From an uncultured Bacillota bacterium (GTDB lineage Bacteria > Bacillota > Limnochordia > Limnochordales > ZCTH02-B6), in assembly GCA_937975235.1 (NCBI GenBank), contig CALJUZ010000064.1:9306-73305 (forward strand): DNA of 64,000 nucleotides, given 5' to 3'. The position numbers and the translations under genes were made by a program. How positions within the stretch are numbered: position 1 is the stretch's first letter; every line of letters starts with the position of its first letter. The notes beneath the pieces were generated by a model. That model searched no databases, was not told the origin of the DNA, and was given only the letters and a program-made list of their open reading frames with translations. Below, piece by piece: positions 1 through 64,000 of this stretch.

Positions 1-161
1 GCGGGGTCGGGCTCGACGCGGCCGTTGACCGCCACCCGCTCCGCCCTCACCTCGCGGGCCATGCGCGTGCGAGACAGGCCGAAGCCGAGGCTGCCCACGG
101 CGTCGAGCCGGGGCGACGCCACGGTGCCTTTGACCACTTTCTCCCGGGGTGTTTCGTCCAT
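1..161 (-). CDS. ylmH: S4-domain RNA-binding protein, YlmH-like (5' part only; gene continues past the left edge)
   Basis: Reverse strand from ATG 161..159 reads MDETPREKVVKGTVASPRLDAVGSLGFGLSRTRMAREVRAERVAVNGRVEPDP, an S4-like RLD...SR...V.VNG pattern. ATGA overlap with the yggT stop. Its position after yggT matches the ylmE-sepF-yggT-ylmH division cluster. Confidence 0.55.
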   Translation of the reverse strand, partial: MDETPREKVVKGTVASPRLDAVGSLGFGLSRTRMAREVRAERVAVNGRVEPDP

Positions 162-433
162 CAGAAGAACAACACCTGCCGCAGAATGCTCATCACCAGC
201 GTGCGCAGGAGGCGCAGCGCGAAGAAGGCCAGGATGGGCGAAATGTCCACGGCGCCCAGCGGCGGCAGCAGGCCGCGAAACAGGTTCAGAAACGGATCCG
301 TGACCCTGGCGATAAACTGCACCAGCGGGTTGTACGGGTCCACGGGAAACCACGTCAGCAAGATGCGGATGATCAGGAGCCACGTGTACACTTCGAACGC
401 CAGCCCGACCAGTCGGTACAGTTCGAAAGCCAA
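161..433 (-). CDS. yggT: YggT family membrane protein (YlmG)
   Basis: ORF 161..505 contains the YggT-like core LIIRILLTWFPVDPYNPLVQFIARVTDPFLNLFRGLLPPLGAVDISPILAFFAL. I place the start at TTG 433..431, preceded by AGGGGG and just downstream of the proC stop at 445. Confidence 0.8.
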   Translation of the reverse strand: MAFELYRLVGLAFEVYTWLLIIRILLTWFPVDPYNPLVQFIARVTDPFLNLFRGLLPPLGAVDISPILAFFALRLLRTLVMSILRQVLFF

Positions 434-444
434 AGGAAAACCCC

Positions 445-1254
445 CTAAGACGTCCGGCCCAGCTCCCGGGACCGCCGCGAGGCCGCATCGACCGCGCCGA
501 TGCACGCAGCGCGCAGACCCCGCTCCTCCAGCACTTTGACGCCGGCGATGGTGGTGCCCGCGGGCGACGTCACCATGTCCTTAAGCTCTCCGGGGTGGCG
601 GCCCGTTTCCAGCACCATCCGCGCCGCGCCCAGCACCGTCTGGGCCGCGAGCTTCAGGGCCGTGTCCCGCGGCAGGCCCGCGTGCACGCCGCCGTCGGCC
701 AAAGCCTCAATGAACATGTACACGTAGGCCGGCCCGGAGCCGCTGAGGCCCGTCACCGCGTCCATCAGCTTCTCCTCCACCACCGCCACGGTGCCCACCG
801 CGGCAAACAGCGTCTTCGCCCGCTCCACGTGCTCCGCCGTAGCGAACGCGCCCGGGGCCAGCGCCACGGCGCCTTCCCGCACCAGACAGGGCGTGTTGGG
901 CATGGCCCGGACGGCCGCCGTGCCTGCGGGCAGACCGCCCTCGATGACGGCCAGCGGCACCCCTGCCGCGATGGAGACTACGCACGCGCCCGGGCGCAGC
1001 GCGCCGCCGATGTCCTGCAGCACCGCCGGCACCACGTCGGGCTTGACGGCCACGATGACCGTGTCCGCCTGCGCGGCCGCGTCGCGGTTGCCCGCCGCCC
1101 GCACGCCGTACCGCTGCGCGACCCGCCGGGCCCGCTCCTCGTCCGCGTCCGCCACGAACACGTCTTCCGGCGCGACCAGTGCCGCCTGCACCATGCCGCC
1201 CACCAGTGCCTCGCCCATGGCGCCCACTCCGATGCAAGCCAGCGTGCCCGCCAT
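445..1254 (-). CDS. proC: pyrroline-5-carboxylate reductase
   Basis: 269 aa with N-terminal GxGxMG dinucleotide fold and the ProC motifs AMPNTP and SPAGTT. Confidence 0.95.
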   Translation of the reverse strand: MAGTLACIGVGAMGEALVGGMVQAALVAPEDVFVADADEERARRVAQRYGVRAAGNRDAAAQADTVIVAVKPDVVPAVLQDIGGALRPGACVVSIAAGVPLAVIEGGLPAGTAAVRAMPNTPCLVREGAVALAPGAFATAEHVERAKTLFAAVGTVAVVEEKLMDAVTGLSGSGPAYVYMFIEALADGGVHAGLPRDTALKLAAQTVLGAARMVLETGRHPGELKDMVTSPAGTTIAGVKVLEERGLRAACIGAVDAASRRSRELGRTS

Positions 1255-1255
1255 G

Positions 1256-1726
1256 TCAGCGTTCCACCTCGAAGTCGTCGTAGCCTTCCAGCGCGGCGGC
1301 CTCCGGCACTTCGATGACCACGTTGCTGGGCGTGAACAAGAACAGCGCCTCGCTGAGCCGCACCATGCGCCCGTCCAGCGCGTAGGCCGCGCCGCTGACG
1401 AAGTCCACCAGCCGCCGCGCGATCTCCTTCGGGACCAGCTCCACGGACAAAATGACGGGACGGCGCTCTTTCAGGCAGTCGGCCACCATCTGCACGTCGT
1501 CGAAGCTGGTGGGCCGCTGCACCACCACGCTCAGCAGCTGCCCGTCGCCGCGCCGCGAGCCGGGCAGGCTCACCAGCCGGCCCCGCCGGGGTTCGGACGC
1601 AGGCTCGCGGGACAGCGGCGCCTCCGCGGGCTGGGCATCTCCCGCGGCCGCCTGCTCCTGTTCGATCCCGAGAAAATTGAACACCTTGTCGATAAATCCT
1701 TTGTTGGCGGGCGCGGGCTCGCTCAC
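1256..1726 (-). CDS. sepF: cell division protein SepF
   Basis: C-terminal SepF domain (PTSFDDVQMVADCLKERRPVILSVE...VDFVSGAAYALDGRMVRLSEALFLFTP). GTG at 1726..1724 forms a GTGA overlap with the ylmE stop. The longer ORF to 1825 is probably a 5' over-extension. Confidence 0.9.
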   Translation of the reverse strand: MSEPAPANKGFIDKVFNFLGIEQEQAAAGDAQPAEAPLSREPASEPRRGRLVSLPGSRRGDGQLLSVVVQRPTSFDDVQMVADCLKERRPVILSVELVPKEIARRLVDFVSGAAYALDGRMVRLSEALFLFTPSNVVIEVPEAAALEGYDDFEVER

Positions 1727-2421
1727 GGCGTCCTCTTCCCGAACAGCGCCGTCCCAATCCGCACCATGGTCGACCCTTCCTCGACCGCGACCTCGAAGTC
1801 GTTGGTCATCCCCATGGATAGACAATGCATGTGCACCCCCTGAATGTCCGCCTCCGCCACCTGGTCCCGCAGCTCCCGCAGCCGGCGGAACACCGGCCGC
1901 ACCGTCTCGGGGTCTTCGGCAAAAGGCGCCATGGTCATCAGGCCTTCGATCCGCAGACCCGGCAGCTTGGCCATCTCCCGCACGAAGTCCAGCACCCGCT
2001 CCGGCGCCACCCCGTGTTTCGTCGCTTCGCCGGCCACGTTGACCTGCACCAGCACGGGCACTTCGACGCCCAGCGCCGTCGCGCGCCGGGACAGCGCCTC
2101 GCCCAGGGACGGCCGGTCCAGCGAGTGAATCATGTCGAAAAGCTGCAGCGCGTGCCGCACTTTGTTGCTCTGCAAGTGCCCGATCATGTGCCGGCGCGCG
2201 CCCGGCGGAAACACCAGCTCGGGAAACTTGGCGCGGGCCTCCTGGACGCGGTTTTCGCCGATGTCGGCCACGCCCAGCTCCAGCGCCGCCTGTACCGTGG
2301 GCGCGTCCACGCCCTTGGTGACGGCGACGATGGTCACCTCCTCGGGACTGCGGCCGGCCCGCTCCGCGGCGCGCCGCACCCGCTCGCGCACACGCGCCAA
2401 ATTGTCTGTCAAGTTCTCCAA
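1723..2421 (-). CDS. ylmE: YggS/YlmE family pyridoxal-phosphate homeostasis protein
   Basis: C-terminal about 230 aa of ORF 1723..3021 (VTIVAVTKGVDAPTVQAALELGVADIGENRVQEA...HMIGHLQSNKV...LSMGMTNDFEVAVEEGSTMVRIGTALFG). Start set at TTG 2421 (alternative TTG 2412). The upstream Arg/Gly/Pro-rich part is not credible coding. Confidence 0.9.
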   Translation of the reverse strand: MENLTDNLARVRERVRRAAERAGRSPEEVTIVAVTKGVDAPTVQAALELGVADIGENRVQEARAKFPELVFPPGARRHMIGHLQSNKVRHALQLFDMIHSLDRPSLGEALSRRATALGVEVPVLVQVNVAGEATKHGVAPERVLDFVREMAKLPGLRIEGLMTMAPFAEDPETVRPVFRRLRELRDQVAEADIQGVHMHCLSMGMTNDFEVAVEEGSTMVRIGTALFGKRTP

Positions 2422-2570
2422 CGACTCCGACTCCCCTGCCTGCAGCTGCGCCCTTCGGCCCCGTGTCCGAAGCCGAAGCCGCGGACGCCCCGGTCCGCTG
2501 TCTTCGCTTAGCCTATTTCTGCTTCGGGGAACGCCGCTCCTCCCGGCGGCGGGCGGACGGAGCCGGGCAC

Positions 2571-2596
2571 AAAAAAGCCGCCGCTGGCGCGGCGGC
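2571..2596 (-). terminator. rho-independent terminator after ypeB
   Basis: Minus strand reads GCCGCCGC-GCCA-GCGGCGGC followed by TTTTTT, 26 nt after the ypeB stop. Confidence 0.7.
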
Positions 2597-2621
2597 GGTG
2601 TGGTGCGGTCCCGGATGAAAG

Positions 2622-3992
2622 TCAGATGACCAGCGTTCCCTCCTCGGTCTGGAGCAGCTTCAGGATGCGTTCCTCGTCGCCCGTCGCCGCGTTGATGTAG
2701 ATGATGTACGGGTCGCCGTCCAGGTCGGCGGGAAACTCCCACGTCAAGACCTCTTCCAGCGTCTCGAGGGGAATGAGGGCCAAGCGTCCCCGGCCCACCG
2801 ACAAGAGCGGGCTCACGCGCGCCCGGGCCTCCTCTTCGCTCAGCGCGGGCCGGGGGATGGTGCGGTCGTGGTGCGACATCAGGTAGCCCATGGCCTCGTA
2901 GCCGACGATGTCGCCGTTGTCCAGCGCCACCGTCACTTTCACCAAATCGGGATAAATGACGACGCCCTCCTCCACCGCCGCAAAGGGGATGACAGCCCGG
3001 TGGCCCGCGGCCGACGCCCACGTGGGCTCCATGGCGGCCAGGCCCCGTTGGGCCAGAAACTGCCGGGCCTTCTGCACGGCTTCGTCGAGGGACAGATTGG
3101 TCTCGCCGACGGGCCGCGCGTCCAGCATCCAGACGACGTGGCCGCCCTTTTTCGACACGTCCACGTCGATGAGCCCGGCGCGCCGCATGGCCCGCACGCG
3201 GAAGGCGGGCACGGGCCCCTCGACTTCGCCCGGGGCCGTCAAGTCGTCCTCGCTCAGGTCGTAGGGCAAGAACTCCCGGGCGACGCGCCGCGCCTCGTCC
3301 GCGTCGATGTCCGGACCCGCGAGCCCTTTCGGCTCCCGCTGCAGCACGTGATCCGAAAACGGGCCGTCGTAGATGAGCGTCGGGAACTCGGCCAGCTGCA
3401 GCTCCAGCCGTTGAAAGCCGTCGCGAAAGGCCCCGGGGCCGTCGTCCAGCCGGCCGCGGGCCAGGCGCTGCAGCTCGCTCCAGCTCATGGCGCCGTGGGC
3501 CGCGTCGTCCAGGACGCCGTGAAGCTGCTCGGCGATGACGCGCACCTGCCGCTGCAGCTCGCCCAAAGTGCGCCAGTCGTCCTCGGACACCGCGTCGCCC
3601 CGCGCGGTTTTTCGGGCCAGCATGTAGGCGTAGTCACCCGCCTGGGTCAGCAGCTGGGACGTGCGCATCAGGGCGCCCGCGCCCAGGGGCAGCTGGTTCA
3701 GGCTGGCCTGCGCCCCGAAGGACTGCCGCCAGACGTCGGTCAAGTACATGACTCGCCTGGGGTCCGAACCGGAGACCAGGCTTTTCGCCATCAGCAGCTC
3801 CGTCTGCTCCACCTGCGCGATGAGCTCGAACAACGCCCGCTGAAACTGGGCCGTGTACATCCGCTCGGCCCGCACCCGCTCCGTCCGCTCCAGGGCGCCC
3901 CAGACGAGCGCGGCCAGAAGCAGCACCGACAGCAGGGCGGCCACGGCGCGCCTGCGGCGTTCCGTCCCGGTCCACTGTTGCGCTTCCCTCAC
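2622..3992 (-). CDS. ypeB: germination protein YpeB
   Basis: 456 aa with an N-terminal membrane anchor, a YpeB-type N-domain (MYLTDVWRQSFGAQASLNQLP...) and C-terminal PepSY-like repeats. Lies directly downstream of sleB, as in Bacilli and Clostridia. Confidence 0.9.
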   Translation of the reverse strand: MREAQQWTGTERRRRAVAALLSVLLLAALVWGALERTERVRAERMYTAQFQRALFELIAQVEQTELLMAKSLVSGSDPRRVMYLTDVWRQSFGAQASLNQLPLGAGALMRTSQLLTQAGDYAYMLARKTARGDAVSEDDWRTLGELQRQVRVIAEQLHGVLDDAAHGAMSWSELQRLARGRLDDGPGAFRDGFQRLELQLAEFPTLIYDGPFSDHVLQREPKGLAGPDIDADEARRVAREFLPYDLSEDDLTAPGEVEGPVPAFRVRAMRRAGLIDVDVSKKGGHVVWMLDARPVGETNLSLDEAVQKARQFLAQRGLAAMEPTWASAAGHRAVIPFAAVEEGVVIYPDLVKVTVALDNGDIVGYEAMGYLMSHHDRTIPRPALSEEEARARVSPLLSVGRGRLALIPLETLEEVLTWEFPADLDGDPYIIYINAATGDEERILKLLQTEEGTLVI

Positions 3993-4055
3993 CCGGCGCT
4001 CACCGTCCCCTCCACCCTTCTCTCCCGGCGGGCCGCCCGCCCCTGGCGGGCTCCG

Positions 4056-4535
4056 TCAGCGTCCGAACACGTGGCTGCCGATGCGGACGACGATAGTGCG
4101 GGTCCAAATCCACGGGCTTACCGGCTTGCTCGGATTCCAGAAAAACAAGGAGCCGTAGGAGGGATCCCAGCCGTTCAGGGCGTCGCGGGCCGCGTTGTAC
4201 GCCTGGGCCGACGGCTGGCGCCGCCAAATCAGGCCGTTGCTCACCGATTCGAAGGCCAGGGGCTGGTAGGCGACGCCGCTGATGCTGTTGGGAAACTGCG
4301 GGCTGTCCACCCGGTTCAGGACGACCGCGGCCACGGCCACCTGGCCGGCGTAGGGTTCGCCCTCGGCCTCGGCGGCCACCAGCCGCGCCAGCAGCTCCAG
4401 CTCGTCGGCCCGCACCACGCCCCGCACGAACCACATCTGGGACGACGCGTGCTCGGGCCGCGCCCCGTGCAGAAGGAGCAGGGCGATGCCCATGGCCGTG
4501 ACCAGCTTCCACGCCGACAAAATTCTCCGCAGCAT
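4056..4535 (-). CDS. sleB: spore cortex-lytic enzyme, SleB/CwlJ (Hydrolase_2) family, short form
   Basis: Catalytic domain LVAAEAEGEPYAGQVAVAAVVLNRVDSPQFPNSISGVAYQP.AFESVSNG...GSLFFWNP. ATG at 4535 (MLRRILSAWKLVTAMGIALLLL) is preceded by GGGGAGG. The ORF portion upstream of it is not credible. Confidence 0.85.
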   Translation of the reverse strand: MLRRILSAWKLVTAMGIALLLLHGARPEHASSQMWFVRGVVRADELELLARLVAAEAEGEPYAGQVAVAAVVLNRVDSPQFPNSISGVAYQPLAFESVSNGLIWRRQPSAQAYNAARDALNGWDPSYGSLFFWNPSKPVSPWIWTRTIVVRIGSHVFGR

Positions 4536-4659
4536 GCCCCTCGCCTCCCCCGCCGGCGCCGGGCGGCGGTCCGCCGGGCCGGCCGTCGTTCGCCGTCCAC
4601 CAAATTGTTTCCGGCGCCGGGCGAGGCTATGCGGAGGCGTTCCCGGCACAAGGCGGGGG

Positions 4660-4872
4660 TCAGCGGCCCTGAGGCGGCCACGCCGCGCCCGGCTGCCATT
4701 CGGGCCGCAAATAGTCGGCCGGGTCGGTGGACAGCAGCCGGTGCACGCGCGCGGTGCCGTCGGGGCCGTGCTCCAGCACGAGGCGGCTCCTGCCGACGGA
4801 CATCTCGACAAAGGACGCGGGGGCGTCGTCTTCATCCATCACCACGTCCATGGGCATGACGGTCCACAGCAC
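4660..4872 (-). CDS. ylzJ: YlzJ-like protein
   Basis: 70 aa (MLWTVMP...[18 protein letters not shown]) resembling the small YlzJ family as I recall it. Immediately follows tepA, as in B. subtilis. GTG start. Confidence 0.55.
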
Positions 4873-5731
4873 CGTTGTCCCCCCTTCCGGCGCCGGCGGG
4901 CCGGCCGAAGAACGGATCCCCGGGCGCCCGCCACGGCCTCAGCGGCCCGTTATGGACCGCCTGGGCGCCGGCATGCCCGGCCGGTGCGGCCCGCCGCACG
5001 GCGATGAGCCGCTGCAAGGCGCGCAGCGCGTCGTGCAGGCCGCCCAGCTGGTCGATGAGCCCGATTTCCACCGCGTCCCGGCCGATCAACACCGTTCCCA
5101 CGTCCCGCACCAGCTCGCCCGTGCGGAACATCACCTCCCGCAGCCGCGCCTCGGTGATGCGGGAGTGTTTGACCAAGAACTGGATGACCCGGTCCTGCAT
5201 TTTGTCCAGGTACTCATACGTCTGGGGAACGCCGATGACGAGGCCGCTCAGGCGGATGGGATGAATGGTGATGGTCGCGGTGGGCGCGATGAAGCTCATG
5301 TCCGCGGCCACCGCGATGGGGGCGCCGATGGAATGGCCCCCGCCCAGGACCAGCGACACCGTCGGTTTGGAGAGGCTGCCCACCATCTCCGCGATGGCCA
5401 GCCCCGCCTCGATGTCGCCGCCCACGGTGTTCAAAATGACGAGGAGGCCCTCTATCCTCGGATCCTGCTCGACGGCCACCAGCTGCGGCAGCACGTGCTC
5501 GTACTTGGTCGTCTTGTTTTTCGAAGGGAGAAGCAGATGGCCCTCAATCTGGCCGATAATGGACAGAACGTGAATGCCCGGCGGCTGCCCGTCGGGCGGC
5601 TGCACCGCGCCCGGCAGCCGCAGAGCCTCCGGGCGGGCGGACTCCGCCGGCCCTTCGGTCTCCGGCTCGTCGCAAACCGGAATCGGGTCGTCCATGGCCC
5701 ACATCGGGAGGAGGGAGCTCTGTTCGCTCAC
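4832..5731 (-). CDS. tepA: ClpP-fold serine protease TepA
   Basis: [13 protein letters not shown]...[66 protein letters not shown] matches TepA (ClpP-like). The N-terminal start is uncertain (GTG 5731 or downstream ATGs). The 3' end overlaps ylzJ by 41 nt. Confidence 0.85.
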
Positions 5732-5809
5732 GGGCCGGCCTCGCTTTCACGGATGGGCGGGACCGCCGGCGGCGCCGGCCGCCGGCGGGTCCGCCTTCGT
5801 GCACGGGGC

Positions 5810-5839
5810 TAGTATGAGGCTCCCCCGCCCCAATCATGC
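5810..5839 (-). promoter_or_regulatory. candidate forespore (sigma-F/G type) promoter upstream of tepA-ylzJ
   Basis: Minus strand reads GCATG - 18 nt - CATACTA, matching the G[ACT]AT[AG] / CAT[AT][ACT]TA consensus as I recall it. Lies about 80 nt upstream of the tepA start. Confidence 0.35.
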
Positions 5840-5846
5840 GCCCAAC

Positions 5847-7514
5847 TTACACTTCCATGACGATGGGCAAAATGATGGGCCGCCGCTTGGTGCGCTCGTA
5901 AAGGAAACGGCTCAGCGCATCGCGCATGTTGTTTTTCAGCACGTTCCACTGCGTGATTTGACGCTCGCTCATTTCGGCCAGCGTTTCCTGCAGCCGCACG
6001 CGCGCTTCCTCCAGCAGCTCCTCCGATTCCCGAATGTAGACGAAGCCCCGGGAGACGATGTCCGGCCCCGCCACCACCGCGCCGGTGCGCTTGTCGATGG
6101 TGACGACCGCGATCAAAATGCCGTCCTGGGACAGCTGGCGCCGATCCCGCAGCACCACGTTGCCCACGTCGCCCACGCCCAGGCCGTCCACGAACACCTG
6201 CCCCGAAGGCACCCGCCCGGTGACGGCCGCGGTGCCGTCGGCCCGAAACTCCAGCACGTCGCCGATGTCCAGCAGGAACACGTTTTCCTCGGGCACGCCC
6301 ACGGACATGGCCAGCTGCGCGTGCTGCCACAGCATGCGGTATTCGCCGTGAATCGGGATAAAATATTTCGGCCGGCACAAGTTGAGCATCCACTTGAGCT
6401 CCTCCTGGGCGGCGTGGCCCGACACGTGCACGCCCTGAGCCTCACCGTGGACCACCTGCGCGCCCAGCTTGTAGAGCTGGTTGACGGTGCGGCCCACCAG
6501 CCGCTCGTTGCCCGGAATGGGATGCGCGGAGATGATGACCGTGTCGCCCGGCACGATCCGGATCTGACGGTGCTCGGAAGCGGCCATCCGCGACAGGGCC
6601 GCCATGGGCTCGCCCTGGCTGCCGGTGCTCAGCACCACCACCCGGTCCGGCGGGTAGTCGTCCACCTCCGCCACGTCAATAAGCATGCTTTCGGGGAACT
6701 TCAGATACCCCAGCTCCGAGGCGATGCGCACCACGTTGACCATGCTGCGGCCCACGACGCACACTTTCCGCCGCACCGCCGCCGCGGCGTCAAACACTTG
6801 CTGGATGCGGTGCACGTTGGAAGCGAACGTGGCCACCACGATGCGGCCTTTCGCGTTGCGGAAAATGTCCGAGAACCCTTCGCCCACGATGCGCTCCGAC
6901 GGCGTGTAGCCGGGCTTCTCCGCGTTGGTCGAGTCGGAGAACAACGCCAGCACGCCCCGCGCGCCCAGCTGCCCCAGCCGCTGCACGTCGGTGGGCCGCC
7001 CGTCGATGGGCGTGTGGTCGAACTTGAAGTCCGTGGCGAAAACGATGACGCCCGCGGACGTGTCCACCGCCAGCGCGACGACGCCGGGGATGCTGTGATT
7101 GACGTGGATGAGCTCGATGCGCAGCTTGCCGGCCCGGATCCGGTCCCCGGCCCGCACCTCCTTCATCTCCACGCCGTTGATCTCGTGCTCCTGCAGCCGG
7201 GCCCGCACCAGGCCCAGCGTCATGCGGGTGCCGTACACCGGCACGGGCACTTCTTTGAGCAAATACGGCAGGGCGCCGATGTGGTCTTCGTGGCCGTGGG
7301 TGAGCAGCACGGCCCGCACCTTGTCCTTGTTCTCTTTCAAATACGAAATGTCGGGAATGACCAGGTCGACGCCCAGCAAATCTTCCTCGGGAAACATAAC
7401 GCCCGCGTCGACGACGACGATGTCGTCGGGCGTCTCGATGAGCCACATATTTTTTCCGACTTCGCCCAGGCCGCCCAAAGGGATGACGGCGACGGCGTTT
7501 TCCGATACAGGCAT
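5847..7514 (-). CDS. rnj: ribonuclease J
   Basis: 555 aa with beta-lactamase/beta-CASP signature (VIPLGGLGEVGKNM...LLTHGHEDHIGALPYLL...HVSGHA). Confidence 0.95.
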   Translation of the reverse strand: MPVSENAVAVIPLGGLGEVGKNMWLIETPDDIVVVDAGVMFPEEDLLGVDLVIPDISYLKENKDKVRAVLLTHGHEDHIGALPYLLKEVPVPVYGTRMTLGLVRARLQEHEINGVEMKEVRAGDRIRAGKLRIELIHVNHSIPGVVALAVDTSAGVIVFATDFKFDHTPIDGRPTDVQRLGQLGARGVLALFSDSTNAEKPGYTPSERIVGEGFSDIFRNAKGRIVVATFASNVHRIQQVFDAAAAVRRKVCVVGRSMVNVVRIASELGYLKFPESMLIDVAEVDDYPPDRVVVLSTGSQGEPMAALSRMAASEHRQIRIVPGDTVIISAHPIPGNERLVGRTVNQLYKLGAQVVHGEAQGVHVSGHAAQEELKWMLNLCRPKYFIPIHGEYRMLWQHAQLAMSVGVPEENVFLLDIGDVLEFRADGTAAVTGRVPSGQVFVDGLGVGDVGNVVLRDRRQLSQDGILIAVVTIDKRTGAVVAGPDIVSRGFVYIRESEELLEEARVRLQETLAEMSERQITQWNVLKNNMRDALSRFLYERTKRRPIILPIVMEV

Positions 7515-7530
7515 TGCTTCGAAATTCCTC

Positions 7531-8412
7531 CTAGCTCAAAAGGCCGCTCTCCTTGAGAACGGTTCGTATCGCGTTGAGTTCTTCCTCCGTGGGCTCGCGC
7601 AGCGGCGGCCGCACCGGCCCCGCCTCCAGCCCCATCAAGTTGACGGCGGCTTTCACCGGGATGGGATTCGTGGTGACGAACATCGCTTTGAAAATCGGCC
7701 AAAGCTCCATGTTGATGGCCGCGGCGGTGCGGTGATCACCCTTTTGAAACGCCTCAATCATGGCCCGCAGGCGGCGTCCCACCAAGTGCCCGGCCACGCT
7801 CACCACCCCCGCGCCGCCCACGGCCAGAATGGGCAGCGTCAGCGCGTCGTCGCCGCTGTAGATAAGAAAATCCTCGGGCGTCCGCCGCCGCAGCTCGGAC
7901 ACGTACGCGAGGTCGCCCGAGGAGTCTTTGATGGCCGCCACGTTGTCGATTTCCGCCAGCCGCGCCACCGTCTCCGGCGCCAGCCCCGCGCCCGTGCGGG
8001 ACGGGATGTTGTACAGCATCACGGGCAGGGACGTGCTCTCGGCGATAGCCTTAAAGTGCTCGTACAGCCCTTCCTGGGGCGGGCGGTTGTAGTACGGCAC
8101 GACGGCCATGATCGCGTCGACCCCCAGCTTCTCCGCTTCCTTCGTCAGCTCCACGCTGTGCCGCGTGTCGTTGGTGCCGGTGCCCGCCACCACCGTGGCC
8201 CGGCCCCCCACCTCGCTCACCACGGCGCGAAACAGTTCCAGCTTTTCTTCATCGGTCAGCGTCGGCGACTCGCCGGTGGTGCCGGCGACGACGACGCCTT
8301 CGTTGCCGATGTCCACCAGGTGCCGGGCCAGGCGGGCCGCCTGCACGGCGTCCAGCGCTCCGTCCGGCTTGAAGGGCGTTACCATGGCCGTCAGCAAGCT
8401 ACCCAGCTTCAT
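7531..8412 (-). CDS. dapA: 4-hydroxy-tetrahydrodipicolinate synthase
   Basis: From ATG 8412: MKLGSLLTAMVTPFKPDGALD...VVVAGTTGESPTLTDEEK...YYNRP...LYNIPSRTG. The upstream part of ORF 7531..8733 is an artefact overlapping dapG. Confidence 0.95.
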   Translation of the reverse strand: MKLGSLLTAMVTPFKPDGALDAVQAARLARHLVDIGNEGVVVAGTTGESPTLTDEEKLELFRAVVSEVGGRATVVAGTGTNDTRHSVELTKEAEKLGVDAIMAVVPYYNRPPQEGLYEHFKAIAESTSLPVMLYNIPSRTGAGLAPETVARLAEIDNVAAIKDSSGDLAYVSELRRRTPEDFLIYSGDDALTLPILAVGGAGVVSVAGHLVGRRLRAMIEAFQKGDHRTAAAINMELWPIFKAMFVTTNPIPVKAAVNLMGLEAGPVRPPLREPTEEELNAIRTVLKESGLLS

Positions 8413-9661
8413 GGACCGTCGCCTCCCGTTGTCCTTCTGCGACCCCGAGACCGAACTCGTCGTGCAGCGCCTGCACGACGCGCGGCACGTCCTCCGCCGG
8501 CACCAGGCACGCGATGCTGGCGTGGGAGTCGGCCGTAGCCAAAAGCTCCGTGCCGGCCGCGTCCAGCGCCCGCATGACCCGAGCCATGACGCCCGGCACG
8601 CCGTGCATCCCGGCGCCGACGACGGACACTTTCGCCAGCCCGTCGCGCACGGTGTAGCGCAGGCCCGCGGCCTCCAGCACCCCCTCGGTCTTCCGCCGGT
8701 CGGCGGCCGCGACGATGAAGCCGACGCCCGCATCGGACACGTCGATCATGTCCACGCTGACCCTCCGGGCGCCCAGGGCCTCGAACAGCGCCAGCGTGCG
8801 CGCGCCCGCGCCCCCCTCGTCCAGGGCCGGCAGGCGGAACCGGACCCGCCGCGGGACGTGGGCGACGCCGGTGACGACCCGGTCCAGCTCCAGCGCCGAG
8901 CCCCGGCCGGCGGCCCCGTCGGTCACCAGGGTGCCGGGCGAGGAGCCGTCCGCCGCCAGAATGCGCAGCGGGATGCGCCCTTCCATCGCGATCTCCACGG
9001 CCCGCGGGTGGACGACGTTGGCGCCCGAGTGGGCCAGCTCCGCGACCTCCCGGTACGCCACCCGCTTCAGCAGCACCGCGTCCGGCACCAGGCGCGGATC
9101 CGCGGTGAACACCCCCGGCACGTCCTTGAAAATGTCTATGCGCTCGGCGCCGAGGGCCACGCCCAGCACGGCGGCCGTCGTGTCGCTGCCGCCGCGGCCC
9201 AGGGTGGTGACGTGGCCGTCTTCGGTCACGCCCTGGAATCCCGCGACGACGGCCACCCGCCCTTTCCGCAAGTGGGCCAGCACCGGCTCGGGCTCGGCCC
9301 GCAGCACGCGCGCGCTCCCGAAATTGTCGTCGGTAATGATGCCCGCCTCGCGGCCGGTCAGCGCCGCCGCGGGCACGCCTTCGGCCCGCAGAGTGTGGGC
9401 CAGCACGACGCAGGCGATGATCTCCCCGCAGGCGGCCAGCAGATCCCGCTCCCGCGGGTCCGCCTCGGCGCCGCCGTCATCGCCCAGCAAGCCCAGCAGC
9501 GTGTCCGTCGCGTACGGATCCCCCGCCCGGCCCATGGCCGACACCACGGCCACCACGTGCAGCCCTTCCGCCAGCGCCTCGCGAATGCGCGCCGTGACGT
9601 TTCGCCGAGCCGCCGGCGTCACCACCGACGTTCCGCCGAACTTTTGCACGACGATGCGCAC
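8399..9661 (-). CDS. dapG: aspartate kinase (DapG-type)
   Basis: MRIVVQKFGGTSV...VVSAMG...TTLGRGGSDTTA plus C-terminal ACT domains. 14-nt overlap with dapA. Confidence 0.95.
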   Translation of the reverse strand: MRIVVQKFGGTSVVTPAARRNVTARIREALAEGLHVVAVVSAMGRAGDPYATDTLLGLLGDDGGAEADPRERDLLAACGEIIACVVLAHTLRAEGVPAAALTGREAGIITDDNFGSARVLRAEPEPVLAHLRKGRVAVVAGFQGVTEDGHVTTLGRGGSDTTAAVLGVALGAERIDIFKDVPGVFTADPRLVPDAVLLKRVAYREVAELAHSGANVVHPRAVEIAMEGRIPLRILAADGSSPGTLVTDGAAGRGSALELDRVVTGVAHVPRRVRFRLPALDEGGAGARTLALFEALGARRVSVDMIDVSDAGVGFIVAAADRRKTEGVLEAAGLRYTVRDGLAKVSVVGAGMHGVPGVMARVMRALDAAGTELLATADSHASIACLVPAEDVPRVVQALHDEFGLGVAEGQREATVHEAG

Positions 9662-9698
9662 GGCCCCACCTCCCGCCGGGCTTTTCCCCCGTTGGTCC

Positions 9699-10736
9699 TC
9701 ACCGCGGCCGGCCGCGCTCCGCCAGCAGCTCCGCGATCTGAAGCGCGTTCAGCGCGGCGCCTTTGCGAATCTGATCGCCCACGACCCACAAGTTCAGTCC
9801 GCGCTCGATGGAAGGATCTTTCCGGATGCGGCCCACGAATACCTCGTCCTTGCCCGACGCGTCCAGCGGCATCGGATAGCGCTGCGCCTCGGGCTCGTCC
9901 ACCACGGCGACGCCCGGCGCCGCGGCCAAAAGCTCCCGCGCCCGCTCGGGCGTCAGGGGCGCGCGGGTTTGCACGTTGATGCTTTCCGCGTGGCTGCGCA
10001 GCACCGGCACCCGCACCGTCGTCGCGCTGACGCCGACCGTGTCGTCGTCCCACACTTTGCGGGTTTCCCGCACCATTTTCCACTCTTCTTTGGTGTAGCC
10101 GTCGTCGTCGAAGACGTCCACTTGCGGGATGACGTTGAACAAAATCGGGTAATGCCTGGGCTGCCCGGCCACGGGCAGCCGCCGGGCCGTCAGGGGCTTT
10201 CCGGACTGATAGTCCTCCACTTGCCGCAGCAGCTCCTGCATGGCCGCCGCGCCCGCCCCCGACACCGCCTGGTACGTCGACACGACGATGCGCTCGATGC
10301 CGGCCTCCCGGTACAGCGGGTTCAAGGCCACCAGCATAATGATGGTGGAGCAGTTCGGGTTGGCAATGACACCGTGGTGACGCAGCGCGGCGTCCGGGTT
10401 GACCTCCGGCACCACCAGAGGCACGTCCGGATCCAGGCGGAAGGCGCTGGTGTTGTCGATGACGACCGCGCCGGCCTCCACCGCCGCCCGCACCCACTGC
10501 CGGCTGACCGAGCCGCCGGCGCTGAAAAAGGCCACGTCGACGCCCCGGAAGGCCTCCTCGGACACGGCCTGCACGACCACGTCTTCTTCGCCGAAGCGGA
10601 CGGTTTTGCCGGCGCTGCGCGGCGAGGCCAAAAGCCGCAGTTCTCCCACGGGAAAGTTCCGCTCGCGCAAAAGCTGCAGCAGTTCGGCGCCGACGGCTCC
10701 CGTCGCGCCCAGGACCGCGATGTTGAGCAGTTTCAC
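9699..10736 (-). CDS. asd: aspartate-semialdehyde dehydrogenase
   Basis: 345 aa: NIAVLGATGAVG...IANPNCSTI...STYQAVSGAG. Confidence 0.95.
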   Translation of the reverse strand: MKLLNIAVLGATGAVGAELLQLLRERNFPVGELRLLASPRSAGKTVRFGEEDVVVQAVSEEAFRGVDVAFFSAGGSVSRQWVRAAVEAGAVVIDNTSAFRLDPDVPLVVPEVNPDAALRHHGVIANPNCSTIIMLVALNPLYREAGIERIVVSTYQAVSGAGAAAMQELLRQVEDYQSGKPLTARRLPVAGQPRHYPILFNVIPQVDVFDDDGYTKEEWKMVRETRKVWDDDTVGVSATTVRVPVLRSHAESINVQTRAPLTPERARELLAAAPGVAVVDEPEAQRYPMPLDASGKDEVFVGRIRKDPSIERGLNLWVVGDQIRKGAALNALQIAELLAERGRPR

Positions 10737-10776
10737 GTCGCTTCCTCCAATGCCGGCCGCGGCCGGCGCGGCCCCG

Positions 10777-11415
10777 TTACCGCACGGGCCGCAGATTTCG
10801 CTGGATCAGCATGGGCTGGAGCTGCCGTCCCTCCAGCGCCGCGGCCACCGTATCCACGATGAGGCGAAACTCCGCGACGCACGAGGTCGGCTTCTCGTCC
10901 GGGTTGTCCTGGCCGAAGGGCACGAAATAAATGTGCTTTCGCATCAAGAGCAAGGCCAGGTTCATCGCGTTGCCGCCCAAAATGTCGTTGCTGGACACGG
11001 CGACCACGACGGGCCGCTGGTTGCGCAGCGTCCCTTTGGCCGCCATCAGCACGGGCCCGTCCGTAAACGCGTTGGCCAGCCGGGCCAGCGTGTTGCCCGT
11101 GCACGGCGCGATGACGAACGCGTCAAACGTCTTTTTCTGGCCCGTCGGCTCCGCGTCCACGATGGAGTCGATGGGCTCATGTCCCGTCAGCTCCGTCAGC
11201 CGCTCCCGCAGCGTCCGGGCCGCGGTGAAGCGGGTGTCGGTGGTGCGCACCGTTTCCGATACGACCGGCACCACCGCGGCTCCTTCGTCGCGCAGGCGCG
11301 CAATTTCCGGCAGCACTTCATCGTAGCTGCAATGGCTTCCCGAAATGCCGATTCCGATGGTTTTGCCGCGCAGCCGCACGGTGCATCGCCCCGATCCCTC
11401 TGCGGTTTCGTACAC
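10777..11415 (-). CDS. dpaB: dipicolinate synthase subunit B (flavoprotein)
   Basis: GKTIGIGISGSHCSY...VIAPCTGNTLARLANAFTDGPVLMAAKGTLRNQRPVVVAVSSND. The start may be the internal GTG at 11379 (MRLRGKTIG...), which fits the B. subtilis SpoVFB N terminus better. Confidence 0.9.
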   Translation of the reverse strand: MYETAEGSGRCTVRLRGKTIGIGISGSHCSYDEVLPEIARLRDEGAAVVPVVSETVRTTDTRFTAARTLRERLTELTGHEPIDSIVDAEPTGQKKTFDAFVIAPCTGNTLARLANAFTDGPVLMAAKGTLRNQRPVVVAVSSNDILGGNAMNLALLLMRKHIYFVPFGQDNPDEKPTSCVAEFRLIVDTVAAALEGRQLQPMLIQRNLRPVR

Positions 11416-11427
11416 GGGACGGGGACG

Positions 11428-12318
11428 TCAAAGCCGCTCCAGCTCGGCCCGGATCAGGGCGGGCAAATACGCCGCCAGAATCCGGCCCGCGGTGACCGGC
11501 GCCGTCTTTCCCGGGAGGCCCCGGGCCAGCATCGCCGTGCGGCCCAGCCGGCGGGCCGCCTCGAAGTTGGTGCCGCCCGGCGGGGACGCGATGTCGACGA
11601 TGAGCACGTCCTCGCGCGTCGCCGCCAGCACCGCGGCCGTCAGCACCACCGCCGGCACCGTGTTGAAGATGACGTGCCGGTCCGCCACGGCCTCGGCCAG
11701 CTTCGACCACGGCCAGGGCGTCAGGCCCATCGCGGCGATTCTCGCCCGGTCCGCCGCGCGGCGGGCGACGACGCCCACGTCCGCGCCCATGGCGTCCAGC
11801 AAACGGGCCAGCGTGGTGCCGCAGCGCCCGAAGCCCAAAACCAGGGCTTTGGACCCGTGGATGGTGACGGGCAGCCTTTCCATCGCGAGCCGGACCGCGC
11901 CCTCGGCCGTGGGCACCGAGTTGGCGACGGCGATCTCGTCCACCGACGCCAGCTCCACCACCCGCACGCCGCGGGCCGCCGCCGCGGCGGCCAAGGCCGG
12001 TGGCAGCGCGCCGATGAAGAGCGGCCGTTTGGGCCCGATGGCCGACAGCAGGCGCCCGTCCAGCCGAATCCGCGTGTCCGGATCCAGCGGCGTCGGCAGC
12101 CGGCCTTGCCCGTCGGCGCCGCTCATGGGCGCGATGACCGCCCGCGCCATTTCCACCGCGGCCGCCGGGTCCGACAGCCGCTCGGCCGGCACGCCGTCCG
12201 TCGGCAATCCTACCACGCGCAGGCGGGCGCCACCTGCCGCCAGGGCGCGCATGAGCTCCACTTCGCGCTGGTCGCCGCCCAGCAGCGCCAAGGGACATCC
12301 GTCCAGCAGGGAAGCCAC
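11428..12318 (-). CDS. dpaA: dipicolinate synthase subunit A
   Basis: 296 aa NAD-binding dehydrogenase-like protein immediately upstream of dpaB (VLGFGRCGTTLARLLDAMGADVGVVARR). GTG start. Confidence 0.9.
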   Translation of the reverse strand: MASLLDGCPLALLGGDQREVELMRALAAGGARLRVVGLPTDGVPAERLSDPAAAVEMARAVIAPMSGADGQGRLPTPLDPDTRIRLDGRLLSAIGPKRPLFIGALPPALAAAAAARGVRVVELASVDEIAVANSVPTAEGAVRLAMERLPVTIHGSKALVLGFGRCGTTLARLLDAMGADVGVVARRAADRARIAAMGLTPWPWSKLAEAVADRHVIFNTVPAVVLTAAVLAATREDVLIVDIASPPGGTNFEAARRLGRTAMLARGLPGKTAPVTAGRILAAYLPALIRAELERL

Positions 12319-12375
12319 CCCCGTTGCGGCTCTGCGCCGAGCCGGACCGTTTCCGCCGCATCCCGCGTACGGAGG

Positions 12376-12403
12376 CAGTATATGATCCGGCCGGGGGCGG
12401 CGT
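12376..12403 (-). promoter_or_regulatory. candidate sigma-K type promoter for dpaA-dpaB
   Basis: Minus strand reads AC - 17 nt - CATATACTG, close to the AC / CATAnnnTA consensus as I recall it. Lies about 60 nt upstream of the dpaA GTG. spoVF is sigma-K dependent in B. subtilis. Confidence 0.3.
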
Positions 12404-12437
12404 GAGCCGGCGGCGGCCGCCGGCGCGGCGCCGGCCG

Positions 12438-13184
12438 TCAGCCCTCGGGAAAAAGCAAATCTTCCAGGCGGTGCACGCCCCGCAGCCCGCCGACGCGGCG
12501 CACCGCCAGCAGCACGCCCGGCATGAACGCCCTCCGGTCCACCGTGTCGTGGCGAATGCGAAGCGCTTCGCCGTCGGACCCGAAAATAACCTCCTGGTGG
12601 GCTACATGGCCCGGCAGCCGCACGCTGTGGATGCGCACGCCCGCGTGCAGCCCGCCTCGGGCGCCCGGCGCCAGCTCCAGCCGGTTTTCCGAGGACACGG
12701 ACGCGGCGGGCCGCACCGTGGCGATGGCTTCCGCGGTGCGCATCGCGGTGCCCGAAGGCGCATCGTGCTTCCCTTCATGATGAAACTCGACGATTTCTGC
12801 GTGAGGAAACCAGCGGGCCGCCTCGCGGGCGAACCGCGCCATAAGCACCGCACCCAGCGAGAAATTCGGCTCGATGACGAGACCCACGCCGCGGCGCCGG
12901 GCTTCCTCGTCCACCTGCCCCACGTCGTCCGCCGTCAGGCCCGTCGTACCCACGACCATGGGAATGCCCGCGGCCAGCCCGATGCGGATGTGGTCCAGCA
13001 CCGCCTCGGGCACGGTGAAGTCCACCAGTACCGTGGGCCGGACCCGTTCGATGACGGCGGCCAGGTCGTCGCTTCGGCCGGCGCCGCCGACAAACTCCAT
13101 GTCGTCCGCCGCGGAAACCGCCTCCACCACGGCTCGTCCCATGCGTCCGGAGGCGCCCGCCACCACTACGCGATGCTTTGTCAT
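12438..13184 (-). CDS. dapB: 4-hydroxy-tetrahydrodipicolinate reductase
   Basis: From ATG 13184: MTKHRVVVAGASGRMGRAV...VVGTTGL...EIVEFHHEGKHDAPSGTA. Confidence 0.95.
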   Translation of the reverse strand: MTKHRVVVAGASGRMGRAVVEAVSAADDMEFVGGAGRSDDLAAVIERVRPTVLVDFTVPEAVLDHIRIGLAAGIPMVVGTTGLTADDVGQVDEEARRRGVGLVIEPNFSLGAVLMARFAREAARWFPHAEIVEFHHEGKHDAPSGTAMRTAEAIATVRPAASVSSENRLELAPGARGGLHAGVRIHSVRLPGHVAHQEVIFGSDGEALRIRHDTVDRRAFMPGVLLAVRRVGGLRGVHRLEDLLFPEG

Positions 13185-13308
13185 CGCCTTGCGCCCCATT
13201 TCACCGGCCCGCCGGCCGTCGGCTCCGCCGGTGCGCGGCCTCGGCACGCCGGTTCGGCGCGTTCCGTCCGCGCTCCTGGTTTGACAATTTCCGGCAGGGT
13301 CGGCAAAC

Positions 13309-13357
13309 AACGCAAGGCGGTTAGCCTCATGCGCGGCCAACCGCCTGACCTTGCGTT
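13309..13357 (-). terminator. hairpin downstream of the stress-protein gene (weak terminator or dapB leader element)
   Basis: Minus strand reads AACGCAAGG..GCGGTT-(16 nt loop)-AACCGC-CTTGCGTT followed by GTTTGCC. The U-tract is weak, so function is uncertain. Confidence 0.3.
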
Positions 13358-13399
13358 CATTGTGCTACAGCCCGCGTCCGATGTCAAGCCGGAAGGGGT

Positions 13400-13885
13400 T
13401 TACCGGCCGCCGTGGGTTTCCACCTCGTCGGCGCCCGCCTCGTTCATCAGGCGCGCGGCTTCCTCTGCCCGTTCGTCGTCGGCTTCGACGATGCACAATA
13501 TGCGCCCCTGCTTCACGTCCTCCTCGTACTGCCGGCCCCGGTCCTCGGGAATGCCGAGGTCCAACAGGCCGCCGCCGATGCCGCCGGCGACGGCCCCGGA
13601 CAGCGTGGCCGCGATGGGACCGGCCGCCAGGATGGGCCCGACGCCCGGAATGGCCAGGGCGCCCACGCCCGCCATCAAGCCGCCCAAAGCCCCGATGCCG
13701 CTGCCCCAGGCGGCGCCGTCGGCGATGTTGTCCATCCCCATGCCCCCGCCGCCGCCTCCGCCGTCGCGGTCGTCTCTGGCGACGATGGAGATTTCGTCGT
13801 CGGTGAAGCCTTCCTCGTGCAGCGCCTCCACCGCCTGCTCGGCCTCACGGCCCGAGCTGAAAACGCCGATGGTCGTGGCCACCAC
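13400..13885 (-). CDS. general stress protein, YflT/GSP17M-like with Gly-rich membrane segment
   Basis: N terminus TTIGVFSSGREAEQAVEALHEEGFTDDEISIVARDD is typical of the 17M-like domain, followed by a Gly/Ala-rich hydrophobic stretch. GTG start preceded by GAGGGGGA. Confidence 0.6.
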   Translation of the reverse strand: MVATTIGVFSSGREAEQAVEALHEEGFTDDEISIVARDDRDGGGGGGGMGMDNIADGAAWGSGIGALGGLMAGVGALAIPGVGPILAAGPIAATLSGAVAGGIGGGLLDLGIPEDRGRQYEEDVKQGRILCIVEADDERAEEAARLMNEAGADEVETHGGR

Positions 13886-14219
13886 GTGATCCCCCTCGAG
13901 ACGAGTATTTGGAGTCCCGCGTAGTATCCCCGACCGCTGCGGCGCTATGCAGCGCGGTCCGGTCCGCCGCCCGGACCGCCTCCCGGTCCACCGCCGTGCT
14001 GAGATCCACGATAATCAGATCCACGCCGATTTTGCGGATGCCGTGCCAAGGGATCTCCAGCTCCCGCCGGCTCCAAAACCCGCCCCGGGCCGGAATGACG
14101 ATGGCCGCCACCCGCCCCTCGGCCGTGTCGATGATGAGATCGGTGTCGTTGACGACGCCGAGGCGAATGCCCTGGTCGATGTCGATAATTTCCTTGCCCG
14201 CCAGGTCGCTGTAGCGCAC
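13845..14219 (-). CDS. ylmC: YlmC/YmxH family sporulation protein (PRC-barrel)
   Basis: MRYSDLAGKEIIDIDQGIRLGVVNDTDLIIDTAEGRVAAIVIP...EIPWHGIRKIGVDLIIVD is the canonical YlmC/YmxH pattern. The tail overlaps the next gene by 41 nt. Confidence 0.85.
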   Translation of the reverse strand: MRYSDLAGKEIIDIDQGIRLGVVNDTDLIIDTAEGRVAAIVIPARGGFWSRRELEIPWHGIRKIGVDLIIVDLSTAVDREAVRAADRTALHSAAAVGDTTRDSKYSSRGGSRGGHDHRRFQLGP

Positions 14220-14337
14220 GGGCCCACGGCTCCTCCCCGGCGGAAGCGGCCGTGCGCGCCGCCTTTCCGCGCCCGTCAGTGTCCCTTATCCAGCGTATGC
14301 GCCGGGGCCCGGCCTAGAAGTCCGGAAGTCCCCGCGC

Positions 14338-15741
14338 CTAGAAGACGACGCGCACGCCCGCGGCCCAACCCGGAGGCCGGTTCCAGCCCACGTCCAGGCG
14401 GCCCTGATCCGGCTCCATCCACTGCAGCCACACCTGACCGAAACCGGGCACGTCGCGGGTGATCGACGCGTGGAACCAGCTGACGACGCCGCGATCCGAG
14501 TACGTGCGCTGCTTGACCACCAAGGCCGCGCTCCACGGGGCGTCGGGCGTCCACCGCCACTCCAGGCGCCAGCCGGGCAGCCGATCGTCCGCGGACAGCC
14601 GCACCCGCCACGCGCCGTCGTCCCACGTCATGGACGCGCGCCGCCTGGGCACGCCGCCGGCCGGGACGGTCAGCGAAAGGGATTGCTCGAAGCGGCGGTC
14701 CGGATTCGTCAAGGTGAACGTGACGCCGTGCTCGGCAGCCGCGCCGTCCACCCAGGCCGTCTCCGCATCCACCCGCCAGCCCCAGCGGCCCCAGGACATG
14801 GAGGAAAATCCGGCCTCCAGCACCGCGTAGTCCGGGGCGTTCACGGGCAGCCGGCGCTGGGCGTAGACGCTCAGCAAGCGGCCGGTGGCCGGCCGCCACT
14901 GCCAGCGGCCTTCCGCCGCCGCGGCGCCCCGGCGAAACGGGTAGTCTGACGCGGCCAGCGACCGGAAGCCCGGCGACGTGTCGTGCAGCAGCAGCCAGAC
15001 GCGGTGACGGCCGAAGGACGTCTCCGTCCGCACGAAGGCGGCCCGCTCGCTGACCTGGCTGAAGCCGGACGCCCCCGAAACTTCGACGCCCGTCTGCCGG
15101 GCCGCTCCCCAGCGCCACCGCCACCGGCCCGCGGACCACTCGCCGTCCAAGGCGACGAACTCATGCCTCAGGCGGCTCGTTCCGTACGCCAGGGCCGTCA
15201 GCCGCACGGCGGGCTCGAAGGGAGCCTGAACCTGTCCGTACAGCAGCGGTCCGCTCGCACCCCGCAGCGGCACCGCGCTGACGTACTGAACCACGGCCGG
15301 AACGGGACCGTCCCAGCCCGCGGCCACCGCGGCCGAAGTCGGAGCGTGCACCGACCCGTGGACGAGCCGGAACGGGTCGTCCGACGAGCGGTGCCTTTCA
15401 TGAAGGTACACGTTCAGTGAGAAGGAAGCGCGCGTCAGCGACACCACCGCGCCCCAGGAGGACGGCCCGCCTTGGGGCAGCGTGTGCCGCAGCGAGACCG
15501 AACCGGCGCCCGGCACGCCGTGCGCTTCGGAAAGGTCTGCAGAATGTCCGCCCGCGGACGGGGCGGTTTTCTCTAGAAAGAGGAAAAGCGGCAAATGCAG
15601 CCGCTGCTCGACGGCGGCGGCCCAATCGTCCGTCCGGACGGACACGCTGGCTTCATACTCCGCCTGCTGCGCGAGGGCCGCCGACGCCCACGCCGCGACG
15701 ATGACCAGCGGGCCGACGACGCCCGCGAGAAACCGGCGCAC
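14338..15741 (-). CDS. secreted hypothetical protein with beta-barrel-like C terminus
   Basis: Start set at GTG 15741, 6 nt after GGAGAGGTG, giving the signal peptide MRRFLAGVVGPLVIVAAWASAALA|QQ. The mature part is Trp/Arg/Ser-rich with alternating hydrophobicity and ends ...GWAAGVRVVF. I recognise no family. Confidence 0.7.
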   Translation of the reverse strand: MRRFLAGVVGPLVIVAAWASAALAQQAEYEASVSVRTDDWAAAVEQRLHLPLFLFLEKTAPSAGGHSADLSEAHGVPGAGSVSLRHTLPQGGPSSWGAVVSLTRASFSLNVYLHERHRSSDDPFRLVHGSVHAPTSAAVAAGWDGPVPAVVQYVSAVPLRGASGPLLYGQVQAPFEPAVRLTALAYGTSRLRHEFVALDGEWSAGRWRWRWGAARQTGVEVSGASGFSQVSERAAFVRTETSFGRHRVWLLLHDTSPGFRSLAASDYPFRRGAAAAEGRWQWRPATGRLLSVYAQRRLPVNAPDYAVLEAGFSSMSWGRWGWRVDAETAWVDGAAAEHGVTFTLTNPDRRFEQSLSLTVPAGGVPRRRASMTWDDGAWRVRLSADDRLPGWRLEWRWTPDAPWSAALVVKQRTYSDRGVVSWFHASITRDVPGFGQVWLQWMEPDQGRLDVGWNRPPGWAAGVRVVF

Positions 15742-15813
15742 ACCCGTCACCTCTCCGGCCCAGGGGACGGTCGGCACGTGTGTCCACCATGCTAGCAAGG
15801 ACGCCGCCGCGTG

Positions 15814-16290
15814 TCAACGTCCGACGCCCGTGGAGCCGAACCCGCCTTCGCCCCGCTCCGACGGCGGCAGCTCGTCGGTCTCCTCCCACGTCACCGCCAC
15901 CACCGGCACCACCACCAGCTGCGCGACGCGGTCGCCGTCCCGGACGACGAAGGGCTCGCGGCCGCTGTTTTGCAGCGCGACTTTGATTTCGCCCCGGTAG
16001 TCGCTGTCAACGACCCCTACGCCGTTGGCCAGCGAGATGCCGTGGCGGGACGCGAGGCCGCTGCGGGCGAAGATGAGCGCAACCAGGTGCGGCCCGGGCA
16101 GGGCGATGGCGATGCCCGTCGGCACCAGGGCCCGCTGGCCCGGCAAAAGCTCCAGCGGCTCATCCAACGCCGCGGTCAGATCCATGCCCGCCGCGCCGGG
16201 CGTTTCGTAGGCCGGCAGCGGCCTTTCGCCCCCGCCCCGCAGGCGCTTGACTTTCACCGCGGCCGCAAGGCGCGCCAGCTGTGCCTTCAT
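15814..16290 (-). CDS. dut: dUTP diphosphatase
   Basis: AAGMDL...ARSGLASRHGISLANGVGVVDSDYRGEI...GDRVAQLV...RGEGGFGSTG. Confidence 0.95.
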   Translation of the reverse strand: MKAQLARLAAAVKVKRLRGGGERPLPAYETPGAAGMDLTAALDEPLELLPGQRALVPTGIAIALPGPHLVALIFARSGLASRHGISLANGVGVVDSDYRGEIKVALQNSGREPFVVRDGDRVAQLVVVPVVAVTWEETDELPPSERGEGGFGSTGVGR

Positions 16291-16291
16291 A

Positions 16292-17593
16292 TTAGCCCAT
16301 CGCCTCCCTGGCCGCCTCCCGCCGGCGCCCCGCCGCGGCCGCCCGGCGCACCGGCGCCGGCTTTTCCGCGGCCACGGGCCCCAGCATGACGACCGACAGC
16401 CGCTCGGGGGCGAACAGCTCGTCGGCCAGCGCCCGCACGTCCTGGACGGATACCCGCTCGATCCGGTCGATGAGCTCGCCCGGGCTCAGATACGGTTCCC
16501 GCCACAGCTCGGCGCCGGCCAGCCGCCCGACGCGGGTCGCGGTGTTTTCCAGCGCCAGCATCAGGCTGCCCTTCGCGTGTTCCCGGGCCCGGTCCACGTC
16601 TTCCTCCCGGATGCCGCCCGCGGCCATCTCGCCCAGCTCGCGCCCGATGACTTCCAGCACTTCTTCGACCCGCTCGGGCCGGGTGGCGGCGTAGACGCCG
16701 AAGACGCCCGTTTCGGTGTACGAGGCGACAAACGAATACGTCGAGTAAACGAGACCCCGGTTTTCACGCAGCTGCTGGAACAGGCGCGAGCTCAGGCCGC
16801 CGCCGACGATGGTGTCCAATAGGTGCATCGCGAAGCGCCGCGGGTCGGCCCGGCGCAGACCGGGCCCGCCGACGCAGACGTGAACCTGTTCCGTGTCCTT
16901 CTCCACCGCCACCCGCCCCGGGGTATACGCCAAGGGCCGCGTGACGCGCCGCGGCGGCTCGGGACCGCTCATGCCGCCGAACAGCCGCGCCGCTTCGTCC
17001 ACCAGCCGCCCGTGGTCCACGCTGCCCGCCGCGGCGATGACCAGGTTGGCGGGCGTGTAGTGCCGCCCCACGAAGCGGAGAATATCCTCCCTGGTATGCC
17101 CCGCCACGGACTCGCGCGTGCCCAGGATGGGACGGGCCAGCGGGTGCCCGGCGAAGACGTGGGCGTCGAACAGCTCGTGCACCAGGTCCTCGGGCATATC
17201 CTCGGCCATGCTGATTTCTTCGAGAACGACCTCTTTTTCGCGCGCGAGCTCCTCCTCGGCGAAGGTGGAGTTGATCAGCATGTCCGCCAGCAGATCCAGC
17301 GCCACGGGCATGTGTTCGTCCAGAACCCGGGCGTAGTACGCGGTGGCTTCCTTGGTCGTATACGCGTCCAGCATGCCGCCCGTCGCGTCAATGGTCTCGG
17401 CGATGACCCGGGCCGAACGCCGGGTGGTCCCTTTAAACATCATGTGTTCGATGAGATGCGCGAGACCGCCCTGCCCGGCGGTCTCGTCCCGTGAGCCCAC
17501 GGCCGCCCACACGCCGACGCTGACGGACCGAACGCCCGCGACACGGTCGCTCAGCACGCGAATCCCGTTGGGCAGGGTCGTCTTTTTCGGCAC
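16292..17593 (-). CDS. M16 family zinc peptidase (YmxG/MlpA-like)
   Basis: 433 aa with the inverted zinc motif HLIEHMMFKGT and typical M16 N- and C-domains. Confidence 0.9.
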   Translation of the reverse strand: MPKKTTLPNGIRVLSDRVAGVRSVSVGVWAAVGSRDETAGQGGLAHLIEHMMFKGTTRRSARVIAETIDATGGMLDAYTTKEATAYYARVLDEHMPVALDLLADMLINSTFAEEELAREKEVVLEEISMAEDMPEDLVHELFDAHVFAGHPLARPILGTRESVAGHTREDILRFVGRHYTPANLVIAAAGSVDHGRLVDEAARLFGGMSGPEPPRRVTRPLAYTPGRVAVEKDTEQVHVCVGGPGLRRADPRRFAMHLLDTIVGGGLSSRLFQQLRENRGLVYSTYSFVASYTETGVFGVYAATRPERVEEVLEVIGRELGEMAAGGIREEDVDRAREHAKGSLMLALENTATRVGRLAGAELWREPYLSPGELIDRIERVSVQDVRALADELFAPERLSVVMLGPVAAEKPAPVRRAAAAGRRREAAREAMG

Positions 17594-17789
17594 GGCTTCG
17601 CCCCCTATGCCACGTTCACCATCCCATTATAGCCGCCGGTCCGGGCGCGCCGCAACGAGGGGCCGGAAATGCTTGCCCGCCGGCGGAGAGTCCTGCCTCC
17701 GGAGCCGGATGTTGACGAAAGGAGGCCCGGCCAGCGGCTAGAAGGCTTGAGGGAACGCCTATCGCTTCTAGCTATTACGGGAGGATTCC

Positions 17790-19115
17790 ATGTCGGCTCA
17801 AACGTTGCTGCTGATCCTTCTGACCGTCATCATCGGCTTCGGCTCGGCGCTGGCCCCGGGCGGCCCGCCGCCGGGCCCGGCCCCGGGCGCCGGGGAACAT
17901 GCACCGGCCCCGGTCGGGCCCCGGGCCGTCCTGGCCGTGGTCACCGGCGACGCGGCGCCGCTGTACGCCGCGGCCGACGCCGGCCACGCCGCGGGGCAAC
18001 TGGCGAAGGAAGATCCCCTCATTGTCCTTGAGGACGCGGGCTCCCGCCTTCGGGTCCGCACGGCGGACGGCCGCGAAGGCTACGTGCCGCGCCCGCTGGT
18101 GCGTCTTCTGACCGCGCCGCCCGTGCCTGAAAACTTCCGGGTGCTGGGCTACTACATGAACGATCCGGACGGGGCGTCCCGGCGGTCCCTGGAACAGAAC
18201 AAGGACACGCTGACGGACGTGGCGCCCTGGACCTGGGGCGTCACGGCCCGGGGCGAGCTGGTGACGGTTTATTTCGACGAGCGGCGGCTGGGCGAGCTGC
18301 TTTCCTGGGCGGGACGCAACGGGCTGAAGACCCAGGCGCTGGTGCACAACTTCAATCCGGCCAAAGGGGCCTTCGACCCCGAACTGGCCGACGCGCTGCT
18401 GTCGAACGCCGCCGCGCGGCGCGCGGCGGTGCAAAATATCGTCGACACGGCGGCGCGCTGGGGACTGAGCGGCGTTCACGTCGACTTCGAAGGCGTGCCC
18501 GCGGCGCGCCGGGACGACTTGACGTCGTTCATGGCCGAGCTGGCCCGCCGCGCGCACGAGCACGGACTGGAAGTCAGCATGGCGGTGCCGGCCAAGACCG
18601 CGGCCGCCGCGTCGGCCCTTTGGTCGGCGGCGTACGACTACCGCGCGTTGGCCGAATACGTGGACTTTCTCATGATCATGGCGTACGATCAGCACTGGCG
18701 GGGCGGCGCGCCGGGACCCGTCGCGGCCCTGCCGTGGGTGCGCGACGTCATCGAGTACGCGCTGGACCCCGAAGGCGGCGCCGTGCCGCCTGACAAGCTG
18801 TTGCTAGGCGTGCCCGTGTACGGCTACGACTGGCCCGCGGGCGGCGGGTGGGCCGACGCGGTCACCTACGCGCAAACCATGGCCCGTCTCGGGGCGCTGC
18901 AGGCGCACGGCGCCGGGGTCACCGTCCGCTGGCATCCCGGCCACCGTTCTCCGTTTTTCACCTACTCCGGACGGACCGTGTGGTATGAAAACGCCCACAG
19001 CGCCGCCTATAAACTGCTGCTGGCCGCCGAATACGGCCTGGGCGGCGTCGCCTTCTGGCGCCTGGGGCAAGAGGATCCGCACCTTTGGGACGTCCTGCGC
19101 CGCGCCGTGCGCTGA
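17790..19115 (+). CDS. glycoside hydrolase family 18, spore peptidoglycan hydrolase-like (YdhD/YaaH type) with N-terminal SH3-like domain
   Basis: Only plus-strand gene. ATG preceded by GGAGGA. Has a signal/TM segment, an SH3-like segment (LRVRTADGREGYVP), and a GH18 core with GVHVDFEGV (DxxDxE-type) and MAYDQHW. Confidence 0.85.
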   Translation: MSAQTLLLILLTVIIGFGSALAPGGPPPGPAPGAGEHAPAPVGPRAVLAVVTGDAAPLYAAADAGHAAGQLAKEDPLIVLEDAGSRLRVRTADGREGYVPRPLVRLLTAPPVPENFRVLGYYMNDPDGASRRSLEQNKDTLTDVAPWTWGVTARGELVTVYFDERRLGELLSWAGRNGLKTQALVHNFNPAKGAFDPELADALLSNAAARRAAVQNIVDTAARWGLSGVHVDFEGVPAARRDDLTSFMAELARRAHEHGLEVSMAVPAKTAAAASALWSAAYDYRALAEYVDFLMIMAYDQHWRGGAPGPVAALPWVRDVIEYALDPEGGAVPPDKLLLGVPVYGYDWPAGGGWADAVTYAQTMARLGALQAHGAGVTVRWHPGHRSPFFTYSGRTVWYENAHSAAYKLLLAAEYGLGGVAFWRLGQEDPHLWDVLRRAVR

Positions 19116-19927
19116 GACCGGCGCTCCAGGAGGGCGCCCACCGGGACCACGCGCCAGCCGCGCGCGGTCAGTTCCTCCAGAATGGACGGCAAGGCGGCCA
19201 GCGTCGGCTCCGTCGGATGCATGAGCACGATGGCGCCCGGCTGCACGTGGGGCACCACGCGCCGCACGATGACCTCCGGGGCGGGCCGCCGCCAGTCCAC
19301 CGTGTCGATGGTCCACATGACGGTCCAGTGGCCCGTGCCGGCGGCGATGCGGGCGATGCGCGCGTCCACCTCGCCGTAGGGCGGCGCGTACAGCTTGGTC
19401 TCCACGCCGGTCAGCTCCTTTAGCCGCTGCCGGGCGAGGACGATGTGGTCTCGCAGCGCCGCGTCGTCCAGCGCCTTCGGGTGGTCGTGCCGCCAGCCGT
19501 GGTTGCCCAGTTCGTGGCCGGCCCGAACCAGGCCTCGAACGAGTTCCGGCTCCAGCTCGGCGAAACGGGCCGTCGGAAAAAAGGTCACCCGCGCGCCGTA
19601 CCGGTCCAGCACGGCCAGCATGTCAGGCAGCAGTTCCCCGCCCCAGTCCAGGTTGACGGCGAAAGCCACCAGCTGCTCGTCCACGGGCACCCGGTAGACG
19701 GGCGTGTCGGCCCGCAGCGGCGCCGCCTCCGCAGGCGGTCCCGCGGCCGCGGGCGCCGCGCCGCCCGGAGCAACGTTCCCAAGGACGCCCGGAACGGCGG
19801 CAGGCAGGACGTCGGGCAACAGGCCCAGGCCGGCCGCCAGCGCGGCCAGCAAGACCGCCGCCAGCGCCGCCGAGCCCACCCGCCGCGCGGGGACGTGAAT
19901 GGCGACAAAGGCCGGCCCTTTCCGCAA
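19007..19927 (-). CDS. polysaccharide deacetylase (PdaA/PdaB-like, CE4)
   Basis: NodB-type motifs VAFAVNLDWG, GHELGNHGWRHDH, LYAPPYG, IVLMHP. TTG start preceded by GAGAGGTG. The C-terminal about 40 aa is low-complexity and overlaps the convergent GH18 gene. Confidence 0.85.
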   Translation of the reverse strand: MRKGPAFVAIHVPARRVGSAALAAVLLAALAAGLGLLPDVLPAAVPGVLGNVAPGGAAPAAAGPPAEAAPLRADTPVYRVPVDEQLVAFAVNLDWGGELLPDMLAVLDRYGARVTFFPTARFAELEPELVRGLVRAGHELGNHGWRHDHPKALDDAALRDHIVLARQRLKELTGVETKLYAPPYGEVDARIARIAAGTGHWTVMWTIDTVDWRRPAPEVIVRRVVPHVQPGAIVLMHPTEPTLAALPSILEELTARGWRVVPVGALLERRSQRTARRRTSQRCGSSCPRRQKATPPRPYSAASSSL

Positions 19928-19999
19928 ACGGCAGCACCTCTCACGGAAACGTATGCCGGAGATGCGGTCGCGTATGCGGCGGGCCGGGTCAGCGTCTCG

Positions 20000-22183
20000 T
20001 CAGGCGCGCGCAGCGCCGTCTCCGGGCGGGGCCGCGGGCGGCAGCCAGCGCCGCACCGCCTCGGCCAGCGAGCGCGCGTCGGTCTGCAGCCGCGTGCATG
20101 CGGGGAGGGCGTCCAGGAAGCGGCGGCCGTAGCCCCGCTGGTGAACCCGGATGTCGGCGATGATGACGGCGCCCCGGTCCGACTTGGTGCGAATGAGCCG
20201 CCCGAAGCCCTGCCGGAAGCGCATGACGGCCCGCGGCAGAGCGTAGTCGTTGAAGGCGTCGCCTCCCCGCTGCGCCACGGCCTCGGCCCGGGCCTTTTCC
20301 ACGGGGTCCGTGGGCACGCGAAACGGCAGGCGGCAGATGACGACCAGCGACAAGGCCGGGCCCGGCACGTCTACGCCTTCCCAGAAGCTGTCGGTGCCGA
20401 AGAGCACGGGCCGAAGGGCGCGGCGAAAGCGCTGCAGAAGGCGCGTGCGGGAGCCGTCGCCTTGCTTCAGCACCGTCATTCCTTGGGCGCTCAAAGGGGC
20501 GGCCAGCACGCCGTAGGCCGCTTCCAGGGACCGGTAGGACGTAAACAGCACGAAAGCCCGCCCGGCGCTGGCCTGCAGCCAAAGCCCGAGCGCGTTGGCC
20601 AGCGCGCCGTCAAAGGCCGGATCGTCGGGCGCGGGCAAGTCGGCCGGCAGTCCCAGCAGCACTTGCGCGGAGTAGTTGAAGGGCGACGGGATGCGCTGCT
20701 CGACGGCGACGGCAGGCCAGCCGGCCAGGCCGGTGCGGCTTTTGAAGTAGTCGAACTCGTCGCCCGCGGACAGCGTGGCGGACGTAAACACCGCGGTCTT
20801 GACGTGCCGCAGCAGGGAGTCCTGCAGCAGCGTGCCCACTTCCACCGGTGCGGAGCGCAGGGCGTACTCCTCCCGCCGCCCTCCGGCCCGCTCCAGCCAG
20901 TATACGAACCGGCCGTCGGCGGCCTCGGCCAGGTCCACCAAGTCGGCCGCGGCGTCCACGGCCCGGCGGCCCAGCGCCTCGGCTTCCCGGGCGAGAATTT
21001 CCGCCTCCTGGTCTCCCGGCCGCCAGCGCCGCACCGCTTCCGACAACGCCTGAAGGGCGAGGCCCAGCTGTTCCAGGCCGTCGGCGGTGCGCGACCACCC
21101 GGCCGGCTCCAGCTGTCCCGGCGACAGCTCCACGTGGCCCTCGCCGCGCCCGCGGCCGTCCGCCCCGTCGGCCGCCCGGGCGGCGGCCGTCAAGTAGGCA
21201 AACAGGCCGTCCGCGGCCTGCTGCACCGCGGCGGCCCACTCGGGCACGGCCTGCAGCCGCTGCACCACCTGTCCGGCATCCTGGCCCGCGGGCCGGCCGG
21301 CGATGAAATGCTGCAGCCTCTCCAGCAGGCGGCCGCGGCCGGTTATCCGGGACAGCAGCCGCCGCACGCGCGTGCGGCTGAAGCGCGCGCCGAAGTGTTC
21401 GGTCACCACGTCCTCCAGGTGATGGGCTTCGTCGAAGATGACGTGCTCATAGCCCGGCAGGACGCTGATGTCGGTTTCCCAGCCCAGCTGGGCCCGGACG
21501 GCTGCGTCCGCGCACACGAGGTGATGGTTGGCGATGATGATGTCGGCCTCCTGGGCCCGGCGGCGGGCGCGGAAGAAGTAGCACCGCTCGTAAAAGGGAC
21601 ACGAGTGGCGCACGCACGTATCGCTTTCGGCGTGAATTTCGTCCCAGAGGGCGTCGTCGACGGTCAGCGGCAAATCGTCCCGGGAGCCCGAGTGAGAGTC
21701 GTCTTCGGCCCACTCCTTCAGCCTCCGGGCCGCCTCCCGCTCCGCGGGGAAAAGCGACATCTGGCCGTTCAGCGCCTGCTCCAGCCGCAGCAGGCAGACG
21801 TAATTGGTCCAGCCTTTGAGCACGGCCGCCCTAAAGGGCGCGTGGCGGGCCAGCGCCTCCTGCACCAGCGGCACGTCTTTGCGAAGCAGCTGTTCCTGCA
21901 GATTGATGGTGTTGGTGGACACGACGATGCGGGTGCGTTTGGCCCGGGCCGCGGCGGCCGCCGGGACCAAATACGCCAGCGACTTGCCGGTGCCCGTGCC
22001 GGCTTCCAGCAGCGCCACGCCGCCTTCCGCCAGGACCCGGGCCACCGCCTGGGCCATCTGCAGCTGCTGAGGGCGAACTTCGAACCCGGGCATGCGCCGG
22101 GCCACCGGACCGCCGGGCTCCAGCCACGCCGCGGCCTGCCGGATGCGAAGTTCCTGGGCATTGTCTTCCGTTCGCTCGGTCAA
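20000..22183 (-). CDS. ATP-dependent DNA helicase, DinG/XPD (Rad3-related) family
   Basis: 727 aa: Walker A EAGTGTGKSLAY, DEAHHLED box, a four-Cys cluster (CVRHSCPFYERC...VCAD) typical of Fe-S helicases, and C-terminal helicase motifs (FWEGVD). No N-terminal exonuclease domain seen. Confidence 0.85.
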   Translation of the reverse strand: MTERTEDNAQELRIRQAAAWLEPGGPVARRMPGFEVRPQQLQMAQAVARVLAEGGVALLEAGTGTGKSLAYLVPAAAAARAKRTRIVVSTNTINLQEQLLRKDVPLVQEALARHAPFRAAVLKGWTNYVCLLRLEQALNGQMSLFPAEREAARRLKEWAEDDSHSGSRDDLPLTVDDALWDEIHAESDTCVRHSCPFYERCYFFRARRRAQEADIIIANHHLVCADAAVRAQLGWETDISVLPGYEHVIFDEAHHLEDVVTEHFGARFSRTRVRRLLSRITGRGRLLERLQHFIAGRPAGQDAGQVVQRLQAVPEWAAAVQQAADGLFAYLTAAARAADGADGRGRGEGHVELSPGQLEPAGWSRTADGLEQLGLALQALSEAVRRWRPGDQEAEILAREAEALGRRAVDAAADLVDLAEAADGRFVYWLERAGGRREEYALRSAPVEVGTLLQDSLLRHVKTAVFTSATLSAGDEFDYFKSRTGLAGWPAVAVEQRIPSPFNYSAQVLLGLPADLPAPDDPAFDGALANALGLWLQASAGRAFVLFTSYRSLEAAYGVLAAPLSAQGMTVLKQGDGSRTRLLQRFRRALRPVLFGTDSFWEGVDVPGPALSLVVICRLPFRVPTDPVEKARAEAVAQRGGDAFNDYALPRAVMRFRQGFGRLIRTKSDRGAVIIADIRVHQRGYGRRFLDALPACTRLQTDARSLAEAVRRWLPPAAPPGDGAARA

Positions 22184-22229
22184 TCCCGCCGCCTCCGCCG
22201 ATCAGTTCGGCGCGGCGGCGGTGCCTCCT

Positions 22230-23048
22230 TCAGCGCCGCCCCAGCTCGTCCAGCCGCCGCAACAGGGGGACGCGCTCGATAGCCGCGCTGATGGACCCCC
22301 GCTCGGCCCATACGTGCAGGAGGACCAGAAAAGCGGCGGCCGCGCCCAAACCCCGCAGCGACAAGGCCGCGGCCGCCGCGGCACCCACCGCGGCGCCCAC
22401 GGCGTTGGCGCCCGCGTCGCCCATCATGGCCCGGGCCCGCAGATCGTACGGCGCGTAGGCCGCCAGCGCGCCCCAAAGCGGCAGCGTGTACAGCCAGGCC
22501 TGCCGGTCCGGCGAGACGCCGGCCAGCGCCGCCGCCAGCAGCGCCGCTCCCTTCACCGCCCTGCCCGGCCGCAGATCCAGCAGATTGACGGCGTTGGACG
22601 CCAGAGCGATGACCAGCGCTCCCAAAAGGAGGCCCGCGGCGCCGTCCCTGAGCACGGCGGCGGCGCCCAGCCCCGTGACGCCGCCGAAGACGGCCTTGAG
22701 CCCTCCGGTGGACAGTCGGCCCCGCAGCAGCAGCCCCATGTGTCCCCACAGCCCCTGGACGGTCTTGTCGCCCAGAACGTCATCGACGAATCCGACGAAG
22801 CCCATGGCGACGGTGACGAAGAGCAGCGTGACAGGAAAAGCCGCCGGCCGCGCCAAGGCCGCCGCGGACGCCGCCGAGAGAACCGTCGCGTAGACCAGGA
22901 CGATGAAAATCCCCGCTCCCGCCGGGACGGCTTCCCCGCGATAGTTGCGGCGTACCAGGCCCCCGTCCGCCAGCAGCCCCAGGCCGCCGGGCAGCGCGAC
23001 GCGGGCCAGACCGTACGCGGCCGCGGACAGGATGAGCCAGACCGCCAT
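22230..23048 (-). CDS. polyprenyl-phosphate sugar-phosphate transferase-like membrane protein (MraY/WecA GT4 family, short)
   Basis: 272 aa polytopic membrane protein with VDDVLGD and NAVNLLDLRPG motifs reminiscent of the MraY/WecA family. ATGA overlap with the upstream GT2 gene. Confidence 0.65.
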   Translation of the reverse strand: MAVWLILSAAAYGLARVALPGGLGLLADGGLVRRNYRGEAVPAGAGIFIVLVYATVLSAASAAALARPAAFPVTLLFVTVAMGFVGFVDDVLGDKTVQGLWGHMGLLLRGRLSTGGLKAVFGGVTGLGAAAVLRDGAAGLLLGALVIALASNAVNLLDLRPGRAVKGAALLAAALAGVSPDRQAWLYTLPLWGALAAYAPYDLRARAMMGDAGANAVGAAVGAAAAAALSLRGLGAAAAFLVLLHVWAERGSISAAIERVPLLRRLDELGRR

Positions 23049-23728
23049 CAGGGCGCCGCCGCCCGCCGCAGCAGCCGCGGCGCCAGCGCGCCAAAAAGGT
23101 GCGCCAGCTGGCGCCCCCGGTGGAGGAAGCCGGCCGCATCCCGTCCCGTACGGCGATGACGCATGTCCACCGGCACCTCGACGACCCGGAAACCCGCCCG
23201 GGCCGCGTCCACGGTCAGCGCCGCGTCGACGCCGAACCCACGGGCCAGGGGGCCGATCCGCTCCAGCACCGCCCGCCGCACCGCCCGCTGGCCCGAGAGG
23301 GGGCTGGCCATCTCCAGGCCCGTCAAGCCGCGCACCGCGAGACGGGCCACGCCCTGCACCAGCCCGAAACCCGACGGGCGGGCGCCGCGCGGAAACGCGC
23401 CCACCGCCATATCCGCCCGTCCGGCCAGCACGGGGTGCAGAAGCTTGGCCGCCTCCGAGGCGCTGGCCCCCAGGTCCGCGTCCAAAAATAACAGAACCTC
23501 CCCGCGCGAGGCCCGCACGCCGGCGGTGAGTGCCGCCCCTTTGCCCATATTGAACGGGAGCCGCACCACCGCGGCCCCTCGCTTCGCCGCGGCCGCCCCC
23601 GTGCCGTCGGAAGAGCCGTCGTCCACCACGATGACTTCATCAGGCCCCAGAGCCGCCACGGCCGCCAGCGTCGCCGGCAGCGGGCCGGCTTCGTTGAAGG
23701 CCGGTATGACGACCGATACAAGCGTCAA
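23048..23728 (-). CDS. glycosyltransferase family 2
   Basis: From TTG 23728: LTLVSVVIPAFNE...VIVVDDGSSDGT...FLDADL, the GT2 DxD pattern. TTGA overlap with the upstream gene. The longer ORF to 24124 is an artefact. Confidence 0.8.
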   Translation of the reverse strand: MTLVSVVIPAFNEAGPLPATLAAVAALGPDEVIVVDDGSSDGTGAAAAKRGAAVVRLPFNMGKGAALTAGVRASRGEVLLFLDADLGASASEAAKLLHPVLAGRADMAVGAFPRGARPSGFGLVQGVARLAVRGLTGLEMASPLSGQRAVRRAVLERIGPLARGFGVDAALTVDAARAGFRVVEVPVDMRHRRTGRDAAGFLHRGRQLAHLFGALAPRLLRRAAAP

Positions 23729-24372
23729 AATCCCTGCGCCCCCTCCGGCGCCGCCCCGCCGGCGTGCATGCCCGTCCCGGCCTCCGCCAGCCCCTCCACC
23801 ACGGCCTGCAGCCCCTCGGGCGCCGGAAGCAGCGGCACCACCCCGGGCCGGGCCCCGCCGGCGCTTCCGCCCGGTGCCGACGCCGCGGCCACGACGCCGC
23901 CCGGCGGCGGGGCGTCCCAGAGCTCCTCCACGGGGCCCCAGCCCTGGGCCCACAGCACAACGTAAGGCGCCGCCAGCTGGGCCGGCGGCGGCGGGTCCGC
24001 GGCCCACTTGACGGCTACCCGGACCCCGGCCAGCTCCAACACCGCGCGCAGGCGCGAGGCCAGCGGGTCGTCTTCCGCGGCGTACAGCGTGACGGGGCCG
24101 GCGGGCAGCCGGCCGCCGGCCCACGACGCGATGGCCGCGTCGACAAAGCGCTCCTCGCGCCGAAGCCGCTCCGTCAGGGCGTCCACCTCTTCCTGCAGCC
24201 GCCGGTTTTCCGCGCGCATGCGGTTCAGGCCGTCTTCAATGCGCTCCACCAGCCGCATTTGTTCCTCCAGAAGCATGCCGTCCTGGCTGAGCTGGGTGCC
24301 GATGAGCATGCCGACGCCGAGGGCCAGAAACACGCCGACAATGCCGGCCAGATGGCAGCGAAAATCGATCAC
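23725..24372 (-). CDS. copper transporter MctB-like family protein
   Basis: N terminus MIDFRCHLAGIVGVFLALGVGMLIG followed by a coiled-coil (LEEQMRLVERIEDGLNRMRAENRRLQEEVDAL), as in the MctB-like family found next to steA. Confidence 0.65.
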   Translation of the reverse strand: MIDFRCHLAGIVGVFLALGVGMLIGTQLSQDGMLLEEQMRLVERIEDGLNRMRAENRRLQEEVDALTERLRREERFVDAAIASWAGGRLPAGPVTLYAAEDDPLASRLRAVLELAGVRVAVKWAADPPPPAQLAAPYVVLWAQGWGPVEELWDAPPPGGVVAAASAPGGSAGGARPGVVPLLPAPEGLQAVVEGLAEAGTGMHAGGAAPEGAQGF

Positions 24373-24390
24373 GGCCTTCCCCCCGCCCGC

Positions 24391-25509
24391 CTACAGTCCC
24401 GCCAGAAGGCGCAGATGCAGCCACGCCAGCTTCAGCCACTGTTTCAGCGTGCCGCCCAGGGCCACCACGATGCCCGCCGGCACCAGGGCCGCCAGCGCGA
24501 TTTGCACGGGCTGCGACGGCCGCGGGCGGGCGCGGTACAGCCGGCTGACGCCCCGGGCGTCCACCAGCCGGGTGCCGATTTTCAGGCGCACGAGAAAGGT
24601 GGAACCCATGCCCGGACGGCCTTTTTCCAGAAAATCGACCAGATTGGAATGGGAACCGACGGCGACAATCAGGTCCGCGCCCGCTTCGTACGCGATGAGC
24701 ATGGCCAGGTCCTCGCTGGTGCCCGGCGCCCGCACCACCGACGCGGCCACGCCGGCCGCCTCGGTGCGCAGCAGTCCCGGCGCGCGGCCGTCGGGGTAGC
24801 CGTGCACGATGACGTCCGCGGCCGCCCGCAGCGCCGCATCCGACACGCTGTCCATATCGCCCACCACCACGTGGGGCCGCAGCCCCGCCTCCAGGAGGGC
24901 GTCGGCCCCGCCGTCGACGCCGATGAGCACCGGCTGCACGTCGTCGATATACGCCCGGAGGGCCGCGAGGTCGGCGCGATAGTTGTGGCCCCGCACCACC
25001 ACCAGGGCGTGCCTTCCCCGGACAGGCGTTTTCATCGGCGGCAGAGGCAGCGGATCGATGACCAGGCGCTTCTCGCGGCGGGCGTGCTCCAGCGTGTTCT
25101 CGATAAACCGCTCGGCCTGGGCCGGCAAGTTGCGCCGGGCCGCCTCCAGCCGGCGGGCCACCGCGTCCTCGGTTAGCCACACGCCGGTCGCGACCGGCGC
25201 ACCGCCGGCATAAATCCGCCCTCGGCGGTCAATGGCCACTTCCTGGCCGTCGGCCAGCAGGCGCCGCAGCGCGCCGGGCCCGTCCAGCAGCGGGATGCCG
25301 GCCGCCAGCAGCAGCGACGGTCCCATGTTCGGATACCGCCCGGTAATGGACGACGACGTGTTGATGACCGCCCGCACGCGCGCCCGCCGCAGGCCGTCCG
25401 CGGCCACTTCGTCCAGGTCCGGATGGTCGATGAGCGCGATCTCGCCCGGACGCAGGCGGCTCACCAGCGCCTTCGTGCGATGACCAAGCCGCACCGTTCC
25501 GCGAATCAC
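24391..25509 (-). CDS. steA: putative cytokinetic ring protein SteA
   Basis: 372 aa. N-terminal RLGHRTKALVSRLRPGEIALIDHPDLD, a thiamine-pyrophosphokinase-like core (VVGDMDS) and a C-terminal TM helix. Starts 24 nt after the spo0A stop. Confidence 0.8.
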   Translation of the reverse strand: MIRGTVRLGHRTKALVSRLRPGEIALIDHPDLDEVAADGLRRARVRAVINTSSSITGRYPNMGPSLLLAAGIPLLDGPGALRRLLADGQEVAIDRRGRIYAGGAPVATGVWLTEDAVARRLEAARRNLPAQAERFIENTLEHARREKRLVIDPLPLPPMKTPVRGRHALVVVRGHNYRADLAALRAYIDDVQPVLIGVDGGADALLEAGLRPHVVVGDMDSVSDAALRAAADVIVHGYPDGRAPGLLRTEAAGVAASVVRAPGTSEDLAMLIAYEAGADLIVAVGSHSNLVDFLEKGRPGMGSTFLVRLKIGTRLVDARGVSRLYRARPRPSQPVQIALAALVPAGIVVALGGTLKQWLKLAWLHLRLLAGL

Positions 25510-25533
25510 ATGAGTAGTATGGCCCCGGGGGAG

Positions 25534-26289
25534 CTAGCTGACGCGCATCTCGATGCACACCTGATCGGCCAGGCGGCCGATGAAGGAGGAATTGGACGGC
25601 TTGCCTTTGCCCGAGTCCACCAGGTAGCCGAACACCCGCTGAATCTCCTCCAGATTCCCTCGGGTCATGGTCACCTCGACGGCATTGCGGATGGCCCGCT
25701 CCACCCGCTCGGGCGACGTGTTGTGCCGGCGGGCGATGGAGGGATACAAGTCTTTCGTCACCGTGTGCAGCAGCGTCCGGTCGTAGACCACCATCAGCAC
25801 CGCGTCCAGCAGGTACTGATACCCTTTGAAATGGCCAGGCACGCCCAGCCGGTTCAGCCGCTCCGCCACCACCCGCAGCACTTCCCGGCGGCGCGCCTCC
25901 TCGCCGGCGGCCAGCAGGGCCGGCCCGGAGCCGGCAAACTGGCGCATGCGCCGCAGCAGCGTCGCGATGTCGAAAGGCTTGATTATGCAATAATGCGCGC
26001 CGAGGGACACGGCGCGCGCCAGCTCGCTTTCGTCCGACGCGTAGGCCGTGACGAAGATTTTCGGGCGCGGCGGCTCGCTGCACAGGCGCTGCAGCAGCTC
26101 GAAACCGTCCACGCCGGGCGGCTCCAGCTCCATGAGCACCAGCTGGGCGCCGCTGCGGCGGACCTTGGGAACGGCCTCGCGGCCGTCGTGCAGCACGGCC
26201 ACTATGTCGATGTCGCCCGCGAGGCGCGCCTCCTCGCTGACTCGCTCGCAAAATGTGCGATCAGAATCAATCATGAGGACTCGAATCAT
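25534..26289 (-). CDS. spo0A: sporulation master regulator Spo0A (atypical receiver: Glu at the acceptor position)
   Basis: Receiver domain plus the diagnostic Spo0A C-domain (GVPGHFKGYQYLLDAVLMVVYDRTLLHTVTKDLYPSIARRHNTSPERVERAIRNAVE...KPSNSSFIGRLAD). Gapless alignment to the B. subtilis receiver puts E54 (GAG, 26128..26130) at D56 and S9 at D11. Confidence 0.95.
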   Translation of the reverse strand: MIRVLMIDSDRTFCERVSEEARLAGDIDIVAVLHDGREAVPKVRRSGAQLVLMELEPPGVDGFELLQRLCSEPPRPKIFVTAYASDESELARAVSLGAHYCIIKPFDIATLLRRMRQFAGSGPALLAAGEEARRREVLRVVAERLNRLGVPGHFKGYQYLLDAVLMVVYDRTLLHTVTKDLYPSIARRHNTSPERVERAIRNAVEVTMTRGNLEEIQRVFGYLVDSGKGKPSNSSFIGRLADQVCIEMRVS

Positions 26290-26303
26290 AGTGCTTCCAT
26301 ATT

Positions 26304-27653
26304 TCAGCGAAGGAGTTTTGTTTCCTCCCTAATTTCGGAATTCATCGAGAAAATTTCCGCCTCGTAAGCCATCCACTCGGCCAGGATGCCGTAGCCGCGC
26401 CGGGGGTCGTTGACGAAGACGTGGGTGACCGCGCCCACCAGCTTGCCGTCCTGCAGAATGGGGCTGCCGCTCATGCCCTGGACGATGCCGCGCGTCGCCT
26501 CCAAAAGCCTCGGGTCGGCAATCTCGATGACGAGCCCGCGGCCGTCGGCCCGCCGGTTGGGATGCACCTGGAGAATGCGCACGGCAAAGGACTCCACCCG
26601 CTGCCCTTCGATGACGGTCAGCATTTCCGCGTCGCCGGGCCGGACCTCGTGGGCCAGCGCCACCGGCACCGGGCCGGTCACGTAGCCGTGGCGAGGCGGC
26701 TCGAACAGCACGCCGTAGATGCCGTAGCGGGTGTTTTTTTCGATGACGCCCATCTCACCCCGCCGGCCGTCGAACACGCCGATCTTCTCCCCCGGAAAAC
26801 CGCGGGCGCCTTGCTGCACCCCGCGGATAACGGCTTCGACGATGCGCCCGTCGTGCACCTGGACAGGCCTGTTGGACCCGTCGGTGATCATGTGGCCCAG
26901 GCCGCCGAAGCGCAGCGCCTCGGGGTCGTAGAAGGTCAGCGTGCCTACGCCCGCCGCGGGATTTTCCAGCCGCAGCCCCAGCCGGTACTCCACCCGCACC
27001 GCCTCGCCGTCCCGGACGGCCACGGCCGCGGGATGCACCACCCGGCGCAGGCGCGCGCCGTCGCGCACGACGGTGACGGGCACGGGCTCGCCGCGCCGGC
27101 CGAAGCGGTCGACGATTTCATGCACCTGGTCGACGCTGCGCACGGTGACGCCGGCCATCTCCACGATCATGTCGCCCGCGGCCAGGCCCGCGTCCCGCGC
27201 CGGCTGCCGCACGACCCCGTCCACGTCCACCACGCGCGTCGTCTGCGACACCACCAGCCCGTGGGAGCTGATCAGCACGCCGATGGCCTGTCCGCCCGGC
27301 ACCACCGACAGCGCCGGCACGACGCTCACCTGCACGCTGCGCAGGGGCAGCAGGCCGAAAAGGCGCAGCTGCAGGCGGGCGCTGCCCAGCTCCTCGCCCC
27401 GCACCCGCAGGCCGCCGCCGGCGGCTTCCACCAGTAGACGGCTGGCCGACACGTCCACCGCCGTGAGCCAGCGGCCCAGGTCCGTGCCCCACTCCTGGCC
27501 GGGCAGAAGCCGCACCTGCGCCGGCAGGCTCAGCGCGGCCCGCACCTGCGAGCCCACGGAAAACACCATCAAGAAGACCAGCATGAACGACAGCCGGCGC
27601 ACGAAGCGCCGGTATGAACCAGCGCGCCCCACGGTCCACGCCTCCCCGGACAC
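26304..27653 (-). CDS. spoIVB: SpoIVB peptidase (S55)
   Basis: 449 aa with signal anchor, PDZ region and S55 catalytic region (GIVQGMSGSPILQDGKLVGAVTHVFVNDPRRGYG). Located upstream of spo0A as in other spore formers. Confidence 0.9.
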   Translation of the reverse strand: MSGEAWTVGRAGSYRRFVRRLSFMLVFLMVFSVGSQVRAALSLPAQVRLLPGQEWGTDLGRWLTAVDVSASRLLVEAAGGGLRVRGEELGSARLQLRLFGLLPLRSVQVSVVPALSVVPGGQAIGVLISSHGLVVSQTTRVVDVDGVVRQPARDAGLAAGDMIVEMAGVTVRSVDQVHEIVDRFGRRGEPVPVTVVRDGARLRRVVHPAAVAVRDGEAVRVEYRLGLRLENPAAGVGTLTFYDPEALRFGGLGHMITDGSNRPVQVHDGRIVEAVIRGVQQGARGFPGEKIGVFDGRRGEMGVIEKNTRYGIYGVLFEPPRHGYVTGPVPVALAHEVRPGDAEMLTVIEGQRVESFAVRILQVHPNRRADGRGLVIEIADPRLLEATRGIVQGMSGSPILQDGKLVGAVTHVFVNDPRRGYGILAEWMAYEAEIFSMNSEIREETKLLR

Positions 27654-27732
27654 GCGGCCTTTCCGGCCGCTGTATCCTAGCGTGCCCGCGGACGGGCCGG
27701 GAATAATGGGATTTTCCCTGGAATGAACCGCG

Positions 27733-29469
27733 TCAGCTGGCGGGATTGGCCCCGTGGGCCAGCTCCAGAAGCTCCCTGGCGTGGTCCAGCGTGCTGGCGG
27801 TCAGGACGCCGGCCAGCATCCGCGCGATCTCTTCCACCCGGTCCTCGCCGGCCAGGGGCCGGACCGTGACCGACGTGCGGCCTTCGCGCGCGCCTTTGGT
27901 GACCAGCAGGTGGTGGTCAGCCATGGTGGCCAGCTGCGCCAGGTGCGTCACGGAAATGACTTGCCGCGCGGCCGCCACCGCCCGCAGCCGCTGCGCGACG
28001 GCCTGGGCCGTGCGGCCGCCGATGCCCGCGTCCACCTCGTCAAAGACCAGCGTCGGCACCGAGTCCACCGCGGCCAGCACGCGCTTGACGGCCAAAGCCA
28101 CCCGGGACAGCTCGCCGCCCGAGGCCACCCGGGCCAGCGGCCGCGGCGGCTCGCCCGGATTGGCCGACAGCAAAAACTCCACCCGGTCCACGCCCGTCTC
28201 GCCGGCGGCCCAACGGCCGCCGGCCAAAGCCAGGCCGTCCTCCGCGGGCGTTCGCTCCAGCTGCACGACGAAGCGGCCGGGCCCCATGTGCAGCCCCTCC
28301 AGCTCCGCGGACACCGCGTCCTGCAGCGCCGCGGCCGCGTCATGGCGGGCTTTCGACAGCTCGGCGGCCAGCGCGGCCGCCTCCTTTTCCAGCGCGGCGA
28401 TTTCGGCGGTGAGCTCACCGGTGCGGGCTTCACCGGCCAAAAGCCCGTCCAGCTCCGCCCGCAGCTCTTCCGCGAACGCCAGCACCTCCGCCACGGTGGC
28501 GCCGTACTTGCGCTTCAGGTCCGAGATGACGGCCAGGCGCCGCTGCACCTCCTCCAGCGCGGCCGGATCCGCTTCCAGCTGGTCCGCGTAGCGGCGCAGC
28601 ACGCCCGCGACTTCCCGCACCTGCACCGCGGCTCCGTCCAGGAGCTGGGCCGCTTCGGACAGCTGCGGGTCCAGCTGCGCCAGGGCCTGCAGCGTGTACG
28701 CGGCGTCGGCCAGCACGTCGGCCGCGGCCGGCGCGCCGTCCCCGCCCTCGTGCAGCGCCGCGTACAGCCGGGCCGTCTCGGTCTGCAGCTTCTCCAGATG
28801 CTGCAGGCGCCGGCGCCGGGCCTCCAGCTCCTCTTCCTCGCCGGGATCCAGCCCGGCCGCGGCGATCTCGTCCAGCTGAAAGCGAACCAGGTCAATGCGC
28901 CGGGCCCGCTCCCGCTCGTCCTCCAGCAGGCGCGCCAGCTCCCGCCGGGACTCGGTCAGCCGCCGCCACACGTCGGCGAACCGCCGGCGCAGCGCCAGCA
29001 CGGCGTCGCCGCCGTAGGCGTCCAGAAGGTCCAGCTGGGTGCGGGGGCGGGTCAGCGACTGATGATCGTGCTGGCCGTGGATGTCCACCAGGTGCTCGCC
29101 CACCGCGGCCAGCTGCGCGACGGTGACCAGGTGGCCGTTGATGCGGCAGCGGGAGCGGCCGTTGCTGAAGACGTCCCGCCGCAGCACCAGCGTGTTCGGG
29201 TCCTCGGCGTCCAGCACGTGCATTTCCTCCAGCACGGCCTTGACCGGCGCATCGTCGGCGAGCTCGAACACCGCCTCCACCAACGCCGCGTCGCGCCCCG
29301 CCCGGACCAGGTCCGAACGGGCCCGGCCGCCCAGCACCGTCTGCAGCGCGTCGACGACGATGGACTTGCCTGCGCCCGTCTCGCCCGTCAGCACGTTGAA
29401 GCCGGGCCGGAACGCAATGTGCAGCCGGTCGATGACCGCGAAGTCGCGAATGTGCAGCTCCACCAGCAA
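27733..29469 (-). CDS. recN: DNA repair protein RecN
   Basis: 578 aa: N-terminal Walker A GETGAGKS, long coiled coils, C-terminal SGGELSRV signature and FDEVDAG. Confidence 0.95.
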   Translation of the reverse strand: MLVELHIRDFAVIDRLHIAFRPGFNVLTGETGAGKSIVVDALQTVLGGRARSDLVRAGRDAALVEAVFELADDAPVKAVLEEMHVLDAEDPNTLVLRRDVFSNGRSRCRINGHLVTVAQLAAVGEHLVDIHGQHDHQSLTRPRTQLDLLDAYGGDAVLALRRRFADVWRRLTESRRELARLLEDERERARRIDLVRFQLDEIAAAGLDPGEEEELEARRRRLQHLEKLQTETARLYAALHEGGDGAPAAADVLADAAYTLQALAQLDPQLSEAAQLLDGAAVQVREVAGVLRRYADQLEADPAALEEVQRRLAVISDLKRKYGATVAEVLAFAEELRAELDGLLAGEARTGELTAEIAALEKEAAALAAELSKARHDAAAALQDAVSAELEGLHMGPGRFVVQLERTPAEDGLALAGGRWAAGETGVDRVEFLLSANPGEPPRPLARVASGGELSRVALAVKRVLAAVDSVPTLVFDEVDAGIGGRTAQAVAQRLRAVAAARQVISVTHLAQLATMADHHLLVTKGAREGRTSVTVRPLAGEDRVEEIARMLAGVLTASTLDHARELLELAHGANPAS

Positions 29470-29475
29470 GGGGCA

Positions 29476-29952
29476 TCACTCCCGCAAATCCTGCAGGCGG
29501 CGCATGACCTCCAGCACTTCCGCCGGCGGCGCCTCGCCGGCCGCGGTGCGCACGACCACCAGCACCGCGTCGTCCCCGGCCAGCGTGCCCAAAACGCCCG
29601 GCGGCTGCCACTCGTCCAGCGCCGCGGCCACCGCGTTGGCGCGGCCGGAGAGGGTGCGCAAGAAAATAAGGTGGCCGGCGGGCTCGATGTCCAGCACGTA
29701 GTCGCGGAACGCCCTCCGGGCCCGCTCCAGCGCGTCCTGCGGCTCCACGTCCAGGGCCGCCGGCCGCGCATAGCGAGGCCGCCCGCCGGCGCTGCGCACT
29801 TTGATCAGGCCCAGCTGCGCGATGTCGCGCGATACCGTGGCCTGGGTCACGTCGAACCCTTCCCGCTGCAGCAGCGCCAACAGCTCCGCCTGCGTCTCCA
29901 CGGGCCGCTCCTCGATGATGCGCAGTATCGCGGCGTGCCGGCGTTGTCTCAT
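29476..29952 (-). CDS. argR: arginine repressor
   Basis: From ATG 29952: MRQRRHAAILRIIEERPVETQAELLALLQREGFDVTQATVSRDIAQLGL...GTLAGDD. ATGA overlap with the nadK stop. Confidence 0.9.
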   Translation of the reverse strand: MRQRRHAAILRIIEERPVETQAELLALLQREGFDVTQATVSRDIAQLGLIKVRSAGGRPRYARPAALDVEPQDALERARRAFRDYVLDIEPAGHLIFLRTLSGRANAVAAALDEWQPPGVLGTLAGDDAVLVVVRTAAGEAPPAEVLEVMRRLQDLRE

Positions 29953-30836
29953 GCGTCCAGCCCGCCCTCCCCCGGAATGGTGTACGCTTTCCCCTGGCCC
30001 AGCCGCTCCCGGAGCTCGCGGTAGAAGCGGTCCCGGCCGAAGCGCACCAGACGCACCGGACGAGGCGCCCGCCCGATGCGCACCACGTCGCCGGGCGCGA
30101 TGCTGAAGCCCACCTGCCCGTCCACCGTGACCATAATGTCGGCGTGGGAGGCCGTCACCCGCACCACCACTTCCTCGTCGGCGTGCACCACCACCGAGCG
30201 CGACGCCAAGGCGTGGGGACAGATGGGTGTCAGGATGACCGCGTCGATGCGCGGATTGACGATGGGACCGCCCGCGGACAAGGAATATCCCGTGGAGCCG
30301 GTAGGGGTGGCCACGATCAGGCCGTCGCCGGAGTAGTCGAAGACCAGCTCGCCGTCGACGGTGGCCTCGATGCGGATGATGCGGGCGAAGGTGCCCCGGT
30401 TGATGACGACGTCGTTGAGCGCCACGACGTCGGCAAACACCTCGCCCTTCCGGGTGAGCCGGGCTTTCAGCATCATGCGCTCTTCGACGTGAAACTCCCC
30501 GGCGAGAAGGCGCGTCAGCGCCTTCTCCAGCGCGTCGTGATCCACCTCGGTCAGAAACCCCAGCCGGCCTACGTTGACGCACAGAAGCGGCGTCGTGTCC
30601 TGCGTCAGCGCGCGCGCCGCCCGCAGCACCGCGCCGTCGCCGCCGACGACGACGACCGCGTCCAGATCTTCCCACGACGGAGCGGGCAGGGCCAGGTCGT
30701 CCCGTCCCAGCGCGCGAGCGGCTTCGGGCTCCAAGACGACGGCCGCGCCCGCTTCCTCCAAATAGTTCAGCGCCTGGCGGCCCACTTCCAGCGCCTTGCC
30801 CTTCCCTGTGTGAGGCATGAGTCCGAATCGCTTCAC
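29949..30836 (-). CDS. nadK: NAD(+) kinase
   Basis: 295 aa with GGDG motif (VVVGGDGAVLRAAR) and NDVVI...TPTGSTGYSLSAGGPI. GTG start. Confidence 0.9.
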   Translation of the reverse strand: MKRFGLMPHTGKGKALEVGRQALNYLEEAGAAVVLEPEAARALGRDDLALPAPSWEDLDAVVVVGGDGAVLRAARALTQDTTPLLCVNVGRLGFLTEVDHDALEKALTRLLAGEFHVEERMMLKARLTRKGEVFADVVALNDVVINRGTFARIIRIEATVDGELVFDYSGDGLIVATPTGSTGYSLSAGGPIVNPRIDAVILTPICPHALASRSVVVHADEEVVVRVTASHADIMVTVDGQVGFSIAPGDVVRIGRAPRPVRLVRFGRDRFYRELRERLGQGKAYTIPGEGGLDA

Positions 30837-30983
30837 CGAGTGCAGAGTTATCGGCCCCCGTCATCGGTACGGTAACGTATCATTTGCCGCCGCGGGACGG
30901 ATTTTCCTTCTTAAGCGCGGCTTCCCCGCCGGGAGCCGCCTGGGCTTCCGCCGCCCGGCCGGAAAACGCGGGCCCGGACCGGC

Positions 30984-31808
30984 TCACGTCGTGGGCAGAT
31001 CCGCCTCGTGGGCCGCGGCCACCGTGTCCGCGACGATGCGCTCCCACGCCGCCGGGTCCCGGGCCGGAGCGCTCCGCCGCGCGCCGGCCAAATACTCGAT
31101 GTTGCCTTCGGGCCCACGCAGCGGCGAAAAGGTGAGATGCTCGGGCTCCAGGCCGCTGTCGCGCAGCGCGGCCAGGACGCGGAGGACGACCTCGCGGTGA
31201 ACGTCCGGATCTTTCACGACGCCCCGCGGCCCCACCCGTTCGGGACCGGCCTCGAACTGAGGTTTGATCAGGCAGATCAGTCGCCCGTCCGTCTTCATCA
31301 GGGGAACCACCGCGGGGAAAATTTTCGCCAAGGAGATGAACGACACGTCGATGACGACCCAGTCCACGGGCTCGGGCAAATCGCCGGGCTTCAGGTGGCG
31401 GGCGTTGGTACGCTCCATGACCACGACGCGCGGGTCGTTGCGCAGCCCCCAGTGCAGCTGTCCGTAGCCGACGTCCACGGCGTACACGCGCCGGGCGCCG
31501 TGCTGGAGCAGGCAGTCGGTGAAGCCGCCGGTGGACGCGCCCACGTCCAGCGCGACGGCGCCCGCGGGATCCCAGCCGAACGCGCGCAGCGCCTTCTCCA
31601 GCTTGAGCCCGCCGCGGCTGACGTACGGCATCGGATCGCCCCGCACCTCCACCCGGGCGTTCACCGGCACCATGGTGCCGGCCTTGTCCACCCGCCGGCC
31701 GTCCACGTACACGAGCCCGGCCATGATGGCCCCCAGCGCCTGCCGCCGGCTGGCGAAGGCTCCCCGTTCCACCAACAGAAGGTCGAGACGGCGCCGCTGC
31801 TCGCTCAC
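30984..31808 (-). CDS. tlyA: TlyA family rRNA (cytidine-2'-O)-methyltransferase
   Basis: From GTG 31808: S4-like N terminus (RLDLLLVERGAFASRRQALGAIMAGLVYVDG) and FtsJ-like SAM domain (LDVGASTGGFTDCLLQHGA). GTGA overlap with the upstream membrane-protein gene. Confidence 0.9.
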   Translation of the reverse strand: MSEQRRRLDLLLVERGAFASRRQALGAIMAGLVYVDGRRVDKAGTMVPVNARVEVRGDPMPYVSRGGLKLEKALRAFGWDPAGAVALDVGASTGGFTDCLLQHGARRVYAVDVGYGQLHWGLRNDPRVVVMERTNARHLKPGDLPEPVDWVVIDVSFISLAKIFPAVVPLMKTDGRLICLIKPQFEAGPERVGPRGVVKDPDVHREVVLRVLAALRDSGLEPEHLTFSPLRGPEGNIEYLAGARRSAPARDPAAWERIVADTVAAAHEADLPTT

Positions 31809-32473
31809 GACGTTCGGCCTCGCTTTGCGTTGTTGTTGCTTTGTCCCCGACGGGCGTTGCCGTTTTTTCGCCCGCGGCCGCGACGGGAACCGCCGGCGAA
31901 GCGGATGCCCGTCACCCGGCCGATCACGTGCAGGACCCGCCCCGACCACAGGACGATTTCGGTGCGCCGCTCAAACGCGATCGTCTTGGCGTACGCTTTC
32001 CCTCCCACGGCCAACGCGGCGATGACCGCGATGAGAAGAGTCGACAAGATCGTTTCGTTGAGGCCGGGATACGCGGTGACCAGGCGGAACACGATGGTGG
32101 CGCCGATGGCGCCGCTGAGGGTTCCCACCACGTCGCCCACGATGTCCAGCGTGAAGCTGGCCACCTGGTCTTGATGGCGCACCAGCCAGCTGGCTTCCCG
32201 CGCGCCGGGAACGCGCTGCACCGCCATCGCGTGGAACGGATCCTCGCGCGACGCGGTGGTGGCAACGCCAATCAGGTCAAACAGGATGCCGACGGCGACA
32301 ATGACCAGCAGAAGAAGAAAACTCGTGAAAAGGTCAAGCCAGGCCAGAAGACCGGTGCTCAGAAGGGAGAAGACGATGGAAGTGAAAAACGTCAGTATGC
32401 CGACGCGCCAAAAGCGACTCAGTTTTGCTGTCCACCGTCCGTGTGAAAAAAGAGGTGGCAAGTGGCCACGCAC
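31805..32473 (-). CDS. oapA: four-TM membrane protein with basic C-terminal tail, OapA-like (OLE-associated protein A candidate)
   Basis: Four hydrophobic helices (ILTFFTSIVFSLLSTGLLAWL / FLLLLVIVAVGILFDLIGVA / VASFTLDIVGDVVGTLSGAIGATIVF / ILSTLLIAVIAALAVGG) and an Arg/Gly/Lys/Asn-rich tail. Sits directly 3' of the structured non-coding region. Start unresolved (GTG 32473, TTG 32461 or CTG 32422). Confidence 0.6.
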   Translation of the reverse strand: MRGHLPPLFSHGRWTAKLSRFWRVGILTFFTSIVFSLLSTGLLAWLDLFTSFLLLLVIVAVGILFDLIGVATTASREDPFHAMAVQRVPGAREASWLVRHQDQVASFTLDIVGDVVGTLSGAIGATIVFRLVTAYPGLNETILSTLLIAVIAALAVGGKAYAKTIAFERRTEIVLWSGRVLHVIGRVTGIRFAGGSRRGRGRKNGNARRGQSNNNAKRGRTS

Positions 32474-32474
32474 C

Positions 32475-33081
32475 GGGTAAACCTTGTGGCTTAAGGTCCA
32501 GCAGGATTTCCCAACGCTCCTCCGCAGCGTCGCCGCCGCGGCGGTTTCCCCTTTCCGAGCGCTCTGCCGCGTCACCGCCGGCAGGGCTGGATTACCACTG
32601 AGCACACACCCTAATCCCCGGCGCGCTACCCCGCAGGGAACAGCCTAGGAGTTTTCCTCGGCGACGCTCATCGTCCCCTAGCCTCTTTTGCGCAACAATC
32701 TTCGAGCGGCAACGAACCCGCGGCCGTGGCCTTTGGCCCGCGGGTCTGAACCCGCTCTCCCGACTGCTCCGCTCAAGGCAGGCTACGCTGCACCCAACGC
32801 TCCCCGCACGGCGTGCGTGTCGCATCGAGCTGCAGGTTCTTCCCAAGTCGTAGCGACGGGGCCTCACGACCCGGCCGCCACGCACTTGGGTCTCCGCGGA
32901 AGCAGGGTCAACGCCTGCATGCCGTTGCAGATCGCCCCACTTCCTTAACCCCCAGCAGCAACCCCCGACTGGGCGTCGGGAGCCACCACCAGAGACTTCA
33001 TCGATGTGCCCTGTCCGGATTTTTAGGCCCGGCTTCGGAGACGCGAGCACCGACTAGGATACTGCGCCACTTGCCCTTCGC
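32475..33081 (-). ncRNA. ole: large structured non-coding RNA, OLE (ornate, large, extremophilic) RNA candidate
   Basis: About 600 nt between ispA and the OapA-like gene with no credible ORF. Composition is less GC-rich than the flanks, and many local and nested complementary segments are present. Size, strand and ispA / membrane protein / tlyA-nadK-recN context match what is known for OLE RNA. Ends are approximate. Confidence 0.6.
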
Positions 33082-33087
33082 AACGCC

Positions 33088-33117
33088 ATTGTATCATACC
33101 GCCGCCCCGCGCCGCAA
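33088..33117 (-). promoter_or_regulatory. candidate sigma-A promoter (extended -10) in front of the OLE-like RNA
   Basis: Minus strand reads TTGCGG - 18 nt - TACAAT, with TGa immediately 5' of the -10 (TGATACAAT). A GCGCCGC-GTT-GCGGCGC hairpin overlaps the -35, just after the ispA stop. Confidence 0.4.
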
Positions 33118-33128
33118 CGCGGCGCCCC

Positions 33129-34052
33129 TCACCGGTCTCTGCCGACGGCGAAGTCGGCCAGAGCCGCCAGCACGTCCCGCCCGGGAGACGGCAGTCCGGC
33201 CACGGCCTCCCGGGCCGCGGCCGCGGCCTGCCGCGCCATCCTGCGGGCCTCCTCGAGCCCCACCAGCGCCGGATACGTGGCCTTGGCCCTTTCGCTGTCC
33301 CGGCCCGGCCGTTTGCCCAGCGCCTGCGGGTCGCCGGTGACGTCCAAAATGTCGTCGGCGATTTGAAACGCCAGCCCGAACGCGTCCGCGTAGTCGGTCA
33401 GCGACTGCAGCGTCTCCGGCCCCGCACCGGCCAGGAGCGCCCCGCAGCGCACGCACGCCCGGAACAGCGCGCCGGTTTTGCGCAGGTGGATGGAACGCAG
33501 GTGATCCACCGTGACGTCGGTGCGGCCTTCGGCCTCCAGGTCGGCCACCTGGCCGCCGATGAGGCCCATGGTGCCCGCCGCGTCGGTCAGCTCTTCAATG
33601 ACGGCCAGGGCCGTCCCGGCCGAAACGCCCGCCAGGCGCGGCAGGCGCCCCAGCACCCAAAACGCATGCGTCAGCAGCGCGTCGCCGGCCAGCACCGCCA
33701 TGCCTTCGCCGAACACTTTGTGGGTCGTGGGCTTGCCCCGCCGCATGTCGTCGTCGTCCATGGCCGGCAAGTCATCGTGGACCAGCGAGTACGCGTGAAT
33801 CATCTCCAGCGCCGCGGCCAGCGGCAGGGCCTTCTCTTCGGCGCCGCCCGCGGCCCGGCACGCCGCCACGGCCAGCACGCCCCGCAGGCGCTTGCCGCCG
33901 CCCAGGGCGCTGTAGCGCATGGCCCGGTGGATGGTGGCGGGATCGTCCCCTTCCGGCGGCAGCAGGCTTTCCAAAGCCCGCTCCACCGCCCGGGCCTGCT
34001 CCGCCACGTACGCCATAGGATCAAACGTGGCTCGATCAAGAGATTCCGTCAT
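33129..34052 (-). CDS. ispA: polyprenyl (farnesyl/geranylgeranyl) diphosphate synthase
   Basis: From ATG 34052: both Asp-rich motifs (LVHDDLPAMDDDDMRRG and FQIADDILD). ATGA overlap with the xseB stop. Confidence 0.9.
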   Translation of the reverse strand: MTESLDRATFDPMAYVAEQARAVERALESLLPPEGDDPATIHRAMRYSALGGGKRLRGVLAVAACRAAGGAEEKALPLAAALEMIHAYSLVHDDLPAMDDDDMRRGKPTTHKVFGEGMAVLAGDALLTHAFWVLGRLPRLAGVSAGTALAVIEELTDAAGTMGLIGGQVADLEAEGRTDVTVDHLRSIHLRKTGALFRACVRCGALLAGAGPETLQSLTDYADAFGLAFQIADDILDVTGDPQALGKRPGRDSERAKATYPALVGLEEARRMARQAAAAAREAVAGLPSPGRDVLAALADFAVGRDR

Positions 34053-34372
34053 CAATGGTCGTCCGTTTCCGTGGGAAGATCGGGTTCCAGGTGGGGCGCG
34101 TCCACTTCCTCGGCGCCGTCCGGCCCTGCCACCAGCACGCGGATGCGCGCCTCGGCCTCGTCCAGCCGCCGCCGGCAAAAGCGGGCCAACGCCACGCCTT
34201 CCTCAAACAAGGCCAGCGCCTCCTCCAGCCCCGCGTCGCCCCGCTCCAGCCTGGCCACCACCTGCTCCAGCCGGGCGAAGGCCTCTTCAAAGGTCGCCGG
34301 CCCGGAGTCCGCGTCGCCCCCGGCCCCCTCGGCCGGCTCTCCGATCTCCTTCATCGTCTCGTCCGTGTTCAT
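34052..34372 (-). CDS. xseB: exodeoxyribonuclease VII small subunit
   Basis: 106 aa with FEEAFARLEQVVARLERGDAGLEEALALFEEGVALARFCRRRLDEAEARI, the XseB helical hairpin pattern. Confidence 0.9.
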   Translation of the reverse strand: MNTDETMKEIGEPAEGAGGDADSGPATFEEAFARLEQVVARLERGDAGLEEALALFEEGVALARFCRRRLDEAEARIRVLVAGPDGAEEVDAPHLEPDLPTETDDH

Positions 34373-34430
34373 GCAGCCTTTCCTCCCCGCTCGGTCCGTC
34401 CGGCGGTCCCCCCGGCGCCGGCCCCGCCCC

Positions 34431-35678
34431 TCAGCCGCCCGCGGCGTCGGCGGCCAGCTCCGGCGCGGGCGCCACGGCTTTCACGCTGGCCGTCAGTTCC
34501 GCGTCCACCACCCGGATCAGGAGTTCGTCGCCTGCCGCGACCTGGCCGCCGCGCCGCACCACCTGGCCCGTGTCGGCCCGGCGGGCCACGGCGTACCCCC
34601 GGGCCAGCGTCGCCACCGGGCTCAGCGCGTCCAGTTTGCCCGCCGCGGCCGCCAGCGCCCGCTCCCGCTGATCCAGCATGTCGCGGGCCGCGCGGCCGGC
34701 CCGCTCCTCCGCATCGTCCACCCGCTGGCGGTACTCCAGGAGGAGCTCCCCCGGCCGGGCCAGCACCGGCCGGCTCTCCAGCAGCCGCAGGCGGGCCCTG
34801 CCCTGCTCGATGCGCCGCCGGACACCGCTCTGAAGCCGCTCGTACTGCCCTTGGATGTGAGCCAGCAGCGCCCGCTTGTCCGGCACCGCCATCTCCGCGG
34901 CCGCGGACGGCGTAGGCGCCCGCTTGTCCGCGACGAAATCCGCGATGGTAAAGTCGGTCTCGTGGCCCACGGCCGAGATGACCGGAATCCGCGATGCGGC
35001 AATGGCCCGGGCCACCCGTTCGTCGTTGAACGTCCACAGGTCCTCCAGGCTGCCGCCGCCCCGGCCCACGATCAGCACATCCACGCCGCCGTGCTCGTTC
35101 ATGAGCCGGATAGCGCGCACGACGCTGTCGGGTCCCTCCTCGCCCTGGACGACGGCCGGCGCGAGCAAAATCGGCATATTCGGAAAGCGGCGGCGCGTGA
35201 CGCTGATGATGTCCCGCAGCGCGGCGCCCTCCGGCGACGTGACGACGCCGATGCGCCGGGGCAGCACGGGAAGCGGCCGCTTGCGTTCTTCGTCGAACAG
35301 CCCTTCCGCGGCCAGTTTTTGTTTCAGCTGCTCGAAGGCCAGCGCCAGCTCGCCGTGGCCGGCGGGCACCATCTCCCGCACGTACAGCTGGTAGTCGCCC
35401 GCGGCTTCGTACACGCTGACGTCGCCTTTGGCGATGACGGCTTGTCCGTCCGCGGGGCGAAAGCGGAGCCGCATGTTTTCCCGCCTGAACATGACGCAGC
35501 GCAGCCGGCTGTGCTCGTCCTTGAGGGTGAAATACATGTGGCCCGACGAATGGTGCTTGAAGTTGCTGATCTCACCCAGCACCGCGACGCCCGCCAGGCG
35601 CGGGTCGCTGGTGAGGCGCTCTTTGACCATCGCGGTCAGCTCGCGCACGCTGTAAATCTGCGGTTCCGATGCCGCCAC
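34431..35678 (-). CDS. xseA: exodeoxyribonuclease VII large subunit
   Basis: 415 aa: OB-fold N terminus (YSVRELTAMVKERL...GEISNFKHHSSGHMYFTLKD) and catalytic core (GVVTSPEGAALRDI...RGGGSLEDLW.FNDE). GTG start. Confidence 0.95.
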   Translation of the reverse strand: MAASEPQIYSVRELTAMVKERLTSDPRLAGVAVLGEISNFKHHSSGHMYFTLKDEHSRLRCVMFRRENMRLRFRPADGQAVIAKGDVSVYEAAGDYQLYVREMVPAGHGELALAFEQLKQKLAAEGLFDEERKRPLPVLPRRIGVVTSPEGAALRDIISVTRRRFPNMPILLAPAVVQGEEGPDSVVRAIRLMNEHGGVDVLIVGRGGGSLEDLWTFNDERVARAIAASRIPVISAVGHETDFTIADFVADKRAPTPSAAAEMAVPDKRALLAHIQGQYERLQSGVRRRIEQGRARLRLLESRPVLARPGELLLEYRQRVDDAEERAGRAARDMLDQRERALAAAAGKLDALSPVATLARGYAVARRADTGQVVRRGGQVAAGDELLIRVVDAELTASVKAVAPAPELAADAAGG

Positions 35679-35706
35679 CTCCCCGCTCCGTCCGGCGCCG
35701 GTCCCG

Positions 35707-35877
35707 CTATCCGTCCCCCGCGCCTCCGCCCCGGGCGGCGCGGCGCTGCAGCCAGACGTCGGCGCCCGCCCCCGCCAGTACGCCCACGGTCACCCACAGA
35801 GGGTACCCGGGCGGCGCGAAGCTCCCGATCACGAATCCCAGCGCGGCTCCTGCGGCGATTTTCCACCACATAGTCAT
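35707..35877 (-). CDS. small hypothetical membrane protein (56 aa)
   Basis: ATG 35877 preceded by GGGGAGGTG. MTMWWKIAAGAALGFVIGSFAPPGYPLWVTVGVLAGAGADVWLQRR has two short hydrophobic segments. No family recognised. Confidence 0.4.
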   Translation of the reverse strand: MTMWWKIAAGAALGFVIGSFAPPGYPLWVTVGVLAGAGADVWLQRRAARGGGAGDG

Positions 35878-35987
35878 CGGCACCTCCCCGGTTTGGTGGA
35901 TGACTATGCGGCGCATGCGGACTCCTATGCCGCGGCGGACGTCTTTTCCCGGACCGCGCCCCGCGCGGCGCCGGCCGCGCCCGCGGT

Positions 35988-37079
35988 TCAGCGCTGTTCG
36001 CCCGGCGAGCCCAGCCACACGGCGCCGGCCAGCGCGACGCCGATGGCGTTGTCGACGCTGCAGCGCGGCGCAGCGAAAACGCAGCGCACGCCCAGCGGTG
36101 AGAGGGTCTCGGACAGCCGCCGGCGCAGCGCCTGGTTGGCCATGACGCCGCCCACGCCCAGAAACAGCGCGGGGGCACCTTCCGCCAGCACCTGGGCCGC
36201 CCAGCGCGACAAGCTGGCCGCGACGCACTCCTGGACCGCCGCGGCCACGTCCGCGGCCGCCACCCCCCGCTCCGTCAGCCGGGCCGCGGCCGTGTCGGGC
36301 CCGGAGAAGCTCAGGCGATGCCCGCGCACCGCCACCGGCAGCGGCGCCGCAGCCGGATCACCCTCGGCGGCCAGCCGCTCCAGATGGGGACCCGCGGGAA
36401 AGGGCAGTCCCAGGCGCACGCCCGCCCGGTCGATGAACTGCCCCGCGTACAGATCCTCCGACGCCGCCAGGGATTCGACGATCCAGCGGGCCGAAGCAAA
36501 CGGCTCTTCCGGCCCGTCGCCGGCCCGCCGCGTCCGCCGGGCCCGCAGCAGCTCCGTGGTGCCGCCCGATGCGTGCAGGACGACCACGTCGTCCACGTCG
36601 CGCCACAAAGCCGCGGCGGCGCCGTCCGCTTCGGTCCCCCCGGGCGCCGCCGACCACAGTCCCGCCCAAATATGGCCGTCCTGATGGGAAACGTCGATGA
36701 AGGGAACGCCGTGCCACGCGGCCAGGGCCCGGGCGAAGCCGGCGCCGGCCCGGAAGACGGGCATGTACGAGTCGGGCCGGGACCGCGGCGCGACGCTGGC
36801 CGCCACGGCCGCCAAAGGCAGCGCCCCGCCGCCCGGGCTCGCCGCGCCGGCGGACGCTGCCAACCAGGCCGCGGCGTCGGCCGCGGCGGCCTCCAGCAGC
36901 TCCGGCAAGCGGGTGACGTGCTGAAACACCGCGTCGGACTGGCGCAAGCCGCGCCGGCCCGCGGGCACCGCCAGCACCTGCCGGCGGTCGCTGACCAGCC
37001 GGCCGTCCACGGTCACCACGGCCACGGAAGTCGTGTACGCGCTGGTGTCGACTCCCAGCACCAAACGGTCTTCGCTCAT
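35988..37079 (-). CDS. TsaD/Kae1 (peptidase M22, ASKHA fold) family protein, divergent paralogue
   Basis: LGVDTSAYTTSVAVV, SHQDGH (HxxxH metal motif), HASGGTTE, DLYAGQFIDRAGVRLGLPFPAGPHLERLA, GGVMANQALR, CSVDNAIGVA follow the TsaD/Kae1 motif order. ATGA overlap with the nusB stop. Confidence 0.7.
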   Translation of the reverse strand: MSEDRLVLGVDTSAYTTSVAVVTVDGRLVSDRRQVLAVPAGRRGLRQSDAVFQHVTRLPELLEAAAADAAAWLAASAGAASPGGGALPLAAVAASVAPRSRPDSYMPVFRAGAGFARALAAWHGVPFIDVSHQDGHIWAGLWSAAPGGTEADGAAAALWRDVDDVVVLHASGGTTELLRARRTRRAGDGPEEPFASARWIVESLAASEDLYAGQFIDRAGVRLGLPFPAGPHLERLAAEGDPAAAPLPVAVRGHRLSFSGPDTAAARLTERGVAAADVAAAVQECVAASLSRWAAQVLAEGAPALFLGVGGVMANQALRRRLSETLSPLGVRCVFAAPRCSVDNAIGVALAGAVWLGSPGEQR

Positions 37080-37498
37080 GGCTCTTCCGCGGCGCGGCGC
37101 CGCACCAGCTCGCCCAAAATGCCGTTGACGAACTTGCCCGATTCGGCCTCGCCGTACTTTTTCGCCAGCTCCACCGCTTCGTTCACCGCGACGCTGTCGG
37201 GAATGTCCGGCCGATGCAAAATTTCGTAGACGGCCAGCCGCAAGATGTTGCGGTCCACCGCCGCCATGCGCTGCACGGTCCAGTCCACCGCCAGCCCGGA
37301 GATGACCGCGTCGCTTTCGTCTCTGTGCGCCAGCGCGCCCTCGGCCAGCTCCCGCGCAAAAGCCGCGTGCTGAGGCGCCAGGTCGGCTTCGGCCAGCACG
37401 TCCTCCAGCACGCGCTCCAGCGGGATCTTCCCCAGATCCACGGCGAACAGCGCTTTCAGCACGGCTTCGCGGGCCAGCCGCCGGCTCACGACGACCAC
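37076..37498 (-). CDS. nusB: transcription antitermination factor NusB
   Basis: 140 aa: RRLAREAVLKALFAVDL...VDRNILRLAVYEIL...NEAVELAKKYGEAESGKFVNGIL. Confidence 0.95.
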   Translation of the reverse strand: MVVVSRRLAREAVLKALFAVDLGKIPLERVLEDVLAEADLAPQHAAFARELAEGALAHRDESDAVISGLAVDWTVQRMAAVDRNILRLAVYEILHRPDIPDSVAVNEAVELAKKYGEAESGKFVNGILGELVRRRAAEEP

Positions 37499-37501
37499 TC
37501 C

Positions 37502-37726
37502 TCAGCGCCGGCGCCGCACGAGTATGTCATACAGTCCGTCCCAGCCTTCACGATCAACCAGCGCGCCGATGAAAAAGCCGGCCGCGACGAAGGCCGCCGC
37601 CAGCATGCCTCTCCAGAATCCGTAGCGGATGACGAGCCAGCCCAGAATGAGCCCGAACACCGCCCCCACGATCTTGCCCTTATGCTCCAGAAACGCTGCA
37701 AGGAGCCCCTCGCGGTCCGTCGTCAT
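37502..37726 (-). CDS. DUF2273 small integral membrane protein
   Basis: 74 aa with HKGKIVGAVFGLILGWLVIRYGFWRGMLAAAFVAAGFFIG. Usual partner of amaP/asp23. Confidence 0.75.
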   Translation of the reverse strand: MTTDREGLLAAFLEHKGKIVGAVFGLILGWLVIRYGFWRGMLAAAFVAAGFFIGALVDREGWDGLYDILVRRRR

Positions 37727-37739
37727 GGCCGGTCGCTCC

Positions 37740-38279
37740 TCACTCCACCCGGGCCTTGTGCCCGGACGCGATGTTGCGCACCGCGACGCTGACCCGCCCC
37801 ACGGGCACGCCCACCACGTCCTGTACGTGCCGGGTGACGCGCTGTTGAACCTCCGCGGCCAGCTCGGGCACCGGCCGCTCGGACGTCACCAGCACCGAAA
37901 GGTCCACCGTCAGCCGGCCCTCTTCCTGGCCCAGGCGCGTCGTCGCCTCCCGCACGCCCCGGATGGAGGAGGCGGCCTGAAGCACCAGCGACTCCACCGC
38001 CCGCAGCGAGACCGACACGTCCCCCAGCTCGCCGGGCAAGGCGATGTTCCCGGGCTCGGTCTCCCGCTGTCCCGCCAGGGCCAGCAAGTAGACGCCCACG
38101 GCCGCCGCCAGCAGGCCCGTCAGCGCGCTCTCCAGGCGCGCCGCGCCCCGGGCGGCCATGATGACATCGACCGCCCACAGCACGCCGTTCCAGCCGGCGG
38201 CCAGACTCAGCGCCGCCACGCCGAACGCCAGCGCCAGCAGCGCCGCCAACGCAATGACGAACCGGTCCATTACCCGCAT
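37740..38279 (-). CDS. amaP: alkaline shock response membrane anchor protein AmaP
   Basis: From ATG 38279: two N-terminal TM helices and an Asp23-like C-terminal part (VSVSLRAVESLVLQAASSIRGVREATTRL...). Directly follows asp23. Confidence 0.75.
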   Translation of the reverse strand: MRVMDRFVIALAALLALAFGVAALSLAAGWNGVLWAVDVIMAARGAARLESALTGLLAAAVGVYLLALAGQRETEPGNIALPGELGDVSVSLRAVESLVLQAASSIRGVREATTRLGQEEGRLTVDLSVLVTSERPVPELAAEVQQRVTRHVQDVVGVPVGRVSVAVRNIASGHKARVE

Positions 38280-38283
38280 GGCA

Positions 38284-38688
38284 CTACTTGACCCGGGGAT
38301 CCTCGGGCTGCTCCTCCGCTTGCGCAAAATGCACGCCCTGCACGTGGACGTTGACTTCGACCACCTGCAAGCCGGTCATGCTCTCCACGGCCCGCTTGAC
38401 GTTTTCCTGGATCTTCCACGCCACTTCGGGGATGCGCACGCCATAGTCAACGATGATGGACAAGTCCACCGCGGCCTGCTCCTCCCCCACTTCGACGCGG
38501 ACGCCTTTGGACAGGTTCTTGCGGCCCAGCATCTCCGCGACGCCGCTCGCGATGCCGCCGCTCATGCCCGCGACGCCTTCCACTTCCGTCGCGGCCAGCC
38601 CGGCCACGATGGAAACGACCTCGTTCGCAATCCGAATTTCGCCCAGGTCACTGCGTTCCGCCGCATTCGACACGTGTATCGCCTCCAT
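38284..38688 (-). CDS. asp23: Asp23/Gls24 family envelope stress protein
   Basis: GEIRIANEVVSIVAGLAATEVEGVAGM...KGVRVEVGEEQAAVDLSIIVDYGVRIPEVAWKIQENVKRAVESMTGL. Confidence 0.9.
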   Translation of the reverse strand: MEAIHVSNAAERSDLGEIRIANEVVSIVAGLAATEVEGVAGMSGGIASGVAEMLGRKNLSKGVRVEVGEEQAAVDLSIIVDYGVRIPEVAWKIQENVKRAVESMTGLQVVEVNVHVQGVHFAQAEEQPEDPRVK

Positions 38689-38694
38689 GCCTTG

Positions 38695-40047
38695 TTACGA
38701 CGCGCTCAACAGCCGGCGCCGCTCGATGAAATCGGTGGACAGCTCGCCCCGCTGAAACGCTTCGTCGTCCATCAGCTTCAGGTGGAACTCAATGTTCGTC
38801 TGAATGCCCTCGACCACCAGATCGTGCAGCGCCGCCCGGCAGCGGGCGATGGCCTCGGCCCGGTCGCGGCCGTGCACGATGAGCTTGGCAAACATCGGGT
38901 CGTAATACGGCGACACCAGCGCGCCGCTGTACACGCCGGAGTCGAAGCGGACCCCCGGACCGCCCGGCGCGTGGAGGAGCGTGATGCGTCCCGGCGACGG
39001 CATAAAGTTGCGGTCCGGAATTTCCGCGTTGATGCGGCATTCGATGGCGTGCCCGTTCCAGGCGATGTCTTCCTGCTTCCACGGCAGCGGCTGGCCCGCG
39101 GCGATCAAAATCTGCTGCTTCACGAGGTCGATGCCCGTCACCATCTCGGTGACCGGGTGCTCCACCTGAATGCGGGTGTTCATTTCGAGGAAATAAAAGT
39201 TGCCGTCCTCGTCCAGCAGAAACTCCACGGTGCCCGCGTTCATGTAGCCCACCGCCCGGGCCGCCCGCACGGCCGCTTCGCCCATGGCCGCCCGCAGCTC
39301 GGGCGTCACCGCCGGCGACGGCGACTCCTCCACCAGCTTCTGGTGGCGGCGCTGGATGGAGCACTCGCGCTCGCCCAGATGGATGACGTTGCCGTGCTCG
39401 TCGGCCAGCACCTGGATTTCCACGTGGCGCGGGCGAAGGATGGCTTTTTCGATGTACACCTCGGGGCTGCCGAAGGCCGCCTGCGCTTCGGTCCGGGCCA
39501 CCTGGAACGCCTGGGCCAGCTGCTCGGAATGGTGCACGACCCGCATGCCCATGCCGCCGCCCCCCGCGGCGGCTTTGATAAGGACGGGATAGCCGATCTC
39601 CTCGGCGACGGCCGCGGCTTCGTGGACGTCGGCCACGGGCCCGTTGCTGCCGGGGATGACCGGCACGCCCGCGGCCCGCACCGTCTCCTTGGCCGCGGCT
39701 TTGTCGCCCATGCGCTCGATGCTCTCGGGCGCGGGCCCGATGAACTTCATGCCGTGGCCCGCCACGATTTCGGCGAAGTGGGCCTGCTCGGACAAATAGC
39801 CGTAGCCCGGGTGGATCGCGTCCACGCCCGCCAGCACCGCCGTGCTCATGATATTAGGGATGTTAAGATAGCTCTGCGAAGACGGCGGCGGGCCGACGCA
39901 GTACGCCTCGTCGGCCAGAAGAACGTGAAGCGACTCCCGGTCGGCCTCCGAGTAGATGGCCACGGTGCCGATGCCCAGCTCACGGCAGGCCCGGATGACG
40001 CGCACCGCGATTTCGCCGCGGTTGGCGATGAGCACTTTTTCAAACAA
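38695..40047 (-). CDS. accC: acetyl-CoA carboxylase biotin carboxylase subunit
   Basis: 450 aa: [23 protein letters not shown]-grasp core, [17 protein letters not shown] start. Confidence 0.97.
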
Positions 40048-40068
40048 AGCTTGTCCCCCCGACCGGGC

Positions 40069-40527
40069 TCACACTTTCTCGATGACGAAAAGCGGCTGCC
40101 CGTACTCCACCGGCTGCGCGTTCTCCACCAGAATCTCCTTGATCCGGCCGGAGACTTCGGCTTCGATCTCGTTCATGAGCTTCATCGCCTCGATGATGCA
40201 CAGAGGCTGGCCCACTTCGACGACGTCGCCCACTTTGACGTACGGATCCGCGTCCGGCGCGGGCGCCCGGTAGAAGGTGCCCACCATGGGCGCCGTGACC
40301 ACGGTGGTGTCGGACGCCGCGGCGGGCTGCTCCTGCGCAGGCGCCTGGGGCGCCGGAACGGGTGCGGGCGCCGCCACGGGCGCGGCGGGCTGCACGACGG
40401 GCGCGGCCGCCGCGGCCTGGGCGCCTTGCCGGATGGAGACTTTGAATTCGTCCGTTTCGAGCTCGAACTCGACTACGTCCGTGCCCTGCAAGATGTCGAT
40501 GAGCTGCTTTATCTGCTCGAGATTCAA
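40069..40527 (-). CDS. accB: acetyl-CoA carboxylase biotin carboxyl carrier protein
   Basis: Start TTG 40527, 7 nt after AAGGAGG ([13 protein letters not shown]...). Pro/Ala linker and biotinylation motif EAMKLMNEI. Confidence 0.9.
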
Positions 40528-40561
40528 AGAGCGTTCCTCCTTGGCAGTCCTCCCCGTTATC

Positions 40562-41230
40562 TTACCTCCCTGACGAAACGCCGTCAACGATAGTCACCGT
40601 CTCCCGCTTCACGCCCGCAATGCGGTGGGTCAGCTCGCCGATGAGCGCGGCCGCGGCCTGGTCCAGCACCGCGTCCACCACCACGTGGGCGCCCGCAGGG
40701 CTCAGCACCGCCACCGCGTCGTACCCGTGGGCCCGGAGCAGCTGTTCGATTTCCAGCTCCCGTGCCTCCAGCTCCCACAGCGCCAGCAGTTCCTCATGGG
40801 CCTCCCGCCGCCGCGCTTCGCCGGCGGCCGGGTCCAGCGCGGCCGCCTGCAGCAGCTCCGCCTGGCGCGAGCGCAGGCGCTCCCGCTCCAGGCGCAGGTC
40901 GTCGAAAGGATGAGACCGCGGCGGCGCGGAGGCAGGGCCTTCGGCCGCGGCCGGCGGCGCCGGCGTCAAGGAGACGGCGGCCGAGTCGTCCGCCGCCGGG
41001 CCCGACGCCGCCGCCGGCACGGCCAGTACGTCCGCGTCCGCCGGGGGCGCGACGGCGTCCGTCGCGGCCGGCCCGGGCGGCGCCTCGCCCTCCGGACGCT
41101 GCTGCCACCACGCGGCCAGCGCCAGGAAACCGACGGCCAGCGCCAGCAGCACCGCTTGCCAGGCGCGCCGGGAAAAGGTGACGAAATACACCCGGCCGCC
41201 GCTGTTTTCGCCTCGCACCGCTGCGTTCAT
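40562..41230 (-). CDS. spoIIIAH: stage III sporulation protein AH
   Basis: N-terminal TM, Pro/Ala-rich linker, C-terminal region ([28 protein letters not shown]) typical of SpoIIIAH. Last gene of the spoIIIA operon. Confidence 0.8.
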
Positions 41231-41303
41231 CGTCCTCGCTCCCTTCCGTTGAACTTCCCCTGCAGCCGTCGGGGCGGGCGCCGTCCCGCCCCTTGATGCG
41301 TCT

Positions 41304-41918
41304 TCACGGCTGCCGCGGCATGACGTACACCCGGTGGGCCGGCAGCCCCAGCAGCGTCATGACCGCGCGCGTGATTTCGTAGCGCCGCCGCGCGTCCCGG
41401 GCCGCATCGGTAATGACCAGCACCCCGGAAACGACGGGGGCGTGTTCCACCAGCACCACCGGTTCCTCCCGGCGCTGCTGGTCGCTGCGCACCAGCACCG
41501 GCTGGGCCGACCGCCGCTCGTCCAGCACGACGTCCCCGGTGCCCGCCGCGCCGGGAGCACCGCCGGTGCGGCGCTCGGTGGTCACGTGCTCCGCCAGCAC
41601 TCGCCGCGGGCCCGTCTCGACGGTGACCGACACGTGCACCGGAGCCGCACCGAAAAGCTGTCCCAGAGCGGCTTCCACCTGTCGCTCCAGCGCCCGCGCG
41701 TAGTCGTCCGCGGCGCCCGCGCCGCGGGCCGCGCCCGCCGCGGGCGCGGCCGGATCCAAGTGCGTTCGCTGGCCCACGTCCCCGGTCGGCCTCGGTCCAA
41801 ACGTCAAGAGCACCACGCCTGCTGCCAGCAAAATCAGCAGGTGGCCGAGATAACGGCGCTGCCCGTCGCTCAGCCGCCAGCGCCGCGCCCATCCGCGCAG
41901 GGGCTCCCGTTCCGTCAC
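41304..41918 (-). CDS. spoIIIAG: stage III sporulation protein AG
   Basis: TM anchor plus YARALERQVEAALGQL...VHVSVTVETG...SGVLVITDAARDARRRYEITRAVMTLLGLPAHRVYV. GTGA overlap with spoIIIAF. Confidence 0.85.
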   Translation of the reverse strand: MTEREPLRGWARRWRLSDGQRRYLGHLLILLAAGVVLLTFGPRPTGDVGQRTHLDPAAPAAGAARGAGAADDYARALERQVEAALGQLFGAAPVHVSVTVETGPRRVLAEHVTTERRTGGAPGAAGTGDVVLDERRSAQPVLVRSDQQRREEPVVLVEHAPVVSGVLVITDAARDARRRYEITRAVMTLLGLPAHRVYVMPRQP

Positions 41919-42442
41919 CGCTGCATGCCTCCTTGCCCACCGTGCTCCGCGGCCCGAACCCGCACCTGTTCGGGCCGGAGGCCGAGGTAGCCGGCGATGA
42001 GCCGGACGGCTCGATCCGCGTCCACGGGCCCGTCCGCCGGCCCGACGGTCGCGTCGATGCCCTCGATGCCGCCGTCGGGCCGCCAGCGCACGTCCAGCTG
42101 CTCGGGCGCCGCGCCCAAGGCTAGCTCCACCACGCCCGCCACGTGCTCGTAGGCCCGCCGCCGGCCCTCCTCCGCCACCCGCTCCAGCGCCCGCCGGGCC
42201 AGGAGCTCGCCCTCGGCCGCCACGTTCTCCGCGCCCTGCGGGAAACCGCCGAACCAGTCCGCGTCACCCGGGTCCCAGCGCAGCAGCTGCAGCGCCGGCG
42301 CCAGCAGCGCGCCGATGACGACCAAGCCCGCCATGAAGCGGACGTAATCCCGCAGCCGGTTTTCCGGCAGGAGCATGTACGCGGCGCTGACGAAAAAGAC
42401 GACGACCACCAAATCCCGCACCCAGCCCGCCAGCCAGCCCAC
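41915..42442 (-). CDS. spoIIIAF: stage III sporulation protein AF
   Basis: WVRDLVVVVFFVSAAYMLLPENRLRDYVRFMAGLVVIGALLAP matches the SpoIIIAF N terminus. GTG start after GGAAGGAGGGA. Confidence 0.8.
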   Translation of the reverse strand: MGWLAGWVRDLVVVVFFVSAAYMLLPENRLRDYVRFMAGLVVIGALLAPALQLLRWDPGDADWFGGFPQGAENVAAEGELLARRALERVAEEGRRRAYEHVAGVVELALGAAPEQLDVRWRPDGGIEGIDATVGPADGPVDADRAVRLIAGYLGLRPEQVRVRAAEHGGQGGMQR

Positions 42443-42463
42443 GCCGCAGTCCCTCCTTCCGCG

Positions 42464-43684
42464 TCAGCGGACCAGCGCCGCCCAGTTGCCGATGCCGACG
42501 ACGACGGTAATGACCACGAAAAACATCAGCGCCGCCGCGGCCACCGCCGCCATGAGCAGCGTCAGCGTCTGGGCCATGGCGCCCAGCGCGTCCACCAGGC
42601 GGGGATCGCTGATGGGCTGCACCACGGCGGTGGCGACGCGGTAGATGATGACCAGGGCGAAGATCTTCATCAGCGGAAAAGCCAGCAGCACCAGCAGCGT
42701 CGCCATGCCGAACGCGCCGACGGCGTTCTTGATGAGCAGCGAGCCGCCCAGGACGACCTCCATCGCGTCGGCCATCATGCCGCCGATGACCGGGATGAAC
42801 GAGCCGGCCAGAAATTTGGTCGTTCTCAGCGCGATGCCGTCGGCCACCGGCGCGATGGCGCCCCGGATAACCATGACGCCCAGAAACAGCGTCAAAAACA
42901 GCCCCAGGGCCGTCGTCGCGGCCTGCCGGAGCAAATCGGCGATGCGAGAGACGGGAAACCCGGCCGCGACGCGGCCCACCACCCCGAGCACCGCCGCGAA
43001 AAACAGCAGCGGAAACACGACTTGTTCGATCAAGCTGGCCACCAGCGTCACCACCGTCAGGAGCAGCGGATGAAACAGGGCGGCGCTGGAGACCGCGCCC
43101 ACCGCGGCCAGCATGGTGGACAGCAGGGGCAGCAGCGCCAGCATAAAGGCGCTCATGTCGGCCAGGACGCCCCGCCCCACCTCCGCCGCCGCGGAGAAGC
43201 TTTGCAGCGCGACGAAGATGATGACCATGTACGCGACCAGAAATCCGAACTCCGTGGCCGCCGGCGAAAAGGAGCCGGCCGCGTTGTGCAGCAAGGCGCA
43301 CAAGACGGCCAGCACGATGAGCTGTCCCAGCAGGCGGGACTGCAGCAGCACCTCGGCCAGCAAAAACCGCGTCAGCTCCCGGAGCAGCTCCGCCGGGTGC
43401 AGCCGCAGGCCGCCTTGCGGGTCCACGATGACGTCGCGGACGCTGCGGGCAGGCAGCCGTTCCCGGACGTCGTCGTCCAGCCCCGCCAAAATCTCCTCCA
43501 GCGGCCGCAGGTCTAGGTGGCGCACTTGCTCGTCCACCGCCGCCTGCAGCGGATCCAGCGAGTCCGCCGGGCCGGCCGCGGGCATTTTCACCGGCACTGC
43601 GGCCGCGGGCCCGGGCGTCCAAAGGGCCGCCGTCACCACCAGCAGCGCTGACGCGACGACGATGCCCCTCCGCCTCCTCTGCAC
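42464..43684 (-). CDS. spoIIIAE: stage III sporulation protein AE
   Basis: 406 aa polytopic membrane protein with signal sequence, in position five of the spoIIIA operon. Confidence 0.9.
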   Translation of the reverse strand: MQRRRRGIVVASALLVVTAALWTPGPAAAVPVKMPAAGPADSLDPLQAAVDEQVRHLDLRPLEEILAGLDDDVRERLPARSVRDVIVDPQGGLRLHPAELLRELTRFLLAEVLLQSRLLGQLIVLAVLCALLHNAAGSFSPAATEFGFLVAYMVIIFVALQSFSAAAEVGRGVLADMSAFMLALLPLLSTMLAAVGAVSSAALFHPLLLTVVTLVASLIEQVVFPLLFFAAVLGVVGRVAAGFPVSRIADLLRQAATTALGLFLTLFLGVMVIRGAIAPVADGIALRTTKFLAGSFIPVIGGMMADAMEVVLGGSLLIKNAVGAFGMATLLVLLAFPLMKIFALVIIYRVATAVVQPISDPRLVDALGAMAQTLTLLMAAVAAAALMFFVVITVVVGIGNWAALVR

Positions 43685-43735
43685 CCGGCTTCGCCTCCGT
43701 TTCGCCCCGGCCGTGGCGAAGGCCCTGTCCGCCGC

Positions 43736-44125
43736 TCAGGGCAGAATGCGCAGCAACGTGTCCAAAATACCCGTCAGCACCGGCAGCGCCAGCAGCGCGA
43801 TGATGATTTTGCCCGCCAGCTCGATGACCCCGCCCAGCGCCTCCTCCTTGGCGTCGCGGCAAACCTGGGCCCCGAAGGAGGCCACGTACGCCACGCCGAT
43901 GACGCGCAGCACCGCGTCCACGTAGGCCGTATTCACCTGCGCGCGCCTCCCCAGGTCCGCGAAGGCGCTGACAATGCGTTCCAGGGAAGGCGCCAGCAGA
44001 AGCAGCACGCCCGCGACGAAGGCCGCCATCAGCTGCACGGCCACCGCGGGATACCGCTCCCGTAGCACGACCAGCACCACCGCGGTCACCACCGCGGCGC
44101 CGACGATGCGGGCCAGTTCCGGCAT
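43736..44125 (-). CDS. spoIIIAD: stage III sporulation protein AD
   Basis: From ATG 44125: MPELARIVGAAVVTAVVLVVLRE...VIGVAYVASFGAQVCRDAKEEALGGVIELAGKIIIALLALPVL. Confidence 0.9.
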   Translation of the reverse strand: MPELARIVGAAVVTAVVLVVLRERYPAVAVQLMAAFVAGVLLLLAPSLERIVSAFADLGRRAQVNTAYVDAVLRVIGVAYVASFGAQVCRDAKEEALGGVIELAGKIIIALLALPVLTGILDTLLRILP

Positions 44126-44129
44126 GGAA

Positions 44130-44327
44130 TCACCACCAGCGGAAGACCGTCTCCACGTCACGGAACAGCTGCGCGATGAGCTGAATGAGCCAGAGCAGCA
44201 CGATGACGACCCCGGCCAGGCTCAGCATCTGCGCCTGCTCCTGGCGGCCGGCCTGGGACAAGAAGATGTTCAAAATCGCGATGATGATGCCCAAACCCGC
44301 AATCTGGTAAATCATCGTGATGTCCAA
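44130..44327 (-). CDS. spoIIIAC: stage III sporulation protein AC
   Basis: 65 aa tail of the artefactual ORF 44130..46025: LDITMIYQIAGLGIIIAILNIFLSQAGRQEQAQMLSLAGVVIVLLWLIQLIAQLF. TTG 44327 lies 8 nt after GGAGGTG. Confidence 0.85.
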   Translation of the reverse strand: MDITMIYQIAGLGIIIAILNIFLSQAGRQEQAQMLSLAGVVIVLLWLIQLIAQLFRDVETVFRWW

Positions 44328-44344
44328 CGCCGGCGCACCTCCCG

Positions 44345-44863
44345 TCAGGCCAGCGCGATGACCAGCAGACCGCCGACGCACACGCCCAGCCAGCGCCACA
44401 GCCGGGCCTGCACCGCCGCCTCGGCCTCCGCCTCCTGCTGCTGACGGGCCAGGCGGGCCAGCGCCAGACGCAGGTGCCGTTCCTGGTCCGCGGCGGACGT
44501 GCGGCCGAGATACGGCGCCAAGTCCAGGAGCGCTTCCTCGTCGGCCGCGGTCAGGCACCAGCGCCGGCGCTGGGACAGCAGGGCCCGCCGCCACGCCTCC
44601 GGCGCCGGCAGCGGCCGCCGGCGTGCCAGCAGCGCCGCGGCCTCGGCGAAAAACGGCGCCACGGCCGGCGCGGTCCTTCGGCCCACCCGTTCCAGCGCCT
44701 CGGGCAGCGGCGTCGCGCCGTACACGATTTCCGTATGCAGCATGGTCAGCGCCGTCTGCAGGCCGGCCAGGATCGCGGGCCGTTGGCTGTACGAGCCGGC
44801 CACCACGAAGCCCGCAGCGCCCGCCGCGACCAGAATCAGCGCCGCGCCGAGCCAGCTCCCCAC
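44345..44863 (-). CDS. spoIIIAB: stage III sporulation protein AB
   Basis: 172 aa: ILVAAGAAGFVVAGSYSQRPAILAGLQTALTMLHTEIVYGATPLPEAL is the SpoIIIAB pattern. Confidence 0.85.
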   Translation of the reverse strand: MGSWLGAALILVAAGAAGFVVAGSYSQRPAILAGLQTALTMLHTEIVYGATPLPEALERVGRRTAPAVAPFFAEAAALLARRRPLPAPEAWRRALLSQRRRWCLTAADEEALLDLAPYLGRTSAADQERHLRLALARLARQQQEAEAEAAVQARLWRWLGVCVGGLLVIALA

Positions 44864-44944
44864 GAAGGCGCCCCCTTCCGCCCGGACGTTTGTCCACCAC
44901 GTGCCGCCGGGCCCGTGCCCGCGGGGCCGGCGCGCCGCAGCCCG

Positions 44945-45967
44945 TCAGCGTATGTGTACGGACGCGGCCGCGGGGATATGACCGCCCCCGCGTGGGGACG
45001 GCGGGGCGGTCACCGCTTTCACCGTCCCAGGCTGGTCCGGGCCGCCCAGCACGGCCAGCAGCTCGAACAGGCACGGGTTCAGGAGAGCCTGCAGCCCCGG
45101 CCGCCGCACCACGTCCTCCCAGCCGGCGCCGTGGGCGGACGCGATGACGGCAACGCCCGCGTGGGCGGCCTCGAACAGCGCGGCCGCGTCTTCGGGCCCT
45201 CCGATCTCGTCGGTGACGATAACCCGGGGCGACATGGTCCGCAGCGCCTGCATGACGCCCGCCGCCTTGGGGCAGCCGTCCACCACGTCGGTGCACGGCC
45301 CCACGTCCAGCTGGGGCACGCCCCGCACGCACGCCGCGATTTCCGACCGCTCGTCGACGACGCACACGGGCAGGCGGGCGCCCAGCCGGCGGGCGATGTC
45401 TCGGAGCACCGTGGTCTTGCCGCCCCCCGGCGGCGAGATGACCAGGGTGTGGCGGGGCCGTCCCGGGCCGCGCGCGATGTGAGGCACGATGCGCTCCGCG
45501 GCCCCCGGCACTTCGCGAGCGATGCGCAGGTTGAAGGAGCCCACGTGGCGCAAGGTGCGGGGTCGGCCGCCCTCCAGCGCCGTTTCGCCGCACAAGCCGA
45601 CGCGGTGGCCGCCCGGCAGCGTGATGTAGCCGTGCCGAAATTCCTCTTCCAGCGCGTACACCGACGAGCGGCTGATCCTCTCCAAAAACTCCCCGGCGTC
45701 GGCCGGCGCGAACGTCTCGGCCGCGTCCGGCACGGCCAGCGCCCCGCCGCGCCCGACAAACAGCTGCCCCCGGCCCCGGACGGTGACCGCCAGCGGGCGC
45801 CCGACCCGCAGCCGGATTTCCAGGAGACCGGTCAGCGCGTCTTCGGGCAGCAGCTGAAACAGAGGCTTGAGCCTTTCGGGCAGAAACGCCAGCGCGCCCG
45901 CGACGCCCCGCAGCTCCCCGCCCGCCCGCGCCTTCCCGCCCGCCTCCCGCACCGGCACCGCCGCCAT
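44945..45967 (-). CDS. spoIIIAA: stage III sporulation protein AA (ATPase)
   Basis: 340 aa with Walker A ISPPGGGKTT and VTDEIG Walker B-like segment. ATG preceded by GAGGAGG. Confidence 0.9.
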   Translation of the reverse strand: MAAVPVREAGGKARAGGELRGVAGALAFLPERLKPLFQLLPEDALTGLLEIRLRVGRPLAVTVRGRGQLFVGRGGALAVPDAAETFAPADAGEFLERISRSSVYALEEEFRHGYITLPGGHRVGLCGETALEGGRPRTLRHVGSFNLRIAREVPGAAERIVPHIARGPGRPRHTLVISPPGGGKTTVLRDIARRLGARLPVCVVDERSEIAACVRGVPQLDVGPCTDVVDGCPKAAGVMQALRTMSPRVIVTDEIGGPEDAAALFEAAHAGVAVIASAHGAGWEDVVRRPGLQALLNPCLFELLAVLGGPDQPGTVKAVTAPPSPRGGGHIPAAASVHIR

Positions 45968-45986
45968 GGCCCCGCCTCCTCACTGC

Positions 45987-46015
45987 ACCGTATGCCCGGG
46001 AAGGACAGGCTATGC
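45987..46015 (-). promoter_or_regulatory. candidate sigma-E type promoter of the spoIIIA operon
   Basis: Minus strand reads GCATAGC - 14 nt - CATACGGT, resembling the (k)mATAtt / CATAcanT consensus as I recall it. Lies about 20 nt upstream of the spoIIIAA RBS. Confidence 0.4.
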
Positions 46016-46029
46016 CGGGGCCCACCGTG

Positions 46030-46071
46030 AAAAAAAACGCCGCGGCGCCCGCAATCAGCGGCGCTCGCGGC
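46030..46071 (-). terminator. rho-independent terminator after the Zn-ribbon gene
   Basis: GC-rich imperfect hairpin (GCCGCG...CGCGGC with an inner GCGCC/GGCGC stem) followed by a run of eight T on the minus strand. Confidence 0.6.
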
Positions 46072-46131
46072 CTTTTCGCTCTCGTCTGTTCACAAGGGCG
46101 CCGGCACGGTCCCGGCCGCCCGCCCGGCGGC

Positions 46132-46626
46132 CTACGCCCGCGGCGGGCCGTCTTCGCCGGCGTCGCCCCCGGTTCCCTCGGCGTCTTCGTCTTCCTCGCG
46201 TCCGCTGGCGTCCCCGTTGCTCTCGACGCCGTTCAGGACGTAGATGAGCCGGCCGCACTCGGGGCAGGCCACCTCGTGCTCGCCGAACAGAAAGTGCTCT
46301 TCGAAATACACGGTTTCCCCGCAGTTGGGACACTGCATTTCCACGAAGTGCGCGTCCTCGTCGTCGTCGTCGAGGCCGTCGTCATCGTCGTCGAAGTCGT
46401 CCCCGAGCACTTCCTCTTCGAGATCCGCCAGATCGGCATCGATGGCTTCCAGATACTCTTCAATCTCTTCCTGCCCCAGCTCCAGCTCGTCCAGCCGATC
46501 GGCCACCGCGTCCAGGATTTCCAAGATCTTCTCCCAGACGACCCGGGCCTGCGGCCCGTTGCCGGCCAGGTCCGTGCCTTCCAGAAGGCCGCGCAGGTAC
46601 GCGATTTTTTCCCTTACCGTCGCCAT
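46132..46626 (-). CDS. CD1247 N-terminal-domain-like protein with acidic linker and C-terminal zinc ribbon
   Basis: N terminus MATVREKIAYLRGLLEGTDL..., a long Asp/Glu tract, then CPNCGETVYF...CPECGRLI (CxxC...CxxC). Conserved position upstream of spoIIIAA in Clostridia, as I recall. Confidence 0.65.
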   Translation of the reverse strand: MATVREKIAYLRGLLEGTDLAGNGPQARVVWEKILEILDAVADRLDELELGQEEIEEYLEAIDADLADLEEEVLGDDFDDDDDGLDDDDEDAHFVEMQCPNCGETVYFEEHFLFGEHEVACPECGRLIYVLNGVESNGDASGREEDEDAEGTGGDAGEDGPPRA

Positions 46627-46693
46627 CGACCAACACTCCTCTCCGGTCTGCGCCCGCTGGTAGTTTCCCCGCGACCGGCGCCCGATAGCAGCG

Positions 46694-47251
46694 TCAGGCG
46701 CGGGACAAATACTCGCCGGTGCGGGTGTCGACTTTGATGACGTCGCCCTGGTCGACGAACAACGGCACCTGCACCACCAGGCCCGTCTCCAGCGTGGCCG
46801 GCTTGGTCGCGCCGGTGGCGGTGTCGCCCTTGAAGCCCGGCTCCGTCTCCACGACCCGCAGTTCCACCGCGTTGGGCAGGTCGACGCCGATGGCCTGTCC
46901 TTCGTAAAACTGGATGTGGATGTGATCGTTCTCCTTGATGTACTTGGGCGCGTCGCCCAGCTGCTCCGACGTCAGCGTCACCTGCTCGTACGTTTCCGTG
47001 TCCATGAACACGTGCTCGTCGCCGCTGGCGTACAAGTACTGCATCTCACGGGTTTCGATGTGGGCGCGCTCCACCCGCTCGCCGGCCCGGAACGTGCGCT
47101 CCACCACGTTGCCCGTGCGCACGTTTTTCAGCGTGGTGCGCACGAACGCCGCGCCCTTGCCCGGCTTGACGTGCAGGAAGTCGACGACGCTGTACACGCC
47201 GTCGTCCAGGCGAATGGTCAGGCCTCTGCGAAGATCGTTGACGGAAATCAC
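46694..47251 (-). CDS. efp: elongation factor P
   Basis: 185 aa: [49 protein letters not shown] start after AAGGAGG. Confidence 0.97.
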
Positions 47252-47281
47252 GCGGAAAACCTCCTTGCTGAATCACGCGGA

Positions 47282-48370
47282 CTACGCCGGCAAGCAGATC
47301 AGTTCCTTGGTGGATTTCGTGAGAATGCGGCAGCCATCCTCCGTCACCACCACCAAATCCTCGATGCGGATGCCGCCGCGGCCGGGCAAATACACGCCGG
47401 GCTCGATGCTGCCCACCATGCCGGGCTCCAGCACCACCCCTCCCCGCGTGCTGAAGCGCGGGATCTCCTCGTGCACGTCCAGCCCGATGCCGTGACCCAA
47501 GCCGTGGCCGAAAAAGTCGCCGTAGCCCGCTTCGGCGATGATGTTTCGGGCCGTCGCGTCCACGTCCTTGGCCACCACGCCGGGCCGGACGGCCTCCACG
47601 CCGGCCTGCTGCGCCCGCAGCACCAGTTCGTACAGCACCCGGTCTTCGTCGGTGGGCCGGCCGATGAAAACGGTGCGCGTCATGTCCGAACAATAGCCTT
47701 TCCAAACGCAGCCGAAATCCAGCGTGACGAACTCGCCCGCTGCCAGGGGCTTGTCCGTCGGCCGCGCGTGGGGCAGCGCGCCGTTGGGCCCGGACGCGAC
47801 GATGGACGGGAATGCCAGCGCCTCCGCGCCCTGCTCCCGCATGAACACTTCCAGCTTCCAGGCGATCTCTTTTTCCGTCGCGCCCGGCCGGAGATGGTCG
47901 AGAATGTACGAGAAAGCCCGGTCCGCCACGTCGACGGCCGCCTGGATGAGCTCCAGCTCCTCCTGGCTCTTGCGGCCGCGCAGCTCTTCCACCAGCCCTT
48001 TGACCGGCACCCACTCCACCGCGGCCGGCTGGCCGTCCGGCGGGTTTTTCAGGTTTTCCAGCTGCTCCACCGTGACGTGGTGGCTTTCAAAGCCGATGCG
48101 CCGCCCGGCGTAGCGGGCCAGCCGCTGGTGCAGCGTCGCGTACGGGTCATCGTAACGCACCAGCGTGTAGTCGGGCGCCTGGGCCTTGGCCTGCTCCACG
48201 TAGCGGAAATCCGTCAGAAACAGCGCCTCTTCCCGGGTGATCAGCGCCATGCCGGCGCTGCCGGTAAAGCCGGTCATGTAGCGCCGGTTGGTGGCGCCCG
48301 TCACCAGCAGGCCGTCGATGTCAGCGTCCTTGAACGCGGCCCGCAGCCGCTCGATCCGCTCCTGCATCAC
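47282..48370 (-). CDS. pepP: Xaa-Pro aminopeptidase (M24B)
   Basis: 362 aa creatinase/prolidase fold: [42 protein letters not shown]. Confidence 0.9.
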
Positions 48371-48373
48371 TGG

Positions 48374-48856
48374 CTATTCCTCGCTTTCGTCGCCTTTTTC
48401 CTCAAGCCGGCGCCGCGCCGCGGACACGGCCGCGATCAGCCCCAAAAGGTAGCTGTCCGGCCCGAAGCCCGCGATTTGGCCCGCGCACGCGGGCGCGACG
48501 ACCGAACGCCGGCGGAAAGGTTCCCGGGCGTGAATGTTGGACAGGTGCACTTCCACCACGGGCACGCCGACGGCTTTAATCGCGTCGTGCAGCGCGTAGC
48601 TGTAGTGGGTCAGCGCGCCGGGGTTGATGACGATGGCGTCGGCCTGGCCCGGTGCCTCGTGGATCGCGTCGATGAGCCGCCCCTCGTGGTTGGACTGAAA
48701 AAAGCGCACCTCGGCGCCCAGGTCGTCGGCCGACTCGCGCAGCCGCCGTTCGATGTCGGCCAGCGTCGCCGCACCGTACACGCCGGGCTCCCGCGTGCCC
48801 AGAAGATTCAGGTTCGGCCCGTTCAGCACCAATACCCTTACTTTGCGCTCGCCCAT
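48374..48856 (-). CDS. aroQ: type II 3-dehydroquinate dehydratase
   Basis: [21 protein letters not shown]...[12 protein letters not shown]...[15 protein letters not shown]...[15 protein letters not shown]. Confidence 0.95.
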
Positions 48857-50463
48857 CGGTTTCGCTGCTCCCTTACAATTTCCAGCACCAAGTCATCAGG
48901 AACGTCGTCCCGCACCACCCAGCGGCCCGGCTGTTCCGCGAGCACGAAGCGGATTTTCTGGTCCACCGTCTTCTTGTCGCGCCGCATCAGCGTCAGCAGC
49001 TTCGCTTCTTCCACCGGCGGCGGGGCCGCCGGCAAGCCCGCCCGTTGGAGCAGATCCGCCAGGCGCTGCACCTCGGCTTCGGGGAAACCGGTCAGGCGCG
49101 CGGACAGCATGGCCGCCGCGACCATGCCGGCCGCCACCGCCTCGCCGTGCAGCATGCCCTCGTAGCCGAAAGCCGCCTCCAGCGCGTGGCCGATGGTGTG
49201 GCCGAAGTTCAGGCACTCCCGCACGCCCTCGGTCTCCCGCTCGTCCTCGGCCACGACGGCCGCCTTGATTTCACAGGAGCGGGCCACAATGCGCAGCAAA
49301 GCCGCCCGGTCTCCCGCGGCCAGCCGGTCCAGGCGGTCCTCCACGAACTGAAGCAGGTCCGGATCCCCGATGACGCCGTACTTGATGACTTCCGCCAGTC
49401 CCGCGGCCAGCTGCCTCTTCGGCAGCGTGCGCAGCGTGTCCACGTCGGCGATGACGATGCGCGGCTGGTGAAACGCGCCCACCAGGTTTTTCCCTTCATC
49501 CAGGTTGACGCCGACTTTTCCGCCCACCGCGGCGTCCACTTGCGCCAGCAGCGTCGTCGGCACCTGGATGAGGGCCACGCCGCGCAAGAACGTGGCGGCG
49601 GCGAAGCCCGCCAAATCCCCCACCACCCCGCCGCCCAGGGCGATAAAAAACGACCGCCGGTCCAGGCGGTGGCCCACCGCGGCCCGGTAAACCCGCTGGG
49701 CCGTTTCCAGGGTCTTGTACTGTTCGCCGTCGGGGATGTCGACCCGGGGCACTCGCAGGCCGGCCAGGGACAGGGAGCGCTGCACCAGCCCGCCGTAGAG
49801 CGAGCCCACCGTCTCGTTGGTGATCAGCAGGCCCTTGCTGAACGCGCCTCCCTGGCAGCAAAGGGAGCCCGCCTGATCAAGCAGGCCCGAGCCCACGTGC
49901 ACGTCGTAGGACCGCCCGTCCAGCCGCACCGGCACGCGCTGGGGCGCGGGCCGCTCATGTCCCGTGAGCAGCCGCTCGACTTGGTCCGCCACCTCGTCGG
50001 GAGACTTGCCTGACACGTCCACCACGTAGTCGGCCAGCCCGTAGATGCGCTCGCGGTCGGCGTACAGGCGCTGCAGGTCGGCACGGGGGCGCGTCAGGAG
50101 AGGGCGCGGACGCTCCGCTTCGGCCGCGGCCCTCGACAAAAGCTCCTCCAGGTCGGCCCGCAGCCAGACCAGGGGGCCCGTCCGGCGCAGCAGCGACAAG
50201 CTGCCGCGATCCATGACGGTGCCGCCGCCGGCCGCGATGACTTGCCCGCCCTCGCGGCAAATCCGCCGGACCGCGTCGGCCTCCCGCCGGCGAAAGCCGC
50301 TTTCGCCTTCCGCGGCGAAAATGTCCGGGATCGACATGCCGGCGCGCGCTTCGATGACGGCGTCCACGTCCACGAACGGACGGGACAAGCGGGCCGCCAG
50401 CCGCTGCCCGACGGTGGTCTTGCCCGCGCCCATGAAGCCGATGAGCGTCACATTGTCTTCCAT
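48838..50463 (-). CDS. aroKB: bifunctional shikimate kinase / 3-dehydroquinate synthase (AroK-AroB fusion)
   Basis: N-terminal about 170 aa shikimate kinase ([19 protein letters not shown]), then a full AroB ([42 protein letters not shown]...HTIGHALE). 19-nt overlap with aroQ. Confidence 0.9.
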
Positions 50464-50525
50464 ACGGACGAGGGGTTCAACACGGACGGGCGGATTCCTG
50501 CGACGGAAGGACGGTCAACGGCGGC

Positions 50526-51068
50526 TCACTGCCGGGCCTTTTGCCGCAGCTGCCAGTCGCGCTCATCCAGCAGGCCCTGGCGGACCAGCTCCCGCAGCAC
50601 TTTGCGCTCCAGCCGGCGCATCATGCGGGTGGCGCCCAGTTCTTTGGCGCTCAGAGGATTGACCAGCACGGTGAAGGTGTTCATGCGGTTGCCGCCCAGC
50701 ACGTCGGTGAACACCTGATCACCGATAACCGCCGTCTCGTCGGGCCTGGTGCCCAAAAGCCGCATGGCCCGGCGGAACGCGCGCCCGATGGGCTTGGCCG
50801 CGTTGGCGATGGCCGGGATGTTGAACTCCCGGGCAAAGTGGCGGACGCGCCTCGAGCGCGCGTTGGACGTGAGGCAGATCTTAAAGCCGCGGCCCAGCGC
50901 GTCCTCCACCCACCGCCGGGCCTCCTCGGTGGCGTGGGGGTTGCCGTATTCGATGAGCGTGTTGTCCAGATCGACGATGAGCCCGCGGATGCCGCGGGCT
51001 TTCAGGTCGTCCAGGTCCACGGCGAAGAGCGACTCGTAAACGGCGTCGGGAGCCAGAAAACGCAGCAT
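50526..51068 (-). CDS. yqeG: YqeG family HAD-IIIA phosphatase
   Basis: IRGLIVDLDNTLI (DxD), LTSNA, KP, GDQVFTDVLGGN, with the typical YqeG length and order. Confidence 0.85.
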   Translation of the reverse strand: MLRFLAPDAVYESLFAVDLDDLKARGIRGLIVDLDNTLIEYGNPHATEEARRWVEDALGRGFKICLTSNARSRRVRHFAREFNIPAIANAAKPIGRAFRRAMRLLGTRPDETAVIGDQVFTDVLGGNRMNTFTVLVNPLSAKELGATRMMRRLERKVLRELVRQGLLDERDWQLRQKARQ

Positions 51069-51111
51069 CGGTTTCCTCCGTGTCTTCCACGCTGCCTGCG
51101 ATTATACCACA

Positions 51112-51813
51112 TCAGCCGTCGGCCAGCATCCGCTCCTGCAGCTTGTGGATGGCCCGCTTCTCGATGCGGGACACGTAGGACCGGGAGATGCCCAGAAGCT
51201 TCGAGATTTCCCGCTGCGTCTGCCTCACGCCGTCCAGCAGGCCGTAGCGCAGTTCCAAAATTTTCTTCTCCCGGCGGCTGAGGCCGGTCAGCGTCTCCCG
51301 CAGCCTTTGGCTTTCGATGCGCCGCTCCACCCGGTCCGCCACCATGTCCGCGTCGGTGCCCAAAATGTCCAGCAGCGTGATTTCATTGCCCTCTTTGTCC
51401 GCGCCGATGGGGTCGAAGAGGAGCACCTCGCCCCGGGTTTTCTTCGTGGCCCGCAGGTGCATCAAGATTTCGTTTTCGATGCACCGGGCCGCATAGGTGG
51501 CCAGACGGGTGTTCTTGCCGGGGTCGAAGGTGTTGATGGCCTTGATCAAGCCGATGGTCCCGATGGAGATGAGATCATCCGCGTCCTCGCCGGTGTTGTC
51601 GAACTTTTTCACGATGTGGGCCACCAGCCGCAAGTTGTGCTCCACCAACAGGTTGCGGGCGTCGGCGTCGCCGTCGGCCATGCGCTCCAAAAGGCGGGCT
51701 TCCTCGTCGGGCGGCAGCGGCTGCGGGAAGACGCTGTTGCTGATGTACGCCGCCGCGACGAGAAAGCCGTCCAGAAGCCACGCCGCCGCGGCCGCAATGA
51801 AAGGCGGGATCAA
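51112..51813 (-). CDS. sigK: sporulation sigma factor SigK (pro-sigma-K, uninterrupted)
   Basis: Pro-sequence plus [11 protein letters not shown] (B. subtilis YVKNNAFPQPL), [69 protein letters not shown] start 8 nt after AGGAGGTG. Confidence 0.9.
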
Positions 51814-51838
51814 GCAGACGCACCTCCTGAGAATGAAA

Positions 51839-51890
51839 GACCCGCGTGCGCGGGTCCGGGCGCTTCGGCGCCGTTCTCAGGAAGTGTATG
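51839..51890 (-). promoter_or_regulatory. sigK upstream region: mother-cell-type -10 (CATACACT) and two leader hairpins
   Basis: Minus strand has CATACACT (51890..51883) with AC 17 nt upstream, then GGCGC-CGAA-GCGCC (51872..51859) and GACCCGC-GCAC-GCGGGTC (51856..51839) followed by TTTCATTCTC and the RBS. Confidence 0.35.
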
Positions 51891-51926
51891 AAAAAGCCGG
51901 GCGGCGCGTGCCTGGACGCGCCGCCC
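51891..51926 (-). terminator. rho-independent terminator after mltG
   Basis: GGGCGGCGCG-TCCAGGCA-CGCGCCGCCC on the minus strand, followed by GGC and TTTTT. Confidence 0.65.
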
Positions 51927-51944
51927 GCATCCGGGCCGCCCGCG

Positions 51945-53030
51945 TCAGCGGTTCAGCTGCTGGCGGGCCCGCACGTGCTCGTTGAAGGTGCGGCTGAAAA
52001 TGTGGGTGCCGTCGCCGCGGGCCACGAAGTAATACCATTCGGTCTCCGCGGGCTCCAGCACCGCTTCGATGGCGCTGAGGCCCGGGCTGCCGATGGGGCC
52101 GGGCGGCAGTCCCCGGTTGCGGTACGTGTTGTAGGGCGAGGGAATCTCCAGGTCCGCGTACAAAATCCGCGGGCGGTGCTCGTCAAACAAGTACGCAATG
52201 GTCGGATCCGCCTGCAGCGGCATATCGATGCGGAGACGGTTGATGAACACCGAGGCGATGATGGGCTGCTCCCGCTTGAGCAGCGCCTCCTTCTCCACGA
52301 TGGAGGCCAGCGTCACCACTTCGTGCAGGTTCATGCCCAGGGGCGCAGCGCGCCCTTCCACTACGGGCAGGACCACCTCGACGAAGCGGTTCACCATGGT
52401 GCGGATGATTTGCTCTTCGGTCATGGACGGAGAGAACAAGTACGTGTCCGGGAACAAGTAGCCTTCCAGGGAAGGGACCGGCTTTTCAATGGGCGGCTGG
52501 TCGCCGTACACCAGCGACTCGTCGCCGGCGAGCATCAGGAACCGCTCCCGGTCCACCAGGCCTTTGGCCGCCAGCACGTCCGCGATTTGCCGCAGGTGGA
52601 GACCTTCCTGAATGGTCACCCGCTCCGCGTGAATGCGCCCGCGGCGCAGCGTCTCCATGACCGTCAGCAGTCCCATGTCGCTGCTGAGCAGGTAGTCGCC
52701 GGCCTGCAGCTGGGACTCGAAGCCGTACAGCCGGCTCATCAGCCGAAAGTGGCGGGCGTCGCGGATGAGCCCTTCCCGTTCCAGCATGTCGGCGATGTCG
52801 CCGCTGCTCATCCCCGGAGGGATGGTGACGATGGCCGCGTGGGCGTCGGCGGCCGACGTCAGCGGCATGGTCATGTAGCCGTGCGCCGCCAGCGCGGCCA
52901 ACGCGCCCAAGCCCAGCAGCAGCAGAACCCACGATACCGCGCGCAAAACGCGCCGGCCGAAGCGCGGGTCCGCCGCCGCCGGGCTCGGATTATGTCCGGA
53001 GGGGACCAAATTTGCGGAAAAATGATCCAT
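51945..53030 (-). CDS. mltG: endolytic transglycosylase MltG (YceG-like)
   Basis: N-terminal TM, then the YceG domain (GDYLLSSDMGLLTVMETL, LASIVEKEA, INRL...MPLQADPT..Y, YNTY...GLPPGPIGSPG). Start set at ATG 53030 after GAGGTGGGA. The ORF extends to TTG 53078. Confidence 0.9.
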   Translation of the reverse strand: MDHFSANLVPSGHNPSPAAADPRFGRRVLRAVSWVLLLLGLGALAALAAHGYMTMPLTSAADAHAAIVTIPPGMSSGDIADMLEREGLIRDARHFRLMSRLYGFESQLQAGDYLLSSDMGLLTVMETLRRGRIHAERVTIQEGLHLRQIADVLAAKGLVDRERFLMLAGDESLVYGDQPPIEKPVPSLEGYLFPDTYLFSPSMTEEQIIRTMVNRFVEVVLPVVEGRAAPLGMNLHEVVTLASIVEKEALLKREQPIIASVFINRLRIDMPLQADPTIAYLFDEHRPRILYADLEIPSPYNTYRNRGLPPGPIGSPGLSAIEAVLEPAETEWYYFVARGDGTHIFSRTFNEHVRARQQLNR

Positions 53031-53080
53031 CGTTCCCACCTCGGCCACAATTATAGCGGGCCGGGCGTCCCGTGGCAAAT

Positions 53081-53422
53081 TCAGGCTTCGTCGTCTTCGT
53101 CGTCCTCGAAGTAGTCGTAGTCGTCTTCGTCCTCGTCGAAGCCGTAGTCTTCGTGGTCCTCCAAGTGGAGGCGAAACGCGGTCTCGACGCGCTCAAACTC
53201 CTCGTCGTCGTCCACGGCCACGAAAAATTCCTCGCCGTCCTCGTCTTCCTCCACGCGGAACACGTAGGCGTAGTTTTCCTCGCCCTCCTCGGGCTCCACC
53301 AAAGCGGCCAGCACGTACTCCACGTCGTCCACGACGATAGAGTCCAGCACCTGGAAATCGATCTCGTTGCCTTCGTCGTCCAGCAGCGTAAAGACGCCGG
53401 TTTCTTCGGTCACCGGGACCAC
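53081..53422 (-). CDS. DUF1292 family acidic protein
   Basis: From GTG 53422 (6 nt after GGAG): FTLLDDEGNEIDFQVLDSIVVDDVEYVLAALVEPEE...YVFRVEEDEDGEEFFVAVDDDEEFERV, ending in a poly-Asp/Glu tail. Confidence 0.75.
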   Translation of the reverse strand: MVPVTEETGVFTLLDDEGNEIDFQVLDSIVVDDVEYVLAALVEPEEGEENYAYVFRVEEDEDGEEFFVAVDDDEEFERVETAFRLHLEDHEDYGFDEDEDDYDYFEDDEDDEA

Positions 53423-53439
53423 TCCAATCTCCGTTTGGG

Positions 53440-53865
53440 TTATCTTTGTCGGCGTTTGCTCTCCAAATACGTCTGCAACACGATGGCGGCGGCTACTTGA
53501 TCCACCACCCGCCGCCGGCGGGACCGCCGCATGCCGGCCGAAACCAGCAGCCGCTCGGCTTCGGCCGTCGAAAAGCGTTCGTCCCAAAATTCGACGGGAA
53601 CCCCCAAACCTTCCGCCAACCTCCGCCCAAACGCGAGCACGTACTCCGCTTCGGGTCCCAAGGTGCCGTCGGTTCGCTTGGGCAAACCGATGACGATGCG
53701 GCCGACGCCGTATCGTTCCACCAGGTCCGCCAAGGCCGCGATGACGTCCTCATCGCCGGTGTTCTCGACGAACGTCAACGCCTGCGCGGTCAATCCCAGT
53801 TCGTCGCTGACCGCGACGCCGATGCGCCGCCGGCCTACGTCAAGGCCCAAAATCCGCGGCGTCAC
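53440..53865 (-). CDS. ruvX: Holliday junction resolvase-like RuvX (YqgF)
   Basis: [24 protein letters not shown]...[18 protein letters not shown]...[15 protein letters not shown] overlap with ireB. Confidence 0.9.
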
Positions 53866-54122
53866 CGATTGTGCACCAGATATGCCTTCACCAACTCCTC
53901 CAAGAGCTCCGAGCGTTCCACGCTGCGCACCAGGCTGCGGGCCTGCTTGTGGCTCGTAATATACGTCGGATCCCCTGACAGCAGGTAGCCGACGATTTGG
54001 CTGACGGGATCGTAGCCCTTCTCCTCCAGCGCTTCGAACACCTGCTTCAAAATCCGACCCGTGCGCGACACCGTTTCCTGCTCGAAGCGGAACAGCATCG
54101 TGCGATCGAGTTCCTCGCCCAT
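53862..54122 (-). CDS. ireB: IreB family regulatory phosphoprotein (UPF0297)
   Basis: From ATG 54122: [11 protein letters not shown]...[42 protein letters not shown]. Confidence 0.85.
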
Positions 54123-54182
54123 GAACGGCCCAACCTCCTTGCCGACCCCGTTCAGTACCCCCGCGGACAAGGCGGAAGACGC

Positions 54183-56843
54183 TCAGCTCCGGGCCTGCAC
54201 GGCCTCAATCTGCTCCTGAGCCACCGCACGGGCCCGCGCCAGCGCCTCCTCCAGCTTGGCCGGGTTTTTGCCGCCGGCGCGCGCCATGTGAGGTTGTCCG
54301 CCGCCGCCGCCGTCCACCACGGCCGCGGCCTCCCGCACGATGGTTCCGGCGTGGACCCCCCGCTTCACCAGGCCCGGCGTCACCATGGCCACCAAGGAGA
54401 CTTTGCCGCCGGCGGCCGTGCCGAGAACCACCACCGCCTCGCCCAGCCGGTCGCGCAGCGCGTCGCCCATGGCCAGCAAGTCGCCGGGTTCCGTCCCTTT
54501 CACTTCGGCGGCCAGCACTTTCGCGCCGTTGACGCTCTCCGCCCGGGCCGCCAGCGCCTCCGCGTGCACGCCGGCCAGCCGCCGCTTCAGCTCGTCGCGC
54601 TCCCGCTCGAGGCTGCGCACCTGCTCCAGCATGCCGTGCACCTGCTCCCGCAGCTGCTGCGGCCCGGCCTGCAGCAGGCGCGAGAGGCTGCGCACCAGCT
54701 CGTCCTGACCCGCGATGTAGCGCCACGCCGCCTCGCCGGCTACCGCCTCGATGCGCCGCACGCCCGCGGCCACGCTGCCCTCGGAAACGATCTTGAACGG
54801 GCCGACCTCGCCACTGTTATTCATATGCGTGCCGCCGCAAAGTTCGAGACTGTAGTCGCCGATGCCCACCACCCGCACGACGTCGCCGTACTTCTCGCCG
54901 AACAGGGCTTTGGCGCCTCTCCGGCGGGCTTCCTCCAGCGGCATTTCCTCCCACGTGACGGGAAGGGCGGCCATAATTTTCTCGTTGACCAGCCGCTCGA
55001 TGGCATGCAGCTGCTCATCGGTCAGCGGCTCGAAGTGGGTGAAGTCAAACCGCAGCCGGTCCGGCGCCACCAGCGAGCCGGCCTGCTCCGCGTGTTCGCC
55101 CAGCACCCGGTGCAGCGCGGCGTGCAGCAGGTGCGTGGCCGTATGGTGCCGCTGCGTGGCGACGCGGGTTTGCTGGTCCACCGTGGCCAGAACCACGTCG
55201 TTGACCCGCAGCCGCCCCGAGGCGACGTGCGCGAAGTGCACGTACACGCCCGCCTCGTTCTTCTGCACGTCGGTCACTTCGGCCTGCCCGTCGGCGCCGG
55301 TGATGGTGCCCCGGTCGCCCACCTGACCGCCGCCTTCGGCGTAAAAGGGCGTCCGCTCCAGCACGATGAGGGCCTCCTGGCCCGCCCGGGCCTCGTCCAC
55401 GCTTTGGCCTTCCACGAACAGCGCGACGACCCGCGACTCGTCGGACAGTCTCGTGTAGCCCACGAACTCCGTGGGCGGCACGCCGTCGATGACGTCCGCC
55501 ACCGCGCCGCCGGCGCCCAGGTACGTGCCGCCGACGCGCGCCGCGCGCGCCCGCTCCCGCTGCGCGGCCATCGCCTTTTCAAACCCGTCCAGGTCCACCT
55601 CGAAGCCCCGCTCGGCGGCGATCTCCTGGGAGAGCTCCTTGGGAATGCCGAAGGTGTCGTACAGGCGGAAGACGTCCTCGCCTTTGACGACTTTTTCGCC
55701 CCGGGCCTCCAGGTCGTTCATGAGCTCGTTGAGCAGGTTGACGCCCTGGTCCAGCGTCTCCCGGAAGCGCCGCTCCTCCAGATCGATCATGTTATAAATG
55801 AAGTCCCGCCGGGACGGCAGATCCGGGTAGCCGACGGACATCTGCCGGATGACCACGTCGCTGATGTCGGCCAGCACCGCTTCCTTGATGCCCAGCTGGC
55901 GGGCGTGGCGGGCGGCCCGGCGCAGCAGCCGCCGCAGAACGTAGCCCCGGCCTTCGTTGCCGGGCACGACGCCGTCGAAGATGAGGAACGTGACGGCCCG
56001 CATATGGTCCGTGACCACCCGCAGCGACACGTCGGCGTCGGGGTTTTCGCCGTACTTCACGCCGGCCCGCTCGGCCACCGCGTCCACGATGGGCCGCACC
56101 AGATCGATGTCGAAGTTGCTGGGAACGCCCTGCAGCACCGCGGCCACGCGCTCAAGGCCCATGCCCGTGTCGATGCCCGGCCGCTCCAGCTTCGTGTACG
56201 TGCCGTCTTCGTTCTTATGAAACTCGATAAAGACCAGATTCCAAATCTCCAGATAACGCTCGCAGTCGTCGCAGCCCGGCTTGCACTCTTTGTCCGCGCA
56301 GCCGAACTCGGGGCCGCGGTCGATGTAAATCTCCGAGCACGGGCCGCACGGGCCGACGCCGATCTCCCAGAAGTTGTCCTCTTTGCCCAGGCGCACGATG
56401 CGCTCCTGGGGGACGCCGATCTCCTCATGCCAGATGCGGGCCGCCTCGTCGTCCTCCCGGTAGACGCTGACCCAAAGCCGGTCCTTGGGCACCTCCATGC
56501 GCTCGGTGACGAACTCCCACGCCCAGGCGATGGCTTCGCGCTTGAAATAGTCCCCGAACGAGAAGTTGCCCAGCATCTCGAAAAACGTGTTGTGCCGCCT
56601 GGTGTAGCCTACCTGATCGATGTCCGGCGTGCGGACGCAGCGCTGGCACGTCGTAATGCGCGGGTGCTCCGGCTTGCGCTGGCCGAGAAAGTACGGCTTG
56701 AAGGGCACCATGCCCGCCGCGGTCAGCAGCAGCGTCGGGTCGTCACGGGGCACCAGCGTCGCGCCGGGATGCACGAAATGGTCTTTTTCCTCAAAAAAAC
56801 GCAGAAACTCGCGGCGCAGTTCGTCCGCAGTCCACCGCTTCAT
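54183..56843 (-). CDS. alaS: alanine--tRNA ligase
   Basis: From ATG 56843 (after GGGAGGAAG): WTADELRREFLRFFEEKDHF.VP...FTNAGM-like core, editing-domain HTATHLLH, C-terminal DHHA1-like GGGGGQPHMA. Confidence 0.97.
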   Translation of the reverse strand: MKRWTADELRREFLRFFEEKDHFVHPGATLVPRDDPTLLLTAAGMVPFKPYFLGQRKPEHPRITTCQRCVRTPDIDQVGYTRRHNTFFEMLGNFSFGDYFKREAIAWAWEFVTERMEVPKDRLWVSVYREDDEAARIWHEEIGVPQERIVRLGKEDNFWEIGVGPCGPCSEIYIDRGPEFGCADKECKPGCDDCERYLEIWNLVFIEFHKNEDGTYTKLERPGIDTGMGLERVAAVLQGVPSNFDIDLVRPIVDAVAERAGVKYGENPDADVSLRVVTDHMRAVTFLIFDGVVPGNEGRGYVLRRLLRRAARHARQLGIKEAVLADISDVVIRQMSVGYPDLPSRRDFIYNMIDLEERRFRETLDQGVNLLNELMNDLEARGEKVVKGEDVFRLYDTFGIPKELSQEIAAERGFEVDLDGFEKAMAAQRERARAARVGGTYLGAGGAVADVIDGVPPTEFVGYTRLSDESRVVALFVEGQSVDEARAGQEALIVLERTPFYAEGGGQVGDRGTITGADGQAEVTDVQKNEAGVYVHFAHVASGRLRVNDVVLATVDQQTRVATQRHHTATHLLHAALHRVLGEHAEQAGSLVAPDRLRFDFTHFEPLTDEQLHAIERLVNEKIMAALPVTWEEMPLEEARRRGAKALFGEKYGDVVRVVGIGDYSLELCGGTHMNNSGEVGPFKIVSEGSVAAGVRRIEAVAGEAAWRYIAGQDELVRSLSRLLQAGPQQLREQVHGMLEQVRSLERERDELKRRLAGVHAEALAARAESVNGAKVLAAEVKGTEPGDLLAMGDALRDRLGEAVVVLGTAAGGKVSLVAMVTPGLVKRGVHAGTIVREAAAVVDGGGGGQPHMARAGGKNPAKLEEALARARAVAQEQIEAVQARS

Positions 56844-56905
56844 GGAGGACTTCCTCCCTCGATGAGCCGATGACGCAGTAAAATGCGCTTTTTCGTCGTT
56901 AGTTG

Positions 56906-56934
56906 ATCGTAGCAACTCGCCTGGAGAGTGTCAA
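56906..56934 (-). promoter_or_regulatory. candidate sigma-A promoter of alaS
   Basis: Minus strand reads TTGACA - 17 nt - TACGAT, about 60 nt upstream of the alaS ATG and immediately after the preceding terminator. Confidence 0.45.
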
Positions 56935-56940
56935 GCAATG

Positions 56941-56970
56941 GAAAACGGCGCAAGTTGCCCTGCGCCGTTT
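56941..56970 (-). terminator. rho-independent terminator after the small ORF
   Basis: AAACGGCGCA-GGGCAACT-TGCGCCGTTT followed by TCC. The stem starts 1 nt after the stop at 56972. Confidence 0.55.
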
Positions 56971-56971
56971 C

Positions 56972-57175
56972 TTACCGGGGACTGGCGGACTGGATGGCTT
57001 CGCTGACCCACTGCACGCCGGGGGATTTTTTCACGCGGCGGGCGGCCCGCTCCATCCGGCGGCCCATTTGGCGGGCTTCCCGCATCCACCGCCGCCGGGT
57101 GCGGGGGCTGGTGCGGCCCATCAGCCAGGCGCCGAGGGCGAAACCCGCCAAACCCCACGTCAGCTTGCGCAACAT
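56972..57175 (-). CDS. small hypothetical protein (67 aa) with N-terminal TM helix and basic tail
   Basis: ATG 57175: MLRKLTWGLAGFALGAWLMGRTSPRTRRRWMREARQMGRRMERAARRVKK... Flanked by an RBS-like GAAGGAG and a terminator. No family recognised. Confidence 0.4.
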   Translation of the reverse strand: MLRKLTWGLAGFALGAWLMGRTSPRTRRRWMREARQMGRRMERAARRVKKSPGVQWVSEAIQSASPR

Positions 57176-57275
57176 GGCTCCGTCAGCTCCTTCGGCACGG
57201 TCGTCGCGGCGCCCGCCCCTCGGGGCCGCGCGCCCACGCTGCGCCGGCGCGGCCCGCCGGCCCGGTGGGCCGGCC

Positions 57276-58529
57276 TCAGCGGGTGCCGGCCGCGATAGTA
57301 TGCCCCGCCGGCTGCCGGATGTTGCCCCCGGCCGCGGAATCGGGCAGCTGCCGGTCGATGACGCCGCCGCCGACGACGAAGTCGCCGTCGTACCACACCA
57401 CCGCCTGCCCGGGGCTGATGGCCCGCTGGGGCTCGATGAGGCGCGTGATGATCTCGCCGTTTTCGCCCGGGTAGATGACGGCGTCAGCCGGCTCCGCATT
57501 GTAGCGGATTTTCGCCTGGACGCGCACGGGCCCGTCGATGGGGCCGGTGCTGACCCAGTTCACGTCCCGCACGGCCAGCGTCGTGCCGAACACGTCGTCC
57601 TCGGTGCCCACCACCAGCGCGTTGTTTTCCTCATCGATGGCGATGACGTACAGGCGCTCGGAGCTGCTGATGCGCAGACCTTTGCGCTGGCCCACGGTGT
57701 AGAACGCGATGCCGTCGTGGGTGCCCAGGCGCTTGCCGGTCTTGTCCACGATGGGCCCCGGCTTGTGGGCTTCGGGCCGGTACTCCCGGAGGAAGCGGCG
57801 GTAGTCGTTGTCGGGAATGAAGCAGATTTCCTGGGAGTCGGGCTTGAGCCCCACGCCCAGGCCCATCTCCAGCGCCATCCGCCGAATCTCTTCCTTCGTG
57901 TAGTCGCCGCAGGGCGTCAGCGTGCGCGCCAGCTGCTCCTGGGTCTGCCCGTAAAAGGTGTACGTCTGGTCTTTGTGCGGGTCCGCGGACTTGCGCACCA
58001 CGTAGCGGCCCCGCTGGGGATCATAGCCGATGCGGGCGTAGTGGCCCGTGGCCACGTAGTCCGCGCCCAGCTCCATGGCCTTCTGCAGCAGCATGCCGAA
58101 CTTGACCTTCTGGTTGCAGATGAGGCACGGGTTGGGCGTTTCGCCCCGCAGGTACTCCTCGACGAACACGTCAATGACCGCTTCCTGGAACGGCTCCTGG
58201 AAATTGACTACGTAGTACGGAATGCCCAGCTTGTAGGCGACGCGCCGCGCGTCCTCCACCGCCGTCAGGCTGCAGCAGCCGCTCTCGGAGCGCTCGCCGA
58301 AGGGCAAATCCGAGGGCCACAGCTGCATGGTGATGCCGATGACGTCGTAACCTTCCTCTTTGAGCAGCGCCGCCGCCACCGAGCTGTCGACGCCGCCGCT
58401 CATGGCCACGACGACGCGGATTTGGTGCTTGGGCGGCGCACCGGGCGGCAGCGGCCACCCGGGCGGCAGGTCGCGGGTCGCCTTTCCGTCCCGGCGCCAA
58501 TGGGTGTTGAGCTTCTCGTTCGGCTTCAT
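57276..58529 (-). CDS. mnmA: tRNA 2-thiouridine(34) synthase MnmA
   Basis: From ATG 58529: PP-loop VVVAMSGGVDSSVAA, GCCS, TPNPCLICNQKVKF, ATGHYAR, DQTYTFY. About 35 aa N-terminal extension, so the start is uncertain. Confidence 0.95.
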   Translation of the reverse strand: MKPNEKLNTHWRRDGKATRDLPPGWPLPPGAPPKHQIRVVVAMSGGVDSSVAAALLKEEGYDVIGITMQLWPSDLPFGERSESGCCSLTAVEDARRVAYKLGIPYYVVNFQEPFQEAVIDVFVEEYLRGETPNPCLICNQKVKFGMLLQKAMELGADYVATGHYARIGYDPQRGRYVVRKSADPHKDQTYTFYGQTQEQLARTLTPCGDYTKEEIRRMALEMGLGVGLKPDSQEICFIPDNDYRRFLREYRPEAHKPGPIVDKTGKRLGTHDGIAFYTVGQRKGLRISSSERLYVIAIDEENNALVVGTEDDVFGTTLAVRDVNWVSTGPIDGPVRVQAKIRYNAEPADAVIYPGENGEIITRLIEPQRAISPGQAVVWYDGDFVVGGGVIDRQLPDSAAGGNIRQPAGHTIAAGTR

Positions 58530-58534
58530 GGCCG

Positions 58535-59716
58535 TCACTCTCCGTGCAGGAGGCGGGCGGCCGCGGCGGCGCGCCCGCGCAGTTTCTCTATCGTCTCGGC
58601 GACGATGTCCACCACCGCCGCCACGTCTTCTTCCGTCGTGTGCCTGCCCACCGTCAGGCGCAGACCCGAGGCAGCCAGCTCCTTCGGCAGCCCGACGGCC
58701 GTCAGCACGTGGGACGGCTCCAGCGATCCGGACGTGCACGCCGAACCCGCGGACGCCGCCACGCCGGCCAGGTCCAGGTTCAGCAGCAGCGACTCGCCGT
58801 CGACGCCCGGAAAGCTGAAGTGCACGTTGTTGGGCAGCCGGCGAACGGGATGGCCGTTGAGCACGGCGCCGGGGACGCGCCGGCGGATGCCGTCGATGAG
58901 CGCATCCCGCAGCCCCTCCAGCCGCGCGGCCTCGCCGGGCCGGTGGTCCAGCGCCTTCTTCAGCGCCGCGGCCAGGCCCACGATGCCCGCCACGTTTTCC
59001 GTGCCGGCCCTGAGGCCCCGCTCCTGGCCGCCGCCGTGCAGCAGCGGCTCCAGCTTGGTGCCCGTGCGCACGTACAGAACGCCGACGCCTTTCGGCCCGT
59101 ACAGCTTGTGGGCCGACAGCGCCAGCAGGTCGCAGCCGATGTCGTCGGGCCGCACCTCCAGCAGCCCCGCAGTCTGCACCGCGTCCACCAGCAGCGGCAC
59201 GCCCCGGGCCCGGGTGATGCGGGCGATTTCTTCCACCGGCTGGATGGTCCCGATTTCGTTGTTCGCGTGCATGACGGCCACCAGCGCCGTGTCGGGCCGC
59301 AGCGCTTCGGCCACCGCGACCGGGTGCACGACGCCATACTCGTCCACGGGCACCCGCGTCACCCCGAACCCTTGCCGCTCGAGAAAGGCCGCGGAGGCCA
59401 GCACCGCCTGGTGCTCCACGGCCGAGACCACCACGTGCGCGCCCCGGCCCCGCTTCCGGGCGGCGAAGGCCGCGCCTTTGACGGCCAGGTTCAGCGCCTC
59501 GGTGCCGCCGGAGGTGAAGTACACTTCGCCGGGCTTGACGTCCAGCGCTTCGGCCACCTGCACCCGCGCGTCGTCCACGGCGGCTCGCGTCAGGCGCGCC
59601 GCGGCGTAGGGCGACGACGGGTTCCCGTACCCTTCCCGCAGCCATGGAAGCATGGCCTCCAGCACGTCCGGGTCCAGCGGCGTCGTGGCCGCGTAGTCCA
59701 TGTAAATCGTCCGCAT
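58535..59716 (-). CDS. nifS: cysteine desulfurase (NifS/IscS class)
   Basis: From ATG 59716: IYMDYAATTPLDP, FTSGGTEALN, SAHKLYGPKGVG (PLP lysine), SAGSACTSG (active Cys). Confidence 0.93.
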   Translation of the reverse strand: MRTIYMDYAATTPLDPDVLEAMLPWLREGYGNPSSPYAAARLTRAAVDDARVQVAEALDVKPGEVYFTSGGTEALNLAVKGAAFAARKRGRGAHVVVSAVEHQAVLASAAFLERQGFGVTRVPVDEYGVVHPVAVAEALRPDTALVAVMHANNEIGTIQPVEEIARITRARGVPLLVDAVQTAGLLEVRPDDIGCDLLALSAHKLYGPKGVGVLYVRTGTKLEPLLHGGGQERGLRAGTENVAGIVGLAAALKKALDHRPGEAARLEGLRDALIDGIRRRVPGAVLNGHPVRRLPNNVHFSFPGVDGESLLLNLDLAGVAASAGSACTSGSLEPSHVLTAVGLPKELAASGLRLTVGRHTTEEDVAAVVDIVAETIEKLRGRAAAAARLLHGE

Positions 59717-59757
59717 CGTGTTGGGCCACCTCCCGCGTCCGCGGCCCGGGCCTACGG

Positions 59758-60210
59758 TCAGATGTAGTACACGTACTCGCTGCGCTGGGCCCGCTCTCGT
59801 TCCGCGTGGACCAAAAGCTCCGCCACGGTCATCGAGTCCAGCAGCTCCACGATCCGGCGGTTCAGCTCCCGCCACAAAAAACGCGTGCCGTATTTGGGCA
59901 CGCAGCGGGCGTCGGTGCCCAGCGGCCCGCCGTCGTCCACCCGGATCTCCACGTCGCCCTCCAGCGCTCGGAGCACGTCGCCCACCGTCATCTGCTCCGG
60001 CGGCATGGCCAGCCGGTACCCGCCCTGGGCGCCCCGGACGCTGGTGACGAACCCCGCTTTGCGCAGCACGCCCATGAGCTGCTCCAGATAGTGCTCCGAC
60101 ACTTCCTGCCGGGCGGCAATCTGCCTGAGCGGAATCGGGTCCCGCCCGCCGTGCTGCGCCAAGTCCAGCAGGGTCCGCAGGCCGTACTCGCCCCGGGTGG
60201 AAATCCGCAT
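59758..60210 (-). CDS. cymR: Rrf2 family transcriptional regulator (CymR/IscR-like)
   Basis: MRISTRGEYGLRTLLDLAQHGG..PIPLRQIAARQEVSEHYLEQLMGVLRKAGFVTSVRGAQGGYRLA. Upstream of nifS-mnmA as in B. subtilis. Confidence 0.9.
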   Translation of the reverse strand: MRISTRGEYGLRTLLDLAQHGGRDPIPLRQIAARQEVSEHYLEQLMGVLRKAGFVTSVRGAQGGYRLAMPPEQMTVGDVLRALEGDVEIRVDDGGPLGTDARCVPKYGTRFLWRELNRRIVELLDSMTVAELLVHAERERAQRSEYVYYI

Positions 60211-60263
60211 CGCGCGTTCCTCCAGTTTGCAATTCCGACTGTTCCGGTGGACTTTGCGGACTT

Positions 60264-60292
60264 ATACTAGCACGGAACGAAGGCGCCGTCAA
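60264..60292 (-). promoter_or_regulatory. candidate sigma-A promoter of the cymR-nifS-mnmA operon, with nearby CymR-box-like sequence
   Basis: Minus strand reads TTGACG - 17 nt - TAGTAT. Downstream, TCGGAATTG (60238..60230) resembles the GGAATT core of the B. subtilis CymR box as I recall it. Confidence 0.45.
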
Positions 60293-61686
60293 CGACGGCC
60301 CGCGGCGTCGGGGACCGGGCCGGGCCCGCCGCCCGAGGCGCCGCCCCGTTCCCGCAGCCGCTCCAGGCGCCGGCGGACCGCGGCCTCCTCGCCTTGGTCG
60401 CTGGGCTCGTAAAACGTCCGGCCCGCCACGTTGTCGGGCAAATACTGCTGCGGCACGTAATGGTCCGGATAGTCGTGCGGATATTTGTATCCGGCGCCGT
60501 GGCCCAGCCGTTTCGCGCCGCGGTACGATGTGTCGCGCAAATGGATCGGCACCGGCTCCCACCGCTCGGTGCGCACCGCCTCCAGCGCCCGGTCGATGGC
60601 CAAATACGCGGCGTTGCTCTTGGGCGCCGTCGCGATGTAGATGGCCGCCTGGGCCAGGGGAATCCGGGCCTCGGGCAGTCCCACGTGCTCCACGGCCTGG
60701 GCGGCCGCCACGGCCAGGGGCAGCGCCCTCGGATCCGCGTTGCCCACGTCCTCGGCCGCATGCACGATGAGCCGCCGGGCGATGGCCCGGGGATCCTCCC
60801 CCGCCTCCAGCATCCGGGCCAGCCAGTACACCGCCGCGTCCGGATCGGAGCCCCGCATGCTCTTGATAAAGGCCGACATGGTGTCGTAGTGCGCGTCGCC
60901 GTCCCCGTCGTAGACGATGGCCCGGCTCTGCATGGCCGCCCGCACCGCCTCGGCCGTGACCACGACGGGCCCGCCCGCGGGCCGGCCCTCGATGCGGGCT
61001 TGCGCGGCGGCCACCTCCACCGCGGCCTCCAGCCCGTTCAGCGCGGCGCGCGCGTCGCCGTTGGCGCCCCGGAGCAGCTCCGCGAGGGCGTCCTCCTGCA
61101 GCTCCACGGGCCGCCGGCCCAGGCCCCGCTCCTCATCAAGCAGGGCGCGCCGAATCAGCGTGGTCAGGTGCTCGTCGCTCAAAGCCTGCAGGCGCAGAAG
61201 GCGCGCCCGGGACAGCAAGGGCGCGTTGACGGAAAAGTACGGGTTCTCCGTGGTGGCGCCGATCAAGATGACGGTGCCGTCCTCCACCGCCGGCAGCAGC
61301 GCGTCTTGCTGCGCTTTGTTGAACCGGTGGATTTCGTCGATGAAAAGAATGGTGCGCCGGCCGTGAAACCGCAGGGCGTCTTTGGCCTCTTCGATGACCT
61401 TGCGGACGTCGGCCACGCCGCTGCCCACGGCGTTCAGCTTCGCAAAGCGGGACCTGGTCGTCTGCGCGATCACTTCGGCCAGCGTCGTCTTGCCCGATCC
61501 CGGCGGGCCGAACAAGATCAGCGACGGCAGCCGATCCGACTCGATGGCCACCCGCAAGGGCCGGCCGGGGCCGATGAGTTCCTCCTGGCCCACCACCTCG
61601 TCCAGCGTGCGGGGCCGCATGCGTGTGGCCAGCGGCGCCGACGCGCGGCGCGCCTCCTCGGCCGCCGCGGCAAACAAGTCACCCAT
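60289..61686 (-). CDS. rarA: replication-associated recombination protein A (RarA/MgsA AAA+ ATPase)
   Basis: From ATG 61686: RMRPRTLDEVVGQEEL, LILFGPPGSGKTTLA, LFIDEIHRFNKAQQDALLP, GATTENP, MgsA C-terminal domain (HYD..SAF.KS.RGSDPDAA.YWLARM). Confidence 0.93.
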   Translation of the reverse strand: MGDLFAAAAEEARRASAPLATRMRPRTLDEVVGQEELIGPGRPLRVAIESDRLPSLILFGPPGSGKTTLAEVIAQTTRSRFAKLNAVGSGVADVRKVIEEAKDALRFHGRRTILFIDEIHRFNKAQQDALLPAVEDGTVILIGATTENPYFSVNAPLLSRARLLRLQALSDEHLTTLIRRALLDEERGLGRRPVELQEDALAELLRGANGDARAALNGLEAAVEVAAAQARIEGRPAGGPVVVTAEAVRAAMQSRAIVYDGDGDAHYDTMSAFIKSMRGSDPDAAVYWLARMLEAGEDPRAIARRLIVHAAEDVGNADPRALPLAVAAAQAVEHVGLPEARIPLAQAAIYIATAPKSNAAYLAIDRALEAVRTERWEPVPIHLRDTSYRGAKRLGHGAGYKYPHDYPDHYVPQQYLPDNVAGRTFYEPSDQGEEAAVRRRLERLRERGGASGGGPGPVPDAAGRR

Positions 61687-61779
61687 AGCATCCACCTCGG
61701 TTCCGCCCGTGCGCCTTCCGCGCTCCGGCCGCCGGCGTCCGCTCCGGCGCCGGCCTGGCTTTACCGCCATTATGGCACA

Positions 61780-62002
61780 AAAAAACGGGAGCGTCGCTCC
61801 CGAAGAAGTACCCCGCCATGCCGCTGAACCGACCTTAATGAACCTGCGCTCAAGCAGGTGGGTGTCCTCCTGGGCGCTTGTGAGCTTCCCCGTCAGGCGA
61901 GGCCTGCTCGCCACGCCCAGAGTCCAGACTCCCAATGTAGTAGGTGTTCGGTCATTAATAGGTCCGGTTGCATGGCGCACACAGCAGGGCATGTGTGTCC
62001 GC
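61780..62002 (-). ncRNA. ssrS: 6S RNA-like small RNA
   Basis: Lies in the 431-nt aspS-rarA gap. 5' arm CGCCAUGC-AACCGGACC-..-UUAAUGACC pairs with 3' arm GGUUCAUUAA-GGUCGGUU-..-GCAUGGCG. A large asymmetric internal bubble carries an ACCUGC/GCAGGU hairpin on its 3' side, and there is a distal CUGGGCG/CGCCCAG stem. Ends in CGGGAGC-GAC-GCUCCCG plus seven U. Confidence 0.6.
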
Positions 62003-62008
62003 AACCCG

Positions 62009-62038
62009 ATCATACCACAAGGCCCGCCCGGCCGACAA
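62009..62038 (-). promoter_or_regulatory. candidate sigma-A promoter (extended -10) of the 6S-like RNA
   Basis: Minus strand reads TTGTCG - 18 nt - TATGAT with TGg directly upstream (TGGTATGAT). Confidence 0.45.
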
Positions 62039-62070
62039 CCACCCGACCGTGGCAGATCGTGACAAACGAG

Positions 62071-62105
62071 CCGGGGCGGGGCGTCTCTCGCGCCGGCCGC
62101 CCCGG
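62071..62105 (-). terminator. GC-rich hairpin after aspS (possible terminator)
   Basis: CCGGGGCGG(CC)GGCG-loop-CGCCCCGCCCCGG on the minus strand, 13 nt after the aspS stop. Followed by CTCGTTTGTC, a weak U-tract. Confidence 0.4.
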
Positions 62106-62117
62106 CAGGCCATGCGG

Positions 62118-63913
<1,796 letters not shown>

Positions 63914-63917
<4 letters not shown>

Positions 63918-64000
63918 TTCTCGCCTCTCTTCTCCTGCAAAACGTGTACCGCTTCGTCCACGCCCACCGTTCGCTCGTCGCCCGACTCCATGTCGCGCAG
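63914..64000 (-). CDS. hisS: histidine--tRNA ligase, 3' end only
   Basis: Reverse frame reads ...LRDMESGDERTVGVDEAVHVLQEKRGEK*, the anticodon-binding-domain tail typical of HisRS. hisS-aspS synteny supports it. The gene enters from the right edge. Confidence 0.7.

Follow-up and report, generated by a model that had tools for sequence, protein, structure and literature searches.

A gene between dut and a ymxH-like gene in an uncultured Bacillota bacterium probably encodes a large outer-membrane beta-barrel of a lineage-specific family

In the 64-kb stretch of DNA analyzed here (referred to as the window), a gene for a 467-aa protein was recognized on the minus strand between the genes for dUTPase and a PRC-barrel protein. 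Its surroundings are the mlpA-dut/ylmC sporulation neighbourhood that had been named from the sequence before: the genes encode an M16 peptidase, dUTPase, the 467-aa protein, a YlmC/YmxH-like PRC-barrel protein, YflT, DapB, DpaA and DpaB. The features of the gene, its leader and its product are as follows.

15789..15817, minus strand: putative sigma-A (sigma-70)-type promoter, TTGACA-17-TGcTAGCAT, found by pattern match
15735..15788, minus strand: 5' leader containing the conserved box GTGCCGaCC and a predicted hairpin, from leader alignment and folding
15748..15756, minus strand: ribosome-binding site GGAGAGGTG, 6 nt ahead of the GTG start
14338..15741, minus strand: coding sequence of the 467-aa precursor, with a GTG start at 15741..15739 and a TAG stop at 14340..14338
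15670..15741, minus strand: Sec-type signal peptide, residues 1-24 (MRR, hydrophobic core, ALA|QQ), read by eye from the sequence and modelled as a helix at residues 2-21
14341..15669, minus strand: mature all-beta region, residues 25-467, with about 26 strands, a predicted transmembrane beta-barrel (AlphaFold2, DSSP, Foldseek)
15334..15402, minus strand: conserved long connection between strands 5 and 6, residues 114-136, HExHxxSxDPFRLVHxSVR
14926..14976, minus strand: conserved long connection between strands 13 and 14, residues 256-272, TSxGFRSLAAxxYPFRRG
14371..14418, minus strand: conserved long connection between strands 25 and 26, residues 442-457, EPDxGRLDVGW
14341..14370, minus strand: last strand with a beta-signal-like ending, GWAAGVRVVF (G462, V465, F467), recognized by conservation

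The DNA here has a GC content of 70%, at which chance alone produces long ORFs on all strands (one of 945 codons lies opposite dinG), so that the coding nature of this gene needed separate proof. The gene is enclosed in a minus-strand ORF at 14338..15798, and the ORF, the ribosome-binding site and the translation agree with the earlier note that a 467-aa protein starts at GTG 15741, 6 nt past GGAGAGGTG. The translation begins with MRRFLAGVVGPLVIVAAWASAALA|QQ and its last residues are GVRVVF. The GC contents at codon positions 1, 2 and 3 are 0.71, 0.58 and 0.88, respectively, and those of the flanking genes are alike. Homologues were found at the protein level in genomes ranging from 41 to 71% GC, the MRRxxA N-termini of these homologues align on the GTG start, and a purine-rich, GGAG-like block is kept across the aligned leaders. 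For REJ35063.1, which falls into the same 90%-identity cluster, the NCBI annotation is 467 aa as well. Judged from these sequence features, this is a real coding gene and not a chance ORF of high-GC DNA. The spacing of 15 nt to dut given previously is true only of the upstream-most TTG at 15798; the real gap is 72 nt (15742..15813).

Two features of the outer-membrane proteins assembled by the BAM machinery are found in the precursor. One is a cleavable Sec signal peptide, in which the -3/-1 Ala rule is satisfied as judged by eye; the AxA ending noted earlier reads as ALA|QQ, and the n-h-c pattern is kept in all full-length homologues. The other is a C-terminal beta-signal (G-x-x-hydrophobic-x-aromatic), present as G462-V-R-V465-V-F467. 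The translation thus ends in GVRVVF with a terminal Phe, as had been stated, and F467 is invariant in all 17 family sequences and G462 in 13 of 13, while the more distant proteins of loci L014 and L015 likewise end in F. A Tat signal, which the MRRFLA start might suggest, was rejected; the RR pair is not kept throughout the family, and export of an outer-membrane barrel requires an unfolded chain. The mature protein is composed of 12.9% A, 10.2% R, 9.7% V, 9.5% G, 9.0% S and 5.6% W, with Cys absent. Apart from the signal-peptide helix, the only helix within the structural model is at residues 55-59, in agreement with the earlier statement that internal hydrophobic helices are lacking.

The AlphaFold2 model of the 467-aa protein, computed from a 13-sequence alignment (a shallow one, the family being supported by 13-17 sequences), has a pLDDT of 83.9 and a pTM of 0.72, with 244 residues at a pLDDT of at least 90. 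It consists of an N-terminal helix, corresponding to the signal peptide, followed by 26 DSSP strands joined by turns of mostly 2-6 residues, and no separate plug, periplasmic or globular N-terminal domain is recognized in it. A Foldseek search against PDB gave 203 matches at E <= 0.001, and all 50 of those listed are outer-membrane barrels, namely, the ushers PapC and FimD, the receptors BtuB, Cir and FecA, MtrB, LptD, OprD/Occ channels and Deinococcus SlpA. The TM-scores of these 50 matches are 0.3-0.5 and the sequence identities 7-12%, so that the likeness is one of fold class, not of family. Outer-membrane barrels were again obtained in a search of a viral fold library. As a second model we used P0025, the most distant member detected by HMMER, which is 22% identical to the 467-aa protein. 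This model (pLDDT 63, pTM 0.58) is again all-beta, and its listed structural matches are outer-membrane barrels only, with OprD/Occ channels and porins, which rank high for the first model too, on top and Veillonella OmpM1 included. The closure of the barrel and its exact strand number are predictions, drawn from DSSP and the Foldseek matches.

The amphipathicity of the 26 strands was examined by averaging hydrophobicity over the family at each strand position and comparing the result with 2000 within-strand shuffles. The dyad amphipathicity, by which the alternate faces of the strands differ, is 1.26 kcal/mol, against 0.62 ± 0.09 in the shuffled strands, and none of the 2000 shuffles reaches 1.26. 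One face of the strands is rich in L, V, W and A and the other in R, G, E, S and T. The all-beta model of about 26 strands, the listed matches confined to outer-membrane barrels, the invariant Phe, the dyad periodicity and the placement in Limnochordales described below all bear out the outer-membrane barrel reading in the earlier note, and the structure comparison that it had proposed as a check came out in the same direction. A soluble secreted or spore-surface beta-rich protein, with the barrel model as an artefact of the shallow alignment, is a very unlikely explanation. Soluble beta-sandwiches also have dyad amphipathic strands, and the model draws on just 13-17 sequences, the pLDDT of the second one being low. 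However, the first model is confident, and for both members that were modelled, each independently of the other, the listed structural matches are outer-membrane barrels throughout. All 17 family sequences end in the aromatic residue, Trp, Leu and Val abound on the hydrophobic face, Cys is missing, and the host lineage is diderm (PMC11456536).

Three of the 25 inter-strand connections are long and are the most conserved parts of the protein. Between strands 5 and 6, the HExHxxSxDPFRLVHxSVR-type motif is shared even with the distant proteins of L014 and L015. In the connection between strands 13 and 14 and the residue just before it, T255, F259, R260, S261, L262, Y267, P268, R271 and G272 are invariant in alignment A1, and T255 and F259 remain so in the wider alignment A4. 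In the connection between strands 25 and 26, D445, G447, R448 and W453 are invariant in 17 of 17 sequences, and the L015 version reads YDRGRLDAYW. All three come after odd-numbered strands; the sole long connection from an even- to an odd-numbered strand, residues 54-78, is variable and is modelled with low confidence. From this strand parity, and if the N-terminus lies in the periplasm like that of known outer-membrane proteins, the three conserved connections of the model would face the cell surface; they are thus probably on one side of the barrel, outside the cell. Their conservation suggests that they probably fold over or into the lumen, in the manner of loop 3 of porins, and shape a constriction or gate.

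No match to the 467-aa protein was found in Pfam at E <= 0.1 or in NCBIfam at E <= 10, all 17 family members are without a Pfam match at E <= 10, and the PDB sequence-profile search returned only a chance match (E 0.74), in keeping with the earlier failure to recognize a family. A word-indexed search yielded 13 relatives, and an exhaustive HMMER profile search of 1.84 billion representative proteins yielded 16 at E <= 0.001; no further members were added when the word-indexed search was repeated with the wider profile A4. All of the relatives are from metagenomes or MAGs of uncultured organisms and are annotated as "hypothetical protein". Several, including members of the protein's own 90% cluster, are labelled Limnochordales bacterium. 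None of the family members found belongs to a cultured, microscopy-verified Limnochordia species, and no Limnochorda protein is among the 120 DpaA relatives listed. In short, the 467-aa protein most likely represents a new, unnamed and lineage-specific family of a familiar kind of protein, the outer-membrane barrel.

The other genes of the window are 58-87% identical to those of six Limnochordales-labelled MAGs and fully collinear with them, and the sporulation genes ypeB, dpaAB, spo0A, spoIVB and spoIIIAA-AH are found in the window. The host is therefore a spore-forming, Limnochordales-type bacterium. Limnochordia is one of three Firmicute lineages that retain the outer membrane and is central to the argument that monoderm Firmicutes arose through outer-membrane loss. 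To our knowledge, the outer-membrane protein content of Limnochordia is almost wholly uncharacterized. No outer-membrane biogenesis genes were found within the 64-kb window, which is the scope of that search. Limnochordia are diderm by electron microscopy and gene content (PMC11456536; PMC11448272; bioRxiv 10.1101/2021.05.31.446380). Hence the hint at a diderm envelope in the earlier note was probably right, the class being documented as diderm (PMC11456536, PMC11448272), but it was not new, because this was already known.

The gene occupies one and the same slot in all 13 loci with visible context, the window not being counted. The order is M16 peptidase, (dut), the barrel gene, the YmxH/YlmC-like PRC-barrel gene, YflT, DapB, DpaA, DpaB, Asd, LysC, DapA and RNase J. 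The loci are L001-L006, L007-L010 (with the distant members P0023 and P0025) and L011-L013 (P0016 and P0017), and L015 is counted among the 13; L006 begins inside the gene, so that only its downstream side is visible. They range from 99% to about 45% in DpaA identity and down to about 22% in barrel identity. The slot of L015, which was reached through DpaA relatives, holds a 422-aa gene without a Pfam match, whose product aligns with the family profile in hhalign at a probability of 97.7% and an E-value of 1.6e-12. Outside the 13, a 435-aa gene with the family's motif (as HLTSKDSFRVL) and a terminal Phe exists in the slot of L014 (hhalign match weak, 10% probability) and a 309-aa gene without a Pfam match in that of L018, and L016 has neither the barrel gene nor the PRC gene.

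The monoderm Pelotomaculum propionicicum, taken as a control, keeps the pda-M16-dut-PRC-dapB-dpaA-dpaB-asd-lysC-dapA-rnj block but lacks the barrel gene. Its slot holds just an ORF for a 111-aa helical membrane protein, and the idea that this ORF is a remnant of the barrel was rejected on account of that helical nature. In Bacillus subtilis, mlpA is followed directly by ymxH and spoVFA. The gene orders of B. subtilis and Pelotomaculum indicate that the block is ancestral to Firmicutes and that the barrel gene is found only in the present lineage; its adjacency to the other genes thus reflects a stable block, not coupling. A protease-associated import link through the adjoining M16 peptidase was also considered and rejected, the peptidase being without a signal peptide and its position matching that of the cytoplasmic MlpA. 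The barrel is single-copy, and its identity is 39-46% where the flanking proteins (M16, dut, and YlmC to TepA) are about 58-87% identical, and about 24% where they are 45-65% identical. Such fast divergence relative to the neighbours is typical of surface proteins.

The putative promoter lies between dut and the start codon, its -35 hexamer overlapping the dut stop codon and its extended -10 overlapping the TTG at 15798. It matches the consensus at 10 of 12 positions plus the TG, where 0.2 sites are expected in the region, and just one further site in the 64-kb window combines a perfect -35 with an extended -10. The -35 hexamer and TGnTAnnAT are invariant in six aligned loci in which the proteins are only about 40% identical, and equivalent promoter-like sites precede the gene in L007/L008, L009, L011, L012/L013 and L015; the site in L014 (41% GC) is a poorer match with two -35 mismatches. 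The gene thus looks, by its sequence pattern, like an independent transcription unit read by a housekeeping sigma factor from a strong promoter. The predicted leader hairpin has a loop that contains the ribosome-binding site and a stem that includes the start codon. Of 12 loci, 11 have the start codon paired, but equally full pairing is seen in 36% of random windows and at 30% of the other gene starts of this GC-rich DNA, so that folding alone does not set the hairpin apart from background. No Rfam family was found for the leader or the gene region.

Between the barrel gene and the ymxH-like gene, a CATAnnnT -10 motif of the mother-cell (sigma-E/K-like) type was found in eight of nine loci examined, and both YlmC and YmxH are reported to be active in the mother cell (PMC9332280). 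Ahead of the barrel gene itself, no promoter of the sporulation type was recognized. Since the gene has its own conserved promoter and a separate CATAnnnT motif precedes the ymxH-like gene, the sporulation context looks positional and not functional, and the place in the spoVF/ymxH block looks like inherited synteny. For the same reason, the spore-surface alternative offered in the earlier note is not favoured.

We also weighed an outer-membrane barrel tied to sporulation or germination, for example one placed in the forespore-enclosing membrane, which later turns into the new outer membrane, or a conduit in the handling of cortex or dipicolinate. In 13 of 13 loci the gene is flanked by M16/dut and the ymxH-like gene and lies near dapB-dpaA-dpaB, and the window is dense in sporulation genes. 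However, Pelotomaculum keeps the whole block without the barrel, and the conserved TTGACA-17-TGnTAnnAT of this gene differs from the separate CATAnnnT of its neighbour, so that we regard such a role as quite unlikely. A related and equally improbable idea is that the barrel belongs to the envelope of diderm spore-formers alone, being kept in the ancestral ylxY-mlpA-ymxH-spoVF block only where the outer membrane is retained and missing from that block in monoderm relatives; it might then help to build or re-form an outer membrane around the spore or during germination. If that were true, the gene would be a marker of outer-membrane retention or loss and an entry to the study of outer-membrane regeneration in sporulating diderms.

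The explanation that we prefer, and consider probable, is that the gene encodes a large, plug-less outer-membrane beta-barrel of a diderm, spore-forming member of Limnochordales, which would be a channel protein of vegetative cells. The signal peptide would be cleaved after ALA and the unfolded chain would pass through the periplasm, where the BAM machinery may recognize the C-terminal G-V-R-V-V-F strand. The mature 443 residues would then form a large antiparallel beta-barrel of about 26 DSSP strands, inserted with its Leu/Val/Trp/Ala face toward lipid and its Arg/Glu/Ser/Thr-rich face around a water-filled lumen. The channel may be porin-like or a substrate-specific pore. The housekeeping-type promoter makes it most likely a constitutive channel of vegetative cells and not a sporulation protein. 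Since the gene is single-copy and fast-evolving, with a strong conserved promoter and a fixed slot, its product is a candidate for an abundant outer-membrane protein of the lineage.

A plug-less barrel of about 26 strands normally needs occlusion, and no partner gene is encoded near the barrel gene, which counts against this explanation. The merely generic TM-scores to known barrels, the shallow alignment, the lack of outer-membrane biogenesis genes in the window and the lack of a cultured, microscopy-verified species among the members found weigh on the same side. In known systems the lumen is filled by LptE in the case of LptD, by MtrA in that of MtrB and by an own plug in that of ushers. 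The protein may accordingly be thought of as the membrane conduit of a translocation machine with a lumen-filling partner, instead of a free diffusion channel. About 26 DSSP strands are predicted in a chain without a plug domain, barrels so wide being normally occluded, and among the 50 listed matches the best query-normalized TM-score is that of the 26-strand MtrB (0.50), with FimD at 0.47 and LptD at 0.46. However, the 22-strand BtuB scores equal to the 26-strand barrels; none of the 17 members has an LptD, usher, MtrB/PioB or TonB-receptor match in Pfam at E <= 10; an N-terminal jellyroll and a periplasmic domain are absent; and no cytochrome, pilus, Lpt or lipoprotein partner gene adjoins the gene in any locus. 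A conduit of this kind is therefore an unlikely alternative to the vegetative channel.

The vegetative channel protein would be of use in several ways. It adds to the poorly known outer-membrane proteome of the diderm Firmicutes and leaves the view of these bacteria unchanged. With the same block present but the barrel gene missing in monoderm spore-formers, the gene is a handy, synteny-anchored marker of the presence or loss of the outer membrane. As a plug-less barrel of possibly about 26 strands, which may be unusual, the protein is also a structural target.

When compared with known systems, the 467-aa protein fails the defining features of TonB receptors, ushers, LptD, MtrB/PioB, OprD and OmpM. 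BtuB, Cir, FecA, PapC and FimD are similarly large barrels, of 22-24 strands, and are among the best listed matches (TM 0.45-0.49). However, TonB-dependent transporters combine a plug (PF07715) with a 22-strand barrel (PF00593), whereas the 467-aa protein has neither a plug nor a TonB box region nor a Pfam match. Likewise, chaperone-usher pores have PF00577 and a plug, with chaperone and pilin genes as neighbours, whereas the usher N- and C-terminal domains and any Pfam match are absent here and the neighbours are dut, the M16 peptidase and the PRC-barrel protein.

LptD and MtrB have 26 strands, similar to the number predicted for the 467-aa protein, but they are about 650-800 residues long as against the 443 mature residues here. 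LptD also has an N-terminal OstA jellyroll, PF04453 and the partner LptE, whereas the present protein has no jellyroll, no Pfam or NCBIfam match and no adjoining lipoprotein gene. MtrB/PioB is characterized by PF11854 and decahaem cytochrome neighbours; the 467-aa protein has no Pfam match, and no cytochrome or MtrA-like genes were found in the loci seen. Diderm Firmicutes also have the outer-membrane barrel OmpM, a tethering porin, of which Veillonella OmpM1 (PDB 8byt/8bym) is among the structural matches of P0025. OmpM is trimeric, with an SLH domain at its N-terminus and a coiled-coil stalk (PMC10628300). In contrast, the 467-aa protein has no SLH or other Pfam domain, and its predicted barrel is larger.

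OprD/Occ channels (18 strands) and general porins share with the 467-aa protein, as it is predicted here, a signal peptide, a plug-less all-beta barrel with a charged lumen face and with long loops opposite short turns, and a terminal Phe. There is no sequence or Pfam relation, and those barrels have 16-18 strands as against about 26 predicted here. The long loops, which are the most variable part of OprD/Occ channels and porins, are the most conserved part of the 467-aa protein.

The leader of the gene for the predicted outer-membrane beta-barrel precursor combines a conserved box with a hairpin, and was found in the window and in six of the loci compared with it.

15735..15788, minus strand: box and hairpin in the 5' leader of the barrel gene (also L001, L002, L003, L004, L005 and L015)

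The box, GTGCCGaCC, directly follows the -10 element and is invariant in all of these sequences. In the hairpin, the ribosome-binding site lies within the loop and the start codon within the 3' arm, and the arms vary between loci (ATGCCCA/TGGGCAT in L001; ATGCTAAA/TTTAGCAT in L015) yet remain complementary. Base pairing takes in the start codon in 11 of 12 loci, but the significance of this pairing is unproven because 36–65% of random windows of the same GC-rich DNA also pair.

The starts of two family members required revision.

L011 1037-2362 and L012 2420-3697: genes of P0016 and P0017, with database calls that start too late

As called, both genes begin too far downstream and lack a signal peptide. 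In-frame upstream TTG codons restore the MR...hydrophobic signal peptide, and from these starts the conserved promoter lies at its usual distance.

Two genomes without the barrel carry other genes in the slot behind dut.

L016 6186-6365: Spo0E-like gene between dut and YflT
L017 3718-4053: 111-aa helical membrane protein

In the former, a related MAG (GCA_030019095.1), the barrel and PRC genes are both absent; the latter is the monoderm control, Pelotomaculum propionicicum.

Several other features of the window were recorded.

7531..8733 and 8399..9661, minus strand: overlapping longest ORFs of dapA and aspartokinase
32446..33086, minus strand: OLE (ornate large extremophilic) RNA, full-length, with a 445-bit match that spans all 616 positions of the model
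40562..45967, minus strand: spoIIIA operon, with Pfam matches to AA, AB, AC/AD, AE, AF and AH
61806..61993, minus strand: 6S RNA (104 bits)

The dapA and aspartokinase ORFs overlap by about 335 nt, and since the DHDPS domain begins only at residue 110, translation of dapA probably begins far downstream of the first start codon. The 6S RNA and the 5' portion of the longest MgsA-like AAA ATPase ORF (60289..62013) overlap, so the real start of that ORF must be further downstream. The OLE RNA lies directly downstream of a polyprenyl synthetase gene and xseA/xseB-like genes. In the expected place of spoIIIAG within the spoIIIA operon is a 204-aa gene (41304..41918) with no Pfam match.

The PRC-barrel YmxH/YlmC-like gene is preceded by a conserved element of its own.

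14292..14300, minus strand: GCATAnnnT, in the region between the barrel and ymxH-like genes

This element is also conserved in the corresponding intergenic regions of L001-L007, and a separate sporulation promoter for the YmxH/YlmC-like gene is suggested by its likeness to the -10 element of the mother-cell sporulation sigma factors (E/K).

Follow-up and report, generated by a model that had tools for sequence, protein, structure and literature searches.

Phosphorylation of Spo0A at Asp56 is the textbook decision point of endospore formation. Comparisons between Bacilli and Clostridia have centred on which kinases or relay proteins supply the phosphate and, to our knowledge, input through a His-Asp phosphorelay or an orphan kinase is regarded as universal in endospore formers. 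The spo0A gene considered here encodes a glutamate at the position of that aspartate, and the question it raises is whether a Spo0A of this kind can still work and, if so, how sporulation is then entered. The gene lies on the minus strand of a stretch of 64,000 nucleotides, which is referred to below as the window. The initial annotation had left its product between two readings, namely a regulator independent of phosphorylation and perhaps constitutively primed, or a non-functional one. The results presented here led us to the view that it is probably an orthologous and working Spo0A with an aspartate-less pseudo-receiver that stands beyond His-Asp phosphotransfer, and that entry into sporulation is gated otherwise.

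Gene, domains and genomic context

The window has a G+C content of 70% and carries nearly all of its genes on the minus strand, in a Bacillus-like order (efp, spoIIIAA-AH, accB, accC, asp23, nusB, xseA, ispA, tlyA, nadK, recN, spoIVB, spo0A). The host lineage is a Limnochordales-like, high-GC member of the Bacillota. One apparent fusion gene, an ORF of 817 aa at 57276..59729, was discarded as an over-extended frame, the real genes being a cysteine desulfurase in another frame and mnmA.

The spo0A coding sequence (25534..26289, minus strand) is the single ORF at these coordinates and encodes 251 amino acids matched by TIGR02875, PF00072 and PF08769. The score against TIGR02875, the Spo0A equivalog model, exceeds the cutoff by a small margin (202.7 bits; cutoff 200). 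The receiver (REC) domain, which is aspartate-less, comprises residues 1–120 (25930..26289, minus strand), of which residues 4–115 match PF00072 with 57.4 bits. In the AlphaFold model, calculated with 25 clade sequences as input (mean pLDDT 85; receiver ≈ 90), it adopts the CheY-like (βα)5 fold, and Foldseek aligned it to the receivers of Spo0A, including Spo0A-N, and CheY with TM-scores of 0.87–0.9. The DNA-binding and activation domain Spo0A_C occupies residues 142–243 (25561..25866, minus strand) and matches PF08769 over profile positions 2–103/104 with 117.6 bits (cutoff 25). It shares 47–48% sequence identity with 1fc3 and 1lq1, superimposes on them with Foldseek TM-scores of 0.86–0.93 and retains the recognition segment RVERAIR, which is invariant in the alignment, in keeping with its original description as Spo0A-like. 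An identical protein is deposited as REJ33815.1 (GCA_003387805.1, a ‘Bacillota bacterium’ MAG), and some near-identical gene calls of 246 aa are labelled by NCBI merely as ‘Spo0A C-terminal domain-containing protein’.

Directly upstream of spo0A, separated by 14 nt, lies spoIVB (26304..27653, minus strand; TIGR02860, 375.9 bits), and directly downstream lies steA (24391..25509, minus strand; NF040608, 472 bits). The order recN-spoIVB-spo0A-steA is found in the window and in eight related loci; extended by mctB, it is conserved in the window, L001–L006, L012 and the loci L015 and L016, whose Spo0A carries Gln at the acceptor site. Since the Asp-type Spo0As of the nearest relatives (L017–L019; P0123 with DDD, P0134 with DQD and P0028 with DDD) sit in the same slot, the window gene is the ancestral spo0A locus and not an extra copy placed elsewhere.

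Acceptor site and receiver pocket

The receiver was compared pairwise by HMMER with the solved Spo0A receivers 9phz (B. subtilis) and 1dz3/1qmp (G. stearothermophilus; 1qmp with phospho-aspartate). Here LVLMELEPPGVDG pairs with VLVLDIIMPHLDG without a gap, which places Glu54 (codon GAG, 26128..26130, minus strand) on the phospho-acceptor, Asp56 of B. subtilis. The same register was obtained in MAFFT alignments of 35 and about 120 sequences. In the AlphaFold model strand β3 covers residues 50–54, so that Glu54, its last residue, is found at the strand end, the usual place of the acceptor Asp. The agreement of HMMER, MAFFT and the AlphaFold strand boundaries excludes a misalignment hiding another Asp in the pocket; the sole Asp nearby, Asp61, is that of the ‘DG’ pair found in every Spo0A. 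The positions originally assigned to Glu54 and Ser9 are thereby upheld. The gap-free alignment of the receiver to B. subtilis Spo0A that had been claimed along with them has to be given up, as two or three small gaps are needed, and identity to canonical receivers is about 31%.

The acidic pair that binds Mg2+ is only half present. Asp8 (26266..26268, minus strand), the first acidic position, is kept and aligns with B. subtilis Asp10, while the second metal-binding position, Asp11 in B. subtilis, is occupied by Ser9 (TCT, 26263..26265, minus strand); across the clade of close relatives described below this residue is Ser, rarely Pro, Thr or Ala. The pocket Lys that follows β5, Lys108 in B. subtilis, is represented by Lys104 (AAG, 25978..25980, minus strand) and is retained in the alignment together with Pro105, the clade having Lys in 21 of 25 members and Arg in the other four. 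Thr81 (ACG, 26047..26049, minus strand) probably corresponds to the conserved Thr/Ser at the end of β4, Thr86 in B. subtilis; HMMER pairs the two residues and MAFFT places them one column apart, so this assignment is ambiguous by one residue. At its position 22 of the 25 members have Thr, and three have Val or Met. The proposed retention of both Thr and Lys holds for Lys and probably for Thr, and in the clade Asp8, Thr81 and Lys104 are mostly retained.

The position of the aromatic switch on β5, Phe105 in B. subtilis and Tyr or Phe in almost all canonical Spo0As, is occupied by Cys101 (TGC, 25987..25989, minus strand), a loss that the initial annotation had missed. Cys is found here in 84% of the clade, with Ala or Gly in the remainder, whereas 86% of canonical Spo0As have Tyr.

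Distribution and drift of the acceptor site

A database search returned a sharply separate group of about 25 clusters with 49–98% identity to the window protein, followed by canonical Spo0As at 43% or less; a profile search enlarged the group to about 30 clusters (46–98% identity). Wherever a member is named, it is a Limnochordales or ‘Bacillota’ MAG. The group shares the signature Asp, Ser (rarely Pro, Thr or Ala), Glu (D-S...E), whereas the acceptor is Asp in every one of the 93 Spo0As from outside the group that figure in the 120 best hits. The group is monophyletic in a neighbour-joining tree. Codon 54 is GAG in seven of seven loci, these being the window and six Limnochordales MAGs that are GTDB species representatives (L001–L006), and in the 90% cluster of the window protein at least ten sequence variants carry the motif MELEPPGVDG, one of them on 162 contigs. 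A sequencing or assembly error is excluded by the seven independent loci and by the occurrence of the same motif in many independent assemblies. What had been noticed as a peculiarity of one gene is thus a trait of the whole clade.

Within the clade the site has not stayed constant. When changes were placed on the tree, position 54 was found to have become Ala (P0016), Arg (P0009), Gln (P0010/P0285) and Asp (P0026), and the profile search added Gly (P0324) and a further Asp (P0325). The Gln cluster P0010/P0285 is represented on dozens of contigs and includes one Glu variant within the same 90% cluster. In P0026 and P0325 the acceptor position is Asp and the rest of the pocket is degenerate. 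As the site has drifted to Gln, Arg, Ala and Gly, a negative charge there is not essential.

Cluster look-ups and the profile search yielded no cultured carrier, all carriers found being uncultured MAGs, and did not identify the Spo0A of Limnochorda pilosa, the sole cultured relative known to us. The matches named Limnochordales in two database searches all belong to the Glu clade and no Asp-type protein of that order was seen. This bears on the possibility that the Glu type is a specialised paralogue or co-regulator, which would modulate sporulation by forming heterodimers or competing for 0A boxes while a canonical Spo0A encoded elsewhere starts it. Multiple spo0A paralogues occur in some Clostridia (preprint 10.1101/2022.02.25.481979), and our evidence comes from individual loci; the narrow pass against TIGR02875 and the naming of some 246-aa variants by their C-terminal domain would also fit such a protein. 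A paralogue would, however, hardly be expected in the ancestral spoIVB-spo0A-steA slot, where the nearest relatives keep their Asp-type Spo0A, nor as the only type among the matches from its order, and we regard this explanation as unlikely, albeit the strongest of the competing ones. Our preferred reading remains that the gene is the spo0A orthologue of its lineage.

Acceptor-less Spo0As outside the clade

When 50%-identity representatives were searched exhaustively with the clade profile, Asp was also missing from the acceptor position of about 15 Spo0A-like representatives outside the clade, a share inflated by the ranking, for which a Glu-containing profile was used. Seven of them (P0127, P0158, P0168, P0176, P0231, P0243 and P0255) have Glu, and the rest have Ser, Asn, Gly, Tyr or Lys. 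The gene of P0255 adjoins spoIVB. The related, lower-GC lineage of P0127/P0270 (48% GC) shows the same extended synteny and has Asp-Asp-Glu at the three acidic positions. Its Ser, Tyr and Lys residues and its ‘IVMPKLDG’ context are all canonical, and it is thus a natural example of a Spo0A altered by the Asp-to-Glu exchange alone. In the S6 table of a survey of aspartate-less receivers (ALRs), seven ALRs are counted among 391 proteins of the Response_reg~Spo0A_C architecture, without comment (PMC4395418). These seven and the approximately 15 representatives from outside the clade indicate that Spo0A-type proteins have lost the acceptor repeatedly but rarely.

Selection and remodelling of the receiver

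Nei-Gojobori estimates for L001–L006 gave dN/dS values of 0.12–0.26 for the receiver and 0.04–0.10 for the DNA-binding domain, at dS values between 0.17 and 1.2. Both domains are under purifying selection. At a given identity of the DNA-binding domain, receiver identity in the Glu clade equals that in canonical Spo0As (both 0.49 in the 0.7–0.8 bin). Since the two domains have diverged from one another as they do in canonical Spo0As, the receiver is not decaying, and a degenerating pseudo-domain is ruled out by this comparison together with the dN/dS values.

Per-position entropies showed where constraint has changed. Conservation has been lost at a number of active-site-proximal positions, all near-invariant in canonical Spo0As, namely Asp11, Asn12, Pro50, Asp51, Ile58, Met59, Leu62, Ala87, Gly89, Gln90 and Tyr/Phe105; position 10 of the clade proteins is Asp or Asn. 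Conversely, Arg3, Ala21, Arg22, Gly25, Ile27, Asp28, Val30, Leu69, Glu87, Thr110 and Leu112 are invariant in the clade only. The positions from Ala21 to Val30 fall within the motif EEARxAGDIDVVAV, formed by the end of α1 and by β2, and Thr110 and Leu112 are clade-specific conserved positions in α5.

The sporulation machinery is retained in the window. The spoIIIA operon (40562..45967, minus strand; AA, AB, AD, AE, AG and AH detected), spoIVB, an uninterrupted sigK (51112..51813, minus strand; TIGR02846, 344.5 bits, cutoff 298.65), the dipicolinate synthase genes dpaB and dpaA (10777..12318, minus strand) and ypeB are all intact. No histidine kinase or Spo0F was found among the approximately 55 genes scanned in the 64-kb window, a sample that says little genome-wide. 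The window shows no significant enrichment of the 0A-box sequence TGTCGAA, with eight matches against 4.7 expected and eight of 100 shuffles reaching eight.

These data also bear on whether the protein is a relic, kept for another role or decaying in lineages that no longer sporulate. Many non-spore-formers do keep Spo0A, the carriers are all uncultured MAGs and the active site has clearly decayed. Set against this are the purifying selection on both domains with no excess divergence of the receiver, the late sporulation genes intact within the same 64 kb, and the class itself, which contains a described spore-former, L. pilosa being listed among spore-formers. A relic is therefore improbable, somewhat more so than a paralogue, and the non-functional alternative of the initial annotation is contradicted by selection, normal receiver divergence, synteny and the intact sporulation genes. 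The evidence instead favours a Spo0A that is still at work.

The region upstream of spo0A

Within the 3' end of spoIVB, 37 nt before the ATG of spo0A, lies a motif with sigma-H-like geometry, AGGAAAC-N14-GAAA (26302..26326, minus strand). In seven of seven aligned loci the block GG.AGGAA.C-N14-GAA..TA is invariant and located 37–38 nt upstream of the ATG, L001–L006 having the same motif spacing as the window. In the Asp-Asp-Glu relative at L013, a textbook AGGATAA-N14-GAAT precedes a strong ribosome-binding site. Most clade members lack a Shine-Dalgarno sequence and have a spoIVB-spo0A gap of 14–30 nt. A scan around spo0A for sigma-70 promoters and terminators found nothing. The block is a possible sigma-H-like promoter, the case for it being its resemblance to the consensus; part of it is also coding sequence of spoIVB.

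Discussion

In the clade to which the window gene belongs the acceptor, the second acidic residue and the aromatic switch are absent and the acceptor site has drifted among relatives, and with these changes phosphorylation on the canonical Asp would be impossible. We infer a functional Spo0A unable to take a phosphoryl group from either a phosphorelay or an orphan kinase, and the sequence argues for an activity that is independent of Asp phosphorylation. If Spo0A is not phosphorylatable on the canonical Asp, entry into sporulation must be wired differently, as had been proposed at the outset; in this clade the usual phosphorylation is probably not the switch.

How such a regulator might have arisen is suggested by the Asp-Asp-Glu relative, which points to an Asp-to-Glu exchange as the first step. 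This initial exchange would have given a partly active-like receiver, a state of the kind seen in P0127/P0270. The phosphorylation machinery of the pocket would then have decayed, and control of activity would have passed to Spo0A abundance, to a partner protein or dimerisation surface, or to both. Control by abundance is plausible, given the conserved sigma-H-like motif just upstream of the gene. Just as possible is control by a partner, or by dimerisation, at the surface that has newly become conserved.

The further changes in the pocket, and a site that accepts Gln, Arg, Ala or Gly, argue against a present-day receiver that depends on phosphomimicry. Constitutive priming by Glu, which the initial annotation had put forward, would thus be at best a historical first step. 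The residue is uncharged or basic in relatives, and the Asp-to-Glu exchange, which activates some regulators, is by itself insufficient for a constitutive B. subtilis Spo0A, in so far as the work of Green et al. (1991) is represented in PMC4395418. That the pocket is still regulated covalently, by phosphorylation or methylation of Glu54 or by phosphorylation of a nearby residue such as Asp8, Ser9, Asp10 or Thr81, would agree with the conservation of most Asp8, Thr81 and Lys104 residues and with the mention of such modifications as possibilities in the ALR review, but is very improbable because close relatives have Gln, Arg, Ala or Gly at position 54, which is also Gln/Glu polymorphic within one 90% cluster, position 9 is Ser, Pro, Thr or Ala and position 10 Asp or Asn, and the review cites no case of bacterial signalling through a phosphorylated Glu (PMC4395418).

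A bolder formulation extends the argument for a phosphorylation-independent Spo0A to the order. It holds that sporulation in an endospore-forming lineage of this rank is initiated by a Spo0A that never carries a phosphate, that the input from relay or orphan kinase has been replaced by abundance and/or a partner acting at the remodelled receiver, and that the same replacement has occurred independently in other Spo0A lineages. We advance it tentatively, its chances being slightly short of even. A clade whose positional orthologue has no acceptor, yet is conserved beside intact sporulation genes, would demonstrate that His-Asp signalling is dispensable in the wiring of the sporulation decision.

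The proteins also provide a natural series for the conversion of a receiver into a phosphorylation-independent module, from canonical DDD through intermediate DQD or DDE to DSE in this clade, with DSQ, DSR and DAA as later drift. Since the clade proteins score at or below the Spo0A equivalog threshold, genome-based predictions of sporulation and of the phosphorelay can misjudge such lineages. The members of the clade are likely spore-formers and merit experimental follow-up.

Comparison with known systems

With the Spo0As of B. subtilis and G. stearothermophilus the window protein shares the architecture of receiver and Spo0A_C, the (βα)5 fold, the equivalents of Asp10, Lys108 and probably Thr86, the position of its gene directly downstream of spoIVB and a sigma-H-like motif upstream. 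It differs from B. subtilis Spo0A in the replacement of Asp56 by Glu, Asp11 by Ser and Phe105 by Cys, and from canonical Spo0As in general in the loss of the near-invariant ‘D-I-I-M-P-H-L’ context. Unlike in B. subtilis and G. stearothermophilus, spoIVB and spo0A are only 14 nt apart here, and most clade members are without a clear Shine-Dalgarno sequence.

A receiver fold without acceptor Asp is the hallmark of ALRs such as Chlamydia ChxR, which also has Glu at the acceptor position (PMC4395418). In the 2015 survey Glu was found at this position in 26% of ALRs, while 65% retained the first acid, only 29% the second and 70% the Lys; the window protein follows the commonest pattern, in which Glu stands at the acceptor, the first acidic residue and Lys are kept and the second acidic residue is lost (PMC4395418). 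Unlike most ALRs it has lost the Tyr/Phe switch residue, which they usually keep, and unlike isolated orphan ALRs it has a Spo0A_C output domain and is the clade-wide positional orthologue of a master developmental regulator. Engineered Asp-to-Glu phosphomimics such as NtrC D54E likewise carry Glu at the acceptor position, P0127/P0270 being a natural equivalent; in the clade, by contrast, this exchange is accompanied by many more in the pocket, and the site itself accepts non-acidic residues. Other development masters that are orphan atypical response regulators are WhiI and BldM of Streptomyces and FruA of Myxococcus, whose receivers, we take it, are not phosphorylated or need not be. These belong to unrelated output-domain families of the NarL/FixJ type and serve unrelated developmental programmes. 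A large comparative study of sporulation genes handles the Spo0A of Limnochordia as ordinary, and a search of the literature for acceptor-less Spo0A (D56E, aspartate-less, phosphorylation-independent, Limnochordia) found no description, the sole trace being the supplementary-table count given above. Spo0A and aspartate-less receivers are thus each known; what appears to be new is a positional spo0A orthologue whose loss of the acceptor characterises a clade.

Variation at the acceptor position

In the Spo0A of a relative with 48% GC (P0270/P0127, encoded at 6001..6765 of loci L013/L014), the replacement of the acceptor Asp by Glu is the sole departure from the canonical signature residues (LVLEIVMPKLDG). 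This protein was found on at least 27 contigs from four sources, and its gene lies in the order recN-spoIVB-spo0A-steA-mctB, as in the window. Judged by its sequence, it can be regarded as a natural single-substitution intermediate.

Within the Limnochordales clade, nine variants of the P0010 cluster (P0285-P0294; 90% identity) carry Gln at the acceptor position and a tenth, P0294, carries Glu; the codon of the former phosphorylation site is polymorphic here (CAG/GAG). The acceptor Asp is also missing in further Spo0A-like cluster representatives outside the clade, where Glu, Ser, Asn, Gly or Tyr is found instead (P0138, P0148, P0158, P0168, P0171, P0173, P0176, P0196, P0231, P0243, P0247, P0255 and P0267; L022, 4001..4765). 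Among these, P0255 adjoins spoIVB; P0231 has similar downstream genes and no spoIVB upstream.

In six other proteins, P0121 (439 aa), P0122 (454 aa), P0124 (394 aa), P0125 (428 aa), P0150 and P0180, three or four separate stretches match the C-terminal part of the Spo0A profile, and no receiver signature was aligned in the profile match. These proteins appear, from their sequences, to consist of tandem Spo0A_C repeats.

Upstream region and annotation of spo0A

Directly 5' of spo0A, in the window (26290..26330, minus strand) and in the Glu-type loci L001-L006, the 3' end of spoIVB contains a conserved motif, AGGAAwC-N14-GAAr, whose spacing resembles that of sigma-H promoters. The gap between spoIVB and spo0A is just 14-30 nt and a Shine-Dalgarno sequence is absent before spo0A in most clade members, which suggests that the spo0A leader in the clade is very short or lacking. 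The Asp-Asp-Glu relative has a textbook AGGATAA-N14-GAAT and a strong ribosome-binding site before spo0A (L013, 5950..6000), and in L019, a locus with canonical Spo0A, a 0A box (TGTCGAA) occupies the -10 position (4925..5000).

Clade Spo0A may be under-called by automated annotation, because the near-identical copies P0296 and P0297 (MFS8523674.1 and MFS8581209.1; start called at Met6, 246 aa) are labelled by NCBI merely as 'Spo0A C-terminal domain-containing protein', and the full-length window protein exceeds the TIGR02875 cutoff by only 2.7 bits.

Other genes of the window

The sigK gene (51112..51813, minus strand; TIGR02846, 344.5 bits) is continuous, with no intervening element, and is flanked by mltG (yceG) and a HAD hydrolase gene. 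Genes for a ClpP-family protein of 299 aa (4832..5731, minus strand) and a GH18 glycosidase (17790..19115), both without NCBIfam names, sit among spore-related genes (ypeB, dpaAB). The GH18 gene, the sole clear plus-strand gene of the window, is syntenic in the Gln-type loci L015/L016. A 486-aa ORF downstream of dut (14338..15798, minus strand) has no Pfam or NCBIfam match; L015/L016 carry, from 20583, a gene without any Pfam match at the same relative position.

Over-extended reading frames are typical of high-GC DNA. An 817-aa ORF (57276..59729, minus strand) is such a frame, MnmA being confined to residues 438-791; a different frame (about 58535..59755) codes for a class-V aminotransferase (cysteine desulfurase), and the genes stand in the usual order Rrf2-iscS-mnmA.

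Clade-enriched cysteines

Two cysteines of the window Spo0A (25534..26289, minus strand) are over-represented in the clade. Cys14, in alpha1, occurs in 72% of the clade versus 30% of canonical sequences, and Cys101, which stands where the aromatic switch residue was, in 84% of the clade. By analogy, a thiol-based input to clade Spo0A is conceivable, like that of the aspartate-less regulator RitR.

Follow-up and report, generated by a model that had tools for sequence, protein, structure and literature searches.

OLE RNA and its membrane partner OapA

In Halalkalibacter (Bacillus) halodurans, the protein OapA binds the OLE (ornate, large, extremophilic) RNA, two proteins per RNA, and keeps the RNA at the membrane. 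The genes oapB and oapC are found elsewhere in that genome, away from oapA (PMC9723947). A DxxxD motif has been described for OapA (PMC9723947, PMC11332333); its aspartates are functionally critical in H. halodurans and are both replaced in the PM1 mutant, D100A/D104A (PMC9723947). The H. halodurans protein exhibits a sub-threshold similarity with the CNNM domain, and MtCorB is its top structural match (PMC11332333). It is debated in current models whether the first OapA helix acts as a signal sequence and by what route OLE might cross the membrane (PMC12265935). The exact N-terminus of OapA matters, as OapA is the membrane anchor of a very large bacterial RNA of unsettled function.

Organization of the OLE-oapA-tlyA locus

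The window analyzed here, that is the whole stretch of 64,000 nucleotides, comes from an uncultured high-GC Bacillota bacterium. The oapA gene lies directly downstream of the OLE RNA gene, in the same orientation, and is followed by tlyA (Table 1). The structured RNA mentioned in the original prediction is a full-length OLE RNA according to Rfam. Direct reading of the sequence establishes that the oapA TGA (31807-31805) overlaps the tlyA GTG (31808-31806) as GTGA (31808-31805), as had been proposed, and this 4-nt overlap also occurs in 10 of 11 relatives. The dxs gene had been reported missing from the locus. Its absence is real, since tblastn returns no match to the Dxs query within the 64-kb window and therefore none between oapA and tlyA. 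However, it is no anomaly but a recurrent lineage-wide variation, variable dxs adjacency being already published or recurring in other lineages. In the cmscan analysis, the base pairs of OLE extend to ~32467 and the Rfam model to 32446. A consensus scan reports three terminator-like sites versus 1.7 expected; the hairpin at 32469-32455 is insignificant alone, and no function is claimed for it. A promoter-like scan returns no match between OLE and oapA, giving no sign of a separate promoter for oapA.

Table 1. Features of the OLE-oapA-tlyA locus (positions in the window; residues numbered from CTG 32422).
Feature	Position	Strand	Basis
OLE RNA, full length	32446..33086	(-)	Rfam RF01071, 445 bits, E 2e-127, model positions 1-616
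Spurious 5' extension through the 3' third of OLE	32423..32605	(-)	part of 266-aa gene call P0001
3' strand of outer long-range OLE helix, with in-frame GTG 32473-32471	32467..32477	(-)	cmscan structure line
Weak terminator-like element: 5-bp hairpin GTGGC/GCCAC (32469-32455) and T-run (32451-32446), with in-frame TTG 32461 inside	32446..32469	(-)	consensus scan
Shine-Dalgarno-like GGACGGTGG, with out-of-frame GTG at 32435-32433	32432..32440	(-)	GGAYGGTG invariant in 12/12
Proposed CTG (CUG) initiation codon of oapA	32420..32422	(-)	CTG in 12/12 relatives
oapA CDS, re-annotated, 205 aa + TGA	31805..32422	(-)	
TM helix 1, aa 2-28	32339..32419	(-)	AlphaFold2 helix, hydropathy
TM helix 2, aa 31-57	32252..32332	(-)	AlphaFold2 helix, hydropathy
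TM helix 3, aa 84-117, bearing DxxxD	32072..32173	(-)	AlphaFold2 helix, hydropathy
DxxxD motif, D93 and D97	32132..32146	(-)	81/81 homologues
TM helix 4, aa 123-151, with invariant VGGKA..K motif	31970..32056	(-)	AlphaFold2, homologue alignment
Disordered Arg/Gly/Asn-rich basic C-terminal tail, aa 172-205	31808..31909	(-)	pLDDT 56-59, composition
tlyA (rRNA 2'-O-methyltransferase)	30984..31808	(-)	TIGR00478, 239 bits

Identification of the protein as OapA

The oapA ORF encodes an OapA orthologue, an ordinary member of a known family, as the original prediction held, by its homology, OLE adjacency, DxxxD motif, topology, and fold. Pairwise alignment with OapA of Halalkalibacter wakoensis, used as a stand-in for the H. 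halodurans protein, reports 36% identity over 197 aligned residues (E 5e-37). In total, 94 homologues were found, many of them adjoining OLE, and a scan of GTDB genomes finds relatives encoded in 556 stretches. The best relative in that scan reaches 49% identity over the first query; the scan contains no close one, hence all close comparisons are based on Logan and JGI metagenome contigs. The closest named relatives are Limnochordia and Limnochordales metagenome-assembled genomes (45-58% identity). The metagenome scan returned a 100%-identical contig (L095), two contigs resembling already sampled members of the clade (L096, L097), and a distant locus with an ATG start (L098); none of these four supplies a new start-site variant. 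No NCBIfam model matches the oapA product, and a profile search of the PDB sequences gives no match at E <= 1.

Hydropathy analysis delineates four transmembrane segments (aa 7-29, 20-59, 94-116, and 119-145), and the AlphaFold2 model (pLDDT 87.7) contains four long helices, in agreement with the four-helix topology originally predicted. The LDIVGDV sequence singled out in helix 3 is located at the start of this third long helix, with its Asp codons at 32146-32144 and 32134-32132. Both aspartates are invariant in all 81 aligned homologues, and D93 and D97 align with D100 and D104 of Halalkalibacter OapA, the residues mutated in PM1 (PMC9723947). The Arg/Gly/Lys/Asn-rich composition described for the tail is also found: AGGSRRGRGRKNGNARRGQSNNNAKRGRTS comprises 10 K+R, 7 G, and 5 N among its 30 residues and no acidic residue (0 D+E). 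AlphaFold2 predicts this tail to be disordered (pLDDT 56-59), and basic tails are present in most of the ~90 family members. According to the positive-inside rule, from which the sidedness is taken, the positive-charge cluster is predicted to lie on the cytoplasmic side. Published work on OLE already covers the DxxxD motif, the four-helix topology, and the basic character of the cytoplasmic side (PMC11332333, PMC9723947, PMC12265935).

The oapA start codon

The new part of this locus, and the single unusual trait of the gene, is its probable start at a rare CTG codon, which would be shared with the 11 closest relatives. As originally pointed out, there is no ATG near helix 1, and GTG 32473, TTG 32461, and CTG 32422 are all in frame, the latter preceded by GGTGGA; moreover, past TTG 32461 the next in-frame ATG, GTG, or TTG is the ATG of 'HAM' (aa 66, about 65 codons in). 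Comparison of the 12 lineages, the proteins of which are 57-81% identical, designates this CTG, already listed among the candidates and the right pick among them, as the likely start, giving a protein of 205 residues. AAA-CTG (32425-32420) and GGAYGGTG, the latter 9-10 nt upstream of the CTG, are invariant in 12 out of 12 lineages; these lineages being related, the invariance is partly inherited, while internal control sites within the same phylogeny do vary. Indeed, at seven other sites with an invariant Leu, 3-6 different codons are found per site versus CTG only at the start site, and sites with an invariant Lys are split about evenly between AAA and AAG, as compared with AAA in all 12 for the codon before the CTG. 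Between OLE and the Shine-Dalgarno (SD)-like motif, the relatives exhibit indels of +7, -1, and ~+75 nt, the first two within the T-run, and in-frame stops occur three codons before the CTG in L087 (TAG) and four codons before in L092 (TGA). In contrast, the Arg codon two positions past the CTG appears as CGC, CGG, CGA, CGT, or AGG across relatives, so that protein-level selection has already begun there. Frame-breaking indels, in-frame stops, the invariant AAA-CTG and SD-like motif, and synonymous variation downstream together point to CTG 32422 as the likely start.

With the canonical 3' end of Bacillota 16S rRNA taken as the anti-SD (an assumption, the window having no 16S gene), the SD duplex amounts to -10.4 kcal/mol here and to -9.6 to -16.7 kcal/mol across all 12 lineages. 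These values are comparable to those of the neighbouring genes tlyA, recN, xseA, xseB, ispA, and argR of the window (-8.6 to -11.8 kcal/mol), the alternative starts being far weaker (-1.5 to -6.1 kcal/mol). The spacer is long: counted from GGTG it measures 9-10 nt, and from the position equivalent to GGAGG 11-12 nt, versus the usual optimum of 7-9 nt. Of the CTG triplets in the window, 5.7% have an upstream SD match that is equally good; the combination is thus not rare alone, and its significance stems from its conservation across the 12 lineages. In three relatives (L085, L093, L094), the GTG of the motif is in frame, 4-5 codons upstream of the CTG. These three might use a canonical GTG start, GGAYGGTG being perhaps conserved for another reason. 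As a whole, the locus is probably best explained as the oapA of an uncultured high-GC Bacillota, co-transcribed with OLE, and encoding an OapA of 205 residues that would start at a CUG.

Alternative starts were weighed against CTG 32422. The frame is open as far upstream as 32605, the GTG and TTG codons there are the sole canonical start codons available, and the automated calls P0001-P0003 use such sites; initiation inside OLE at GTG 32473, TTG 32461, or GTG 32605 would yield proteins of 219-266 residues, with OLE folding gating translation. However, oapA does not keep a constant frame with respect to OLE, owing to the +7 and -1 nt T-run indels and to an insert of ~75 nt in L091, and the stops of L087 and L092 fall between those sites and the protein body, which already contradicts an upstream start in these two relatives. 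The TTG is replaced by CTC-G in L085 and L094, the SD energies reach only -3.8 (GTG 32473) and -6.1 kcal/mol, GTG 32473 sits within a paired OLE helix, and the N-termini of out-of-clade homologues extend only 13-19 residues ahead of the 'TF' anchor. GTG 32473 and TTG 32461, which are not kept in frame in relatives, are rejected as starts, the prospects of initiation within OLE are very slim, and the 266-aa ORF running into OLE is an artefact. A hair more credible, and still highly improbable, is initiation at GTG 32435-32433, out of frame here, followed by a programmed +1 frameshift at the A-run (AAA-A-CUG). All 12 lineages have this GTG, which is in frame in L085, L093, and L094, where an ATG sometimes precedes it, and most taxa having it out of frame display an AAAA run ahead of the CTG. 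Yet this codon has no upstream SD (-1.5 kcal/mol in the window), a TAG directly follows it in L087, and L088 reads GAA-ACT, devoid of a slippery run. The +1 frameshift was discarded on these grounds, and it would moreover require three mechanisms in one clade versus a single one for a CUG start.

A near-cognate start further downstream, at ATA 32398 or CTG 32395 just before 'TF', would remove the short basic N-terminus; some relatives have a TTG, GTG, or ATG nearby, which gene callers use (P0004-P0008). Such a start is improbable, if somewhat less so than the frameshift: no SD is present (~ -2 kcal/mol), the codons from CTG 32422 onward are conserved at the protein level with synonymous variation (R, F, R, V), and the canonical-codon positions vary by species, the window displaying a TGG at the commonest one. 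Finally, the missing canonical start could be taken as the first sign of an oapA decaying or untranslated in this lineage, where the adjoining dxs is missing too. This is hardly conceivable, and is in practice already contradicted by an ORF that is intact in 12 lineages and under purifying selection, the 27, 15, and 37 variable sites at codon positions 1, 2, and 3 over 40 codons revealing a strong third-position bias; the functional motifs are also invariant, and OLE is full length and high scoring.

The original prediction also considered that the 5' end of oapA may overlap or be controlled by the 3' end of the RNA. This idea finds no support, as both the SD-like element (32440-32432) and the CTG are located beyond the last OLE pair and beyond the model end. 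The junction folds no better than shuffled sequences (z = -0.41), hence sequestration of the SD by local structure was rejected, and in L091 an extra ~75 nt separates the end of OLE from an SD-CTG module that is otherwise the same. Translational coupling of oapA to OLE structure is not supported.

If CTG 32422 is the start, the automated 5' ends are all wrong across the clade, being either fused to translated OLE (212-266 aa) or cut inside helix 1. The OLE-fused chimeras pollute protein databases with conserved 'peptides' that are RNA.

Proposed weak initiation and a putative mechanism

CUG initiation amounts to ~1-2% of that of AUG in E. coli (bioRxiv 10.1101/063800), a figure that does not come from this phylum. 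In the mechanism that we propose, oapA would be co-transcribed directly behind OLE and translated from CUG 32422, placed by a bulged SD, GGA(C)GGUGG, 9-10 nt upstream. The product would begin with a short basic segment, continue with four transmembrane helices and an amphipathic helix, and end in a disordered, Arg/Gly-rich tail on the cytoplasmic side, and the oapA stop would be coupled to the tlyA start through GTGA. The near-cognate start would serve low or tunable expression, limiting how much OapA is made from a transcript shared with a stable and very abundant RNA; the same account would then apply to the UUG starts of most other oapA genes. Indeed, oapA starts with TTG in 44 of 75 GTDB species versus 11 of 56 for tlyA at the same loci (Fisher p = 7e-6, uncorrected for phylogeny). 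Thus, across Bacillota, selection appears to favour weak start codons in oapA, the conserved CUG being the extreme case, and this selection suggests that initiation is the step at which OapA dosage is adjusted with respect to OLE.

Initiation-fidelity factors affect near-cognate start codons to an unusual degree. The OLE particle binds the ribosomal protein bS21, a modulator of SD/anti-SD engagement (PMC12054373), and together these two properties raise a possible feedback on OapA synthesis. Selection would then have made weak initiation part of the regulation of the OLE system, through CUG in the present clade, UUG in most other lineages, and perhaps AUC in L013, and the state of the OLE particle, or else translational stress, would exert feedback control on OapA synthesis. 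We regard this extended scheme as unlikely; if true, the feedback would let one transcript fix the proportion of OapA to OLE.

Comparison with known systems

Like OapA (BH2780) of H. halodurans, the protein is encoded directly downstream of OLE, comprises ~200 residues (about 20 kDa) with four transmembrane helices, bears the DxxxD (D100/D104), PFHAMA, and VGGKA..K motifs and a basic C-terminal region, and combines a weak CNNM-like sequence signal with a CorB-like predicted fold (PMC11332333, PMC9723947, PMC12265935). In contrast, the Halalkalibacter orthologues (L045, L060) start with an ATG behind a normal SD and are followed by dxs, whereas the present gene likely starts with a CTG, has no dxs next to it, and overlaps tlyA with its stop, unlike Halalkalibacter oapA. 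Its tail is Arg/Gly-rich and 30 residues long, that of Halalkalibacter OapA being Lys-rich and about half as long (16 residues).

OapA is distantly related to the membrane domain of the CNNM/CorB/MpfA magnesium transporters. Among these CNNM/CorB/CorC/MpfA Mg2+ transporters (PF01595), MtCorB is the best structural match, to which the top four Foldseek hits in the PDB belong (7m1t/7m1u, probability 0.99-1.0, E 0.013-0.2), and a weak Pfam CNNM similarity is detected (E 1e-4). However, CNNM domains are devoid of the DxxxD present here (PMC11332333), the PF01595 score remains below the gathering threshold (22.4 versus 28.4 bits), a sub-threshold level also described for OapA (PMC11332333), and the TM-score is only 0.41-0.45. 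The protein also has an extra N-terminal transmembrane helix, ends 54 residues past TM helix 4, and contains neither a CBS pair nor a CorC/HlyC domain according to Pfam.

Regarding the start codon, the nearest known cases are bacterial genes with conserved non-canonical starts, such as infC, encoding IF3, which has a conserved AUU start and is autoregulated; there, a near-cognate codon combined with a good SD reflects selection for weak or factor-sensitive initiation. The codon is AUU in infC and CUG in the present oapA, where its use is deduced from comparative sequence, and the regulatory loop is a feature of infC. Like infC, this oapA would have a near-cognate start conserved across species, beside an SD-like motif with strong predicted pairing.

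Gene neighbourhood and OapA identity

Genes along the minus strand of the window form a neighbourhood that is conserved in Bacillota. The structured RNA originally predicted ahead of the ORF is identified by Rfam as the OLE RNA (ornate, large, extremophilic RNA), so that the ORF occupies the place expected of oapA. The accB, accC and nusB genes are in the classical Bacillota order after the spoIIIAE, AF and AH homologues, the presence of which makes endospore formation by the organism probable. Between nusB and xseA the window has a TsaD-like gene in place of folD, which is absent there. The yqhY gene is listed among those most associated with OLE (PMC12265935).

Features on the minus strand of the window
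Feature	Coordinates	Strand	Remarks
6S RNA	61806-61993	minus	Rfam RF00013, 104 bits, full length
spoIIIAE-AH (AE, AF and AH homologues)	40562-43684	minus	
accB, accC		minus	
Asp23-family (YqhY-like) gene	38284-38688	minus	same orientation as oapA, ~5 kb upstream
nusB		minus	
TsaD-like gene	35988-37079	minus	
xseA, xseB, ispA		minus	
OLE RNA, full-length	32446-33086	minus	Rfam RF01071, 445 bits, model 1-616
Spurious 5' open frame into OLE	32423-32605	minus	in P0001, the 266-aa automated call
Shine-Dalgarno (SD) sequence	32440-32432	minus	
oapA	32422-31805	minus	predicted CUG start, 205 aa
oapA stop TGA	31807-31805	minus	
tlyA start GTG	31808-31806	minus	
tlyA, nadK, argR, recN		minus	

Hydropathy and an AlphaFold2 model (81 homologues, pLDDT 87.7; helices at residues 2-28, 31-57, 84-117 and 123-151, numbered from CTG 32422) both report the four long transmembrane helices that had been predicted. 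The LDIVGDV motif, with its two acidic residues four apart, is indeed located in helix 3, at its start, and both aspartates are invariant (81/81 homologues). Comparison with the characterised OapA lineage returns Halalkalibacter wakoensis OapA (36% identity, E 5e-37), in which D100 and D104 align with D93 and D97 of the window protein; these are the residues altered in H. halodurans PM1, a dominant-negative mutant (D100A/D104A; PMC9723947). The Pfam CNNM match is sub-threshold (22.4 vs 28.4 bits), as described to be typical for OapA (PMC11332333), and the top four matches of a PDB search with the model are the archaeal CNNM protein MtCorB (7m1t, 7m1u; probability 0.99-1.0, TM-score 0.41-0.45), the same entry as reported for H. 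halodurans OapA (PMC11332333). On these grounds the ORF encodes an OapA. The assignment is right, yet the biology is already known: earlier papers describe a four-helix protein with the DxxxD motif, a relationship to CNNM and a positively charged cytoplasmic face (PMC11332333, PMC12265935).

The C-terminal tail has the Arg/Gly/Lys/Asn-rich composition first described, its last 30 residues including 10 Arg/Lys, 7 Gly and 5 Asn but none that is acidic, and is predicted to be disordered in the AlphaFold2 model. Basic low-complexity tails of 8-38 residues, Lys/Arg-rich and with few acidic residues, occur in most of ~90 OapA sequences, ~10 being devoid of them. Low-GC genomes have Lys-rich tails, and the tail here is rich in Arg/Gly, so that the "RGG-like" appearance is largely compositional; the tail itself is ordinary variation.

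The absence of dxs from the locus also holds: none is found between oapA and tlyA, nor elsewhere within the 64 kb. Among 80 GTDB species representatives, oapA is followed by dxs in 68 and directly by tlyA in nine (Thermosediminibacter and relatives, Tissierellaceae, one Limnochordales MAG, Virgibacillus/Oceanobacillus), and the 11 relatives closest to the window all share the dxs-free order oapA-tlyA-nadK-argR-recN. This absence is therefore a recurrent, ordinary variant, and dxs is described in the literature as only "often" adjacent (PMC10898510). As predicted, the oapA stop overlaps the tlyA GTG (GTGA, 31805-31808). Such a 4-nt overlap, either GTGA or ATGA, is shared by the window and 10 of the 11 relatives, which suggests that TlyA translation is coupled to that of OapA in a lineage that lost dxs at this position.

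A predicted clade-conserved CUG start

The oapA frame stays open as far as 32605, and ahead of residue 66 it offers just three ATG, GTG or TTG codons, namely GTG 32605, GTG 32473 and TTG 32461; the initial reading of a start region without a nearby ATG, offering the latter two or CTG 32422 behind GGTGGA, was accurate. Junction DNA of the 11 relatives (57-81% protein identity) was retrieved and compared with the window codon by codon. In all 12 sequences AAA-CTG is invariant, as is GGA[C/T]GGTG located 9-10 nt upstream of the CTG. Two relatives have in-frame stops 3-4 codons before it (GTG TAG AGT AAA CTG in L087, CGG TGA AAA GCA AAA CTG in L092), and no upstream start is therefore possible in those species. 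The interval between OLE and the motif exhibits indels of +7, -1 and ~+75 nt, so that GTG 32473 and TTG 32461 are not kept in frame, and the latter reads CTC-G in L085 and L094.

A coding pattern begins immediately past the CTG: the Arg two codons downstream is CGC, CGG, CGA, CGT or AGG across the 12, and across 40 codons 27, 15 and 37 sites vary at codon positions 1, 2 and 3. Seven other all-Leu positions each use 3-6 different Leu codons, and Lys positions that never vary are split roughly evenly between AAA and AAG, while the start site is always CTG and the codon before it always AAA (12/12 each). Judged from codon usage, the constraint at AAA-CTG thus acts on nucleotides rather than amino acids. 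The predicted duplex of GGACGGUGG with the canonical anti-SD of Bacillota (assumed, the window containing no 16S gene) has an energy of -10.4 kcal/mol (-9.6 to -16.7 across the 12), within the range of the tlyA, recN, xseA, xseB, ispA and argR starts (-8.6 to -11.8).

Alternative starts fare less well. GTG 32473 and TTG 32461 are rejected on their weak SD (-3.8 and -6.1), the loss of frame in relatives and the stops in L087 and L092. The GTG inside the invariant motif is in frame in L085, L093 and L094; in eight taxa, one of them the window (GTG 32435, -1.5), it is out of frame. Initiation there followed by a +1 frameshift on AAA-A would account for some species but fails for L087, in which this GTG is followed by TAG, and for L088, and the motif GTG has no SD; it is very improbable. 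Regarding the CTG itself, the spacer is long (9-10 nt past GGTG, 11-12 nt past the GGAGG-equivalent position), and 5.7% of the CTG triplets of the window have an equally good upstream SD match, so that the case rests on conservation and not on a single sequence. Taken together, conservation, stops, indels, codon pattern and SD energies lead to the re-annotation of oapA as a 205-residue ORF, with a well-supported predicted CUG start conserved in the clade. A public metagenome contig (L095, JGI Ga0079223_10029652) encodes a 100% identical OapA, and its 60-nt junction is identical too; this independent sampling of the organism shows that the unusual start region is no sequencing error.

The original prediction further held that the oapA 5' end may overlap, or be controlled by, the 3' end of the RNA. 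The last paired OLE base is at ~32467, the SD and CTG are beyond both this base and the end of the Rfam model (32446), and the junction folds no better than shuffled sequences (z = -0.41). In L091 (Logan SRR24044294), an unrelated insert of ~75 nt, across which a gene caller set an 86-aa ORF, separates the end of the OLE match (nt 104) from an intact SD-CTG module (SD from nt 180). Control of oapA by OLE structure is thus not supported. Most Logan contigs of the relatives (L081-L090) stop ~400-550 nt upstream of oapA, within the OLE gene; assemblies may break inside this highly conserved RNA where several related strains co-occur.

Seven automated calls of the clade (P0001, P0002, P0003, P0005, P0007-P0009) each have an incorrect 5' end: three extend 30-60 codons into OLE, and four start inside transmembrane helix 1. 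Since OLE is conserved, tblastn with the long ORF returns "protein" matches to residues 2-60 in distant phyla.

Possible weak initiation across the oapA family

An SD-supported start was picked in the 80 GTDB loci, 75 of which have a scorable oapA start: TTG in 44, ATG in 28 and GTG in three. TTG is the sole canonical option in 14, owing to an in-frame stop. The same procedure applied to tlyA (n=56) reports ATG 35, TTG 11 and GTG 10 (Fisher p 7e-6 for TTG, without phylogenetic correction). TTG represents ~4% of annotated bacterial gene starts, and CUG initiation in E. coli reaches 1-2% of that of AUG (bioRxiv 10.1101/063800). A second, independent oapA (L013, DUSO01000154.1), in the region ~15 codons before its TF anchor, has no ATG, GTG or TTG between an in-frame stop and helix 1; its sole start candidate is an ATC with an SD of -12.5 kcal/mol. 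The TTG excess and this locus suggest that weak initiation is a general oapA property under family-wide selection, of which the CUG of this clade looks like an extreme case.

A plausible reason would be that oapA shares its transcript with OLE, an RNA that ranks among the most abundant and stable in the cell, and that weak initiation would cap the amount of membrane protein made. A more speculative link would join the sensitivity of near-cognate starts to factors of initiation fidelity with the binding of bS21 by the OLE particle (PMC12054373); it is improbable. What is new here is the predicted CUG start, the only oapA feature of this locus not found in the searched literature, together with the family-wide weak-start bias and corrected 5' ends for gene calls that were systematically wrong; OapA biology is already known, and the basic tail and the lack of dxs are ordinary variation.

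Comparison with known systems

A scan of the window interval between OLE and oapA reports no promoter-like site, and read-through co-transcription is therefore the simplest assumption; a 5-bp hairpin with a T-run (32469-32446) has the look of a weak terminator, at a frequency within chance expectation. The assumed arrangement matches H. halodurans, in which ole is reported to be part of a large operon and to undergo processing (PMC9723947). At the protein level, the MtCorB matches and the weak Pfam score point to a distant relation of the window OapA to CNNM/MpfA proteins, whereas membership of that family proper is rejected: the score is below threshold, the CBS and CorC domains are absent, and the protein possesses an extra N-terminal helix and the DxxxD motif.

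Follow-up and report, generated by a model that had tools for sequence, protein, structure and literature searches.

What fills the long interval between ispA and the gene for a small membrane protein in this uncultured Bacillota genome? In the window, as the whole analysed stretch of 64,000 nt is called here, the stop codon of ispA occupies 33129-33131 and the next open reading frame (ORF) has its first in-frame start, a GTG, at 32473, which leaves a gap of 655 nt. An earlier note had given this distance and had proposed that the gap encodes an OLE RNA. The distance is borne out, and the real non-coding span is longer, amounting to 706 nt if the downstream gene starts at CTG 32422 as discussed below. 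The gap had also been described as unusual in size. It is the clearest long non-coding stretch on a crude GC3 gene map of the window, although a few other gaps stay ambiguous on that map; the other large gaps mostly hold long ORFs with a GC3 of 0.85-0.88 that were dropped by its filter.

Family match and host

OLE is known as a structured bacterial RNA of ~600 nt that acts at the cell membrane together with its partner OapA. The whole window was scanned with Rfam. Two matches were found in the 64 kb, namely 6S RNA at 61993..61806 and OLE (RF01071) at 33086..32446 on the minus strand. The OLE match reaches 445 bits compared with a gathering score of 50 (E = 2e-127) and spans model positions 1-616 of 616, with 641 nt of the window matched. 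The minus-strand search by which the earlier note wanted its call to be checked is thus well above the gathering score over the full model, and the assignment of the interval between ispA and the four-helix protein gene to OLE holds. Other large ornate RNAs (GOLLD, ROOL, raiA, HEARO) had no Rfam match in the window, and these families were rejected as candidates.

The copy is identical to the RF01071 consensus at 230 of the 249 highly conserved (upper-case) positions. When the sequence is threaded onto the consensus structure of RF01071, 144 of the 158 consensus pairs are canonical base pairs. We therefore read the region as the ole gene of an uncultured Limnochordales (Bacillota) bacterium, encoding a full-length OLE RNA of ~630 nt (32446..33086, minus strand), with a probability of about 0.97. 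The match to the model runs from end to end, the conserved nucleotides and helices P1-P15 are present, and the gene is located directly upstream of an OapA-family gene. As an additional instance of a curated Rfam family, the copy is an ordinary and unsurprising identification, and what is known about OLE stays unchanged by it.

The proteins XseA, XseB, RecN and IspA as well as one neighbouring protein match MAG entries annotated as 'Limnochordales bacterium' or 'Bacillota bacterium' residue for residue. Judged by these protein matches, the host is a Limnochordales MAG (Bacillota). OLE hosts belong to Bacillota and are typically anaerobes or extremophiles, and with respect to the phylum the present host agrees with this. 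OLE is also found in a further Limnochordia MAG (L003) of the genome collection. No paper mentioning OLE together with Limnochordia was found in the literature library. More than 2,800 OLE representatives have been reported, covering nearly all Bacillota classes (PMC11332333).

Fold, covariation and predicted protein sites

To examine the fold, an alignment of 69 OLE sequences was used, comprising the window OLE, 64 full-length OLEs from diverse Bacillota and four partial sequences from close relatives. The sequences were aligned with MAFFT without structural information, and the Rfam pairs were then mapped onto the columns. OLE exceeds 400 columns, and this alignment with the mapped Rfam structure was used in place of a covariance model of our own. 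Standard pairs are found in 86.7% of the cells, compared with 40-45% when the partners are slid by 1-3 columns. Changes on both sides are seen in 131 of the 158 pairs, and none of 500 shuffles attained the observed values. Covariation, which the earlier note had named as a check, supports the fold in this independent alignment.

Neither end of the RNA is paired in the Rfam structure line. Terminal helices were proposed here from the window sequence and correspond to P1-P3 of the published OLE model. They are 89.3% paired (33-47% when slid), and 26 of their 33 pairs change on both sides. In the following, all features are on the minus strand, and OLE position n is window position 33087-n. P1 is formed by GGCAAGUGGC (33066..33075, OLE positions 12-21) and GCCACUUGCC (32457..32466, OLE positions 621-630), the latter containing an in-frame TTG at 32461-32459. 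It has 10 bp and a duplex energy of -21.7 kcal/mol, and 9 of the 10 pairs change on both sides across 65 sequences. The 5' strand of P2, GCAG-UAU-CCUAG (33054..33065), pairs with CCUAGGCUGU (32640-32648), that is, OLE positions 22-25 and 29-33 with 439-447. P2 is paired in 100% of the cells, and one C-G pair of the window OLE is replaced by U-A in most relatives (41 U-A, 22 C-G). The 5' strand of P3/P3.1 (33037..33052) pairs with 32662-32678 (OLE positions 35-50 with 409-425). The helix comprises 14 bp in the window OLE, 13 of which show changes on both sides. P3 is the helix that was proposed to span the membrane, with ~14 bp needed for crossing (PMC12265935).

The P4 hairpin with its A-rich loop CCUAAAAA (33014..33033) is evident from the consensus structure and the alignment. 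It is followed by the J4/4a-J4a/5 block GGGCACAUCGAUGAAGU (32995..33011), the columns of which are nearly invariant among the 69 OLEs. P5/P5.1 is a long hairpin (32949..32995; loop GCCCA, 32970-32974) that is 94.8% paired and has 13 pairs with changes on both sides. P6/P6.1 (32898..32944; loop ACGGCA, 32920-32925) and P7 (32842..32890) are likewise covarying helices in the alignment. P8 (32788..32835) carries a 19-nt extension that forms CGCAC-GCC-GUGCG and represents an insertion relative to the Rfam model. This extension is clade-specific, being common to the four closest relatives (L081, L084, L086 and L088), in which the stem is kept while the loop varies. The long arm of P9 (32681..32779), as given by the consensus structure, ends in the apical loop AAAGGCCAC with a GGCC palindrome at 32728-32731. 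The helices of the 3' domain, P10-P15 (32467..32659), are 82-99.8% paired in the alignment. In the threaded structure, P13 of this domain (32564-32584) is capped by a GUGA tetraloop (32572-32575) and has one bulged G, and P14.1 carries a GCGA loop (32530-32533).

Most of the complementary segments that had been listed for this region are part of the consensus fold. CCCAAGU/ACUUGGG corresponds to P7, CUGCA-ACGGCA-UGCAG to P6.1, CCCGAC-GCCCA-GUCGGG to P5.1, CUGCCG/CGGCAG to P13 and CCAGC/GCUGG to P12, and both GAGCGG/CCGCUC and CCCGCGG/CCGCGGG belong to P9. The exception is GCGGGU-UCAG-ACCCGC, a local alternative incompatible with the P9 pairing of the consensus.

The determinants of dimerisation can be recognized in the sequence as the A-rich L4 CCUAAAAA, the L5 loop GCCCA, the L6 loop ACGGCA and the GGCC of L9.3. 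The A-rich L4 loop constitutes dimer bridge B1 in the cryo-EM structures (PMC12286853). In relatives, the GGCC of L9.3 switches to one of the other palindromes UGCA, GAUC or AGCU, and palindromic covariation of the same kind served as evidence for the dimer kissing loop in the cryo-EM paper (PMC12286853). The J4/4a-J4a/5 region has been assigned roles as the OapA-site region and as the k-turn strand, the latter being the OapC site (PMC9723947, PMC12286853). The J4a/5 k-turn strand of the window OLE, GGGCACAUCGAUGAAGU, is identical to the consensus and is the predicted OapC site. In P13, OapB requires a GNRA tetraloop together with a single-nucleotide bulge; its site also includes another GNRA loop, carried by P14.1 (PMC7936274). 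P13 of the window OLE, CUGCC[G]GCG-GUGA-CGCGGCAG, has both a GNRA loop and a single-nucleotide bulge, and P14.1 has the second GNRA loop, GCGA; the two loops are predicted OapB sites. With regard to the genes oapB, oapC and bS21, no KOW, L7Ae or bS21 match was obtained with Pfam among ten small or neighbouring ORFs of the 64 kb window. In the genomes of known OLE hosts, these genes normally lie elsewhere.

Predicted transcript ends, oapA and rival readings

A promoter-like element is found at the 5' edge of the RNA (33088..33117, minus strand), as the earlier note had described. It consists of TTGCGG (33117-33112), an 18-nt spacer and the extended -10 element TGaTACAAT (33096-33088). The -35 element is weak (3 of 6 matches), and the site is unlisted in the generic promoter scan, where it scores 8 of 12 at a threshold of 9. 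The motif itself is rare: TGNTAYAAT occurs twice in the 64 kb, compared with 0.16 expected occurrences, and the second copy is intergenic, correctly oriented and followed by a gene with a good Shine-Dalgarno sequence. Its position is kept across OLE loci. Among 64 loci from many lineages, 47 have a TGnTATAAT-like element whose end is 6-26 nt upstream of the conserved GUGGUGCAGUAU; the distance is 17 nt in the window and has its mode at 14-19 nt across the other loci. This comparison covers more distant genomes, as the contigs of the closest relatives nearly all break inside OLE. The predicted transcription start is ~33081, ~6 nt before P1. The distance from the ispA stop codon to the -35-like hexamer is 11 nt, and the terminator scan gave no terminator-like site between ispA and OLE, so that read-through transcription from ispA into OLE is likely as well. 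In Halalkalibacterium halodurans, ole is part of a large operon and additionally has its own promoter (PMC9723947).

At the 3' end, the terminator scan flagged a U6 tract (32446..32451, minus strand) ~5 nt after P1, within a broader U-rich stretch, CUCUUUUUU, that begins 3 nt after P1. The U6 tract is likely the 3' end of OLE or the tail of a terminator. There are ~14 distinct T6 sites in the 64 kb, and another one is found just after 6S RNA. A U-tract is present 1-5 nt after P1 in four of four close relatives, while the surrounding sequence varies. Applied to the whole family, the scan between OLE and oapA is noisy in AT-rich genomes, and the result for the GC-rich clade alone was used. The 3' limit of 32475 that had been proposed for the RNA is too early, since the RNA extends ~29 nt further through the 3' strand of P1 and the U-tract.

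These limits bear on the start of oapA. GTG 32473 and TTG 32461, the canonical in-frame starts, are both located inside OLE helices. Between P1 and the conserved block CACGGAYGGTGGACA..AAACTG, the lengths in close relatives differ by non-multiples of 3 and the upstream frames differ, which indicates that this stretch is non-coding. CTG 32422 is the sole start-like codon conserved in all five sequences (the window and its close relatives), and an SD-like GGTGGA (32431-32436) is located 8 nt before it. The Limnochordia MAG L003 has TTG at the homologous codon, with GAGGGAG before it. No canonical oapA start downstream of OLE is conserved in this clade. Based on this comparison, oapA most likely starts at CTG 32422, a placement held with moderate confidence and better supported than the first possible start at 32473 given previously, which is inside the RNA. 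The gene would then extend over 31805..32422 (minus strand) and encode 205 aa, with TTG 32461 and GTG 32473 as alternative in-frame starts. The TTG within P1 could be mistaken for the oapA start by a gene caller. Public gene calls in which oapA reaches into OLE and is 244-266 aa long are probably wrong.

It is conceivable, if rather improbable, that P1 and the U-tract form a long-range terminator that depends on folding and precedes the CTG-initiated oapA, and set the ratio of RNA to protein. Correctly folded OLE would end transcription at the U-tract, and the polymerase would proceed into the weakly initiated oapA only if the RNA is unfolded or unfinished. If true, such a terminator would fix the RNA-to-protein ratio of the OLE particle.

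The downstream protein is a member of the OapA family. The earlier note had called it a protein with four transmembrane segments and had named OapA as the membrane protein encoded directly after OLE RNAs, and its sequence agrees with both. Hydropathy analysis of the 205-aa form gives four TM-like cores (residues 9-27, 35-53, 94-116 and 125-143), and the C-terminal 40 residues contain 12 K/R and no D/E. Pfam CNNM/DUF21 (PF01595) matches with 23 bits (E = 7e-5), below the threshold of 28.4, and no further Pfam domain, including CBS or CorC, was found in the protein. The published description of OapA likewise notes weak homology to the CNNM domain of MpfA (PMC11332333). In the protein collection, 94 homologues share the invariant residues D66, D110, G113, D114, G117, S120 and G121 as well as a GGKA...K motif. 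The peptide pattern [LVM]TVGGKAx[GAC]K retrieved 584 OapA relatives from the genome collection; the best match among species-representative genomes is 47-53% identical, where the pattern is unable to match the AVGGKA of the window itself. With an nhmmer OLE profile, OLE was found directly upstream of the OapA homologue in 85 of 90 fetched loci, and three of the five negative loci have <160 nt of upstream sequence. In the window, the OLE 3' end (32446) is immediately upstream of oapA (32422 or earlier) on the same strand.

The wider gene order, as annotated with NCBIfam and Pfam, is xseA-xseB-ispA-OLE-oapA-tlyA-nadK-argR-recN, all on the minus strand. The NCBIfam assignments comprise xseA (34431-35678), xseB (34052-34372), the farnesyl diphosphate synthase gene ispA (33129..34052; NF045485, 343 bits), tlyA (30984-~31800), the NAD kinase gene nadK (29949-30836), argR between nadK and recN, and recN (27733-29469). 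Apart from dxs, the same neighbourhood has been published for OLE (PMC12265935). Of the ispA/dxs/tlyA/nadK/recN surroundings that had been cited in favour of OLE, ispA, tlyA, nadK and recN are present, while dxs, a frequent neighbour of OLE, is absent here. The closest relatives have the same gene order, also without dxs.

The position of OLE directly upstream of oapA on the same strand would also suit a cis-regulatory leader of oapA, a giant riboswitch or attenuator in place of a stable RNA in its own right. The U-tract after the closing helix P1 adds to this, as the choice between termination and read-through could set oapA expression, and so does the lack of a conserved canonical start codon between OLE and oapA in this clade. 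However, the studied OLEs accumulate as abundant, stable RNAs, which dimerise and are bound by OapA, OapB and OapC, and ~25% of the nucleotides are conserved across Bacillota, far above the need of an attenuator. A leader function is unnecessary to account for the locus and would be compatible with a stable RNA product too. As the main role of OLE, it is very unlikely.

Still less probability is attached to a decaying, non-functional OLE remnant. With 445 bits, the window OLE scores below the 11 relatives that were scored first with RF01071 (463-522 bits); two further relatives reached 354 and 404 bits, and altogether Rfam confirmed OLE at 13 of 15 tested related loci (353-522 bits). Relative to the model, the copy also differs at 19 highly conserved positions and contains 29 inserted nt. 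The lower score is explained by GC-driven substitutions together with these inserted nucleotides. The mismatches are mostly changes from A/U to G/C, and several of them are common to related lineages or compensated, as in P2, P3 and the internal loop of P9. Decay is further contradicted by the intact state of 92% of the conserved positions and 91% of the pairs, by the preserved stem of the P8 extension with its varying loop in four relatives, and by an intact oapA. At the level of sequence, all mapped protein sites and dimer loops are kept.

The composition of the gap is less GC-biased than that of its flanks (0.65-0.67 across the RNA, 0.70-0.75 in the flanking regions), as had been noticed before. 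The dismissal of its ORFs as junk is also upheld, the best of them having a GC3 of 0.65-0.67 compared with 0.82-0.92 in the real genes of the window. No coding frame is conserved among relatives, the finding that the earlier note would have counted against OLE: the stretch homologous to OLE has stops in all three frames in every one of the eight relatives tested. Relative to the three closest relatives, substitutions are spread evenly over the codon positions (16/15/14, 13/17/15 and 20/16/21), most indels in the stretch are not multiples of 3 and break the frame, and the variation that is present is compensatory in helices. Despite the open frames in the gap and the database proteins P0001 (266 aa) and P0002 (244 aa) that extend oapA into OLE, a protein-coding region, be it an N-terminal extension of oapA or the 152-aa ORF at 32592..33050 (minus strand), has a negligible likelihood, and the internal ORF is refuted as a gene by the comparison with relatives.

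Proposed role and comparison with known systems

Taking the region as a full-length OLE RNA, the following picture may be drawn. OLE would be transcribed from its own extended -10 promoter, with a start at ~33081, and probably also by read-through from xseA-xseB-ispA. From position and comparison, the transcript is expected to begin a few nt before P1 and to end at the U-tract just past the 3' strand of P1, while some transcripts may read on into oapA. By homology to the RNAs of H. halodurans and Clostridium, domain 1 (P4-P9) and domain 2 (P1, P2 and P10-P15) would be joined by the 14-bp P3. Homology likewise suggests that the RNA dimerises via the A-rich L4, the L5/L6 loops and the GGCC palindrome in L9.3. 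OapA dimers would bind OLE and hold the RNA at, possibly across, the membrane, OapB would bind the P13 GNRA loop and bulge, and OapC the k-turn. If the homology extends to function, the OLE particle would help the cell to cope with cold, short-chain alcohols, excess Mg2+ and poor carbon sources.

Of the bacterial RNAs without an assigned biochemical function, OLE is one of the largest and best conserved. The present copy adds a clean, full-length representative from Limnochordales, a poorly sampled and very GC-rich lineage. GC-rich OLEs may be more thermostable and could aid structural work on domain 2. In addition, public annotations that extend oapA into OLE are corrected, and two family-wide features that help to delimit the transcript are documented, namely an extended -10 promoter whose distance from P1 is fixed, as well as the covarying helices P1-P3 that are missing from the Rfam structure line.

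The window OLE closely resembles the studied RNAs of RF01071, i.e. those of H. halodurans and, by cryo-EM, of C. acetobutylicum and C. botulinum. It has the same length, helices and conserved nucleotides, the same A-rich L4, L9.3 palindrome, k-turn strand and P13 GNRA loop with bulge, and the same place before oapA, in an operon with an own promoter and surrounded by genes for isoprenoid synthesis, DNA repair, NAD kinase and ArgR. In contrast to the studied OLEs, it has a GC content of 65% in a genome of ~72% GC, a P8 with a 19-nt clade-specific extension and a P3/P3.1 of 14 bp where 12 are typical. Its locus differs from theirs in the absence of dxs, the U-tract directly after P1 and the lack of a conserved canonical oapA start.

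Two reduced forms of the RNA, OLE variants 1 and 2, were reportedly described by Fernando and Breaker in 2024. These variants, from the TANB77 and RF39 clades, belong to the same family and share the conserved core with the window OLE. Their P7-P9 are shortened or missing and the OapB site is often lost (PMC11332333). In the window OLE, P7, P8, the long P9 and the predicted OapB site are all present; it was rejected as a reduced variant and belongs to the full-length type.

The downstream protein shares its four-helix transmembrane domain with the CNNM (DUF21) Mg2+ transporters MpfA, CorB and CorC. Unlike these, it has no CBS or CorC/HlyC domains, comprises ~205 aa and carries a basic tail. 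It was accordingly rejected as MpfA and assigned to OapA. Finally, GOLLD, ROOL, raiA and HEARO resemble OLE in being large non-coding RNAs that are highly structured and have conserved quaternary contacts, but they differ from it in their folds, hosts and gene contexts.

Start of oapA and OapA-like genes without OLE

In the Limnochordales clade to which the window belongs, the reading frame of oapA lacks any ATG, GTG or TTG from the 3' end of the OLE RNA up to the first transmembrane helix of OapA. Because of this, public gene calls of OapA homologues (P0001, P0002 and P0003) prolong oapA into the OLE RNA, to a maximum of 266 aa. The start region (32420-32473, minus strand) contains a conserved GGTGGA that is followed, after 8 nt, by CTG, which suggests that oapA uses a rare CTG start codon. 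OapA-like proteins with 39-44% identity to OapA of the window are encoded at two comparison loci from UBA5435 and Desulfovirgula MAGs (L009:1-12519 and L033:1-12597); no OLE was found there by nhmmer and Rfam searches within 6 kb on either side of the OapA-like gene.

Contig ends within the OLE gene

Many metagenome contigs begin or end within the OLE gene, among them raw-assembly contigs of the set L081-L089. The same is found at the GTDB loci L002, L007, L025, L039, L043, L044, L047, L049, L051 and L072. L081 and L082, which stem from separate samples, share an identical break point 543 nt before oapA. OLE seems to be a frequent assembly break point, perhaps due to conserved stretches that are common to co-occurring species.

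Other features of the window

A full-length 6S RNA (RF00013, 104 bits vs. 46.4) is located at 61806-61993 on the minus strand. About 20 nt past its 3' end lies one of the few T6-T7 runs of the window (61779-61785), likely the 6S RNA terminator. TTTTTT occurs 19 times in the whole window (4.8 expected from shuffles), an excess that, in a 72% GC genome, fits T-runs being retained mainly as transcript ends.

Besides the one before OLE, the sole TGNTAYAAT match of the window is TGGTATAAT (51101-51109, minus strand), flanked on one side by a gene of the sigma-70 family (51112-51813) and on the other by one that is HAD/YqeG-like (50526-51068). It is probably the promoter of the latter, which has a strong Shine-Dalgarno sequence. 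Upstream of xseA, the product of a minus-strand gene (35988-37079), labeled hypothetical by NCBI, is a divergent member of the TsaD/Kae1 fold; it scores 108 bits vs. 208 against the TsaD/Kae1 models, far under the cut-offs.

Variation in OLE structure

The P8 helix of the window's OLE extends 19 nt beyond the Rfam model (32803-32821, minus strand). The extension is predicted to fold as a CGCAC-loop-GUGCG stem that is kept in all four closest relatives with differing loops (GCC, GUUC, GCAA and GUU). In three Symbiobacteriaceae OLEs (L015, L040 and L061), junction J5/6 is the precise site of an insertion of 27-41 nt, adjoining the k-turn region (columns 142-182 of A2, a structure-blind MAFFT alignment of 69 OLEs). 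In the same alignment, the UUAAG that is near-invariant at J5/6 elsewhere is replaced by GCCGG in these three RNAs.
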